Shown piece after piece: positions 1 through 64,000 of a stretch of 64,000 nt of DNA. This DNA is from Macrostomum hystrix (lineage: Eukaryota; Animalia; Platyhelminthes). The translations under genes were made by a program, and so were the position numbers. The stretch lies in NCBI GenBank assembly GCA_950097015.1, contig CATNEN010000039.1:14012001-14076000 (forward strand), read 5' to 3'. Within the stretch, counting starts at the first letter, position 1; each line of letters starts with the position of its first letter. The notes under the pieces are model-generated. The model did no database searches. It was not told where the DNA came from and saw nothing but the letters and a program-made list of their open reading frames with translations.

Positions 1-112
1 AGTGCCGACAAAACTGTCGGCCATGCTGTCAATCAGCTGGCCGGAGACACCAAAGTCGCACAATTTGCACTCGCCCTCCAGGTTCACCAGAATGTTGGAC
101 GGCTTCACGTCT
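1..112 (-). CDS. MAP2K1: MEK1/2-like MAP kinase kinase, coding exon 3 (continues beyond window start)
   Basis: After acceptor ttcgccag (115-113) the minus strand reads (R)[37 protein letters not shown]: catalytic loop, DFG and MEK-type activation loop. Phase 2 matches the upstream exon. Confidence 0.93.
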
Positions 113-129
113 CTGGCGAAAATTATGAG

Positions 130-570
130 CTACTGTTACACCTGCATATCTAACTACTGTTACACCTGCATATATAACTACTGTTACACCTGCATATCTA
201 ACTACTGTTACACCTGCATATCTAACTACTGATACACCTGCATATCTAACTACTGTTACACCTGCATATCTAACTACTGATACACCTGCATATCTAACTA
301 CTGTTACACCTGCATATCTAACTACTGTTACACCTGCATATCTAACTACTGTTACACCTGCATATCTAACTACTGTTACACCTGCATATCTAACTACTGT
401 TACACCTGCATATCTAACTACTGTTACACCTGCATATCTAACTACTGTTACACCTGCATATCTAACTACTGTTACACCTGCATATCAAGTCACTGTTACA
501 CCTGCATATCAAGTCACTGTTACACCTGCATATCAAGTCACTGTTACATCTAGCTACACCTGCATATCTG
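130..570. repeat. 24-bp minisatellite (TAACTACTGTTACACCTGCATATC)n filling MEK intron 2
   Basis: About 18 near-perfect tandem copies visible. Confidence 0.95.
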
Positions 571-609
571 GCTACAGTTCCCCAACCGTGAATCATTCCC
601 AATCCTTAC

Positions 610-830
610 CTGTGAAGGCAGTTAATCTGTCGCAGGTATCCGAGTCCGCGCAGCACAGACTGTGTGATCTTGGCCACAATGGGTTCGGGCAGTCGGCCGG
701 CCTGTTTCAGCACCAGGTCCAGGGATCCGGCGTTCATGAACTCCATGCAGATGCAGATGGTGGCGGATGAGTCGGCCAGGAATGAGCCGAAGTAGCCCAC
801 AATGTAGGGGCTGTTGCACGAGTGCAGTAC
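610..830 (-). CDS. MAP2K1: MEK1/2-like kinase, coding exon 2
   Basis: tttggcag|[17 protein letters not shown]...[23 protein letters not shown]...NCLH(R)|gtaagg; matches MEK subdomains III-VIa. Confidence 0.93.
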
Positions 831-949
831 CTGCCAAATAAATTCAGCAGTTCGCTTTGAATAGTCAAATCATCTTTAACGAACACATTTCTACTTTTGG
901 CCTTTAGATTTTGGATGGTTTAGAAGTTTCTTAAGTGAAACGATTCCTG

Positions 950-3420
950 ACTGGGACGATTCCATGGTATGACGATTCCATGGTATGACGATTCCATGGT
1001 ATGACGATTCCATGGTATGACGATTCTAAAGTGAGACGAATCTAAGTTGAGATGATTCTAAGGTGAGACGATTCTAAGGTGAGACGATTCTAAAGTGAGA
1101 CGATTCTAAGGTGAGACGATTCTAAGGTGAGACGATTCTAAGGTGAGACGATTCTAAGGTGAGACGATTCTAAAGTGAGACGATTCTAAGGTGAGACGAT
1201 TCTAAAGTGAGACGATTCTAAGGTGAGACAATTCTAAGGTGAGACGATTCTAAGGTGAGACGATTCTAAAGTGAGACGATTCTAAGGTGAGACGATTCTA
1301 GGGTGAGACGATTCTAAGGTGAGACGATTCTAAGGTGAGACGATTCTAAAGTGAGACGATTCTAAGGTGAGACGATTCTAGGGTGAGACGATTCTAAGGT
1401 GAGACGATTCCAGGGAGTTAGACGATTCCAGGGAGTGAGACGATTCCAGGGAGTTAGACGATTCCAGGGAGTTAGACGATTCTAGGGAGTTAGACGATTC
1501 TAGGGAGTTAGACGATTCTAGGGAGTTAGACGATTCTAGGGAGTTAGACAATTCCAGGGAGTGAGACGATTCTAGGGAGTTAGACGATTCTAGGGAGTTA
1601 GACGATTCTAGGGAGTTAGACAATTCCAGGGAGTGAGACGATTCTAGGGAGTTAGACGATTCCAGGGAGTGAGACGATTCCAGGTAGTGAGACGATTCCA
1701 GGGAGTTAGACGATTCTAGGGAGTGGGACGATTTCAGAGTGAAGCGATTCTAAAGTTAGACGATTCCAGAATGAGACGATTCCAGAAGGAGACGATTCTA
1801 AAGTTAGACGATTCCAGAATGAGACGATTCCAGAATGAGACGATTCCAGAAGGAGACGATTCCAGAATGAGAAGATTCTAAAGTTAGACGATTCCAGAAT
1901 GAGACGATTCTAAGGTCAGACGATTCTAAGGTGAGACGATTCTAAGGTGAGACGATTCTAAGGTGAGACGATTCTAAGGTGAGACGATTCTAAGGTGAGA
2001 CGATTCTAAGGTAAGACGATTCTAAGGTGAGACGATTCTAAAGTGAGACGATTCTAAGGTGAGACGATTCTAGGGTGAGACGATTCTAAGGTGAGACGAT
2101 TCTAAGGTGAGACGATTCTAAGGTGAGACGATTCTAAAGTGAGACGATTCTAAGGTGAGACGATTCTAAGGTGAGACGATTCTAAGGTGAGACGATTCTA
2201 AGGTGAGACGATTCTAAAGTGAGACGATCCTAAGGTGAGACGATTCTAGGGTGAGACGATTCTAGGGTGAGACGATTCTAAAGTGAGACGATTCTAAGGT
2301 CAGACGATTCTAAGGTGAGACGATTCTAAGGTAACGACTCCAGGGAGTGAGACGATTCCAGGTAGTGAGACGATTCTAGGGTGAGACGATTCTAAAGTGA
2401 GACGATTCTAAGGTCAGACGATTCTAAGGTGAGACGATTCTAGGGTGAGACGATTCTAAGGTAACGACTCCAGGGAGTGAGACGATTCCAGGGAGTTAGA
2501 CGATTCCAGGTAGTGAGACGATTCTAAGGTGAGACGATTCTAGGGTGAGACGATTCCAGGGAGTTAGACGATTCCCGGGAGTGAGACGATTCTAGGGAGT
2601 TAGACGATTCCAGGGAGTGAGACGATTCCAGGTAGTGAGACGATTCTAAGGTGAGACGATTCTAGGGTGAGACGATTCCAGGGAGTTAGACGATTCCAGG
2701 GAGTGAGACGATTCCAGGGAGTTAGACGATTCCAGGGAGTTAGAGTAGACGATTCCAGGGAGTTAGACGATTCCAGGGAGTGAGACGATTCTAGGGAGTT
2801 AGACAATTCCAGGGAGTTAGACGATTCTAGGGAGTTAGACGATTCCAGGGAGTGAGACGATTCCAGGTAGTGAGACGATTCTAAGGTGAGACGATTCTAG
2901 GGTGAGACGATTCCAGGGAGTTAGACGATTCCAGGGAGTGAGACGATTCCAGGGAGTTAGACGATTCCAGGGAGTTAGACGATTCTAGGGAGTTAGACGA
3001 TTCTAGGGAGTTAGACGATTCTAGGGAGTTAGACGATTCCAGGGAGTGAGACGATTCCAGGGAGTTAGACGATTCTAGGGAGTTAGACGATTCCAGGGAG
3101 TTAGACGATTCCAGGGAGTTAGACGATTCCAGGTAGTGAGACGATTCCAGGGAGTGAGACGATTCCAGGTAGTGAGACGATTCTAAGGAGTGAGACGATT
3201 CTAAGGAGTGAGACGATTCCACGGAGTGAGACGATTCCAGGGAGTGAGACGATTCTAAGGAGTGAGACGATTCTAAGGAGTGAGACGATTCCACGGAGTG
3301 AGACTATTCCATGGTAAGACAATTCCATGGTGAGCCGATTCTAAAGTGAGGCGATTCCTGACTGGGACGGATTCCATGGTGAGACGGTTCTAAAGTGAGA
3401 CGATTCCAGAAAAAGACCAT
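950..3420. repeat. Composite 16/18-bp minisatellite with GACGATTC core in MEK intron 1
   Basis: Blocks of GAGACGATTCTAAGGT (16 bp) alternate with GACGATTCCAGGGAGTTA (18 bp). Confidence 0.95.
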
Positions 3421-3589
3421 TCTAGGGTTTAGAACCCAAAATAGATTATTATACGCACGCTCGAACAATTAAAGAGGTCTTCGAGATGCAGCAAAACAAG
3501 CTATTTTTAGCTTAATTACAAGATTATGCAAGTCTATAAATAATGATTGATAAAAACGCATTTATCTGTAGCTAACAAGTAGACCATAC

Positions 3590-4030
3590 CTCGAGCTCTC
3601 GAATAATCTGCGATCGAACCGTGGGCTTAATCTCCAGGTAGATTAGCTTCCTGGCCATGACCTGGCCGGTTGGTTTGTGCAAAACCCGCTGAACCACGCC
3701 AGACGAGCCGCTGCCCAATTCGACAATGTCGGCGAAGTCGTCGTTTCGCAGCTCGGCTATCGCGCGCTTGCGTTGAACAAACTCGATGAGTTTCTTGCGC
3801 TGGCTTGCGTCCAATTCCGCGCCATCATCGCTAACTTTGGCACTGGCGTCCGACTCCGAGAATGCGCCGGCTGCGGCAGGAACTGCTGCCGCCGCGGCGG
3901 CGGATGACGCCGTTGCGGACGCCTCTGAAGCGGCTGGCGGCGGTGCTATGGTAACTGTGGCCGTTAGGGTCAAGTTGACCGGCTTCTTTTTGCCAACGGG
4001 CGCCGGAGCTGCCGGCTGGTCGGACGACAT
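3590..4030 (-). CDS. MAP2K1: MEK1/2-like kinase, coding exon 1
   Basis: ATG at 4030; ERK-docking-like KKKPVNLTL, Gly-rich loop [22 protein letters not shown]...IIRELE, then donor gtatgg at 3589 (phase 0). Confidence 0.93.
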
Positions 4031-4769
4031 TTCTTAGAAAGATTTCACTCGCTCTCTCGACGCGAAGTCCCTGGACTGCTGAATCTGTGGGATGCGTGGG
4101 ATTGCGTCACTTGTACGGGTAATTTCATAATGATGGATAAGAATCTGCTGATGGGGAGATGGGCATCTGCAGAAATCGGATGGGGATCTGTGCATTTTAT
4201 ATGGGGATCTGTACTCTGTAGACATGCGATTGGGATCTGTGCATATTATATGGGGATCTGTAGACATCGGATGGAGATGTGTAGATATATGCAAAATAAT
4301 GCGAAGAATAGCTGACTTAGCTTATTGTTTGGTAACTATCGCCTAGGTGTAAATTTATACGCAGCTAAGTCGTTAGCAAGGCAGATCTAGATTGTTTGGG
4401 AGTTTAGTTTCTGCGTACGCAATCCATGCCAAGCCTCGTGTTTTTATCTACACTAGGTGACAAACATGGCTAGATATAGCTATAGATATAGCTATAGATA
4501 TAGACAAACATAGCCTGGTAAACTAAACTAAACTAGACTAGAAATAGAAAAGAAAATCTTTTTTAAAGATCTAATACTTGGCTTTGGCGAGTGTGAACCT
4601 GAAAACGTTGAATGTGACACCTGTAACACTGCGAGCCAATATAGCCAATGATTCACTGTTAAGATAAACGATAGTCCACGCTTTACAAACTACAACTAGA
4701 CTCGTTTGTCACTGGTGGGCGCGCATTCTCAAGGATGAAAGAGAAATTAGGCATTGCACACTCACAGGG

Positions 4770-5610
4770 TCAACCAATTTTAAAGACAGGGAGATAAACT
4801 AGACAGGGCGATGGGGCAACCAATTTCAAAGACAGGGAGATAAACTAGACAAGGCGATGGGGCAACCAATTTCAATGACAGGGAGATGAACTAGACGAGG
4901 CGATGGGGCAACCAATTTCAAAGACATGGAGATGAACTAGACAAGGCGATGGGGCAACCAATTTCAATGACAGGGAGATAAACTAGACAAGGCGATGGGG
5001 CAACCAATTTCAATGACAGGGAGATGAACTAGACGAGGCGATGGGGCAACCAATTTCAAAGACATGGAGATGAACTAGACAAGGCGATGGGGCAACCAAT
5101 TTCAAAGACAGGGAGATAAACTAGACAAGGCGATGGGGCAACCAATTTCAATGACAGGGAGATGAACTAGACGAGGCGATGGGGCAACCAATTTCAATGA
5201 CAGGGAGATGAACTAGACGAGGCGATGGGGCAACCAATTTCAAAGACAGGGAGATAAACTAGACAAGGCGATGGGGCAACCAATTTCAAAGACAGGGAGA
5301 TGAACTAGACAAGGCGATGGGGCAACCAATTTCAAAGACAGGGAGATGAACTAGACGAGGCGATGGGGCAACCAATTTCAAAGACAGGGAGATAAACTAG
5401 ACAAGGCGATGGGGCAACCAATTTCAAAGACAGGGAGATGAACTAGACAAGGCGATGGGGCAACCAATTTCAAAGACAGGGAGATGAACTAGACAAGGCG
5501 ATGGGGCAACCAATTTCAAAGACAGTGAGATGAACTAAACGAGGCGATGGGGCAAACAATTTCAAAGACAGGGAGATAAACTAGACAAGGCGATGGGGCA
5601 ACCAATTTTC
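4770..5610. repeat. 46-bp minisatellite (CAACCAATTTCAAAGACAGGGAGATAAACTAGACAAGGCGATGGGG)n
   Basis: About 18 tandem copies. Confidence 0.95.
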
Positions 5611-7329
5611 AGTATACGGATGCAACAATTGCGAAGGATTAACTTACAATTCACTCACCCTGAGTGTCCCCTTTTCTCCTCTTGTGCTGTCAAAGATCTA
5701 GCTGGAAGTTGCGCAAAGTTGATGATGGCTTCAGCGCCACGTGGGCAGGATTAGCTAAGCTACTCAGCTGTCTTCGCTTAGCATAGCATCGCGCGTGTTT
5801 CCGACCACCTTTTGTACGGCTTGTTGAGTGTTGTTCCGCTTTTTACTGCCTTTATTATTTCTTGTTTAGAATTGGAATTTATGTTTTTTCCGCTCTCTCT
5901 ATCTCGCTCAGCCCGGCGCACGCAGGCTTCCAATATCTTCTTATTTATTGCAGTCTTCTTTTTACTTGCAAGTCGGTAGACTCCGGCAGTTTATAGTTGG
6001 AATGGAATTGCCAACCTATCCCCGAGGTTCTGGTCCGTTGAGAACAAATGAGAGACAAGACAAGGGCAGGCAGAGCGAGTTGTACAAGGCGGACAGCTTT
6101 GCTTGGTGATTAATTGCAATTTTAAGGGGGGTGGGACCTGGAATATAGAGAAAGAAATGAGCGAAAGAGACAGAAAGACAGAAGGATAGAGGCACGGACT
6201 TCAAGTAGAGCAGGTTGCGGCTGCCTGGGGTCCGGGGTAGACAGAGAAAAGGTAAAAGAAGTGCGCGGACTGGTTCTACAGGCAAAAACAACTAAACTCT
6301 GCGCGCCTTATTTAACGTGGGGAGAAAGAGTAGGGTTGTGTGTGGAAAGGGCTGAACGAGAGGATGGCCCGGTGGCAGGCAGGAGGGGAGAGCGGTTAGA
6401 AAGCAAAACCCCGGCTAAGCCAATAAAAATCGTGAGACGGGTCCGGAGTGAGAGGGGTGCCGCGGAGGGGGTAGAGAGCCAAGCATTCCTTTTCTAACCC
6501 GCACTGCCCTGACTCCGTAAAAACGCCAGCATTGAGGCGGGCTTTCGGGAAGGGAATGGAAGGGCGGTAGGGTCTTAGGAGAGGGCAAGTCCCCCCGTCC
6601 CAGCTAAGGTCAGAAAGAGACCTCGCGCGCGCACATTTACGCCAGTTCTGTTTTACACACACAGGCACACACACACATATCCAGGGCCCGCGAACTGGGC
6701 CAGCGGCGGCTCACCCTGGATCGGCTTTTCATAGCCCCAATCCAGGCCCCAGCTACATTCCTCCCGCTCGCCTTCTCAGTCGCAATCTCTCTCTTTTACC
6801 TCTAAAAGTACAATGAGCGCAAGGCGACGTGGTGGATAGTGGAGCTGCACGACCTCCCAGGGTCGCTAAGTATCTCCCTCCAGGGTCCGTCTTGTAGTGC
6901 ACGCGCCCGATCAGTGCAGTGCAGTTTGCATCTCTATCGTTTGAAATCAGCACAGACTCAGTGTTTCCACATGGCCGTGGTCAGACACTTCGTTTTAAAG
7001 TCGTCAATCGCGCCGCGTCATTTACTTTTGCATTTTGCCAGAAGGAAGCAATCAATTGATAAATAATCACCTGCAAAATGCCGCTTAATGCAATTATGCA
7101 TTTAATGATTCTCCTTATTCAAAATACATACTCGGAGTACTGAAAATTGACGCCTTACTTGCCCTAATTCTGCAAGATGTCTTGACAACTACTCAGCCCT
7201 CCTGCTCGATGTCTTCAGGTAGATGTGTTTTTAGATTCCTTAAGATCTGTCGTAGATCACTCACAGTTTTAATGCATTAATGCTCACAAAATTGCTCACA
7301 AAAAGGAGCCTTGATCTACTTTCTAAGTT

Positions 7330-8640
7330 TCTAGTTTCTCAATGGGGCATTTCTAGTTTCTCACTGGGATGTTCCTTATTTCTCAATGGGATATTTATAG
7401 TTTCTTAATGGGATATTACTATTTTCTCAATGGGATGTTTCTTGTTTCTCAATGGGGCATTTCTAGTTTCTCAATGGAATATTTCTAGTTTCTCACTGGG
7501 ATGTTCCTTATTTCTCAATGGGATATTTATAGTTTCTTAATGGGATATTACTATTTTCTCAATGGGATGTTTCTTGTTTCTCAATGGGATGTTTCTAGTT
7601 TCTCAATGGAATATTTCTAGTTTCTCACTGGGATGTTCCTTATTTCTCAATGGGATATTTATAGTTTCTTAATGGGATATTACTATTTTCTCAATGGGAT
7701 GTTTCTTGTTTCTCAATGGGATGTTTCTAGTTTCTCAATGGAATATTTCTAGTTTCTCACTGGGATGTTCCTTATTTCTCAATGGGATATTTATAGTTTC
7801 TTAATGGGATATTACTATTTTCTCAATGGGATGTTTCTTGTTTCTCAATGGGATATTTCTAGTTTCTCAATGGGATATTTCTTGTTTCTCAATGGGATAT
7901 TTCTAGTTTCTCAATGGGATGTTTCTTGTTTCTCAATGAGATGTTTCTAGTTTCTCAATGGGATGTTCCTTATTTCTCAATGGAATATTTCTAGTTTCTC
8001 ACTGGGATGTTCCTTATTTCTCAATGGGATATTTATAGTTTCTTAATGGGATATTACTATTTTCTCAATGGGATGTTTCTAGTTTCTCAATGGGATGTTC
8101 CTTATTTCTCAATGGGATATTTCTTGTTTCTCACTGGGATGTTCCTTATTTCTCAATGGGATATTTATAGTTTCTTAATGGGATATTACTATTTTCTCAA
8201 TGGGATGTTTCTTGTTTCTCAATGGGATATTTCTAGTTTCTCAATGGGATATTTCTTGTTTCTCAATGGGATATTTCTAGTTTCTCAATGGGATGTTTCT
8301 TGTTTCTCAATGAGATGTTTCTAGTTTCTCAATGGGATGTTCCTTATTTCTCAATGGGATATTTCTTGTTTCTCACTGGGATGTTCCTTATTTCTCAATG
8401 GGATATTTATAGTTTCTTAATGGGATATTACTTTTTTCTCAATGGGATGTTTCTTGTTTCTCAATGGGATATTTCTAGTTTCTCAATGGGATATTTCTTG
8501 TTTCTCAATGGGATATTTCTTGTTTCTCAAAGGGATATTTTTAGTTTCTCAATGGGATGTTTCTTGTTTCTCAAAGGGATGTTTCTAGTTTCTCAATGGG
8601 ATGTTTCTAGTTTCTCAGTGGGATATTTCTAGTTTCTCAA
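7330..8640. repeat. 22-bp minisatellite (GTTTCTCAATGGGATATTTCTA)n with higher-order variants
   Basis: Tandem 22-mers; a recurring order of variants gives a ~110-bp higher-order unit. Confidence 0.95.
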
Positions 8641-9125
8641 TACAGGGGTGGGAACTAGACCATAGTTCCTTTTATTTTAATACGTAGAATCCCAGACGAG
8701 ACACAGGCATCAGCCATAAATTAAAATATGGCCCCTGCAAATTTAAAGCTATGCAAGTTTTGCCAGTGAAAAAAAAAGAAACATTTTAACAAGCATTTTC
8801 ATGTCTGGTAAAATACACATCTAAAACCCAGCAGTTATCATTGAGAATCTAGTACAGAAAAATAGCCATTAAAAAGCTTTCAACAAATAATGTATTTCTG
8901 AAGTAAGAAAAAATTAAAGCAAATTAAAATTATCTTAACTTTGAAGACCATTGTCTAATAAAACCATCTTGTGAAACTGAATTGAGCAGATTACGAAAGG
9001 CGCTACGTAGAAAGCAAAAAAGCAAAGTAGAAAAAGCAAATTAATAAAAAGAGAATGTGTCAGAATGTAGATCAGCCAGAACATCACAGAAAACCACCGT
9101 TAACTCATCCAGATAATCTCGATCA

Positions 9126-10248
9126 TCACCACTGTTGGGCGTAGTTTATCGACTGAAAGTACAGACAAGTGTTGATAATACAAAATCACTTTCAAATTAG
9201 CTTATATTTCTACTGGTCAGTAGCTATATTAGCACATGAAGCATTAACTGAAAGAAACCGTTAGTAATATTGAAGGCTAGAAGATGCAGCGGGCCCACTG
9301 CCAAAAAATAAACGATGATAGAATGTGTAGTGGCGGTGATCATTTATTCAAGGCTAAGACATACTACACACGCGCATTATTCTATGGCCTAAACGAGTCC
9401 CAGAATCACATCTCTATGGCCAATCTTTGAAGATAACTAGGACTATGAGCGGTACGCAATAATCGCGACGCAATGATTTGGCCATAAAATAATATAGCAC
9501 AGATTCTAAATTACCTATATTATTCTATTATTTTAATATAGAATCTGTGTAATATTAATATAGTGTCCGAAGCCCTCCTGCAAACACTTAATAGCATATT
9601 ATCATTACCGCGCTTAGTCATAATGGAAGCAAGCATCTCAAGAACTAAAACTCCTTGTAGTGGATCTAAACAAACTCACTGTGAAACGATTAGGCAGCTT
9701 AGCGGAATAGTCGGCCGTATTGTTATCAGCGGCAGCGGCGGCGGCTAAATCGGCGTGGCGCTTCGCGGCCGAGTCGACGGCCGCCTGCTGAGCGCGCAGT
9801 TCGCTGTCAAATGTGGCCTTCATCGACGGATCGCAGCCCGCAGCCTGGTAAAGATTTAATTGGCTGTCACAATTTTCTAAATAACAATAAGCTGAGAATG
9901 CAATTACAATACGAAGAGAAACTTGCACATGCACGTCTAGCTGAATTGCTTTACATCAGTCCTTTATATATAAATATTAAGATGAGTCACCTTCTTTAAT
10001 ATTTTTTTAGCTTATGAAAAACTCTTCCCGACGGCCGCGAGATAAATTGTCCAATGACAGTTAGCGACCTTGAAACACGCACATTTTGCATGATTGGTTC
10101 GCTTAAGAAATTTGCAAATAGAGAAGAACGAGCGGAATTCCTTAGAGAAGAAAATCACAGAGACCTGCATCTGCTGCTGCGCATAGGCCCTCCGCTGATA
10201 CTGACGCTCACGGCGCATCGCCTCCCAGTGCTGCTGATTAGCCGACAT
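9126..10248 (-). CDS. Hypothetical 91-aa protein, 3 exons (10248-10165, 9844-9680, 9152-9126)
   Basis: All junctions phase 0 with GT-AG ends (first donor gtctct is weak, second is gtgagt). Product MSANQQHWEAMRRERQYQRRAYAQQQMQ-AAGCDPSMKATFDSELRAQQAAVDSAAKRH...RFT-SINYAQQW*. GC-rich exons in AT-rich flanks. No family recognised. Confidence 0.55.
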
Positions 10249-11060
10249 GGCAGCTGCAACTAAAAACGAAACGGTGGGCAGATTGACAACACGGGTTACG
10301 ATGAATTCAGCCCTGATTAATCTACCAGTCTCACTTTACTCTCTGCCTAGCACCGATGATAAAAAACATTTCCCACTCTTTTTACTCTAACTTTTACTAT
10401 CATAGCAACTCAAAATAAAGAAATTTATGAATGAAAAAAGTCTTGGCAATAGCGAACATACAAACCCAGCTGCAGCTGTTTTGGTCGCAATTGTATTGCA
10501 GTTTTAATATGCCATTATTAATATATTTTATTCAAGTCACAACATATTCGATCAAATACAATCATTTTTTCATTGTCTTTATCTTCATTGGAAACAAATA
10601 CGAAATTATGCCTTTCTACTTTATTAGTTCGACAACATGAACTCAACTCGGGTGACGACTTGAAAACTAATGGCAATTTTACACCTATAATTGATCTGTG
10701 TACTAACAAAGTACATTATACAAGTCACGAGCACTTCTTACAGAGAAACATATATTCGAATAATATACACGATCAGTACAATAATACAGAAATATATTGT
10801 CAATATAAAAAAGGCATAATTACTTATTATACTCGAACTAAACTAAAATGATAATAGGAATGTGAAGCTGATCAAAACACTGCTCCGCGGCGTATTCTAT
10901 AAAATAGAACCACTACATTTTGTCACATATTATCAATCTGCTTGTGCTCAGAATGAACTGAAACTCCAATTCTTGTCGACCATGACTGAACTTCTAAACA
11001 CACCGCAGGTGTTTGTACGTTAAGAGACGATAATTGTACTAATTGTGCAACACTGTGTAG

Positions 11061-11719
11061 CAGGGGTCGGCAAACTCCGGCCCGCGGGCCAGATGCGGCC
11101 CTCGCAGCTCCCAAATCCGGCCCGTTGCCCCTTCTGACATCTACAGTGTCCTGTTTCATCTCTCTCGTGTCTTATCTCTCCCGTGTCTTATCTCTCCCGT
11201 GTCTAATCTCTCCCGTGTCTCATCTCTCCCGTGTCTAATCTCTCCTGTGTCTCATCTCTCCCGTGTCTAATCTCTCCCGTGTCTCATCTCTCCCGTGTCT
11301 AATCTCCCCCGTGTCTCATCTCTCCGGTGTCTAATCTCTCCCGTGTCTAATCTCTCCCGTGTCTTATCTCTCCCGTGTCTTATCTCTCCCGTGTCTCATC
11401 TCTCCCGTGTCTAATCTCTCCCGTGTCTCATCTCTCCCGTGTCTAATCTCCCCCGTGTCTCATCTCTCCGGTGTCTAATCTCTCCCGTGTCTAATCTCTC
11501 CCGTGTCTTATCTCTCCCGTGTCTTATCTCTCCCGTGTCTAATCTCTCCCGTGTCTCATCTCTCCCGTGTCTAATCTCTCCCGTGTCTAATCTCTCCCGT
11601 GTCTCATCTCTCCCGTGTCTCATCTCTCCCCTATCTCATATTTATACAGTCAATGCGGCCCGCTGTCGTCTTTTAGGTTCTCTCTTTGGCCCGCCGGCAA
11701 ATAAGTTTGCCTACCCCTG
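11061..11719. mobile_element. hAT (Charlie-like) MITE carrying an internal 16-bp minisatellite, copy 1
   Basis: TIRs CAGGGGTCGGCAAACT / AGTTTGCCTACCCCTG; 8-bp TSD CTGTGTAG/CTGTATAG (1 mismatch); interior (GTCTAATCTCTCCCGT)n; second copy at 35202. Confidence 0.9.
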
Positions 11720-11835
11720 CTGTATAGCATGACAACAACTAATTAACCACACAAAAAATAACTTAGATTTGTGGATTGAACTGCAATAACAGCTCCTAAT
11801 TTTCGACGATGCCGCAACCAAGCCAGGAACAGTAG

Positions 11836-12234
11836 TTAGAAAAAGTATTTGTGAGGCTCTGTTACAGGCATTCTGGACTCCAATGATCGCTGTAGAATCT
11901 CATTAGTTAGTGGCGGTGGTAGGCGGCCCTCCATATTAAGTGTGCGGTCCATGTAGCCGAGGGCGAAAATCTGTGCCGCGGTGCAGTCGTTGTTAAATTG
12001 CAGCAGCAGGGCCAAGCGCAGATGGCAGCGGCACTCTTTGCGCAGCATTTTTAAATAGCGCAACTGCAATTCGTCTATGGCAGCAACATTGGACCAATCC
12101 GGATAGCAGCTAGTCTCTAGGAACAGCACGCAGACTAGTAGCAACTTCTCTCGTCTGGTGACGCCCAATTGACTATAACGGCGGCAAATTGTACGACATC
12201 GCGGATCGATTCTGGGTAAGCGGTAGCTGTTGGC
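11836..12234 (-). CDS. Nuclear receptor (ERR/NR3-like), last exon: C-terminal half of the ligand-binding domain
   Basis: gctcag|ANSYRLPRIDPRCRTICRRYSQLGVTRREKLLLVCVLFLET...LRLALLL...LNMEGRLPPPLTNEILQ...*; phase 0, in frame with the exon ending at 19197; resembles ERR helices 7-12 (LEGKVPMHKLFLEML region). Confidence 0.75.
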   Translation of the reverse strand, partial: ANSYRLPRIDPRCRTICRRYSQLGVTRREKLLLVCVLFLETSCYPDWSNVAAIDELQLRYLKMLRKECRCHLRLALLLQFNNDCTAAQIFALGYMDRTLNMEGRLPPPLTNEILQRSLESRMPVTEPHKYFF

Positions 12235-12782
12235 CTGAGCAAAAATTAGTGGACACTTTCTAAATGAAAATTTGAATAATGTAAAAGGTAACGTAATTCA
12301 AACAAAATTTCACAGGGGTATTAACCCCCAATCTGCGTCTAAGCGTTCATTTATGGTTTATTGTTAAATGGAATGAACGATTTTATCTTTCAATCTTCCA
12401 TGCATTCATTTTTTGAAACGTACTTTGTACCTGTCGCAAAAACTTCTCATTAAATGTGTAGTGCCGCGGGCACTTTGCTCTCTGCTCTTGTTTTGGCAGT
12501 GCTCGTGTACCTGACCTGCGTCTGCAGGGTCTGGCCGGTTTGGGCCAGTTGCGCCCCACCCCATTGGCGTGTTTATTTTACTTTGCTCTCTGCTCTTGTG
12601 TAGTCGGGTGCTCATTGGCTGCCGGGCTCTATTTTCTCTCCCTCGCGCTTGAGCCCTGTTTTCTCTGTACCCGCGGTGAGCACTGATTGGCTCAGTCAGT
12701 GGCTGCCGTGCCACAGCTTTTCTGCCCCTCTCCCTCTGTCGGGGTTATTTATTGCGTGCCGCGAAGCTTGGGTACAGTGACC

Positions 12783-15700
12783 CATGGACTTCTATAAATA
12801 GAAACCTGGCTGGAAAGAAAATTTCAGAGGTTGATTTTTTCTACGGAAGGAGGCCATTGGTTTCAAGCGGAGAGGAGGCCATTAGTCTTCCATTAGTACA
12901 AAAGGAGACCTTTTGTCTTTATAGACGCCGAAACCGCTCAACCAAATCGCACCAAACTTTGCACATACCTAAAACCACCTACGCTGAGTGCAATAGGCTA
13001 CTCAAATTCCCGAAAAATCATTTCCTTCCTGCTCAAAAGTGCAAAAAACTGCTCAAAAATCGTCAAAAAAATCACTCAATTCGACATATCGTCGCCCCAC
13101 TTTGTCAGATTTTCTCCAAATTTGATCCACTTACACTTTACATGTTTTCCAACAATGCTGTCAATTTTGAACATCTCTACTCAATCCAGAGCAACGCTGC
13201 ATCATCTCAAAGTGAGTCACTTTTTGTTTTCCGAGGACAGCCACCCCAACTCCCCTCCGCCACTCTGCGGGCCAAATTTTATTACAGCCACCCCCTCCCT
13301 TCCCCGGGCGCCGAAGCCCCAGACTGTACATTGTATTTCAAGCCGTGAATGTACACAGCCCAAACCCCTAGACTGTGTACTGGCCCCCAAGCAGCACTGA
13401 GACTGAGTGCGGTGAGTGCGGTGGCGTCCCAGTGCGCAGGGCTCTCCGGTCGATATTTCTCTCCAGCCAGCCTGGGATAGAAGAAAGAGAGCATCTAACG
13501 GCCGCGGGCTAGCCGACACTTCCACTAGTTATTTCTATATAACCGGGAACTAGAGACTTCATACTCGTATTTCAATTTTCAAAGGACTCACTTAGCATAT
13601 TCCAAGTTCGACAAAAGTTCTGCAAGTTTAGCTATGGTTTTCAAGTGTTCTGCTTACGGCTGTAAAAGTGGCTACTCTAACAGTGAAACACCCGACACTG
13701 TGAGTTTCCATGCATACCCTCTGAAAAACCCAAGTCTTCTTGAAAAATGGAAGAGGGCAAATCCTATAATGGATTTCGAACCGAGCAAGCACTCCCGTAT
13801 TTGTTCGCTTCACTTTGCTCCCGAAGACTTCGTGGAAGCAACGCGGGACACTAATAACTACCGCAAGAAGGACAATGGTGGCCTGCTGAAGAGACGTTAC
13901 CTAATGCCGGAAGCAGTGCCAAGCATCTTTCTGAATGCACCGGTTTACCTGTCCACTAAACCGAAAGAAGCCCGCAGCACATGCGCTGCATCAGCATCTG
14001 CACGCATGGAAAACGACAATTCACGTCTGCAGGATCAAATTAAGGACTTCTTTGCCTCCGATTCCATCACTGACGTCTCTTTGGAAAAGATCCAGGAGCT
14101 GCTTCACTCTGAGAAGAGTCGACCAGCTGGCTTTAATATAAGCATTTGCTATGAACAACTATGCATTTATATGCTAGAAAGGAAGCAAGTTTGTCGGGTT
14201 GCGTGCTCCATCGACATCGGATCAGACAAAACTGTCGCGATTGGCTTGCATGGCAAGGCACTGACGAAGGAAAAGATCAAGGATTTGGTTGGAAAGGATG
14301 GTCAGGTGTCTAGTTTGAGTGACATTCTTAATTTGATGGCACGAGTGAAGAACCTAAAGGAAGATATGGAGAAGTCAGCATCCGATATTCCTGTGGAGAT
14401 GTCTCAGAAGCAGTCCGATTTCTTCCTGGACATGGCTGAGGACAACCTGACAAGCGCTCTGCAGTGGCAGGAAAACCGATCAGTGGCTTTCTTGCGAGAA
14501 CAACTCAAGCTGACTCGAAAGCCAAAGTCCGGCAGGACCTACTCCCAACAGCTGATTATCTTCTGTTATGTTATCTACTCTCTAAGTGCTGCTGCCTATG
14601 GAGCTCTCCGTCAGCAAGACATTCTGAACATTCCATCGGAGCGGACTTTGCGAACGATTACCAGAAAGGTCGGGAAGGATGGACTGGGCCCACAAAGTTA
14701 CCTTAGCTTGCGAGCATCAAAGCTCAGCCAGATGGAGAAGGTTGTCGTGTTAATGATTGACGAGATCTACGTTGCCAATCGCATCGAGTACTGTGCAGGA
14801 CAGATGAGCGGATTGAATGATAATGGATCAATGGTGTCAACATTTTGCTGCTTCATGATAAGATCCGTTGCGGGCAAATACAGAGACATGGTGTCAATGC
14901 ATCCAGTATCAACACTGACGGCGCACAAGCTTTACGATTGGTTCGAGGATGCCATGGAAGCTCTAAGATCCCAGAACTTTTCCGTGATTGCTGTCTCCGT
15001 GGACAATGCGCCCGTGAACAGAAAATTTGTGAAAGACTTTCTATGCCAAGGAACGCTGAGGCCATCTATCACTGATGAAAACACAGGGCAACCAATTTTC
15101 ATCCTTTTTGATCCCGTCCATAATATCAAGAATATTTACAACAATTTTCAAGCCAGGAAGATCTTCCAGTGCCCACGTGTTTCCACCAATATTGAGTCTG
15201 CCTTGCAATGCCAGTTTCGATCATATTGGAGAACTGTTCCACTTGGAAGCCAAGAAGCCATTGAGACTGGCCCACAAACTAAATTCTGCTGTGCTATGCC
15301 CACGGAGCATTGAAAAGTCTTCTGTAAAGCTTGCAATGTCAGTATTCTGTGAATCCACCCACAATGCGCTATTGTACTACACACAGCACGCAGGGAAGAG
15401 TTGGTGTGATACAGCAACCTTTGTCGGCGTTGTTCTCAAGCTGTGGAAAATTCTCAACGTTAAGACACCGTCAAAGGGGATTCACAAGAGGGACATAGCC
15501 CAGGATCCGGTGCGCTCATCGCTGGACTGGAAGCTTCAGTTTCTGGAAGATTTCGCACGGTTTCTGGAGGTGAGCTCCATCCTATCTTATTTGCCTTATT
15601 GCATTCGCCTCCTAGTTCCAGAAAAAGTTATCTATTTTTTAGTAATAAGCTATACTCGTACTTTAGGTACTTTATTATATTGCATAATTTTTATAAAATC

Positions 15701-17369
15701 CTGTGCTGATAGATCATAAAAATATTTCAAACTATAAAGAATGGCTAACTGGACTATAACTATTAGAAAAAATGAAGAAGACAAAATCACTAAACCATAC
15801 AAACGAAATAATTACTTGTATACATTTTTGTACCCACTATCATCTCACAGAGCTGGGAGTCCTCCGGTCAGCGAGGCTTGTCAAGAGAGACCTTTCTTGC
15901 TTGCCAAATCACGTGCCGTGCCATCGCCGCGTGTGCAAGGCATCTGCTGGACCACGAAGGGTTTGCGTATATTCTCCTCGGCTCGCTGCAATCCGACAGC
16001 ATCGAGAGGCGGTTTGGATGGCTGCGCCAGATGTCCGGAGCTAATTACTATATATCTGCTCGGCAGCTGACGGAGAACAGTCGCAAGATCGCAGTCATCA
16101 GCTTGCTAAAGTTTTCGGAGCTCACGCTTCAGGATATCGACGATGCCATCGAGTCCAACCTGGGCAGTCGGGATCAATGTATTGAGCTTGCTCGAGAGAT
16201 TGCCAGAAAAATGGAGATGAGTATTCAGCCTCCAAGCTCAGATATCACCGTCATCTACTATGTAAGTGGCGCCATCGCAAGGAAGCTTGTTTTAAAAAGG
16301 CGTGGGTGCGAGGCATGTCGTGAAATTCTCATCGAGTCCGATATCCTGCCGCCCCTGGAAGTTGATGGCTGCGTTCAGCCAACTGCCGCCGCCTTTCTAG
16401 ATGAGGTTAATCGTGGAGGCTTGAGTAAGCCAACAGAAGTCGTCTTTGAGCTAGCGAAGCACTGTTGGCAGGCATTCGAGGAAATCCGCCGAAATGAAGA
16501 GCTTCTTCGCAGCATGCTGAGCGCTTCCAATCAAGTGCTGCTATTCTGCAACGTGGTCGATGAACTGATGGATGACAGTCAATTTCTGGAGGTTTTCATG
16601 GGCAATACTATGTGCACCAAGGGCCATGATATCAAGGAGGGCGTAGTGAAATCGTTTTTCAACTGCCTCATGAAAAACCTGGCGAAGGATCTTTCCATGC
16701 ATGGAAGTGACAGTCGCAAGCGAAAGATCGCAAAACTGACTGGCGGCGTGAACGGCAATTAGCCTTTTTCTGACAGTGATTTATTTTTCTGCTTGGACAA
16801 TCATTTCTCAGTTTTGGGTAAAGAAGACTAGAATATTCTGTAGAACTACATTTTTTTCCAAAGAGAAAATAACCAATTAATACTGCCAGAAAGTGAAATA
16901 CTAAGTCATGATCATAGAAGCCACCTGCCCCAGACACCTAGATCTTAATTTTCTCAATTGACTTGTGTCCGAATTCTTTTGTATACTTTGTCGCTTTGCT
17001 TTTAATGCCGCATCTAGCTTTCTGTTTAAAAAAATCGTGGCTTTTTGCAGTGTCTAGCAAAATGAACTTAAATTTTAATGCTGAAAATCACGACATTTTC
17101 GAATTTAATTGTTCACCCCCGCTCTTCATGTTTCAAAAGCACTGTGAAATACAGGTTTCATTGCAACGTTAGGTTAGGTTCAATTTCTGACTGCTCATAT
17201 TTTACTCTTTAGAGTTCCGATCTTATAATTTAGAGCCGCATTTAGACAAATACGTTACAAAACAAAGCGTTAAAATAATGCAAACACGGCATTGTCGGTA
17301 AGGTTGGCCTCCTTTTGTAGAAGGCCAGGGGAGCCTTCCAGTCCAGGTTTCTATTTATAGAAGTCCATG
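12783..17369 (+). mobile_element. Full-length P-superfamily (THAP9/Galileo-like) DNA transposon
   Basis: Perfect 27-bp TIR CATGGACTTCTATAAATAGAAACCTGG at both ends; 7-bp TSD AGTGACC; encodes a THAP transposase. Confidence 0.93.
13634..16762 (+). pseudogene. THAP-domain P-element-type transposase; exons 13634-15569 and 15851-16762, one frameshift near 15175
   Basis: N-terminal THAP zinc finger (CSAYGC...W...CSLHF...AVP); motifs MIDEIY, VSVDN, FDPVHNIKN, QSDSIERRFG; phase-0 intron gtgagc...ctcacag; one extra base at TGCCCACGTGTTT shifts the frame. Confidence 0.88.
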
Positions 17370-18834
17370 AGTGACCCTTCTCCTCCCCTCTCGCCTGTCT
17401 TCGCGCGTGAGAACTGAAGGTCTATAAGCGACAATAGCTATAGCGAGAAAACTAAATAAGTGTAGTTTCTGTTCTTTTGACTGAAGAGTTCACGTGAGGC
17501 TACTCACGAAGATAGACAGTTATCTAAAGTTAGTTAGTCTCTTGCTGCGAAGACTTGATTCTTTGATTACCCGTCGAGCCTGTGAGTAAACTTCAGCATC
17601 CGACTGTGTCACTCTAAATAGAGACGAAGCACGCCACGACTTCGGCAACCGGTAAGCAACGTCTTTGAGTTAGTCCTTTCCTCGGGAGCTGTCAGACTCG
17701 CCTCAGTTAGGAGCTGCGTGCCAGAGCGTCATCACGCCGGTAGTTAAGTGTGGCTGTGTGCTCATTTCGGTATATCACTATACTCTTACTAATACTTATT
17801 AGTAGTACGGACTATAGAAGCGCTAGTGAGTGTCACTGCACCACTTGCCGCAGCGCAAAGTCTGAGCGCCATAGCGCCAGGCCTAGCAACTCTTATCGCA
17901 GGGCATCACAACGCCTGCCCGTAAACATAGTCACACGAGGCAGAGCGTCACAACGCCTGTCGAGTACCATTCACCCTAATAGTACCACGGGCTGGGAACC
18001 CAACCGTCCCGTAGTCACTACAAATGTAAAAATAAATAGAAATAAAATAAGCCAAGTTGTACAGCCTCAGCTATTGCGTGGTACGTACAAGGCTTGTGCA
18101 CATCTGTTCAGTACGTCGAATAGGCAGAATGCCACAACCAACAAATGTTCTATCCCAGCTGATGCTGCTACCTATTTTACAACTGTATGAACTAAAGCAA
18201 TTATAGATTACTTGTCTAAATCAATGAAAAAATATGTTTCCCTTAACCTGAGATTCAGTCAAAAACCCGAAGCTTTGACATGGAAGAACAATAAAACTGG
18301 ATTGTTTATAAAATATCGCTTTTTAGGTCCGAGCCATAGACAAGAATGGACCAGAATAGGAAATTCTGAGCTTCTTGTGTTGCTGGTGGTTGTCTATGGC
18401 TTTGGGGTTCTATGGCCAAAACTGCCGTTTCAGTCTAGTCATTTGGAATTCTGGGAGCACAAGTCTCATACCACCAAAGATGTAACCCCCACTTGCACTA
18501 GACAATAAGTCTATGGTCAAGTTTTGAATGTCATTTCTTCCAACGGTGCAATAAATGATAAATTTGCACCGCATCGGCACTTATTTGTACGTACAAATGT
18601 GTACCGTGTACCGTCGTCAACAAGCGTCTTTTTTAAGTAATAGATATCGTATTTCTCATTCATACATATACCCTATATTTTATTCCTAGCCTGTGCTAGG
18701 ATGCTTGGAACAAGTGCAAACGTTGCTTAGCATAACCCTCCACATACATGCTGACTGATGATATGGTACTGTACAAGGTACAAGCGTACACTTTGTGTGC
18801 TTTAATATAAAAAATTTATATTAATAATATTATG

Positions 18835-19075
18835 CAGGGGGCAATTCTGCCCATTTCGCTGACTCCTGAGCACACACGCACACATGTGTGTACATCTGCC
18901 CTGACTTTATAGTCGTCAGGCAGTGTACACTCTTGCTGTGCCTTGGACGTTGGCACTCAAGGGCGATATTACACAAGCTCACAAGCCTCTCTTCGAAACG
19001 AATGAGGCTTCGTCGCGAAATCGAGCTCAAGTACCTTTGCGCGAGATGCAAACGCGTTAAACACTCTGCAACGAT
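18835..19075 (-). mobile_element. tRNA-derived SINE family 1 copy
   Basis: Homologous to the TSD-flanked copy at 62582-62954. Confidence 0.8.
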
Positions 19076-19196
19076 TTGCCACTCCTCTTGGAAATTACTC
19101 TCTTAAAAATAAAGTCTGCTTTAAACTAATCAAATCTTTCAGGCTATCATCAACAAAGAAGAATATTTATAGCCCCTTATTTTGTAGATATTTCAC

Positions 19197-19898
19197 CTGC
19201 GCTTCGCTGAGTAGAAAATTCTGACAGAAGTAGAGCGTATCCGAATAGGGGTGCGAATTGTAGCAAATCTCAATCAGCATCACAATCATCCAGCGACGCT
19301 GAATAAGCGCCATCCGGTCAGACAGGTCCAACTGGCTGAAACCAACCAGCTGTTTGGCCCAGTCGACCAGACTGGCCAAGAAGCCGTCGCACGTCAGCGT
19401 CACCGAGCGAATCACCCGCTCTTCCAGCGCCAGCGCTTCAAGGCCAGATAGGTCAATGCTGTACTGCGCGATCTGGGCTACGAGCTCTTCAGTGTTATCG
19501 GCATCGACGCGTACGTTTTCAGCATCGACCTGGCGAGAGCCAGCGGCAGCCGGAGCTATAATGGCAGCCTGATCGTCGCCTAAGCACTCGCCCAGCGATC
19601 TAACTAGCTGCGGTCGCATTCCAACGCGGAGGCATTTGCGAAATCTGCAGTAGCCGCAGGCTCGTGTGCGCTCAGACACCAGGGCACAATGGCGCGCCAT
19701 TCGCATGCAGGCGTAGGCTAGCGAATGCTGCACTGTGCGCTTAAAAAACGATTTGCAAGCGTGGCAAGTGACGGCGCCGTAGTGACAGCCAGCCGGTCTA
19801 TCGCAGCCGCACACGGAGCAAAATGAGGCCGAGTCATTAGTCAGCTCGACTGGCTGCTTGACCGACTCGGGTCGCTTGGGTTCCCGCTGCTTAGGCTG
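19197..19898 (-). CDS. Nuclear receptor (ERR/NR3-like): C4 zinc-finger DBD plus N-terminal half of the LBD
   Basis: ttttcag|QPKQREP...CSVCGCDRPAGCHYGAVTCHACKSFFKRTVQ...CGYCRFRKCLRVGM; LBD signature WAKQLVGFSQLDLSDRMALI...W; NSHPYSDTLYF resembles ERR RSLPYDDKLVY; donor gtgaaa at 19196. Confidence 0.92.
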
Positions 19899-19970
19899 CT
19901 GAAAATTGACGAGATTGATATTTCAGTTAAAATACCAAATTCAAAATCCCTGGTATTCAAAATCCCAAGT

Positions 19971-20226
19971 GAGGAGGCAATTCTGCCCGTATCGCTGACT
20001 CCTGAGCACACACGCACACAGATACCGTACACAGGCACCCGCTCACACAGGTGTGTACATCTGCGTCAGTGTACATTTGCAGTGCTTTCACCGCGCTTTG
20101 AAGGTTGGCCCTCAGGGCATAAATTGCACGACAAGCCCCCAGGCCTTCTCTCTGCAACTGCACCCGAAATGAATGTGGCCTCACCTGCACGGAATCGAGC
20201 TTGGACCTTGGTGCGAGAGGCAAACA
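19971..20226 (-). mobile_element. tRNA-derived SINE family 1 copy
   Basis: Same body and B-box region as the other family 1 copies. Confidence 0.8.
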
Positions 20227-20344
20227 ATAGTTATAATGTTCTTAATATAACAATATAATTATTGTTTATTACCACATAATTTAATTTTTTAAGTTTAAAA
20301 TGCAATAATATTAACGCGCTTTGGGCTCATGATTTTAAAGTAAG

Positions 20345-20455
20345 GAGTTCGATTCCTGACTCCAACTGGAGTCTTTTAGCAAGACATGGGTACCAGTATT
20401 AGCTGGGGTAATTAAGGTTGGGTGCGGCGCCCCCCAGTCCATGGACTGAACAGAA
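20345..20455 (+). mobile_element. tRNA-derived SINE family 2, deleted copy
   Basis: GGAGTTCGATTCCTGACTCC B box and ATGGGTACCAGTATTAGCTGGGGTAATT...CCCCAGTCCATGGACTGAAC, shared with 61774-61955. Confidence 0.7.
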
Positions 20456-20935
20456 GTCACAGAACTGAACAACAGCTTAGGCTGTGCTATCGGCTTCACA
20501 TCAGGCTCAATAGGGGCAGGTGTAATAAAATAAAAAGTCACTAAACAAACTGCCTGACAAAATATTCGGTTTTTAGTGATCTAAAAAAATCTTAGAGCGC
20601 TTAACATAGCATCTGAGATTAAAATTATGGACCTGAAGACATTCAATATTAGCGTAAAAATAGAATTATAGCTATTATATTTGTTTAGGCGAGCAGATAA
20701 GCTAATTCTGAATAAAGCACATATTAGAGTTTGGGCTACTGGTGCCCAATCAGAGCGGTTCTAAATTATAAAACCACTTCAGATGCAGCTGAAGTGATTA
20801 TGTCAATGGGCATAATAAAAAACAACAAACAACAGGTTTGTATGAATTTTACTGGCTGCCAAATGCACTGAAGATACTTTTGCTGACAAAGAATTCTTAT
20901 TCTTGTAAAAGTATAAACCTTAAAGCTTGTGAAAA

Positions 20936-21275
20936 CTAGCTGTTGTGCTGTAGTGCCGACATCTCGCCGGCAGTCTTTAGCGTTGGAGCTGCAGCCGGGC
21001 TATTGTCAGACTGATTAGAAGCTGGGCCTAGTTCGCAGCAGCTCTGCCGCACGCTGCGAAATTTGGCGCAACAATCAACCAGATTTTGCACTGCCGAGCG
21101 GCACTCCTCAGGATTGTAGTTGTGACCTGAGTTGTTTTATCGTGTTTATTATTAAATCATAAAAAATGTAATAAGTTAACTTAACTTAATCTCAAGCAGT
21201 GTGTACAGATAGGCTTAAATACTTACGCGACAGGCAATCCTGAATTGCGCAGGCAAACTTTTGACAGGGAGCAGC
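20936..21275 (-). CDS. CMC4: CMC4 / p8-MTCP1-like twin Cx9C mitochondrial protein; exons 21275-21227 and 21126-20936; no genomic ATG found
   Basis: Spliced product AAPCQKFACAIQDCLSRHNYNPEECRSAVQNLVDCCAKFRSVRQSCC...HNS* follows the human CMC4 pattern DPCQKQACEIQKCL...Y....C......L..CC. 100-bp intron gtaagt...ctcag, phase 1. Confidence 0.88.
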
Positions 21276-22478
21276 CTGCAAGGATAAATTAAAAGAAAAA
21301 CACTTTTTGCTGCACTTAAATAGTGTATTTTTTACAGAATCTTTCAGAATTTAAGAGCACACTATTGATAGTTTAAATGTCTTTTAGTTTGAGAATATAA
21401 GAATAAGGACTGGGATCTAAGCCCAGTAGGTTCAAGAATTGGATATTTTACTGAGAGTTCCGGAGTTCGATTCCTGACTCCAATTTTCCTTGAGCATGAT
21501 AGCAGTCAGCTGACAAATGCTGACCTGTGGGCCCTATGACTCAGTCCCCATTGCATTCTGGCTGTAGAATGACCATAGCCATCAAGTGTTGAGCAATCGC
21601 TAGCTCATTATTTTAGTATTGCTAATTAAATATAGCCTAGCCAAATATTTTAAAGTGCTACTTATTTTCAAAGGATAAGTGATTTTAATGCATATTTCTA
21701 GTACCTGTAGCAGGAATGCTTTAAATCTATAATTTTAGCATAAATGAAATTGGTGCAGGTGATTGTTTCTTCAATTGCAAATTTCTTAGATCTTGTAACT
21801 AAAAAACAGCAATCAACATGCCCAGTGTGCCAAGCATAGAGTTTTTTATTCAAGGTCGGAGTGAATTTTTATCTACTAGAGCACCTAATGAAGACTGGTT
21901 AGTTAATTCATATGAGCCTTAAAATTTAATACTGTTGATGCCAAGTAGAACATATACTTCAGTTCAAAAGAAGTGATAGAATAGAGAAGTTACTTATAAT
22001 ATGGATTATAGACACTATGGAATAGTGTGAAGATGTTTATAAAACCATTATTTCATTAGTTCAATATTAGCTAAACTTTATGAAAAATAGCTAAAAATCA
22101 CAAAGTCATAAATATAAAATAAATAGTTTTTGTATGTGAAAATAGCTAAAATGATAAAAAGAAATAAAACTATAGTACGTCTCTTATCTGTGTGAAATAT
22201 AAATATCACAAACTATGAAGTATTAGAATAAGATAAGCAAGTTCATAAGTCTCAATAAAGTGCCTAACAGTGAGAAGTTACATATATTCAAACTGTTTAT
22301 CTTTTAGATGAGTTTGATTGCAGATTTACTGAAATCCTGGTACAAAGAAAAAATCTAAAGATTTAGCAATTTAGTCTGCTTTGCTAAAAAGTAGACTTAC
22401 TTATGCTACTAAGTATGCTAAAAAGTAGACTCGCTAGTTTATCTAAGAGTAATATTTTGAAGAATGGACTAGCTTGAT

Positions 22479-22850
22479 CATACATGCCCAACTTCAAAAT
22501 TTCACCCATCCAGTGTGACTCACTTTTTGTCCAGATTTTCGACTTAGTTCTTCCCGATTGTGACTTATTTCCCCCAATTGTGACTTAGTTCTTCCCGATT
22601 GCAACTTACTTCCTCCCAATTGCAACCTAATTTTCAATTTGTGTATGAATTTTCTTGCCTTTTTCTCTTTTCTTCTCTTTCCTCTTTCCTCTTTCCCCCT
22701 CTCTTTTTTTCTCCCTCTTTTCTTTTCTCTTTCTCTTCCTCTTCTTTCTTTCTTCCCCCAATTTTAGTTTTTTGCCTTTTCGATTTTGCGACTTACCTTG
22801 GCAGGCAGCCTTTTCACCTGTCCAGTTTGGACGGGTGTTGGGCATGTATG
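22479..22850. mobile_element. hAT-type MITE
   Basis: 14-bp TIR CATACATGCCCAAC / GTTGGGCATGTATG; perfect 8-bp TSD AGCTTGAT; pyrimidine-rich interior. Confidence 0.9.
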
Positions 22851-24004
22851 AGCTTGATTACAATAAACAATAAATTCCACAGACTCTTTAGTATATTAGA
22901 AGGTAACACTTATAGTTTCAAGAAAACAAATGAATTTCTAATCAAAATTCAGTTTTTTCTACCATTCCGACCAGAAAAGTATCTATCCATATAAATAAAA
23001 GAATAGCAATAGTCTAAATTCATTTCACTTAAGGAACAAATTGTATCGCTTTGCTTCACCGATAAAATAAAAGGTCACGTCCGACTTAAAATTTCAAAAA
23101 AAGACTAGGTAAAAACAGCGAAATGCCAGTCGTGATAAAGATTTCGGATTGCTAACGTAATGTAAACAGTTTATCTAGATACAATAAAACAGAAAAATAT
23201 TCAACTGTCATTTCAGTTTATAACGCCGTGCTTTAAAAGTCAAGCAGCAGTTCTATTCTATGATAGTTCTTAGAAATAAAATATGTTGGAGACAAGAATT
23301 CAAACTTGCGCGAAAAATGTTTTCGCTAAATATTTTAACAATTGAACTATAGCAAAGTTATAAGAAATTTCGAGATTCTAGCATACGAACGCCAGCGAAG
23401 CAGTCCGAAAGAAAACTTTCACTTCTTATGAATTTTATTACTCTGTGTTTAATCTTACTACATACGAGCTACATGTACCACTACCGCTTAATTCTTGGCA
23501 GAAATTTATTAAAGGCAGATTTTCACGGAAAATGCAGTAGCGAGATAGAAACTTTTCACGTATTTTTCACATTAAAATGTTGTTCTTGTTTATTTTGGAT
23601 GCAGATCTAACGCTGCTTTTAATATGTCTAGCGAAATGTGTTGCTTTAATTCGAATTTTAAAAGCTTCATTTATGAAAAATTTATATTCATTCTATTTTC
23701 GTTTATTTATCATTTATCTTTCTAAATCTCCTAATAATCCTAGAAATTTGTTAAAAAGTTTTTTATTAAAGCATAAAAAACAAACAACACATTTATAAAC
23801 AAAGCAACGAATTTACTGCGTTAGTTAAGCATTTTTAACGCTACTTTGGTACTGATTTGATGAAACTCAAATTGGCAAGCCAACGCGTAGATAAATGGCA
23901 TATGTGAATGTACAATTGGCAATTACACGAGCGGCAAGGACACAGAGTTAACCGATGGGATTACAGAACAAATGGGTGGGAACAGATCGGATCGCGGATC
24001 CCTG

Positions 24005-24075
<71 letters not shown>

Positions 24076-24084
24076 GATAGACAG
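24005..24084. repeat. (GACA)n microsatellite
   Basis: About 17 direct GACA units. Confidence 0.97.
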
Positions 24085-24297
24085 CGAGGCAGGTAATCTT
24101 ACTGTGCGCGATGGAACACAAGGAACGCAACAGGAGGGCAAGGCAAACTATTCAATAAATAAGCTTTGAGTAGATTAAAGTTCAGAGTGGACTAAATTTT
24201 TTATTTATATACTAAAATATACACTATCCCATACGACACCCAAAATGACACTGAGACGTAAGAGTCAAAGTGACGTCTAGAGCAAAAATATTTTTTA

Positions 24298-24626
24298 TTC
24301 AATTAGACTAGTCCTAGATTCAATTAGACTAAGTCCTAGATTCAATTAGACTAGTCCTAGATTCAATTAGACTAGTCCTAGATTCAATTAGACTAGTCCT
24401 AGATTCAATTAGACTAGTCCTAGATTCAATTAGACTAAGTCCTAGATTCAATTAGACTAGTCCTAGATTCAATTAGACTAGTCCTAGATTCAATTAGACT
24501 AGTCCTAGATTCAATTAGACTAGTCCTAGATTCAATTAGACTAGTCCTAGATTCAATTAGACTAGTCCTAGATTCAATTAGACTAGTCCTAGATTCAATT
24601 AGACTAGTCATAGATTCAATTAGACT
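24298..24626. repeat. 21-bp minisatellite (CAATTAGACTAGTCCTAGATT)n immediately 3' of the MPPED-like stop codon
   Basis: About 15 tandem copies. Confidence 0.95.
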
Positions 24627-24627
24627 G

Positions 24628-24853
24628 TTAGAAGCCTGGCCTGGTCCTGGACAGCTCGGTGATTCTCGGCGCGCTTTCGTCGGCGTAGAAATCGAAGACC
24701 CCGCGGCGGCAGGCCTGCCCGTTGCCAGCATGGCCGTTGGAGAATATCACATTGTCCTTGAATTTCACGCAGTTCTCCGCTGAACCTGTCTGATGACCCG
24801 GGGAGCAGCGGCTGCCTCGACGGAGTCGCCTGCCGTATAGAAACAGCTTTGGC
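24628..24853 (-). CDS. MPPED-like metallophosphoesterase-fold protein, exon 4 (last)
   Basis: ccgcag|(R)PKLFLYGRRL...VIFSNG...VFDFY...RPGF*; corresponds to MPPED RPKLHVFGHIH...FINAS...VFD; phase 2 fits exon 3. Confidence 0.75.
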
Positions 24854-24954
24854 CTGCGGGCGAGGTGGTGACCTGGCTCTGAAGACTGCTTCTTCTAAGA
24901 AATCATCTTTATCTTCCCCCCTCCTATCCTCCTTCGTCCTTCCTATCTGCACTC

Positions 24955-25680
24955 AAATCCCAAAATCCCAAGATTTTTATGTGTACTCCGATCCCAAATT
25001 CTAAAGATTCCCATCTTCACAAAAATCCCTAAATACCACAATTCCCACCTGTACTCGAATCCGAAATCCCAAGATTCACATCGGTTATCGAATCCCAAAT
25101 CCCAAGATCCCCATCTTCAAAAAATCCCCAAATCCCAAGATTCCAATCATAAAATAATCCCCAAATCCCAAGATTCCCATCTTCACAAAATGCCCATGCC
25201 CAAATCCCAAGATTCCCATCTTCACGAAATGCCCAAATCCCAAGATTCCCATCTTCTCAAAATCCCCAAATCCCAAGATTCTCATCTTCAAAAAATTTCC
25301 AAATCCCAAGATTTCCATCTTAAAATAATTCCCAAATCCCAAGATTCCAATCATAAAATAATCCCCAAATTCCAAGATTACCATCTTCACAAAATCCCCA
25401 AATTTCAAGATTCCCATCTTCACAAAATCCCCAAATCCCAAGATTCCCATCTTCACAAAATCCCAAAATCCCAAGATTCCCATCTTCACAAAATCCCCAA
25501 ATCCCAAGATTCCAATCATAAAATAATCCCCAAATCCTAAGATTCCAATCATAAAATAGTCCCCAAATCCCAAGATTCCAATCATAAAATAATCCCCAAA
25601 TCCCAAGATTCCCATCTATACACGAATACCCAATTCTCAAATTTGAAACGCGATTCCAACATTAAAAATCCCAAATCCCA
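24955..25680. repeat. ~33-bp minisatellite (CCCAAATCCCAAGATTCCCATCTTCACAAAATC)n in intron 3
   Basis: Degenerate tandem copies. Confidence 0.9.
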
Positions 25681-25709
25681 CTTTCTCCTGATTTTCTAGA
25701 CTTCCTCAC

Positions 25710-25939
25710 CTGAGCCGGCTAACCAGATCTTCGTACAATGAGCTGGCTGGCAGTGAGTGACAGACGAGCACATCCGCAGAGTCCGGCACATTGTGCCAGG
25801 CCCTTCGAGCCTCAGCCGCGGAGCTAAGGCGGCCGATACCCAAGCGACCGGCTCGGGAACCGCGAGCCACGCCGTGGAATCTGACGCCCTCGATAACGCA
25901 GCCGCTGTCGCGAAGATAAATGCAATCAGGAAGCAGCGC
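25710..25939 (-). CDS. MPPED-like protein, exon 3
   Basis: gtcgcag|ALLPDCIYLRDSGCVIEGVRFHG...AWHNVPDSADVLVCHSLP...VSRL(R)|gtgagg; matches MPPED CIYLQDS...G..IYG...W..IP...DIL.THGPP. Confidence 0.85.
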
Positions 25940-26029
25940 CTGCGACAAGGAGGAGAATCCGGGATTGGGATTTTAGGATTCTGGGATTCACATTCTCTTA
26001 ATTTGACAAAATATTATTCAGATTCTCTC

Positions 26030-29000
26030 AGTTAGGGAATGTGGGATTCTGATACTTTTAATTTGGGATTCTGGGATTCTGATTCTTTCAGTTTGGGAAT
26101 CTGGGATTTAGATTCTTTCAATTTAGGAATCTGGGATTCTTATTCTTTCAATTTGGGAATCTGGGATTCAGATTCTTTCAATTTGGGAATCTGGTATTCA
26201 GATTCTTTTAATTTGGGAATCTGGGATGCTGATTCTTTCAGTTTGGGAATCTGGGATTCTTATTCCTTCAATTTGGGAATCTGGGATTCAGATTCTTTCA
26301 GTTTGGGAATCTGGGATTCAGATTCTTTCAGTTTGGGAATCTGGGATTCAGATTCTTTTAATTTGGGAATCTGGGATTCTGATTCTTTCAGTTTGGGAAT
26401 CTGGGATTCTGATTCTTTCAGTTTGGGAATCTGGGATTCAGATTCTTTCAATTTGGGAATCTGGGATTCAGATTCTTTCAGTTTGGGAATCTGGGATTCA
26501 GATTCTTTCAGTTTGGGAATCTGGGATTTAGATTCTTTCAATTTGGGAATCTAGGATTCTTATTCTTTCAGTTTGGGAATCTGGGATTTAGATTCTTTCA
26601 ATTTGGGAATCTGGGATTCTGATTCTTTCAGTTTGGGAATCCGGGATTCTTATTCTTTCAATTTGGGAATCTGGGATTCTTATTCTTTCAGTTTGGGAAT
26701 CTGGGATTCTTATTCTTTCAGTTTGGGAATCTGGGATTCAGATTCTTTCAGTTTGGGAATCTGGGATTCAGATTCTTTTAATTTGGGAATCTGGGATTCT
26801 GATTCTTTCAGTTTGGGAATCTGGGATTCTGATTCTTTCAGTTTGGGAATCTGGGATTCAGATTCTTTCAATTTGGGAATCTGGGATTCAGATTCTTTCA
26901 GTTTGGGAATCTGGGATTCAGATTCTTTCAGTTTGGGAATCTGGGATTTAGATTCTTTCAATTTGGGAATCTAGGATTCTTATTCTTTCAGTTTGGGAAT
27001 CTGGGATTTAGATTCTTTCAATTTGGGAATCTGGGATTCTGATTCTTTCAGTTTGGGAATCCGGGATTCTTATTCTTTCAATTTGGGAATCTGGGATTCT
27101 TATTCTTTCAGTTTGGGAATCTGGGATTCAGATTCTTTTAATTTGGGAATCTGGGATTCTGACTCATTTCAGTTTGGGAATCTGGGATTCAGATTCTTTC
27201 AGTTTGGGAATCTGGGATTCTTATTCTTTTAATTTGGGAATCTGGGATTCAGATTCTTTCAGTTTGGGAATCTGGGATTCAGATTCTTTCAGTTTGGGAA
27301 TCTGGGATTCAGATTCTTTCAGTTTGGGAATCTGGGATTCAGATTCTTTCAGTTTGGGAATCTGGGATTCAGATTCTTTTAATTTGGGATTCTGGGATTC
27401 AGATTCTTTCAGTTTGGGAATCTGGGATTCAGATTCTTTCAATTTGGGAATCTGGGATTCAGATTCTTTCAGTTTGGGAATCTGGGATTCAGATTCTTTC
27501 AGTTTGGGAATCTGGGATTCAGATTCTTTCAATTTGGGAATCTGGTATTCAGATTCTTTTAATTTGGGAATCTGGGATTCTGATTCTTTCAGTTTGGGAA
27601 TCTGGGATTCTTATTCCTTCAATTTGGGAATCTGGGATTCAGATTCTTTCAGTTTGGGAATCTGGGATTCAGATTCTTTCAGTTTGGGAATCTGGGATTC
27701 AGATTCTTTCAATTTGGGAATCTGGGATTCAGATTCTTTCAGTTTGGGAATCTGGGATTCAGATTCTTTCAGTTTGGGAATCTGGGATTTAGATTCTTTC
27801 AATTTGGGAATCTAGGATTCTTATTCTTTCAGTTTGGGAATCTGGGATTTAGATTCTTTCAATTTGGGAATCTGGGATTCTGATTCTTTCAGTTTGGGAA
27901 TCCGGGATTCTTATTCTTTCAATTTGGGAATCTGGGATTCTTATTCTTTCAGTTTGGGAATCTGGGATTCAGATTCTTTTAATTTGGGAATCTGGGATTC
28001 TGACTCATTTCAGTTTGGGAATCTGGGATTCAGATTCTTTCAGTTTGGGAATCTGGGATTCTTATTCTTTCAATTTGGGAATCTGGGATTCAGATTCTTT
28101 CAGTTTGGGAATCTGGGATTCAGATTCTTTCAGTTTGGGAATCTGGGATTCAGATTCTTTCAGTTTGGGAATCTGGGATTCAGATTCTTTCAGTTTGGGA
28201 ATCTGGGATTCAGATTCTTTTAATTTGGGATTCTGGGATTAAGATTCTTTCAGTTTGGGAATCTGGGATTCTAATTCTTTCAGTTTGGGATTCTGGGATT
28301 CAGATTCTTTCAGTTTGGGAATCTGGGATTCTGATACTTTCAATTTGGGAATCTGGGATTCTAATTCTTTCAGTTTGGGAATCTGGGATTTAGATTCTTT
28401 CAATTTAGGAATCTGGGATTCTTATTCATTTAATTTGGGAATCTGGGATTCTGATTCTTTCAATTTGGGAATCTGGGATTCTGATTCTTTTAATTTGGGA
28501 ATCTGGGATTCTGATTCTTTTAATTTGGGAATCTGGGATTCTGATTCTTTCAGTTTGGGAATCTGGGATTCTTATTCCTTCAATTTGGGAATCTGGGATT
28601 CAGATTCTTTCAGTTTGGGAATCTGGGATTCTGATTCTTTTAATTTGGGAATCTGGGATTCTGATTCTTTCAGTTTGGGAATCTGGGATTCTTATTCCTT
28701 CAATTTGGGAATCTGGGATTCAGATTCTTTCAGTTTGGGAATCTGGGATTCAGATTCTTTCAGTTTGGGAATCTGGGATTCAGATTCTTTCAATTTGGGA
28801 ATCTGGGATTCAGATTCTTTCAGTTTGGGAATCTGGGATTCAGATTCTTTCAGTTTGGGAATCTGGGATTTAGATTCTTTCAATTTGGGAATCTAGGATT
28901 CTTATTCTTTCAGTTTGGGAATCTGGGATTTAGATTCTTTCAATTTGGGAATCTGGGATTCTGATTCTTTCAGTTTGGGAATCCGGGATTCTTATTCTTT

Positions 29001-30840
29001 CAATTTGGGAATCTGGGATTCTTATTCTTTCAGTTTGGGAATCTGGGATTCAGATTCTTTTAATTTGGGAATCTGGGATTCAGATTCTTTCAGTTTGGGA
29101 ATCTGGGATTCTGATTCTTTCAGTTTGGGAATCTGGGATTTAGATTCTTTCAATTTGGGAATCTGGGATTCTGATTCTTTCAATTTGGGAATCTGGTATT
29201 CTAATTCTTTCAATTTGGGAATCTGGGATTCTTATTCTTTCAGTTTGGGAATTTGGGATTTAGATTCTTTCAATTTGGGAATCTGGGATTCTGATTCTTT
29301 CAATTTGGGAATCTGGGATTCTTATTCTTTCAGTTTGGGAATCTGGGATTTAGATTATTTCAGTTTGGGATTCTGGGATTTAGATTCTTTCAATTTAGGA
29401 ATCTGGGATTCTTATTCATTCAATTTGGGAATATGGGATTCTGATTCTTTCAGTTTGGGAATCTGGGATTCTGATTCTTTTAATTTGGGAATCTGGGATT
29501 CTGATTCTTTCAGTTTGGGAATCTGGGATTCTTATTCCTTCAATTTGGGAATCTGGGATTCAGATTCTTTCAGTTTGGGAATCTGGGATTCTTATTCTTT
29601 TAATTTGGGAATCTGGGATTTAGATTCTTTTAATTTGGGAATCTGGGATTCTGATTCTTTCAGTTTGGGAATCTGGGATTCTTATTCCTTCAATTTGGGA
29701 ATCTGGGATTCAGATTCTTTCAGTTTGGGAATCTGGGATTCTAATTCTTTCAGTTTGGGAATCTGGGATTCTTATTCTTTCAATTTGGGAATCTGGGATT
29801 CAGATTCTTTCAGTTTGGGAATCTGGGATTCAGATTCTTTCAGTTTGGGAATCTGGGATTCAGATTCTTTCAGTTTGGGAATCTGGGATTCTGATTCTTT
29901 CAGTTTGGGAATCTGGGATTCTTATTCTTTCAGTTTGGGAATCTGGGATTTAGATTCTTTCAATTTGGGAATCTGGGATTCTGATTCTTTCAATTTGGGA
30001 ATCTGGTATTCTAATTCTTTCAGTTTGGGAATCTGGGATTCTTATTCTTTCAATTTGGGAATCTGGGATTCTTATTCTTTCAGTTTGGGAATCTGGGATT
30101 CAGATTCTTTTAATTTGGGAATCTGGGATTTAGATTATTTCAGTTTGGGATTCTGGGATTCTGATTCTTTCAGTTTGGGAATCTGGGATTCTAATTCTTT
30201 CAGTTTGGGAATCTGGGATTCAGATTCTTTCAGTTTGGGAATCTGGGATTCAGATTCTTTCAATTTGGGAATCTGGTATTCTAATTCTTTCAGTTTGGGA
30301 ATCTGGGATTCTTATTCTTTCAATTTGGGAATCTGGGATTCTTATTCTTTCAGTTTGGGAATCTGGGATTCAGATTCTTTTAATTTGGGAATCTGGGATT
30401 TAGATTATTTCAGTTTGGGATTCTGGGATTCTGATTCTTTCAGTTTGGGAATCTGGGATTCTGATTCTTTTAATTTGGGAATCTGGGATTCTGACTCATT
30501 TCAGTTTGGGAATCTGGGATTCAGATTCTTTCAGTTTGGGAATCTGGGATTCAGATTCTTTCAATTTGGGAATCTGGGATTCAGATTCTTTCAGTTTGGG
30601 AATCTGGGATTCAGATTCTTTCAGTTTGGGAATCTGGGATTCAGATTCTTTCAATTTGGGAATCTGGGATTCTGATTCTTTCAGTTTGGGAATCTGGGAT
30701 TTAGATTCTTTCAGTTTGGGAATCTGGGATTTAGATTCTTTCAGTTTGGGAATCTGGGATTTAGATTCTTTTAATTTGGGAATCTGGGATTTAGATCATT
30801 TTAGTTTGGGATTCTGGGATTCAGATTCTTTTAATTTCTG
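26030..30840. repeat. 4.8-kb 30-bp minisatellite (TTTGGGAATCTGGGATTCAGATTCTTTCAG)n in intron 2
   Basis: About 160 tandem copies with recurring variant blocks. Confidence 0.97.
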
Positions 30841-30879
30841 ATTCCGGAAATTCAGGGGATTTTCCAATCCCCAGCCCAC

Positions 30880-31182
30880 CTGTATCCGTTCAGTGTCCTC
30901 CGCTTCCAATAATGCAGCCTCGTTAGGACCGGGCACAAAGATTTTGAATCGATGCGGCATGGCGGCAAAGAACTGATTGATGTGTCTCAGCTGTTTGTGT
31001 AAGTCAGCTTCACAATGAAACAGTTGCCCGCGCAGGTGTGCCGGGCACAGGTTGCCAGAATGAACGATCACGTCGGCGTTATAGACGAAGGATGTGCCAC
31101 TGTCGGGCAGGTCGCAGGTGTCGCTGATGTGGGCGATGCGTAGGTAGGGCGCGTTCGGACTCGGACTGCCGACTACGTACAC
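30880..31182 (-). CDS. MPPED-like protein, exon 2
   Basis: ctcgcag|VYVVG...LRIAHISDTC...ADVIVHSGNL...INQFFAAMPHRFKIFVPGPNE...RIQ|gtgggc; MPPED layout ISDTH / HAGD / LPH..KIVIAGNHE. Confidence 0.85.
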
Positions 31183-31354
31183 CTGCGAGAGCAGCGGGCG
31201 GACCAGGTGGTTCGGGATCACAAGTTTACAAATCCCATCTCGATTGGATACTGAAGTCTGGGATCTTTTCTAGATCCGATCTCAGTTCACAAATATGACA
31301 CGGTATTTTGGGATAATTTTCCGATCCGATCTCAGCTCTCATTTGGACACTTGG

Positions 31355-33272
31355 TTTGAGGATGTTTTCCCAATCCGATTCCAGTTCCTACATTGGTTCT
31401 GGAGTTGAGGATGTTTTCCCAATCCGATCCCAGTTCCTACGTGGGTTCTGGAGTTGAGGATGTCTTACCAATCCGATCCCAGTTCCTACATGGGTTCTGG
31501 AGTTGAGGATGTTTTCCCAATCCGATCCCAGTTCCTACGTGGGTTCTGGAGTTGAGGATGTTTTCCCAATCCGATCCCAGTTCCTACGTGGGTTCTGGAG
31601 TTGAGGATGTCTTACCAATCCGATCCCAGTTCCTACATGGGTTCTGGAGTTGAGGATGTTTTCCCAATCCGATCCCAGTTCCTACGTGGGTTCTGGAGTT
31701 GAGGATGTTTTCCCAATCCGATCCCAGTTCCTACGTGGGTTCTGGAGTTGAGGATGTCTTACCAATCCGATCCCAGTTCCTACATGGGTTCCGGAGTTGA
31801 GGATGTTTTCCCAATCCGATCCCGTTCCTACATGGGTTCTGGAGTTGAGGATGTCTTACCAATCCGATCCCAGTTCCTACATGGGTTCTGGAGTTGAGGA
31901 TGTTTTCCCAATCATATCCTCAGCAGTTCCTACATGGCTTATGGAGTTGAGGATATTTTCCCAATCATATCCCAGTTCCTACATGGGTTCTGGAGTTGAG
32001 GATATTTTCCCAATCATACCCCAGTTCCTACATGGCTTATGGAGTTGAGGATGTTTTCCCAATCATATCCCAGTTCCTACATGGATTATGGAGTTGAGGA
32101 TATTTTCCCAATCATATCCCAGTTCCTACATGGGTTCTGGAGTTGAGGATGTTTTCCCAATCCGATCCCAGTTCCTTATACATGGATTATGGAGTTGAGG
32201 ATATTTTCCCAATCATACCCCAGTTCCTACATGGCTTATGGAGTTGAGGATGTTTTCCCAATCCGATCCCAGTTCCTTATACATGGCTTATGGAGTTGAG
32301 GATGTTTTCCCAATCATATCCCAGTTCCTACATGGCTTATGGAGTTGAGGATATTTTCCCAATCATATCCCAGTTCCTACATGGGTTCTGGAGTTGAGGA
32401 TGTTTTCCCAATCCGATCCCAGTTCCTTATACATGGGTTATGGAGTTAAGGATATTTTCCCAATCATACCCCAGTTCCTACATGGCTTATGGAGTTGAGG
32501 ATGTTTTCCCAATCCGATCCCAGTTCCTACATGGCTTATGGAGTTGAGGATGTTTTCCCAATCCGATCCCAGTTCCTACATGGGTTATGGAGTTGAGGAT
32601 GTTTTCCCAATCCGATCCCAGTTCCTACATGGGTTATGGAGTTGAGGATGTTTTCCCAATCCGATCCCAGTTCCTACATGGGTTCTGGAGTTGAGGATAT
32701 TTTACCAATCCGATCCCAGTTCCTACATGGGTTATGGAGTTGAGGATGTTTTCCCAATCCGATCCCAGTTCCTACATGGCTTATGGAGTTGAGGATATTT
32801 TCCCAATCATATCCCAGTTCCTACATGGGTTCTGGAGTTGAGGATGTTTTCCCAATCCGATCCCAGTTCCTTATACATGGGTTATGGAGTTAAGGATATT
32901 TTCCCAATCATACCCCAGTTCCTACATGGCTTATGGAGTTGAGGATGTTTTCCCAATCCGATCCCAGTTCCTACATGGCTTATGGAGTTGAGGATTTTTT
33001 CCCAATCCGATCCCAGTTCCTACATGGGTTATGGAGTTGAGGATGTTTTCCCAATCCGATCCCAGTTCCTACATGGGTTATGGAGTTGAGGATGTTTTCC
33101 CAATCCGATCCCAGTTCCTACATGGGTTCTGGAGTTGAGGATATTTTACCAATCCGATCCCAGTTCCTACATGGGTTATGGAGTTGAGGATGTTTTCCCA
33201 ATCCGATCCCAGTTCCTACATGGCTTATGGAGTTGAGGATGTTTTCCCAATCATATCCCAGTTCCTACATGC
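31355..33272. repeat. 49-bp minisatellite (GAGTTGAGGATGTTTTCCCAATCCGATCCCAGTTCCTACATGGGTTATG)n in intron 1
   Basis: About 39 tandem copies. Confidence 0.96.
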
Positions 33273-33420
33273 ATAGCTACTCAGTTAGCCACTAGTGCAG
33301 TGCTAGTCCTAAGTAGGAATAGAAATTTTTCGGTTTTCCATTAATCCGCGACTAGAGTCCCTAGTTCTTTTTGTCTTAAGCCATGGATACCAGGAATTAG
33401 TGGCTCTAAATCACACTCAC

Positions 33421-33645
33421 CTGCGATGTAGACTCAGAACTGCTGGCATCTCTGTTCATTTTGGCACTAGTGGTGGCAACACCTGCTGTTGTCTGTTGCT
33501 TTGGTAGGAACAGTCGCTTTAAAGACTGCCAGATTATCAGCGGCCGCGACTGCCGCCTAGAGCTGATGGCGGTGTTGGTACGACCCTCCTGCGACGATGA
33601 CGAAGGACCCGACTGTGCCAGCCGTGACGGCCTTGTCGAGCTCAT
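33421..33645 (-). CDS. MPPED-like protein, exon 1
   Basis: ATG at 33645; 75 codons of S/T-rich N-terminus ending ...ESTSQ|gtgagt; phase 0 into exon 2. Confidence 0.7.
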
Positions 33646-35201
33646 GACAGTTAAGTTCGTGGCAGAAATTGGCCAAGTTTTAACATAAAAACTGGTCTAC
33701 CCTTGTCACTTTCTTTCGCTGACTTCTGCAGTCTTTATTCTGAGCCTTGGATGCTAAAAATTCAACGACGGTTCAAAACCAAATTAATAGAAAAAGAACA
33801 CAACTGAAAAAGGGATAAGCTTCTTTAACGGGCAAGTGAGGGAAAGACACAAAATAAAACTGGCACTAGCGAAGAGGGACCGAGGGAAGGAAGAAGGAAC
33901 AGAACAATTGAATTGATTAGGAGGGTCTGTCTGTTTTTAGCGCGGCAAACGACGCAGCGCTAAGGTAGCTATCTAATACAACACAAGAATCCGATTCTGG
34001 TTATTTTCGCTATCCGCCCTTGCGATAGCTTTATTTAGCTCCACTTTATTTCAATCTTTCTACAACATTGTAGTGTCAAGAGCTTCGCTCTTATTCGCTA
34101 TTAGCTTTAGTTTCGTCCTCGAATTCCTTCAGCAAACCAGACACTGGATCTGCTATGGAATCCGTTCTTTTCGGATCCTTTCGGACGGGCCCTGTCCCCT
34201 TATAAGCCAATAAGGAGTTAGTCGTTAGACCAACCCTCCCCCCAGTGTGCCCCCGCCCATAGCGTGCACATCGAAGGGCTTTGAAGGAAAAGGGAGGGAC
34301 GAGGGGTGGGGGCCGGGGGTGGGGTAAGAATCAATCTAAACTGGACCCCAGAGCCCACCACCCCAACTGGTCAAGCCCGACCCATAGTTTAGCTTTAGTC
34401 TATTAATATCCAGTATCCTTATCTCACTTGGCTTTACTTAATATATTATATAAGAGAGTAATGATATATATTACGCTTGTATATCATTACGAAACAATCT
34501 AAGTCTAAGGTCATATGAATAATCAGTCACTTCCGTTCACAGCGTCCTTTTTAATAAATTTATCTCTTGTTCTATCTAGGATGCTCAATTAAGACTGACC
34601 GTGACTGTGACTGAAGGATGGAGGCTGGAACTTGGGAAAGATAAATTAAGTAGGCGTCCCAATATTTTGTATGAAAACTTTACTTTTTTAATTTGAGTGA
34701 ATGAATTTTTTGTTTCAAATTTCGTACCTTAACTTTCTTTTCTTGAAAAGATTCCAATTTTACTTCAGTAATTGTTTAATGTTATAATGTAGCAGCTAGA
34801 CTGCACTATATAAAAAGTTTCTCTTTTTTAGGCTAATAAAACTGGAAATCGAGAGTGCCATTGTACTAACAGTCTAACAATAAAGCAAAGGAGGAGAAAA
34901 ATAGCACAAATACTCGCGGCCGTTCTCTAAGCGGCCCTTCGTGACATCTGCGGCAGATTACATTGGCCTTGGCGCATGCTTTGCTCTGCACTCAAGAAGT
35001 TTCAAAAGTTTCTATTAACGGATCCCTCATTGACCCTAAATCTTACCAAAACTCCCAGATACTCTGATTCCTGGGTTTTTCTCTCTACGAGTAAAGAATA
35101 GAGAATAGAATAGACAAACTGAGCTCAATTGGACCTTTCAAGGGCTGTGTACAGCTAGCTATTCAGTCCGTGGACTGACGGAGGGTTGCGACACTTTACC
35201 C

Positions 35202-35814
35202 CAGGGGTCGGCAAACTCCGGCCCGCGGGCCAGATGCGGCCCTCGAAGCTCCCAAATCCGGCCCGTTGCCCCTTCTGACATCTATACAGTGTCCTGTTTC
35301 ATCTCTCTCGTGTCTAATCTCTCCCGTGTCTAATCTCTCCTGTGTCTAATCTCTCCCCTGTCTAATCTCTCCCCTGTCTAATCTCTCCTGTGTCTCATCT
35401 CTCCTGTGTCTCATCTCTCTCGTGTCTAATCTCTCCCGTGTCTAATCTCTCCTGTGTCTCATCTCTCTCGTGTCTAATCTCTCCCGTGTCTAATCTCTCC
35501 TGTGTCTCATCTCTCCTGTGTCTCATCTCTCTCGTGTCTAATCTCTCCCGTGTCTAATCTCTCCTGTGTCTCATCTCTCCTGTGTCTCATCTCTCTCGTG
35601 TCTAATCTCTCCCGTGTCTAATCTCTCCTGTGTCTCATCTCTCCCCTGTCTAATCTCTCCCCTGTCTAATCTCTCCCGTGTCTAATCTCTCCCGTGTCTC
35701 ATCTCTCCCCTGTCTCATCTCTCCCCTATCTCATATTTATACAGTCAATGCGGCCCGCTGTCGTCTTTTAGGTTCTCTCTTTGGCCCGCCAGCAAATAAG
35801 TTTGCCTACCCCTG
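35202..35814. mobile_element. hAT (Charlie-like) MITE with internal 16-bp minisatellite, copy 2
   Basis: Same TIRs as 11061-11719; perfect 8-bp TSD CTTTACCC. Confidence 0.92.
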
Positions 35815-36434
35815 CTTTACCCTAAGCTGTACCCGTGCTGATTGTAAAGTACAGATTTTACATATATTGGTATTTAGTCTTAAGCTGAGATAGGCAAAAT
35901 TCTGACTTTGGAGCTCGGGATCAAGGAGAAATACCAATATGCTGTCAGTATTCTGCCATTTTTAATTCTTCTGCTATTATTTAGAACAAATTATAATTAG
36001 CTGAAAATTTCCAACTTCTTCGCAACACTTTCCTCTTCCCATTTTCATATCCCTTTTACTCAATCTCTTAAATTTTCCTCTATCCAACTTTTCTTCTCTC
36101 CTTTCCTCTCTCTCTCTTCCTCTCTCCCTTTTCCTCACTCACCTAACGAAAATTCAAAACTCCCGAATCTTAACATTTAACTCTGTGGCACACTGACACA
36201 CACGCAAACACCACACAAAGTCAGAACAGTATTCTCCGCCTTACCAATAAATAATTACCATTTGCTACTGTAAAACTTCAAGCTTGTGTCAAATTCTTAT
36301 GCCCCGTACCAGACATTTTGTAACAGAAAATGCATCCATCTTCGTGTTGTGAATTGTATCCACGACAGGAAAGGCCGCTACAGTTTTTACTATTCAAATC
36401 GGATACACGTTCTGAGATCTGATGACGCACATAA

Positions 36435-37396
36435 CTACCTGTTAGACAGGTAGCTTAATCTTTAAGGCATGGGTGTCGGCCTGCCAGACAGTAGGTGTCT
36501 ACCTGTTAGACAGGTAGCTTAATCTTTAAGGCATGGGTGTCGGCCTGCCAGACAGTAGGTGTCTACCTGTTAGACAGGTAGCTTAATCTTTAAGGCATGG
36601 GTGTCGGCCTGCCAGACAGTAGGTGTCTACCTGTCAGACAGGTAGCTTAATCTTTAAGGCATGGGTGTCGGCCTGCCAGACAGTAGGTGTCTACCTGTCA
36701 GACAGGTAGCTTAATCTTTAAGGCATGGGTGTCGGCCTGCCAGACAGTAGGTGTCTACCTGTCAGACAGTAGGTGTCTACCTGTCAGACAGTAGGTGTCT
36801 ACCTGTCAGACAGTAGTAGGTGTCTACCTGTCAGACAGTAGGTGTCTACCTGTCAGACAGTAGTAGGTGTCTACCTGTCACACAGTAGGTGTCTACCTGT
36901 CAGACAGTAGGTGTCTACCTGTCAGACAGTAGGTGTCTACCTGTCAGACAGTAGTTGTCTACCTGTCAGACAGTAGTAGGTGTCTACCTGTCAGATAGTA
37001 GGTGTCTACCTGTCAGACAGTAGGTGTCTAACTGTCAGACAGTAGGTTTCTACCTGTCAGACAGTAGTGTCTACCTGTCAGACAGTAGGTGTCTACCTGT
37101 CAGACAGTAGGTGTCTACCTGTCAGACAGTAGGTGTCTACCTGTCAGACAGTAGTAGGTGTCTACCTGTCACACAGTAGGTGTCTACCTGTCAGACAGTA
37201 GTTGTCTACCTGTCAGACAGTAGTAGGTGTCTACCTGTCAGACAGTAGGTGTCTACCTGTCAGACAGTAGGTGTCTACCTGTCAGACAGTAGGTGTCTAA
37301 CTGTCAGACAGTAGGTGTCTACCTGTCAGACAGTAGGTGTCTACCTGTCAGACAGTAGGTGTCTACCTGTCAGACAGTAGGTGTCTACCTGTCAGG
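36435..37396. repeat. 64-bp tandem repeat that collapses into a 22-bp repeat (GTAGGTGTCTACCTGTCAGACA)n
   Basis: About 4.5 copies of the 64-mer, then about 30 copies of its 22-bp sub-unit. Confidence 0.95.
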
Positions 37397-37994
37397 CATG
37401 TTTTGAATTTTCCCTACATCCCATCTGGTGGCAATTTATAAAATTGGTATAAAAATTTGCCGTTAAAATCCTTCATTTTTTCTATGTTTAACTTAAGTGA
37501 CTTGAGTGAGTGACTTGACATTTTTCATGGCACAAAATTCCTCCCGTTGGTTAGATAAGGCAAATTATAGCGAAATGCACTTTATTAGCAAGGAGAAAGT
37601 TTCATAGTGGGTGACTAATGGCCTTGCCCTTTTAAATCACTACAAAAATGCTCCATGTGACAACGGGTGCCAACATTCCCACCCGAATTCTTGGCGCCGG
37701 TGCTGAGTTCAGACTAGTCACTGCTCTTTGTTTTCCTATTTCCTCTTTGCCCCCACATTAAATAGAAACTATAAACAGGTTTGGAGTCTTTGTTTGAATT
37801 TCAGATCATGGGAAACTTAGGGTGGCACTTTTATAGCACCTGACTTAATTTCCTATTCTACGTGAACCTGAGAGCCTTACTTTTAATCCAGATTATTTCC
37901 TATAGGAATTAAATAGTTTGGTTACAATAAAAGTCTTCTTTGATTGTGGCGCTTGCAGTTAAATTAGATTCCTCCTGACCTCCCTGCCTATTAA

Positions 37995-38950
37995 CCTACC
38001 TATCTACCAACTTACCTACCTATCTACAAACTTACCCCACCTATCTACCAACTTACCCACCTATCTACGAACTTACCCACCTATCTACCAACTTACCCAC
38101 CTATCGACCAACTTACTCACCTATCTACCAACTTACCCACCTATCTACCAACTTGCCTACCTATCTACAAACTTACCCACCTATCTACCAACTTACCCAC
38201 CTATCTACAAACTTACCCACCTATCTACCAACTTACCTACCTATCTACAAACTTACCCACCTATCTACCAACTTACCCACCTATCTACCAACTTACCCAC
38301 CTATCGACCAACTTACCCACCTATCTACCAACTTACCTACCTATCTACAAACTTACCCACCTATCTACAAACTTACCATACCTGATGTTCAAACTTACCT
38401 ATCTACCAATTTAATAGCCAAGCTACCAAAATTATTCCAAATTGTACCAAATGACCAACCTTACGAGCTATCTACCAAATTACCTACCTATCTACCAACT
38501 TACCCACCTATCTACCAACTTACCTACCTATCTACAAACTTACCCACCTATCTACAAACTTACCATACCTGATGTTCAAACTTACCTATCTACCAATTTA
38601 ATAGCCAAGCTACCAAAATTATTCCAAATTGTACCAAATGACCAACCTTACGAGCTATCTACCAAATTACCTACCTATTTACCAACTTACCAACCCAATC
38701 TACCACATTACCAACCAGTTCTACAAAATTACCTACCTATCCACCAACTTGCTTATCTTTCTACTGGCACCAACTTTGCTACTTATCTACCTATCTATAA
38801 ACTTACCCACCTATCTACCAAATTACCTACTTATCTACCAAATTACCTACTTATCTACCAAATTACCTACTTATCTACCAAATTACCTACTTATCTACCA
38901 AATTACCTACTTATCTACTAAATTATTTACCTATCTTCCAACTGACCCAT
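37995..38950. repeat. 20-bp minisatellite (ACTTACCCACCTATCTACCA)n with an internal block duplication
   Basis: Tandem copies; the block CATACCTGATGTTC...ACGAGCTATC occurs twice. Confidence 0.93.
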
Positions 38951-39160
38951 CTATATAGAAACCTACCTACCTTTTCCCTTCGTATCAGATTACCTATCTG
39001 CTAACCATACCTAGCTATTTGCATAACGTTGCATAACCCATTCATTCAAACTTATGTACCGTTCAGATTTTGGATCAAAACAGTATCCATGCGCAAGCAA
39101 AATAGTCTGTTTAGCTAAAGAAAGTTAAGTTAAATTGTAAGCTGAATTAACCCTAAGTCA

Positions 39161-39850
39161 TGTCACGTTAACTGACCAACAACGTTAAGGGCCAGTGCCA
39201 ACAACAGCGGTCTATTTATTAGGCACAGACTTGTCTATGGAAGTACTTATGCCTCGGTGGTGAGTAAACACTGCTAGAGAGAGAGACAGCACACGAGGGA
39301 TAGGAAGAAAGATATCATAGAATGTAACGAGGTCTAAAACATAAAAGTGCACCCGCATATCCAACACTGCCCCCCTCAAACAGCCAGACAAATAATTGTT
39401 TGCAAAAGCAAGCAATTTCATTTAGCAATTACAGTACCCCAAACATGAGTCAAAGCAGCAGCAAGTCGCAACTCTCAACACGGCTGTTACTAAACTTTAT
39501 AACAAACAGGTTTACGAGGGCGCAAATCATAAGAATCATTTCGCTCTTCAGTAGGAACTCTTGGACTCTGCACTGAGCTGTTTGCAGAAGCACCGGGTCC
39601 CGGCTGCTCCATGTCAGCGCTCGCGCCGGCGCCACTGACGGCCCGCCTGCCTTGGTCCTCAGGTCCGGCCGCCTCGGTCGGTCTCCGCTCAGCGTCGGTC
39701 TCCGGCCTGCTGCTCCACTGGTTCACGTGGGCCATCCGCAGTCCTCCGTCAGGCAGGTTGGCCGCAGCCACCAGCGCGGTGTTCTGACCATGTTGGACAA
39801 CGAACTTGGCCGGAATCGGAGCGGTGCCGGGTCGCAGCCAGATGGAGTCA
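39161..39850 (-). mobile_element. 3' remnant of an LTR retrotransposon (end of pol, PPT, ~206-bp LTR)
   Basis: Minus strand: ORF ending YDLRPRKPVCYKV*, purine tract GAGGGGGGCAG (39377-39367) directly followed by TGTTGG..., internal AATAAA, end ...GTGACA at 39161. Confidence 0.6.
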
Positions 39851-40075
39851 TTTTGGGATAACCCCATGCTTAAATCCTCATATCCGGATAACCCCACGTT
39901 TAAATCCTGATTTCCGAATAACCCCATGTTGAAATCCTCATTTTGGGATAACCCCATGCTTAAATCCTCATATTTGGATAACCCCACGTTTAAATCCTGA
40001 TTTCCGGATAACCCCATGTTGAAATCCTGATTTGTGGATAACCACTGTTTTATATTCTGATCAAGGGATAACCAT
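39850..40075. repeat. 30-bp minisatellite (GGATAACCCCATGCTTAAATCCTCATATCC)n
   Basis: About 7 degenerate copies. Confidence 0.85.
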
Positions 40076-40537
40076 ATTTTTCAAGTCATTCTTAGATGGT
40101 ATAGGAATCGCATAGGATTATTACAAATTATAGTAAAACGAATCTTAAATAACAAAGACAAACGTCCGAAATGCACTCGATTTTTTCCTCACTTCAATCT
40201 CCTAATTTCCTAATTCATTATGCACTAACTACGCACTAACACTAGCGGCTGTACACCTTTGATCTCAGTGTTGGATGGGGTTCACAAGCAGATTAAATAG
40301 TCTCGATTGTACTGATAAGATGACGCTCTTATATTTTATAATTGACTTCGATAGAAATGTTCCAACTACGCTACTTGTCAGCGTATGCTCAGTGAAGGAA
40401 ACTCGCAGAGCAATGTGTTTGCTCGAATATGAAGATTAAGCACAGGATTTTATAGGGCCTGTTAGGGCAATTGTTAGGACAGTTTAATTACTCTAGCGTG
40501 AGCCAACGAAAATTAAATAGATGGATCAGGTCATGGT

Positions 40538-40650
40538 ATTGATGCGTAAAATCATTATATTGATGTGTAACATCATTATATTGATGTGTAAAATCATTGT
40601 ATTGATGTGTAAAATCATTACATTGATGTGTAATATCATTACATTAATGG
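40538..40650. repeat. 21-bp tandem repeat (TTGATGTGTAAAATCATTATA)n
   Basis: About 5 copies. Confidence 0.85.
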
Positions 40651-41195
40651 GTGAGATGGCTTCATCTGTCCATTGCAATGGTCAGATGATGGTTGATTTG
40701 TTCGGTTCTGATTCGCAGTGCTGAATGTAACAGCACTTCCTGCACAGAAATGGCGGTACAGGGCGGGCTAGCGGATCTTATTATCCATCTTTCTCCCGCT
40801 TCTTCGCTCCCACACTGGTCCCGAAACAGTGTACTGAAATGGCGGCGGAGATGGATGGCTGGGAGGCGGTGATTCAGCCCTGAGCGGCTTCAATGCCATT
40901 TACATACAGGCAGACGCCCATAAGCAAGCCCTGGAGCAGCCACCCCGCTGCCGGCCCCACAAACCCACTGCACAGCCAACCGGAAGCAGGCCTGCTCTGT
41001 ATGGATTGCTGTGAAGACCCCATGGCTGAATGATGGCGGAGGGTTGGCCTTGCTGAGCATATAAAAAGCCTGACTGTTTTGTACTGGTATATTCATAGGC
41101 CAGTGTTGATAAGTGTTGTGCTGTGAAACCTAAATTCTTTTAAGTTAAATTTCTCCTGGAGTCAGTAACATTCTGATAAAAAATTCAATTCTATA

Positions 41196-42587
41196 ATGAA
41201 CAGCATGATGAGAACTACGAAGGCTTGCTGTATACTGCTGGTGATGCTCCAGCTTGTCTGTTGTTGTAAGTAGAGTGTCAGTCATTTAGTCTTGCGGAAG
41301 AATAATTCAGTTTAATCTCAAATCAGAATCGTAGCACATGGGAAACATCTAGTGTGCACAGATACCGTACGCAGGCACACGCTCACACAGGTGTGTACAT
41401 CTGCCCTGACTTTCTCATCGTCAGGCAGTGTACGCTATCACTGGGACTTGGAGTTTGGCCCTCAGGGCGTAAATTGCACGACAAGCCGTCAAGCCTTGTC
41501 TGCGCCCAAAATGAATGTGGCCTCGCCGCAAAATCGAGCTCAGGGACCTTGGTGCGAGAGGCAAACGCGTTAACCCGATCTGCCGCTGACCCACACATTA
41601 TTCGTATTCAATGGCCCATTGCTAGAGTGAAAAAAACTGCAAATTTTGGTTAGTGTGGCAGCCCCTCCCACACCTGTCAATGGACTGTATGCACGAGTAG
41701 ACAGGCTTGGTCATTTTTCGCCTCATTCCATTTGGCAGCTCAGACGAATGACCCTGAATTTGAAATCATCGAGGGCAGCGATAATCGCTCACCGACTGTC
41801 ATCAAAGCTATCAAGCCCAAGAAGTCGCCGAAGTTCAATTGCATCGTCTGTGACGACATCCGCAATGCCAGTTGTCCTTGGGACAAGTTCAGCAAAAACT
41901 GCTACACGGACGAAAGGATCGACAAGACCAAGCCTGTTGGCTGCCGATGGATGGTGCAGCAGGGTACGACTCTGAGTTATTGTGCTGAGCTTGATGTCGA
42001 TACTTCTAGAACAAGAAGCTCCTCAGACACGACGTTTCTTAAACGCGACGATTCTCATACACGAAATTCTCACACAAGACTGTTCTACAACATGACGATT
42101 CTCATATACGACGGTTCTTAAACACTACGATTCTCAAACACGACGGTTCTCAAACACAAAGGTTCTGAAAAGTGGCAATTTCGCAAGACGACTATTCTTA
42201 AACGATTCTCACACACAACGGTTCTTACACATTCTCACACATTCTAACGCATGAAGGTTCTCAAACATGACGGCTTTAAAACCAAACGAATCTAAGACCT
42301 GACGGTTCTAAAACACAACGATTTTTTAACATGCAGATTCTGGCACACGATACACATAAAATATCCAACATATTGCAGTCCAGGGCCGAACGTACACTAG
42401 TCGGCATTGCACAAACTTAGTTGATGACAGTATTCAGGGATGCGTGGATCGCGTGGGCAGCAATAAGATCAAAGTGACGTACTGCCATTGCCGTACTGAA
42501 AACTGCAATGGAGCTCCTGGACTAAAGTTTGGCTTTAGCCTGCCTTTGGTGCTTCTGCTGCTGAAGGTTGCTGCTTCTGGGCTCTGA
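41196..42587 (+). CDS. Ly6/uPAR three-finger (quiver/sleepless-like) GPI-anchored protein, copy A; exons 41196-41265, 41739-41963, 42379-42587; 167 aa
   Basis: Signal-peptide exon MNSMMRTTKACCILLVMLQLVCC; two phase-1 introns; 10-Cys domain CIVC...C...C...GC...RHC...GCVDRVGSNKIKVTYCHCRTENCN; hydrophobic tail FSLPLVLLLLKVAASGL*. Confidence 0.88.
41352..41590 (-). mobile_element. SINE family 1 copy in intron 1 of Ly6 copy A
   Basis: Homologous to the other family 1 copies. Confidence 0.8.
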
Positions 42588-43144
42588 CATTGTATCTGTG
42601 TGTGCAATGCTACTATGATTTGACCCTTCAACATTATTTACTGAAGGTTAATAACAGTTTATTAAATATTTTCGCTGCACTATTTGTATAAATTAGCTTG
42701 CTAAGTAGCTTTAGCAAGGCAGTTTTTTAAAATGTGGTACCTTGTGTGTGCTGTTACTTGCAGTAGCTTAGTGTTTAAAAGACTTGAATAAAAAACATAT
42801 TTGCTCATATTTGCTTTGTATTATACAAGTGCTCTTGTCGTTGCTCTACTCTAATATACTAAAATGAAAATATTGTTTGTTTGGTTGTTTGCAATTGATT
42901 ATCTCCCATACGGCTCAACCGACTTTCGAAATTTCATTCGCCAAAGATGTCAAATGGGCCCGAATCGGTACACGTATTTTTATTAAGTTTAACGCAAGGA
43001 CTACTTAAACTACCGTGACGGAATTCTAAGCATATCATGCAAAATTTCTTGCGAAGCTGCCCTAATCTATAGCCATTTTTTAAATAATATAGCTGGCTAT
43101 TTTGTTGGCCGTAGTAGGGAAGGTATCTACACCATTTTAACTCA

Positions 43145-44912
43145 AAGTCTTGTTCAAAAGAAACAAACAGAACTTCAATTCAAACGCTTTAAGAAATATC
43201 AGCGCTTGCGGAAATTCAGTTCGAACAAAGTCCCTTTCTATTGAAACAGAAGAAATTCAATTCAGACTGTCTATGGCCAAAATTGTCCCCGAGTGACGCG
43301 CACGCGCAAACTTGAAATTCAAAAGAAACAAAGTCACATTCTATTTCAACAGACTCAAGAGGTAAAACAGAACAAATCGACGAACGTAAGAGTAAAATGA
43401 AAAACAGGTACAAGACAGTGTCAGTTGGTCAACTTCAATGCGACACCTAACCATCAATTGCCTGTCCACCAAGGCAGCGAGGGACGCATGTAAATACATG
43501 GTTGAACCACTCAGTGCACTTGTCCGCAGAGATGCAGCCAATGGTTCTGTCCACCATGTTGTACAGAATGTCTCGCCGATAGGCCGTCATCGACTGATTC
43601 CCGAGCTGCTCAGCTGTCGGAGCGATGAACTTTTGCTGGTCTGCTGCTATTTCTCTCTTCAGAGCGGCCTTCCAACAGGAGATTGAGTTCTCCACAGGAG
43701 TCAAAAATGGACTGTATGGTGGAAGCCGCTTGACCTGAATGGTGGCCGGAATCTCGAAGTCTTCGGCGTCATTGTGAGAACTTACGTTGTCGATGACAAC
43801 ATAACAACGCGAGACTGGGAACGCAGCTTGGAAGTTGCCGACGGTGATCTGTAGGAACTCACCAAACTTCTCTTTAGTCGTGCCCTTATCATAAATTTGG
43901 TAGTGCACGGCACCGACACCTGGACAAATGGCCAAGCAGACGGTAACTCGAAGTCCTTTCTGAGTAGCCACTTGCCTGTATACGCGTTCACCACGTCCAG
44001 AGCGCCCTATTGATCGTCTCATCCACGCATCATCGATGAAAATTCATCGATGAAAATCTTATAGCCTGATCCGACATCGACAGAACAAAGCCACTCGCAA
44101 AACTCACTCCGCGATTCGATCACACGAGGGGAGTTGCGATCTGCAGGGAGATCTCGTGCCAACTTAGTGGTCTACAGAGCTCCATCAAGCTTAACGCTGA
44201 TCGTTTTCTCCGTTACGTGCGGCTTTTCTGGGAGTTGCTGGCGCAGATTAGCATTCATTTCTTTTAGCGTGACAAGCGGATTCGCTTGGATGAGACCAAG
44301 TACGTGGGCCTGCATTTCTCCATCCCACTTGAATCGTTTGGCTCCGCCCTTGGGCTGCTTTTGAGCTCTTCCTGACCTCACAATTGTGTACGCCGTTGAC
44401 CTCTTGACTCCAAGTTGGCGCACCAGTTCCACAAAGTCATCCCCACGATCAGCAGCCTTGATGATACGGTCTCTGTCACTGTTGCTTACAGTAGCGTACC
44501 GACGAGGCTGCTGTTCCACGATATCTTCATCGACTTCTGCTTCAAATTCATCGATTCCTTCTTCTTCCAGCAATTCATCGTCTTCTTCAATCTGATCTTC
44601 AGCATTCATATCGTTTCTTGTTGCGCAAAGATTGCACAGTTATGCAGTGCAGGAAAAACAAAAAATTAGATTAATGCAATAAAAATTGTATTTGTCAAAA
44701 ATCTCTGTTGAAATAGAATGTGACTTTGTTTCTTTTGAATTGCAAGTTTGCGCGTGCGTGTCACTCGGGGACAATTTTGGCCATAGACAGTCTGAATTGA
44801 ATTTCTTCTGTTTCAATAGAAAGGGACTTTGTTTGAACTGAATTTCCGCAAGCGCTGATATTTCTTAAAGCGTTTGAACTGAAGTTCTGTTTGTATCTTT
44901 TGAACAAGACTT
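43145..44912 (-). mobile_element. Tc1/mariner-IS630-like DNA transposon with ~210-bp TIRs
   Basis: 43145-43353 is the near-exact reverse complement of 44704-44912; encloses a transposase; no TA TSD visible. Confidence 0.9.
43447..44609 (-). pseudogene. Tc1/IS630-like DDE transposase, disrupted
   Basis: N-terminal HTH (LVRQLGVKRSTAYTIVR), IFIDE, VVIDN...H, LPPYSPFLTPVE; in-frame TAG at 44174-44172 and a short tandem duplication (CATCGATGAAAAT) that shifts the frame near 44035. Confidence 0.88.
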
Positions 44913-45360
44913 CGTTCCAAATAGGAAGTAAAATGGTAGTAAAATGGTAAATGGTAAATGGTAAATAGTAAAATGGTAGTAAAATGAAGCTATTATCTAG
45001 TCCCTGATTAAAATGGATACACATGCTGAAAAGCATTGTAATATTTACAGGAGTTGATAATAGCATCATTACAGTTTAGATAAATCCACGAAAAACATGA
45101 AACTCGCATGGAAAGTGTAGATGACACGTGAAGGCTGAACATATCTAGCTCAGAAGTATATCATTTTGCTGAATGTAGGTAAAATTTCAGCCTCAGTTCT
45201 GTTTCAGCGTCATTTTCATCTGATCTTCTATCATCAACACTTAAAAAATTAAGTTCCAGCTTATTATTATTATTATTTATTCGGATTTTTTAGTTTGAGT
45301 ATAAAAAGTAACCACTTTCGATTAGGTTCTGTCCAAGTAAATAGTTGTTGGCATTATTAT

Positions 45361-46542
45361 TGTTGTGTCGGCATGTTATTTTATAATCCGTATATTTCTA
45401 CTTGAAGTAACTTAATTGCGCACGTCAATATTAATGAGTCATTATAATGTATATTATAGGTTTGTTGTTTGTACATGCGCGCCCAGCCAGGCCACGCACG
45501 CGATCGGTCGGTCACCTGCTCTACAGCCAAGGCATCGGACTAACCCCGGTCTGGTGGGCCCAGCCAATAGGAGGACGGCTAGCCAATTTGATGCGACCGA
45601 CTTAAGCGCGATACCCCGGGCCGGGCCAATCAGCAGCCAGTTCGTTAACCGGCAGGGTCGACCTGGCAGAAGAACAAGACCTGGCAGGGTCGGCCGGCAC
45701 CCAGGCTTTGATGAGGGTTGGGGCGGGCGCTTGACTATATAACTGACTATTGCGCTGTCATTTTGTTTCTATCGTCGCGTGTATTTTCGTGTGTCTTCGT
45801 TGCAATCGTTGTTACGCATCCTAGTAATAGATACCGGGACAGGTAAACCGGTCCAACTAGCTAGTCGAAGAAAACCCCACACTCAATCCCACGTCAGTAA
45901 GTAGCTTGCGCTGAGCTCGGTACGTCTGGCCAACTGCTGACGGAGTGTTAGACAGGGATTGGCAAGCACGGAAGTACTCTCCATATCGCCGACAATCATC
46001 GGTGGGACGCCGTCGAATTGACATTAGGTGTGGCACGATAGAACTATCGTTGTGCCATAGTGCGGAAGTGCTTGCTGGTCGCCTCGGTTTCAGACTAGGG
46101 ACTTTGGGTTAGGTTGTATTATTTGTCTTGTTCTGTCATAGGGACTGTCTGTTTGTCTAGGAGTTATTTGTGTTAATTGTCATGTTATTTGCGTGAGTTC
46201 TTGTTGATGTCCAGAGCATTTTCGAGTAGAGTTCGCGTTGTTCTTGTGTTAAGGTTACCGAGATTTTGTTTGTAATTTACCAGTGCGAATTGTGAGTTTA
46301 ATATTTAATCAAGTACAGTACCTGGCAAGGAACGGAAGGAGCGCTGCCAGGGGAATTAATCATTCATAGCTTTCTCTTGTTAACTAATTAACACTTAAAT
46401 ATCAGCTGTTTAGCTTGGAATCCCGAATCATCTTGTCTTCGTTATTTTCGAGCTACGGCAATAGAGTCTCTCGCAAAGAGTAGGACACCCGACCTCATTT
46501 AGGGATCTCAACGCAAAGAGAGACCTAAGTCAAAATATCACA
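45361..46542. mobile_element. Probable solo LTR (~1.18 kb)
   Basis: TGT...ACA termini flanked by 4-bp TSD TTAT; interior GC-rich CCAAT-containing block and TATATAA; no coding capacity. Confidence 0.55.
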
Positions 46543-46639
46543 TTATTACTCTTCTCGCTGTGAGAAAATAATATAAGTTTTCCTTTCACGGTACGAAAAG
46601 CATGTATTATCGAGGGTACGCAAAAAGTATCGAGAGAGA

Positions 46640-47003
46640 AGCATAAATTATCCAGGGGGTAGCATGATTTATCAACTGGCTTGCATAAATTATCCAGGGG
46701 GTAGCATGATTTATCAACTGGCTTGCATAAATTATCCAGGGGGTAGCATGATTTATCAACTGGCTTGCATAAATTATCCAGGGGGTAGCATGATTATCAA
46801 CTGGCTTGCATAAATTATCCAGGGGGTAGCATGATTATCAACTGGCTTGCATAAATTATCCTGGGGGTAGCATGATTATCAACTGGCTTGCATAAATTAT
46901 CCAGGGGGTAGCATGATTTATCAACTGGCTTGCATAAATTATCCAGGGGGTAGCATGATTTATCAACTAGCTTGCATAAATTATCCAGGGGGTAGCATGA
47001 TTT
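46640..47003. repeat. 42-bp minisatellite (GCATGATTTATCAACTGGCTTGCATAAATTATCCAGGGGGTA)n, left block
   Basis: About 8.5 copies; same unit as 49960-51060. Confidence 0.95.
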
Positions 47004-47009
47004 TTCTAG

Positions 47010-47645
47010 TGCCATTATGTAGTTAGACTTCTCTTCTGCTGTTAAGGATGCGATGTTGGGAGTTTTCCTAGAAATGTTCTTTTCAAAACTCTAACGTGCG
47101 GCGCTATACATATTCCAACTGCACTTAAAAAGGAAGTGGACCTCGTTTTCAACTTCCATTTTGCACTTACTACATAATCTGTTCTCATACGGAATTTTCG
47201 GTCTCGCAGTTCGCAATGTTTCGCAAGCTATAGCTTATGGTTTCCTAGTCTAAACGAGGATATGGTACGTCTTAACTCCGGGTTGTATATTTGTTGTAAA
47301 TAATTTTCGGCTGAATAATTATTGCTTAAAGGAGTAATAGAAGTGGCTTAGCTTGTTTGAGTTCTGTGTACATCGTCTCCAATGGGTATGGAACTGAGAA
47401 ACGAAATTTTTCATGTGGTTTCTAATTGCTTTTGCAAGACTAATGCCTCTGCAGTTTAGTATAAACTCATTGGTGATCTTTGCTTTGATTCCAACATCAC
47501 TGTATGTTGGGTCCGCTAATAAATTGAAAATTATGGAGTCCGGGCGGCTTGTAATGGAGGCCCAGTATGAAATGCTTCTTTTCTGGATGTTTATGTATAC
47601 GAGGCAATCTCGTAAAGGCAATCTGCCTAACTCTGAGCGGGCCCC
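47010..47645 (-). mobile_element. Degenerate 3' end of a non-LTR retrotransposon (LINE) ORF2
   Basis: Minus strand reads ARSELGRLPL...ISYW, then RRTISSFRLGNHKL and the CCHC knuckle NRLCSKCKMEVENEVHFLFKC, with stops and frameshifts. Confidence 0.8.
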
Positions 47646-47936
47646 GTTGCCATCTGCATTTTGGCTGACTATGTAGTAGGTCTTTACAGCACCTGATGTT
47701 TACCCTTTCAAAAAGACAGCGGTCCCAAGGACCCAGGTTCCACGAGACAAAAGCCCCCCTAGGCCTCGGAGGCGTCTAGAGCTCTGCTTTCTATCATTAC
47801 TGCGCAGTACAGCATGAGCTGATTGTATCAGATCGCCCCGCCCCGTTTATAGGCCAGTGCTGATAAGTGCTGTGAAACCTTTAAGTTAAATTTCTCTTGG
47901 AGTCAGTAAAATTCTGATAAAAAATTCAATTCTATA

Positions 47937-49490
47937 ATGAACAGCATGATGAGAACTACGAAGGATTGTATACTGCTGGTGATGCTGCTGCTCCAGCTTG
48001 TCTGTTGTTGTAAGTAGATTGTCTATCATTTAGTCTTGCGGAAGAATAATTCAGTTTAATCTCAAATCAGAATCGTAGCACATGGGAAACAACTAGTGTG
48101 CACAGATACCGTACGCAGGCACACGCTCACACAGGTGTGTACATCTGCCCTGACTTTCTCATCGTCAGGCAGTGTACACTATCACTGGGACTTGGAGTTT
48201 GGCCCTCAGGGCGTAAATTGCACGACAAGCCGTCAAGCCTTCTCTGCGCCCAAAATGAATGTGGTCTCACCGCAAAATCGAGCTCAGGGACCTTGGTGCG
48301 AGAGGCAAACGCGTTGTTCTGCCTCTGCCGTTGACCCACACATTATTCGTATTCAATGGCCCATTGCTAGAGTTAAAAAACTGCAAATTTTGGTTAGTGT
48401 GGCAGCCCCTCCCACACCTGTCCATGGACTGTATGCACGAGTAGACAGGCTTGGTCATTTTTCGTCTCATTCCATTTGGCAGCTCAGACGAATGACCCTG
48501 AATTTGAAATCATCGATGGCAGCGATAATCGCTCACCGACTGTCAAAGCTATCAAGCCCAAGAAGTCGCCGAAGTTCAATTGCATCGTCTGTGACGACAT
48601 CCGCAATGCCAGTTGTCAGCCTTGGGACAAGTTTAGCAAAAACTGCTACACGGACGAAAGGATCGACAAGACCAAGCCTGTTGGCTGCCAATGGATGGTG
48701 CAGCAGGGTACGACTCTGAGTTATTGTGCTGAGCTTTATGTCGATGCTTCAAGAACAAGAAGCTCCTCAGACACGACGTTTCTTAAACGCGACGATTCTC
48801 ATACACGAAATTCTCACACAAGACTGTTCTACAACATGACGATTCTCATATACGACGGTTCTTAAACACTACGATTCTCAAACACGACGGTTCTCAAACA
48901 CAAAGGTTCTGAAAAGTGGCAATTTCGCAAGACGACTATTCTTAAACGATTCTCACACACAACGGTTCTTACACATTCTCACACATTCTAACGCATGAAG
49001 GTTCTCAAACATGACGGTTCTCAAACATGACGGTTCTCAAACATGACGGTTCTCAAACACAAAGGTTCTGAAAAGTGGCAATTTTGCAAGACGACTATTC
49101 TTAAACGATTCTCACACATAACGGTTCTTACACATTCTCACACATTCTAACGCATGAAGGTTCTCAAACATGACGGCTTTAAAACCAAACGAATCTAAGA
49201 CCTGACGGTTCTAAAACACAGCGATTTTTTAACATACAGATTCTGGCACACGATACATATAAAATATCCAACATATTGCAGTCCAGGGCCGCACGTACAC
49301 TAGTCGGCATTGCACAAACTTAGTTGATGACAGTATTCAGGGATGCGTGGATCGCGTGGGCAGCAATAAGATCAAAGTGACGTACTGCCATTGCCGTACT
49401 GAAAACTGCAATGGAGCTCCTGGACTAAAGTTCGGCTTTAGCCTGCCTTTGGTGCTTCTGCTGCTGAAGGTTGCTGCTTCTGGGCTCTGA
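47937..49490 (+). CDS. Ly6/uPAR three-finger (quiver/sleepless-like) GPI-anchored protein, copy B; exons 47937-48009, 48483-48707, 49282-49490; 168 aa
   Basis: Near-identical paralog of copy A with intact frame and splice sites. Confidence 0.88.
48096..48332 (-). mobile_element. SINE family 1 copy in intron 1 of Ly6 copy B
   Basis: Same position as in copy A, so it was duplicated with the gene. Confidence 0.8.
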
Positions 49491-49959
49491 CATTGTATCT
49501 GTGTGCAATGCTACTATGATTTGACCCTTCAACATTATTTACTAAAGGTTAATAACAGTTTATTAAATATTTTCGCTGCACTATTTGTATTAATTAGCTG
49601 CTGATTAATTACTAATTACTAATTAGCTTGGCAAGGCTGTCTTTAGAAAATTGGGTTGATTGTTTTTACAAATTATTTAGTAAACGGCAACATGCCGAAA
49701 AAATCGAGCTTATGAATTAGATAATGGATGTTTAATGTAAATATAAAGACCGGCTATTGAGGATATTAATGGCTGTGACCGAGGGCGCGCAGACACGCAG
49801 ACATTAATACCCGAAATAGCCGGTCTCTATTGCCATTGGCCAATGATAACATTTTTCAAGGAGACCTCATTAATGACCGCGAAACTTTTATGCATGGCAC
49901 GCATTCAGTGCTCTTTCGGTGGTCCCTAATGAACACCATTAATGACTTGTTACACATGT

Positions 49960-51060
49960 CTGCATGATTATCAACTGGCTTGCATAAATCATCCAGGGGG
50001 TAGCATGATTTACCAACTGGCTTGCATAAATCATCCAGGGGGTAGCATGATTATCAACTGGCTTGCATAAATTATCCAGGGGGTAGCATGATTTACCAAC
50101 TGGCTTGCATAAATTATCCAGTAGGTAGCATGATTTATCAACTGGCTTGCATAAATTATCCAGGGGGTAGCATGATTTATCAACTGGCTTGCATAAATTA
50201 TCCAGGGGGTAGCATGATTTACCAACTGGCTTGCATAAATTATCCAGGGGGTAGCATGATTTACCAACTGGCTTGCATAAATTATCCAGGGGGTAGCATG
50301 ATTTATCAACTGGCTTGCATAAATTATCCAGTAGGTAGCATGATTTATCAACTGGCTTGCATAAATTATCCAGGGGGTAGCATGATTTATCAACTGGCTT
50401 GCATAAATTATCCAGGGGGTAGCATGATTTATCAACTGGCTTGCATAAATTATCCAGGGGGTAGCATGATTTATCAACTGGCTTGCATAAATTATCCAGT
50501 AGGTAGCATGATTTATCAACTGGCTTGCATAAATTATCCAGGGGGTAGCATGATTTATCAACTGGCTTGCATAAATTATCCTGGGGGTAGCATGATTTAT
50601 CAACTGGCTTGCATAAATTATCCTGGGGGTAGCATGATTTATCAACTGGCTTGCATAAATTATCCTGGGGGTAGCATGATTTATCAACTGGCTTGCATAA
50701 ATTATCCAGGGGGTAGCATGATTTATCAACTGGCTTGCATAAATTATCCAGTAGGTAGCATGATTTATCAACTGGCTTGCATAAATTATCCAGGGGGTAG
50801 CATGATTTATCAACTGGCTTGCATAAATTATCCTGGGGGTAGCATGATTTATCAACTGGCTTGCATAAATTATCCTGGGGGTAGCATGATTTATCAACTG
50901 GCTTGCATAAATTATCCTGGGGGTAGCATGATTTATCAACTGGCTTGCATAAATTATCCATGGGGTAGCATGATTTATCAACTGGCTTGCATAAATTATC
51001 CTGGGGGTAGCATGATTTATCAACTGGCTTGCATAAATTATCCATGGGGTAGCATGAACT
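49960..51060. repeat. 42-bp minisatellite, right block
   Basis: About 26 copies of the same unit as 46640-47003. Confidence 0.96.
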
Positions 51061-51999
51061 ATCGTGTTTGCAACATGAACTGTCGAAGTGGAAGCATGAA
51101 TTAACGAGGGCGGAGCGTAAATTTTCGAGGGGTAAAATGAATTATCAAGGGGAAAGCATGACTAATCGAGAGGCAAGCATAAATTATCGAGTTACTTTCA
51201 AGTTTAAGCTGAATCTTGTTGATGATTTTCTTCTCATGGCTTTACGCTGTGATTTTATTCCCCCCAATGAGAAGTACAAGCGCATTCAGATGCACAAGGC
51301 TCACATAACTTTTTATTGCCTTAAAGCGATTAAAAATAATTATCAACTCGACTGTATATTTTTTATTTGATCATAAAAAGAAGCTGAACAGAAGAAACTA
51401 ATAAAAGGTCACATATTGCAGTGCAATACACTATACTATATTTGAAACAATACATACCCACGAATTTCCCCTTTAGACTACTGAATGGGTAGTAAGCTAG
51501 AGATATTGCGAGTTTCTGTTTTGCGAGCAAAAAAGCGAGCATAAAAAGTGCATTTCGATGGTCCAGTTTTGTTGAAAAAGACTGCGCTTAAAAGCGAGAC
51601 GCAAAATCGATAAAAAGGGTGTTTTATAAATAGAATTAAAAAAAAAGACAGACAAGAAAAAAACCACGAGCAGTCTTTAAGTGCAATAGTTGCACCTCAA
51701 GAATCACACGGAGATGCGCGGGTCGTAGCATCAGTTTTTGCGTATAATAATAATATGCGGCAATTTACCTGCGGCAAAATATTCATTCTTGAGTACTTAT
51801 CACAGTAATAGTAATAGTATCCTCAGCATTTTATTATCTGAAATTTGAATAGTAAAGTAAGCTTTGTGAATGACTAACAATGTATCACATGTAGCTTTGC
51901 AATCAAAATGCGGCTAATATATATTTTCATCTGCGTCTAACATCTCCCACATGTGCTTAACATCCCATATGTGTGTCCCACATGCCCATCTGTGTTTGA

Positions 52000-53470
52000 C
52001 AATACCCTGCTTTTTGTATCTAACACCCTGCTATTTGTGCCTAACACCCTCTTATCCGTGACATGCCCAACTGTATCTAACACCCTGCTAACTTTATCTA
52101 AAACACCCAGCTATTGGTGTCTAACACCCTGCTAACTTTATCTAAAACACCCAGCTATTGGTGTCTAACACTCTGCTAACTTTGTCTAAAACACCCAGCT
52201 ATTGGTGTCTAACACTCTGCTAACTTTGTCTAAAACACCCTGCTATTGGTGTCTAAAACTCTGCTAACTTTGTCTAAAACACCCTGCTATTGGTGTCTAA
52301 AACCCTGCTATTGGTGTCTAAATCACCCTGCTATTGGTGTCTAACACTCTGCTAACTTTGTCTAAAACACCCTGCTATTGGTGTCTAACACTCTGCTAAC
52401 TTTGTCTAAAACACCCTGCTATTGGTGTCTAAAACCCTGCTATTGGTGTCTAAATCACCCTGCTATTGGTGTCTAACACTCTGCTAACTTTGTCTAAAAC
52501 ACCCTGCTATTGGTGTCTAACACTCTGCTAACTTTGTCTAAAACACCCTGCTATTGGTGTCTAAAACTCTGCTAACTTTGTCTAAAACACCCTGCTATTG
52601 GTGTCTAAAACTCTGCTATTGGTGTCTAAATCACCCAGCTATTGGTGTCTAACACTCTGCTAACTTTGTCTAAAACACCCTGCTATTGGTGTCTAAAACT
52701 CTGCTAACTTTGTCTAAAACACCCTGCTATTGGTGTCTAAAACCCTGCTATTGGTGTCTAAATCACCCTGCTATTGGTGTCTAAAACTCTGCTAACTTTG
52801 TCTAAAACACCCTGCTATTGGTGTCTAACACTCTGCTAACTTTGTCTAAAACACCCTGCTATTGGTGTCTAAAACTCTGCTAACTTTGTCTAAAACACCC
52901 TGCTATTGGTGTCTAAAACTCTGCTATTGGTGTCTAAATCACCCAGCTATTGGTGTCTAACACTCTGCTAACTTTGTCTAAAACACCCTGCTATTGGTGT
53001 CTAAAACTCTGCTAACTTTGTCTAAAACACCCTGCTATTGGTGTCTAACACTCTGCTAACTTTATCTAAAACACCCTGCTATTGGTGTCTAACACTCTGC
53101 TAACTTTGTCTAAAACACCCTGCTATTGGTGTCTAAAACCCTGCTATTGGTGTCTAAATCACCCTGCTATTGGTGTCTAACACTCTGCTAACTTTGTCTA
53201 AAACACCCTGCTATTGGTGTCTAACACTCTGCTAACTTTGTCTAAAACACCCTGCTATTGGTGTCTAAAACCCTGCTATTGGTGTCTAAATCACCCTGCT
53301 ATTGGTGTCTAACACTCTGCTAACTTTGTCTAAAACACCCTGCTATTGGTGTCTAACACTCTGCTAACTTTGTCTAAAACACCCTGCTATTGGTGTCTAA
53401 AACCCTGCTATTGGTGTCAAACACTGCTAACTTTGCCTAAAACACAGTTACCTGTGTCTAACACCCTGCG
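52000..53470. repeat. Composite ~20-bp minisatellite (CCCTGCTATTGGTGTCTAA / CTCTGCTAACTTTGTCTAAAA variants)
   Basis: Two related monomers alternate in higher-order patterns. Confidence 0.94.
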
Positions 53471-53664
53471 ATCTGTGTCTAAGATCTCCCATCTGTGTCT
53501 ATTTTTCTATGTCTAACACTCCCCTACCAGTATATAACAGCCTTACATGTGTCTAACTAACATCCCTATGACCTTGAACATCGATTATCATACTCTGGTG
53601 AGATTTGTAGAGAACTTTTACCTGGATAATTCAATTTAATCGGCTAATGCCATTTTGATTTCAA

Positions 53665-54593
53665 TCAAATCCTGGCAAAGCGACCCAGCTTCTGTTTGCA
53701 GTTAGGGCAGGTGTGCACCACATCCTTGCAGCTGTCCAGGCAGAATGGAATTAGACAGCAGCCCAGGTCGCAGCCAATCAGGCAGATACCGGCGCAGGCC
53801 AGATAAGTAAGCAGGCCGTCCTTGAAGTTGATGTTAGTGATGACCTGCTGGTGGCAGAACTGGCACACTGTGTTCACTGGCACATCGCGAAACTGTTGAT
53901 TGGTGACCACAAACACGGTGGCGCCAACTGGCTGGTTAGTTGCCACAGGCCCGTAGCCGCCATAGCCCACGCCGGAGCTAGCAGGGTATGGCTGCTGCTG
54001 CTGATGCTGCGGATAGCCACTAGCCGATGGGTACTGACCACCCTGATCAAGGGGTTGGGATAAACGGGGACTAGTCAGTCAGGTGGGGTTCGATTCCGCG
54101 CCGAGGCCATGTTCATTTGAGACAAACCCTGTAGAGTAAATCCCAAGCAGCAAATATAATAACTGATTACAACTGCACCAACCGGGTCCGGTCCGTGGTG
54201 CAGCCAACGGTACAGCTCCAGGTATAAAGGCTAATGGCGCATCTGAAGGCTGCATATGAAATTTCAGTCCAAAATTATAAAGTCGTGAATCCTTCGATCT
54301 AACAAGGACTACTTAAAACATTTAACTACTGGATCTAGGTCTACTAATGCTTTATGGTGCCAGTACCAACAACCCCATAGAAAATATAATTGTTCTTTCT
54401 ACTAATAATTATAGTCCCAGTCTGTCAGTCAGAAGTGTTGGGGATTGAAAAGTTTCTTCAAATAAAAAATATCAAGTCAGTTAAGGCACAATAGTCTCAC
54501 CTGCGGTGGGTATGGCGTGCCCTGATCTGGAGTTCCATGCTTCTCTCCATCCCCATATGCAGCAGCTGTGTATGGTGGCGGTGGCTCAGACAT
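53665..54593 (-). CDS. LITAF: LITAF-domain protein; exons 54593-54501 and 54042-53665; ~156 aa
   Basis: MSEPPPPY (PPxY) proline-rich N-terminus, phase-0 junction, LITAF domain CQFC...GLLTYLACAGICLIGCDLGCCLIPFCLDSCKDVVHTCPNC. Confidence 0.92.
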
Positions 54594-55008
54594 TGTGGCG
54601 AGTTGCAACAATAGCTAGAATTGTAGTTGTTAATATACATTTTCAACTTCAAATTCGTCGAAAGTGATTCAAATTCGTTATCAATGGCAAATTCAATGCA
54701 GTGGCCCAGTAGTCTATGGCCGGCTGGCTCAGAAAGTGAGTTCGAATTCAACAGAGTAAGCGAAATACGTCAGTTCAACATGCGTATATTCACAACAGGG
54801 GAAGCACAACAGTAACAGAACAAACAGAACAGGAAAACAGACGAGCAAAATCGCGACAAGACTTTAATAGGACCAAATTATCTCACAGTCAATCCAATCA
54901 AAATAATTGTCTGATGAATTTATCATCAATGAGGGTCCCATTTAAAATAATAAATTTACAAAATCTGTCCACTGTAAAGCCACCCACAAAGATGCAGTGA
55001 TAGACCAG

Positions 55009-55676
55009 TGATGTGCTGTAGACTGCTGAGCAGCCTCCAGGCAATCTGTCAGTCAGGCTGTTCTAGGTCTGTGGGAGGGCTAGGGTTGGTAGTTAGTGTT
55101 TCCCGTGCACTGTCACTTCCGCTCGCCACCCCCCTCCGCTCTCTCTCCCTCTTTCCAGCTCTGTCTGCGCACTGAGTCACATTGCACACCGTGGTGCAAT
55201 CGCTTAAGTTCGGAAGAAGACTGGCAGAACAACGCTCAAATGCTCCTACTATAAGTAGAGCACAGTCCGACGAATCCTTGAGATTGTGTTGTTATCATGG
55301 TAGCACTATTTCTTTATATTGAGAGCACGATTCTGTCTTCTTTTCTTCATGCGTTTTGTGTTCACTCACATTTGCCTCTTATTGCAAACGGAGTAAGAAT
55401 TCAAACTTGTAACTTCTGCAAATTATTGAGAGCTTGGCCGTATATCGCATTTAGAAGCAAGGTATACCGCCAGACTCAGGGCAGAGTTCCAAGACGAGGA
55501 AGTCTTAGAGTGATACGAAAGATCCCGAGGAAACTTAGCTATTGAAGCCTGACTACCGGATTGTTCCTCTGCTAGGAAGCATCTGCGTGTGAGGCCGGTA
55601 AAATCTCCTCTCGGAATCCAGTGTCCTGTCTTGGTTATTTGCCAATTGTGTGTGCCACGCTACCACAGGTACAACA
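55009..55676. mobile_element. Probable solo LTR (668 bp)
   Basis: Starts TGATGT, ends ACAACA; flanked by 4-bp TSD CCAG on both sides. Confidence 0.65.
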
Positions 55677-58600
55677 CCAGCCCCAACTACAGGCTTACAG
55701 CAAGCAATACCCTCAGATTTTGTACACGCTGCATAAGCATAATAGCAAACACTACTACATGATTAGTGCTGTCCACAGTTTGTATCCACACTTGTCTATG
55801 TAGATTAAAATCCATTGCAAGCAGGCCAGTATATAGCATCCAAGTCATGTGTAGAATCTAGCCTCTTTTGTCACGTCATTATTCCAATATTCATGGAGTT
55901 ATTACATCCTTCAAATGTAATGCACAAAGTCTCATAAATTCAACAACTGATTGCCTGTGTTGTCACAGCAGGAACAGCAGGAAAATCTGCAACAAGCTTT
56001 TGCTGCATTTGTCATGGTCACAGTTGCCTTCTCTTCCACATACCTTGTCAACATATAGAACATCCCCTCAGAAAATGTTGGTCTCACTGCACCTCCTGTG
56101 CATTAAGATCAATCCTACCCTCTTCAATGTATTCAATATATATTATGTCATTGACAGTTGCCTAGTTGATATCCAGTTTAAGTTATCTGTAGTTGTGTAC
56201 TTGTTGGAAACATTGCATAAGTCTAGAACAATCCAGACAATTTTTTTGTGTAGGACATTTCTAATGACAATCAAAGGATAAAATTTTCAAGAATTGATTA
56301 TTTTCCACAGAGGAAATTCACTCACTTTTTACTTACATTTAACAAAGCTACCATTTTTTGCCATAAAGATATAAAATATTTTTTTCTGATCAGGCTGTAT
56401 TTAAACTGACAAATTTCACTTACTCATTTATTTTCAAACATGCTTTCTGAGCAAGCTAGCCATAGGCTACTGGGCCACAGCTGCTAAGCCACTGTATGAA
56501 TTTGCTATGGCTGACAAATTTGAGCTCAATTTTGACAAGTTAAAAATAGAAAAACATACTATAATACTATTAATGTGATATAAAAAGGATGTTTAAATTA
56601 AACAAATGTTTAGGTTGTCCACTAAAAAGTAAGCTGTCATTGTTCTTAAATAAGCAGCTGACAACTACAATAATAATAATAATATTTTGAAAAAGCTAAT
56701 TTAGAGTGTTTTTTAATCATTTTATTAGCTACATAACTAAGCAAAATAGACTCAAATGAAAAAGAAAAAACAACAATCTAAAAGTCGTAATAGACCTAAT
56801 AATTTTTTACACAGGCTTTTAGCTTATGGCTTATATTTACATATTTTTCTAGTATCATTTTTATAACTAATTAGCTAATTAGGCCTACAAAGTATTCAAA
56901 TAGCAGAAAGGTTAGACATATTTGCCTCATACACTTAGGTGCTTGTCTGGTAGATTGCCAGAATGGTAGATTGCAGTTATTGTAGCTAACTATTATTATC
57001 TAGCTATATAATTTTGAGTCCTAAAATAAAGTTATAATTTTGCAAAATTGAAATTAAATTGTAAGTCTAATATGCAATTAGTTAAGTTAACATATATTTG
57101 GTAAAGATTAAAGTAATCAAGTACATCACATAATATATACAGCAGAAAGTGATAATTAAAATTAGCTATAAAAGTTACATACCATACTGCATATGTATTA
57201 ACATTAAAACAATTCATAAAATCTGACTGGGGCCTATGCCTAAAGACATTGAAATAGTTAACATACTACATAGCCAAAGTCATTATTTAAAAGCATATTT
57301 TTTGGAAAAAAATAGTTGGATTATCTAGACTACAGATAAGAACATATGCGACAACTCCCAGTATGAGGCTGTAGTCAAGAGTTTTTTAATTCACTTTTTA
57401 GCAAGTAAAATTTACATGCTCTTTTACTTCTTTAAGTTTTAAGGGTACCGCTAGATAATTTATGATGGAAGTTTGTGTCTCGCACCTGCGTTGCTGTGGC
57501 TTTTATTATTATCGATGCGTTATATAACTAACAGTACACAAATACTGCAAGGACAGATGAGCTCTTTCTTGATGTTGTTGTTATCAACATGGCAGCTGTC
57601 CAATAAATATTTATTCTAGGAAGTTTTTTCAAATTTGTACATCTTAATGACGTATAATTAATTTGACACAAAATCCGGAAGATTTAATACAGCTGTTTGC
57701 TGTTTTAGCAAGTGAACATTTCAGGAGCAAGAGTGAACTTACCTTTTACGCCGCAGTTTCATAGCACATTTCCTAAATCTGTATGGCCAAATGTTACTTT
57801 CCCTAAAATGCATAATCCATACAAAAACTCGAAAACAACATATTTCTAAACGGAAGTAGCAACAACTGTCATATTTCACAAAATGTAAAGGGGGATAGCA
57901 AAAGGGGTAGAAATTTAAAGCATATTAACTTCTCACTACCTCACGGAAAATATTATGTTAAAGTGCTAAATATTAGGGACTATTAATGGGTTGTTCAACG
58001 CCGGATATAGCATTGGATGGAGCTTTTTATACAACTGCTATAAAAATATCATATATCTATTCGCTCGATCTTTCTTTAAGATCTCGCTGTGTCTCTGGCC
58101 CGGTGATTCGGTGGGTTGCGACCATCGATTGTTAGAGCATATATTTATGTATTATTTGAATCAACAAGTTAGAGACTAGGTTGTGTTAAGTTTGGTGTCT
58201 GCTGTTAGGTTTGTGAAACAATTGACGTTTCGTTTCCTTCTGCCTGTCAGCTAAGAAGACCATGAAGTCACACCACGTATTGTTCTGGCCGCTGTGTTCT
58301 TGCTTGCAGACCAGTTGAGGCTCAGGCCTGGCCTTGCTCGCAAAGCAAGCGGGAGAGAGGGAACGTGAGGAGTGCCTGGCTGTGGCAGTTCTTTTCATTA
58401 TATTTGGAAAGACAATTAGCTCGTAAATACAAGAAAAAAGATTTTGTGTTGGTTGTGTTCTTTATCGTTCATTAGTCCCCAATAGAAAAAGACGTAATTC
58501 ATATTATGTACTTCATTCTAAAAAATGTAATGTAAATTGTACACAATACAAAAATAAAAATCTCTCTAGAAGTACTCATGCAGCATCATCATGTTGTTCT

Positions 58601-58964
58601 TGCACGTATATCGTAAATGTACGAGCTTTAGCAATGGTTCGCAAGGTTCTCATGCAGCAATTTGTAATAAACTTGGTGCATTTAGCAGCTCTGCAGCATG
58701 GCTTTAGTCGAGTAAAGGGTGCTGTGATGTGTGCTGTGACTCGATCAGCGCGCTGATCAAACGCTCTGCGGGAAGCCGGAGGCCTTTGTCAGCTCTTTGG
58801 CCCTTGTCAGCAGCTGGCCGTCCAATCGCTCCTTGCGCAGGTAGCTTTCAATTGGCACCAATAGGCGCGCATCCCTGCGAAGTAAATCATCGAAAGCACG
58901 CACCTATTGCGTAGAGCCAACATGTGTGGATTTGGGTGACCCCGAAAATTTGTGGCTGATTCTG

Positions 58965-60635
58965 GAGGCACCAGAATGGATTTGGGGATGTCAGAATGGA
59001 TTTGGGGAGGCACCAGAATGGATTTTGGAATGCCAGAATGGATTTGGGGATGCCAGAATGGATTTGGGAATGCCAGAACGGATTTGGGAATGCCAGAACG
59101 GATTTGGGAATGCCAGAATGGATTTGGGAATGCCAGAATGGATTTGGGAATGCCAGAATGGATTTTGGAATGCCAGAATGGATTTGGGGATGCCAGAATG
59201 GATTTGGGGATGCCATGCAGAATGGATTTGGGGATGCCAGAATGGATTTGGGGAGGCACCAGAATGGATTTGGGGAGGCACCAGAATGGATTTGGGAAGG
59301 TACCAGAATGGATTTGGGGATGCCAGAATGGATTTGGGGAGGCACCAGAATGGATTTGGGAAGGTACCAGAATGGATTTGGGGATGCCAGAATGGATTTG
59401 GGAAGGCACCAGAATGGATTTGGGGAGGCACCAGAATGGATTTGGGAAGGTACCAGAATGGATTTGGGGATGCCAGAATGGATTTGGGGAGGCACCAGAA
59501 TGGATTTGGGGGTGCCAGAATGGATTTGGGAATGCCAGAATGGATTTGGGGAGGCACCAGAATGGATTTGGAGATGCCAGAACGGATTTGGAGATGCCAG
59601 AATGGATTTGGGGATGCTAGAATGGATTTGGGGAGGTACCAGAATGGATTTGGGGATGCTAGAATGGATTTGGGAAGGTACCAGAATGGATTTGGGGATG
59701 CTAGAATGGATTTGGGAAGGTACCAGAATGGATTTGGGGATGCCAGAATGGATTTGGGGAGGTACCAGAATGGATTTGGGGATGCTAGAATGGATTTGGG
59801 AAGGTACCAGAGTGGATTTGGGGATGCCAGAATGGATTTGGGGATGCCAGAATGGATTTGGGAAGGTACCAGAATGGATTTGGGGAGGTACCAGAATGGA
59901 TTTGGGGATGCTAGAATGGATTTGGGAAGGTACCAGAATGGATTTGGGGATGCCAGAATGGATTTGGGGAGGTACCAGAATGGATTTGGGAAGGTACCAG
60001 AGTGGATTTGGGGATGCCAGAATGGATTTGGGGATGCCAGAATGGATTTGGGAAGGTACCAGAATGGATTTGGGGAGGCACCAGAATGGATTTGGGGATG
60101 CCAGAATGGATTTGGGGATGCCAGAATGGATTTGGGGATGCCAGAATGGATTTGGGAAGGTACCAGAATGGATTTGGGGAGGCACCAGAATGGATTTGGG
60201 GGTGCCAGAATGGATTTGGGAATGCCAGAATGGATTTGGGGAGGCACCAGAATGGATTTGGGGAGGCACCAGAATGGATTTGGAGATGCCAGAATGGATT
60301 TGGAGATGCCAGAATGGATTTGGGGATGCCAGAATGGATTTGGGGAGGCACCAGAATGGATTTGGAGATGCCAGAATGGATTCGGAGATGCCAGAATGGA
60401 TTTGGAGATGCCAGAATGGATTTGGAGATGCCAGAATGGATTTGGAGATGCCAGAATGGATTTGGAGATGCCAGAATGAATTTGGAGATGCCAGAATGGA
60501 TTCGGGGATGCCAGAATGGATTCGGGGATGCCAGAATGGATTCGGGGATGCCAGAATGGATTTGGAGATGCCAGAATGGATTCGGAGATGCCAGAATGGA
60601 TTTGGAGATGCCAGAATGGATTTGGAGGCGTCAGA
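58965..60635. repeat. Composite 20/23-bp minisatellite (CCAGAATGGATTTGGGGATG / CCAGAATGGATTTGGGAAGGTA)n
   Basis: About 80 tandem units; accounts for all long ORFs between 58807 and 60704. Confidence 0.96.
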
Positions 60636-60744
60636 ATTGAATTGGTGTCGCAACTATATGAATTAAGGAGATCAGGGATTCAATGGTGCCAAACAAATCA
60701 TTAGTGTTCTTCCTAAATGGCGACTTTTGCGGTTAATAAAAAAA

Positions 60745-61101
60745 TAAATATAATCGCAGGACGGCTGCGGGCAATGACACATCATTTGGTGACACAGACC
60801 CGCAGCCAGCGAGGAGGCAATTCAGCCCATTTCGCTGACTGCTGAGCGCACGCTCACACACAGGTACCGTACACAAGCACACTCACACAGGTATGTACAT
60901 CTGCCCTGACTTTCTGATCGTCAGGCAGTGTACACTCTCACTGTGCCTTGGAGGTTGGCCCTCAAGGGCTTGAATTGCACGACAGGCCCCAAGCCTTCTC
61001 TACGCGGCTGCGCCTCAATTTAATGTGGCCTCGCCACGGATTCGAACTCAGGGACATCGGTTGCGAGGGGCGCCCGCGTCAACAGCTCTGCCACGGACCC
61101 C
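60745..61101 (-). mobile_element. SINE family 1, near full-length copy
   Basis: Head GGGGTCCGTGGCAGAGCTG...GTTCGAATCC; same body and AT-rich tail as 62582-62954. Confidence 0.85.
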
Positions 61102-63529
61102 GTCTATAACAAAGCGAAATGCTAAGCGTCAAGAGGCCCAAAATAGTCCTCGTTCCAGACCTGTCCTCTTCGCGAACATAGTCCCTGCCCAGGTTGTCTC
61201 GAACCAGCTGCAGCCGGCGCGGTCGTCCGCCGTCGCTAGGCAGCGCTGCCAGCAGCTTCACTGTGAAGTCCAGATCTCCGTTGCGGGTGAAGCCGTACAT
61301 GCGGAATCTGTTGGTGTCACGGTCTACCTGCGACTCGGCTAGCATCAGCCTGCCGTCGTCCGTGACGGTGAAGCTCCAGCCGCAGCGCAGGTCAGCTGGC
61401 AGACCCGTGGCGCACAGCAGCTCACTCCGGTCCGTGTCGAACACCGCCAGACCGGGCACCGTGGCACCGGCGTTATCAAGCACGAATCCTTCCACGGCGA
61501 CGTAGCGACGCTTGGCAACGACGCGCTCCGCAGTGACCAGCCGCTGGTGGGATAGCTGCAGGGGTCCAGGCTGCATGTCCGGATAGTGCAGCGTCTGAAT
61601 GACGCCTTTGGCATAGTGAGGCAGGTAGACCTGGTAGATTTGTAGTTTGTAAATGTTATTTCGTAAATTCATCCTTTTAACTCTCAGTAAAAATAGTCGT
61701 TAAAATTTACTGTATGATTTAAATATTTTGTGAATAATTTTGCTTTGTTTTACTTAGTGCACCATTGGCCAAAGGAGGCTGTAGCCTTGTGACTAGAGCG
61801 TCGGACTCACGACTTGAAGGTCGGGGTTTGATTCCTGACTCCATCTTGTCCTTTAACTCTGCAATGCTTCAGTTCAGCCAGCTGTTAAATGGGTAACAGT
61901 ATTAGCTGGGGTAATTGAGGGTATGGCATCTCCCCAGTCCATGGACTGAACAGCCGTACGCAACCTTCATTTATGCCGCGCAATAGCTGTCGGCTGCACA
62001 TTTTCGTACGAGCTGCTTTAAAAAAGATTTCTTTTTTTTAGTAAATACAGCTCCGCACTATAGTGTCATTACCATTTATACTAAATTGTCCTTAATATAG
62101 CGATAAGTATTAGAATTTTAATGGGAATAGCCTTTTTGTATTTATAATTCGATTAATTCTAAATTAGTGAGGAGTGCTATTTTGAATGCAAAATCGAAAA
62201 TCTGAAGTATACTCAAAACCATTCAGAGGCTAAGACTTGTACTAAGAATAATGCTCAAAACTATGCTCAGAAAAGCAAGTGATATAAAGAATAATTATCA
62301 GAAAATACATTAAATGGGACAAATAATCAACAGGAACTGGAATATTGTTATATTCCGAGTTACCATAGTGACCACTCGCGCAACATGTCATACATATATA
62401 GCTGCCATTAAGTTAAGAATAAAGTTAAAATAGTTTAGACCTATGGTACAAGTTTGGTGACTGTTTGAGATGACACTCTACACTAGTACACAATATTCAT
62501 AAACTGGAAACAATTTTTTTATCGATTGACCGATGAAATCTAAGGTCAGCGGACAAAGGTGTCCTCTAGCAAGACACTTAATAGCATAATAATAAATAAT
62601 TGCAGTAGGGCTGCAGACAATGACACATCCTCTGGTGACTTCTGAGGAGGCAATTCTGCCCATTTCGCTGACTCCTGAGCACACACGCACACACACAGAT
62701 ACTGTACACAGGCACACGTTCACATAGGTTTGTATACATCTGCCCTGACTTTTTCGTCGTCAGGCAGTGTACTGCACTTTCACTGTAGGGCCTTAGTAGG
62801 TTGGCCCTTCAAATAGCGTAAATTGCACGACAAGCCCCCAAGCCTTCTCTCCGTGGCTGCGCCCCGCAACGTATAAATATGGCCTCGCAACGGAATCGAA
62901 CTTAGGGACCTTGGTGCGAGAGGCAAATGCGTTGACCGCTCTGCCAGGGACCCCCTAGCAAGACACTTAACTTGGCTCCCGACTGCTTTGTTTAACTAGC
63001 TGAAAAATGCGTGGAAATTCTGCTAAATGTGGCGACCTACCCCAGTCCACGGACACTAAAGCTTTGCATCTGGTCCAAATAGGTAAAGCCCTGTAATTTT
63101 ATCCATTGAACGAAATCTCACCAGACTCCTGCCGAACTCAACGTCTACGAGTCCCAAGTCAACGCCGGCGGCCCAGCTGCGCTGCCACAATGTCCGCCCG
63201 TTGGAGTCCGCTAGCAATAGGTGGCAGCTGCCGCGGCCAACCCGCTGTACCAGGAGGCAGCCGTCAGGGCAGCAGATTGCCTGGTCTAGTGCCGGCGACT
63301 TCGATGCGTCCTCGTTGCGAAACTGTAGCTCCAGCGCCATTGGCGACTGTGTCCAGCGCTGTGCGTCCTCCAGGAACACGACGCTTGACAACTCGAGGCG
63401 GCTGCCGTCTCGACTAACATTTGTGGCCACCAGGCACCGAGTCAGGCGGTTGTTGGCTTCAGGATCGAAGTAAAGCGATTGCAGTGTTGGCCACAACTTT
63501 TGACCCGGAAAAAGCAGCGCGGCAGACAT
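61079..63529 (-). CDS. Hypothetical ~319-aa protein, possibly beta-propeller/NHL-like; exons 63529-63122 and 61630-61079
   Basis: Two GC-rich ORFs joined in phase 0 (CTG|gtgaga ... taccag|GTC); beta-strand-like motifs CCPDGCLLV, LLLADSNGRTLW, FTVTDDGRLMLAE, GFTRNGDL. Start and fold uncertain. Confidence 0.6.
61774..61955 (+). mobile_element. tRNA-derived SINE family 2
   Basis: A box TAGCCTTGTG, B box GGTTTGATTCC, core CAGCCAGCTGTTAAATGGGTA; related copies near 20345, 21461 and around 62560/62970-63050. Confidence 0.7.
62582..62954 (-). mobile_element. tRNA-derived SINE family 1, full-length copy with TSD
   Basis: Minus-strand head GGGGTCCCTGGCAGAGCGG (A box)...GTTCGATTCC (B box); AT-rich tail; perfect 16-bp TSD CTAGCAAGACACTTAA at 62566-62581 and 62955-62970. 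Confidence 0.92.
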
Positions 63530-64000
63530 TCTTTCTACTGAAGCTTCTCTGAATGACAATTGACTGCAGCTTTGAATAGATTCAATTCACTGCCTTCCTT
63601 TTTCGTCTTTACAATCTCTTAGTATTTCTGACTTTGCCGTTGCCTATAGCTCCTTAGCTCGGTGTTCGCGCGGTTGTATAGAGAAAGAAATGCAGCTTTG
63701 TGTAAATCTGGGAGCTGTTAAGAATGTCAAACAATGTACTCAGGCGCAAACACTCGCAATGTGTTGCTACTGACCCACTGGGTGAGACTAGATAAGTTTT
63801 TCTAAGCCGTTGTGAGGAGGCTGTGGTTTTGCTTTTGTGCAGTCGCGCAGCTCCGTTTCACGACTCTGTCTGTATCTCTCTCCATATTTACTTCTTAACT
63901 TCTCAAGCTCATTTGTAAAGCGCAGCACATTGCCAAGGAGAAATCGTCCACTTCTGAAGTATTTATTATTTGTGTGCAGCACCAAGCGTTAAGGCACTCA

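What the first reader, a model, noticed from the sequence alone, without database searches (positions are those of the whole stretch)
9126..21355. Candidate operon in which two adjacent genes lack a genomic start codon (spliced-leader-donated AUG)
Seen: CMC4 (acceptor at 21276) and the nuclear receptor (acceptor at 19899) are co-oriented and about 1 kb apart. Each ORF starts right after a polypyrimidine-CAG acceptor in phase 0. The CMC4 frame upstream hits TAA at 21353-21351 with no ATG. The receptor's first in-frame ATG lies after zinc finger 1. The best upstream ATG+donor candidate (22845-22797) is phase 1 and inside a MITE. The next gene (ATG 10248) also has an acceptor a few nt before its ATG. 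Known: flatworm spliced leaders end in AUG, which can act as the initiator. Adding ATG gives MAAPCQKFAC..., nearly the N-terminal length of human CMC4 (MPQKDPCQKQAC). Inference: a polycistron linking a mitochondrial intermembrane-space protein, an ERR-like receptor and an orphan, with translation dependent on trans-splicing. ERRs are known regulators of mitochondrial genes.
Basis: partly seen in the sequence, partly recalled or inferred. Interest (0 to 1): 0.85.

Follow-up and report, generated by a model that had tools for sequence, protein, structure and literature searches.

The report
Two flatworm genes borrowing leader start codon
In the flatworm Macrostomum hystrix, the only CMC4 gene and the nuclear-receptor gene next to it have no start codon of their own and most likely take it from the AUG that ends the trans-spliced leader; this habit has been known in flatworms since 2006, so the case is well supported but ordinary.

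Summary
The window is from the Macrostomum hystrix assembly (220 Mb, 42 contigs). Both spliced-leader (SL) gene classes in this genome end in ATG|GT.

Transcriptome-like contigs from three runs start exactly at the two predicted acceptors, 21276 for CMC4 and 19899 for the receptor. Each carries 22 or 21 extra non-genomic letters, which is what a shared leader leaves in a 31-mer assembly. The letters themselves were not printed, so their identity as SL is inferred. The contigs also confirm the CMC4 intron, and none covers the 1.8 kb upstream of CMC4.

The M. lignano orthologues of both genes are deposited as "partial", without a Met, and start at the same place. CMC4 is single-copy here. The closest receptor paralogue has its own ATG.

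Co-transcription is plausible but not shown. The spacer is 730 nt, mostly SINEs, with some low-level RNA over it. The "ERR-like" label and the mitochondrial link are not supported, and the two genes are not neighbours in the M. lignano annotation. The third gene is not an orphan: it keeps a conserved genomic ATG, and the leader AUG would be out of frame.

The mechanism is published (Cheng 2006), and this scan has already reported the same thing at other loci of this genome (PGM3, WNK).

The parts
21276..21277 (-). AG of the CMC4 trans-splice acceptor (cctTTGCAG|G). It matches the published Macrostomum trans-acceptor motif [T/C]TNCAG.
   Evidence: Contigs in X2, X3 and X4 match the genome only up to 21276, then carry 22 further letters.
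21227..21275 (-). CMC4 coding exon 1 (AAPCQKFACAIQDCLS + 1 nt). It has no ATG. With the leader AUG it reads MAAPCQKF...
21127..21226 (-). CMC4 intron (GT..AG, 100 nt).
   Evidence: table 5: joint 21124/21225 (cut +2) in three runs.
20936..21126 (-). CMC4 exon 2 coding part, including the TAG stop. It carries the Cx9C motifs.
   Evidence: Pfam PF08991 E=1.5e-5 on exon 2; the orthologue P0001 scores 47.6 bits against a cut-off of 28.9.
20629..20935 (-). CMC4 3' UTR as far as the contigs reach (ends at 20629, 20632 and 20674).
   Evidence: table 8.
19900..20628 (-). CMC4-receptor spacer, 730 nt. It contains a high-copy 258-nt repeat (19968-20225) and a SINE-like repeat (about 20315-20516).
   Evidence: A 202-nt X4 contig lies on 20315-20516 with no mismatch, while the other genomic copies listed (40 of 1,096 candidates scored) are at most 81% alike over their length.
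19899..19900 (-). AG of the receptor trans-splice acceptor (aatTTTCAG|C).
   Evidence: The 1,293-nt contigs in X2, X3 and X4 match up to 19899, then carry 21 further letters.
19197..19898 (-). Nuclear receptor exon 1: N-terminus, DNA-binding domain with P-box CHACKS, hinge and start of the ligand-binding domain. With the leader AUG it reads MQPKQREPK...
   Evidence: (zf-C4 E=1.9e-19; Hormone_recep E=1.3e-9).
12235..19196 (-). Receptor intron, about 7 kb.
   Evidence: the contig leaves the genome at 19196; the M. lignano protein joins SEEQ|ASSFRLPRI at the same place.
12777..17375 (+). P-element-like DNA transposon inside the receptor intron, antisense to the receptor. It has 33-nt terminal inverted repeats and ORFs at 13634-15313 and 15878-16762.
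   Evidence: (THAP E=4.9e-15; TNP-like RNase H E=3.1e-12).
11836..12234 (-). Receptor last coding exon (rest of the ligand-binding domain, including the TAA stop). The contig length implies a UTR reaching at least about 11667.
11158..11630 (.). 16-nt tandem array (29.6 copies) inside a repeat between the receptor and gene 3.
10165..10253 (-). Gene 3 first exon. The likely acceptor TTGCAG ends at 10254 and the genomic ATG is at 10248 (MSANQQHWEAMRRERQYQRRAYAQQQMQ).
   Evidence: Use of the acceptor was not tested.
9680..9844 (-). Gene 3 exon 2 (55 codons).
   Evidence: M. lignano P0006, E=3.1e-10, 67% identity.
9126..9152 (-). Gene 3 last coding exon (SINYAQQW*).
   Evidence: P0006 ends SINYAQQW.
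22478..22851 (.). MITE holding the only upstream ATG+donor candidate. It is out of phase and has no RNA coverage.

Best explanation
CMC4 and the adjacent divergent nuclear receptor of Macrostomum hystrix are each trans-spliced to the spliced leader at a phase-0 acceptor (exon starts 21275 and 19898, minus strand). The leader ends in AUG, and that AUG becomes codon 1 of both proteins (MAAPCQKF..., 80 aa; MQPKQREPK..., about 367 aa). Neither gene can make its conserved protein without trans-splicing.

Shown:
- The gene structures.
- The absence of any genomic start codon.
- The AUG-ending leader genes.
- The RNA 5' boundaries at both acceptors.
- Methionine-less orthologues in M. lignano.

Inferred:
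- That the 21-22 extra letters on the contigs are leader sequence.
- That ribosomes start at that AUG.

Secondary and weaker (about even odds): the two genes, and possibly the next one, are cut out of one polycistronic precursor.
For: Leader genes:
- The SL RNA genes of this genome end ...TTGCATG|GTAAG.
- The published M. hystrix SL ends in ATG, and its authors call it a likely start codon.

RNA contigs:
- In three runs one contig covers 20629-21124 + 21225-21276 with 22 letters beyond 21276. Another, of 1,293 nt, covers 19196-19899 with 21 letters beyond 19899.
- The lengths are identical in all three assemblies.
- A simple 31-mer graph model predicts 22-25 retained leader letters. Observed: 23 and 22, counting the terminal G that also matches the genomic AG.
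- There is no contig coverage over 21281-23070.

Frames and sites:
- Frames were checked.
- Both acceptors fit [T/C]TNCAG.

Orthologues and copies:
- M. lignano CMC4 starts SSPCQKF and is deposited as "partial". Three deposited receptor proteins from M. lignano start QRESKQQ or FPQPKQRESK with no Met; the two NCBI records are labelled "partial".
- The Pfam CMC4 model starts at residue 3 of the orthologue, so no N-terminal exon is missing.
- CMC4 is single-copy in this genome.

For co-transcription:
- The genes are co-oriented with a 730-nt spacer, under the published 1-kb criterion.
- A mismatch-free contig lies on spacer 20315-20516.
- Contig depths of the two genes are similar in three runs: 11/15, 19/19 and 19/15. 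This is a weak measure.
Against: - Their identity as SL rests on length, position and analogy.
- Contigs show neither strand nor true ends.
- No translation data exist.
- No contig spans the spacer, so the polycistron is not demonstrated.
- About 60% of trans-spliced Macrostomum genes are not assigned to operons.
- In M. lignano the CMC4 and receptor orthologues sit on different contigs of 634, 656 and 264 kb.
Confidence: 0.8

Rival explanations
1. Both genes are trans-spliced and use the leader AUG, but they are separate transcription units. The receptor has its own promoter in or near the SINE-rich spacer, and its outron is what gives the weak spacer RNA signal.
For: - Most trans-spliced Macrostomum genes are not assigned to operons.
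- The modal operon spacer is about 100 nt, against 730 nt here.
- No contig spans the spacer.
- Linkage is not conserved in M. lignano.
Against: - The spacer is under the 1-kb criterion even before repeats are subtracted.
- Contig depth is similar for both genes in three runs.
- RNA is present on the spacer but absent upstream of CMC4.
Confidence: 0.45
2. A short cis-spliced 5' exon, not the spliced leader, is joined at one or both acceptors and supplies the ATG.
For: The extra 21-22 letters were not read. A very short first exon would not have been placed by the aligner.
Against: - The truncation length is the same in three independent assemblies and for both genes, as expected of a shared sequence.
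- No RNA coverage lies upstream of CMC4 for 1.8 kb.
- The only ATG+donor candidate is out of phase and inside a MITE.
- The M. lignano models, cut at mapped trans-splice sites, are Met-less at the same position.
Confidence: 0.07
3. The ATG-less state means that one or both loci are decaying or untranslated, or start at a non-AUG codon.
For: No proteomic or ribosome data are available.
Against: - The ORFs are intact and spliced, and contigs from three RNA runs hold them.
- The proteins are 65-67% identical to M. lignano proteins, with domains kept.
- CMC4 is the only copy in the genome.
Confidence: 0.03

Closest known systems
[quoted passage not shown]
   Same: The flatworm leader ends in AUG. 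The acceptor is in phase 0 with an ORF that has no start codon of its own. Translation depends on trans-splicing. That study reported the SL AUG in frame in 28% of trans-spliced transcripts, and more than 40 cDNAs that require it.
   Different: This is a free-living macrostomid rather than a parasite. Here two neighbouring genes show it, and the state is shared with M. lignano. No translation experiment exists for this case.
Macrostomum lignano SL-resolved operons (Wudarski et al. 2017, PMC5730564; Ustyantsev and Berezikov 2021, PMC8629364)
   Same: Co-oriented trans-spliced neighbours under 1 kb apart, a repeat-inflated spacer, and a [T/C]TNCAG acceptor.
   Different: Here the precursor was not observed. 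The pairing of CMC4 with this receptor is not seen in the M. lignano annotation.
Other ATG-less, leader-dependent genes reported by this scan in the same genome (PGM3 downstream of RTEL1; a WNK kinase downstream of ATP6V1H)
   Same: Same genome, same mechanism, same unresolved operon question.
   Different: Different genes. Here two consecutive genes lack the ATG, and orthologue evidence from M. lignano is added.
Caenorhabditis elegans SL1/SL2 operons
   Same: Trans-splicing resolves polycistrons and gives downstream genes a capped 5' end.
   Different: Nematode leaders do not end in AUG and do not donate the initiator. Downstream genes there use a specialised SL2. No such specialisation is known in flatworms.

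Membership tests
Flatworm mRNAs initiated at the spliced-leader AUG | The host's spliced leader ends in AUG directly before the donor. | tested here: met
   (two SL gene classes, both ...TTGCATG|GTAAG). The published M. hystrix SL is.
Flatworm mRNAs initiated at the spliced-leader AUG | The mature mRNA carries the leader joined at the acceptor. | tested here: inconclusive
   contigs of three runs end their genomic match at the AG and carry 21-22 more letters. The length fits the leader model, but the letters were not shown.
Flatworm mRNAs initiated at the spliced-leader AUG | The leader AUG is in frame, and there is no genomic AUG that could give the conserved protein. | tested here: met
   CMC4 has no Met before its Cx9C motifs. 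The receptor's first Met is after zinc finger 1.
Flatworm mRNAs initiated at the spliced-leader AUG | Translation actually starts at the leader AUG. | not testable with these tools
   Needs ribosome profiling, N-terminal proteomics or a reporter.
SL-resolved operon (Macrostomum criterion) | Adjacent, same strand, no opposite-strand gene between, downstream gene trans-spliced, spacer under 1 kb. | tested here: met
   The spacer is 730 nt, of which at least 258 nt, and probably about 460 nt, is repeat.
SL-resolved operon (Macrostomum criterion) | One precursor RNA spanning both genes, with no internal promoter. | tested here: inconclusive
   no spanning contig; a locus-specific 202-nt contig lies on part of the spacer at low depth.
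CMC4 (Pfam PF08991, twin Cx9C protein) | Match to the family profile over the Cx9C motifs. | tested here: met
Exon 2 alone scores 25.6 bits, below the 28.9 cut-off because only half the domain is there. The orthologue P0001 scores 47.6 bits over model positions 1-50.
Nuclear receptor superfamily | C4 zinc-finger DNA-binding domain plus ligand-binding domain. | tested here: met
   (PF00105 70.3 bits, PF00104 38.3 bits).
Estrogen-related receptor (NR3B) | Closest similarity to ERR over other subfamilies; ERR-type P-box. | tested here: not met
   The best matches are RXR, GR, RAR, HNF4 and NR4A2. Among DBD-only chains, NR5A2, COUP-TF, SF-1 and USP score as high as ERR or higher. The P-box is CHACKS, and each finger has one extra residue.

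The most novel reading that the evidence does not exclude
Dependence on the leader AUG is ancestral and fixed for a set of conserved Macrostomum genes. This set includes the only CMC4 gene and this receptor, both Met-less in M. hystrix and M. lignano. Such genes would tend to sit next to each other in SL-resolved operons, where constant trans-splicing lets the genomic ATG be lost for good. In addition, the two SL RNA gene classes of this genome (rDNA-linked and 5S-linked) might serve different acceptors, as SL1 and SL2 do in nematodes.
Probability: 0.15. Interest if true: 0.5.

Novelty: new member of a known kind. Interest (0 to 1): 0.25.

Why it matters
Gene models for such genes are routinely deposited as "partial" or given wrong downstream starts. 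Here that would yield a receptor without its first zinc finger, or no CMC4 at all. Recognising leader-donated starts corrects annotation in Macrostomum, a transgenic regeneration model. It also shows that some conserved genes cannot be expressed from a transgene or read by a standard gene finder without the leader. The locus does not open a new question: the mechanism and Macrostomum operons are published, and the claimed receptor-mitochondria link is not supported.

Tried and rejected
The contig letters at the two 5' ends and the M. lignano neighbourhoods could therefore not be read.
- Read laying printed only 18 of 55 loose ends, and the two of interest were not among them. Gene 3 (10.2 kb) and the receptor's last exon were never laid.
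- Run X1 gave nothing on the genes.
- Retrocopies carrying a leader-exon junction were searched for both genes in the genome. None was found.
- Rfam and tRNA scans of 9-24 kb found nothing.
- NCBIfam had nothing for the receptor or the transposon ORFs.
- The word-indexed protein search found no relative of gene 3. The exhaustive search did. Pfam gave gene 3 no family, and the Atlas gave only unnamed mollusc and rotifer clusters as leads.
- The ".g2" in the M. lignano receptor name was considered as evidence for a downstream operon position. It was rejected because name prefixes come from sequence clustering and the other copy is ".g1".
- Spliced protein models were not joined or searched whole. 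Exons were searched by reference.


Full report
**Where this is.** The window is G000:C39:14012001-14076000 of a 220,453,370-base, 42-contig assembly. That matches the Macrostomum hystrix assembly of Wiberg et al. 2023, described as about 220 Mb in 42 contigs (PMC10468722). Earlier notes of this scan name the same species.

**The spliced leader.**
- A search with the conserved leader core found about 195 copies.
- One unit of a 927-bp array, which also holds a 5S rRNA gene, reads ...CGGTCTCTTACTGCGAAGACTCTCTTTTTTGCATG|GTAAGACACCGT..., followed by an Sm-like ATTTTTG and a 3' hairpin.
- The published M. hystrix leader is CGTAAAGACGGTCTCTTACTGCGAAGACTCAATTTATTGCATG (supplement of PMC10468722).
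- The 5S-linked variant occurs 66 times exactly.
- Both classes end in ATG directly before the donor.

**Gene structures** (minus strand).

CMC4:
- Acceptor cctTTGCAG|GCT, with the AG at 21277-21276.
- Exon 1 is 21275-21227 (AAPCQKFACAIQDCLS + 1 nt).
- The intron is 21226-21127.
- Exon 2 runs from 21126 to the TAG at 20938-20936.
- Upstream in frame there is no ATG back to the TAA at 21353-21351. The only Met of the ORF lies near the C-terminus.
- Exon 2 matches Pfam CMC4. The M. lignano orthologue passes the family cut-off, with the model starting at its residue 3, so no N-terminal coding exon is missing.

Receptor:
- Acceptor aatTTTCAG|CAG CCT, with the AG at 19900-19899.
- Exon 1 is 19898-19197 (234 codons: DNA-binding domain, hinge and start of the ligand-binding domain).
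- A 7-kb intron follows.
- The last coding exon is 12234-11836.
- The exon junction is confirmed by the M. lignano protein.
- The first in-frame Met lies after zinc finger 1.

Gene 3:
- ATG at 10248; exons 10248-10165, 9844-9680 and 9152-9126.

**RNA evidence.**
- One run search found four usable runs.
- Runs X2-X4 (one 2020 study) behave as transcriptomes. Their contigs skip the CMC4 intron at GT..AG, leave the genome at the receptor donor, and leave 21281-23070 uncovered.
- In each of the three runs, one contig covers 20629/20632/20674-21124 plus 21225-21276 and has 22 further letters. One 1,293-nt contig covers 19196-19899, with 21 further letters at the 5' side and 568 at the 3' side (table 8).
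- The genomic match stops on the G of the acceptor AG. That is what a junction ...CATG|exon gives.
- I therefore asked whether the length fits. In a 31-mer graph a leader shared by thousands of mRNAs is kept only until another mRNA shares the same first exon letters. With 3,500-15,000 acceptor sites a simple model keeps 22-25 leader letters. Observed: 23 and 22, counting the terminal G.
- Identical truncation in three assemblies and in both genes points to a shared sequence rather than to gene-specific first exons.
- Both acceptors fit the trans-acceptor motif [T/C]TNCAG published for M. lignano.

**Orthologues.**
- The only close database relative of CMC4 is M. lignano PAA86398.1. It is "partial" and starts SSPCQKFACAIQDCL.
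- The receptor has three deposited M. lignano proteins: PAA84904.1 and PAA66082.1, both "partial" and starting QRESKQQ, and a UniRef model starting FPQPKQRESK. None has a Met.
- The M. lignano annotation trimmed the leader and cut transcripts at mapped trans-splice sites before calling ORFs. A Met-less start at the homologous position is what a leader-donated AUG would leave.
- CMC4 is single-copy in M. hystrix.
- The receptor's nearest paralogue (C38) has the same unusual fingers and the same CHACKS P-box, but its own genomic ATG (MNVSATEQPVAICSVC). The ATG-less state is therefore specific to this gene, not an artefact of the family.

**Operon question.**
- The contigs put the CMC4 3' end at about 20629, 730 nt from the receptor acceptor.
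- Positions 19968-20225 are a repeat with thousands of copies, and about 20315-20516 is another with over 1,000 candidates.
- By the published criterion (co-oriented trans-spliced neighbours under 1 kb after subtracting repeats) the pair would be called an operon.
- A 202-nt X4 contig lies on 20315-20516 without a mismatch, whereas the other genomic copies that the search scored (40 of 1,096 candidates) are at most 81% alike over their length. Part of the spacer is therefore most likely transcribed from this locus at low depth, while nothing is seen upstream of CMC4.
- That fits a precursor. It fits equally a receptor outron from an internal promoter, or CMC4 read-through.
- No contig spans the spacer, and contigs cannot show single molecules. 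I put co-transcription at about even odds.
- Upstream of CMC4, satellites fill most of the stretch from 24.3 to 30.8 kb. The next minus-strand ORF is at 30.8-31.2 kb, so CMC4 would be the first gene.

**What does not hold.**
- "ERR-like". Against solved structures the orthologue is closest to RXR, GR, RAR, HNF4 and NR4A2. Among DBD-only chains, NR5A2, COUP-TF, SF-1 and USP score as high as ERR or higher. The subfamily is unresolved.
- Linkage. In M. lignano the CMC4 and receptor proteins come from contigs of 633,908, 656,123 and 264,087 bases, with distant accession numbers. The pairing is not conserved as far as that annotation shows, although an unannotated copy cannot be excluded.
- With both points failing, the suggested regulatory link to mitochondria has no support.
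- "Orphan". An exhaustive search found a 100-aa M. lignano protein (67% identity over exon 2) with the same MSANQQHW start and SINYAQQW end. A language-model search points to unnamed proteins of about 100 aa in molluscs and rotifers, as leads only.
- If gene 3 is trans-spliced at 10254 or 10260, the leader AUG lies 5 or 11 nt before its ATG. It would be out of frame and open through the whole first exon. Gene 3 therefore does not share the start-codon dependence.

**Comparison with what is known.**
- All reported flatworm leaders end in AUG.
- In Schistosoma mansoni it is in frame in 28% of trans-spliced transcripts and required by more than 40 cDNAs (Cheng et al. 2006, as summarised in PMC9851317 and PMC12582326).
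- Operons and abundant trans-splicing are described for M. lignano, and trans-splicing for M. hystrix.
- This scan has already followed up the same phenomenon at other loci of this genome (PGM3, WNK) and noted further ATG-less gene pairs.
- The present locus is therefore a new, well-supported member of a known kind.
- What it adds: two consecutive genes share the state, one of them is the organism's only CMC4, and both orthologues in a second species are Met-less too.

**Limits.** The leader letters at the two junctions, strandedness, true 5' and 3' ends, gene 3 splicing and translation were not observed. Joined exon models were not searched, by rule.

Noticed in passing
L011:150-300 (G000:C39:12680700-12681700), L019 and L020; arrays at C39:12.67-12.75 Mb and on C15, C17, C42: The genome has two spliced-leader RNA gene classes. 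A 5S-linked class (...GACTCTCTTTTTTGCATG) has 66 exact copies in a 927-bp array. Both keep the donor, an Sm-like site and a 3' hairpin, but their snRNA bodies differ. Only the first is in the genome paper's table. Whether the second is used, or used for different acceptors, is open.
   Followed up: partly
window 12777-17375 (+): A P-element-like DNA transposon sits antisense inside the receptor's 7-kb intron. It has 33-nt terminal inverted repeats (94% complementary) and a 559-aa ORF with THAP and TNP-like RNase H domains, plus a 294-aa ORF. It looks intact.
   Followed up: partly
window 17537-17575 (+): A diverged copy of the spliced leader (AGTCTCTTGCTGCGAAGACTTGATTCTTTGATT...) lies just outside the transposon end. 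Contigs of all four runs cover 17500-17652, so it belongs to a transcribed repeat.
   Followed up: no
window 19968-20225 and 18836-19100; 20344-20365 and 21462-21483: Two SINE-like families flank and invade the locus. One is a 258-nt element with thousands of genomic copies and very high RNA contig depth. The other carries a tRNA T-arm-like GGAGTTCGATTCCTGACTCC.
   Followed up: partly
window 24297-30831: Satellites upstream of CMC4: 21-nt (15.6 copies), 33-nt (18.4 copies) and a 4.8-kb array of a 30-nt unit (160 copies). They separate CMC4 from the next minus-strand ORF at 30796-31221.
   Followed up: no
L013:1486-2103 (G000:C38:5420939-5424199, minus strand): The closest paralogue of the receptor has the same CHACKS P-box and the same extra finger residues, but a genomic ATG 12 codons before the first zinc-finger cysteine. 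This suggests a lineage-specific receptor subfamily.
   Followed up: partly
window 9126-10253 (-); P0006, P0010: Gene 3 encodes a conserved protein of about 91 aa (MSANQQHW...SINYAQQW). It is found in M. lignano and has no Pfam family. UniRef labels its orthologues "Cir_N domain-containing", which Pfam did not reproduce here.
   Followed up: partly
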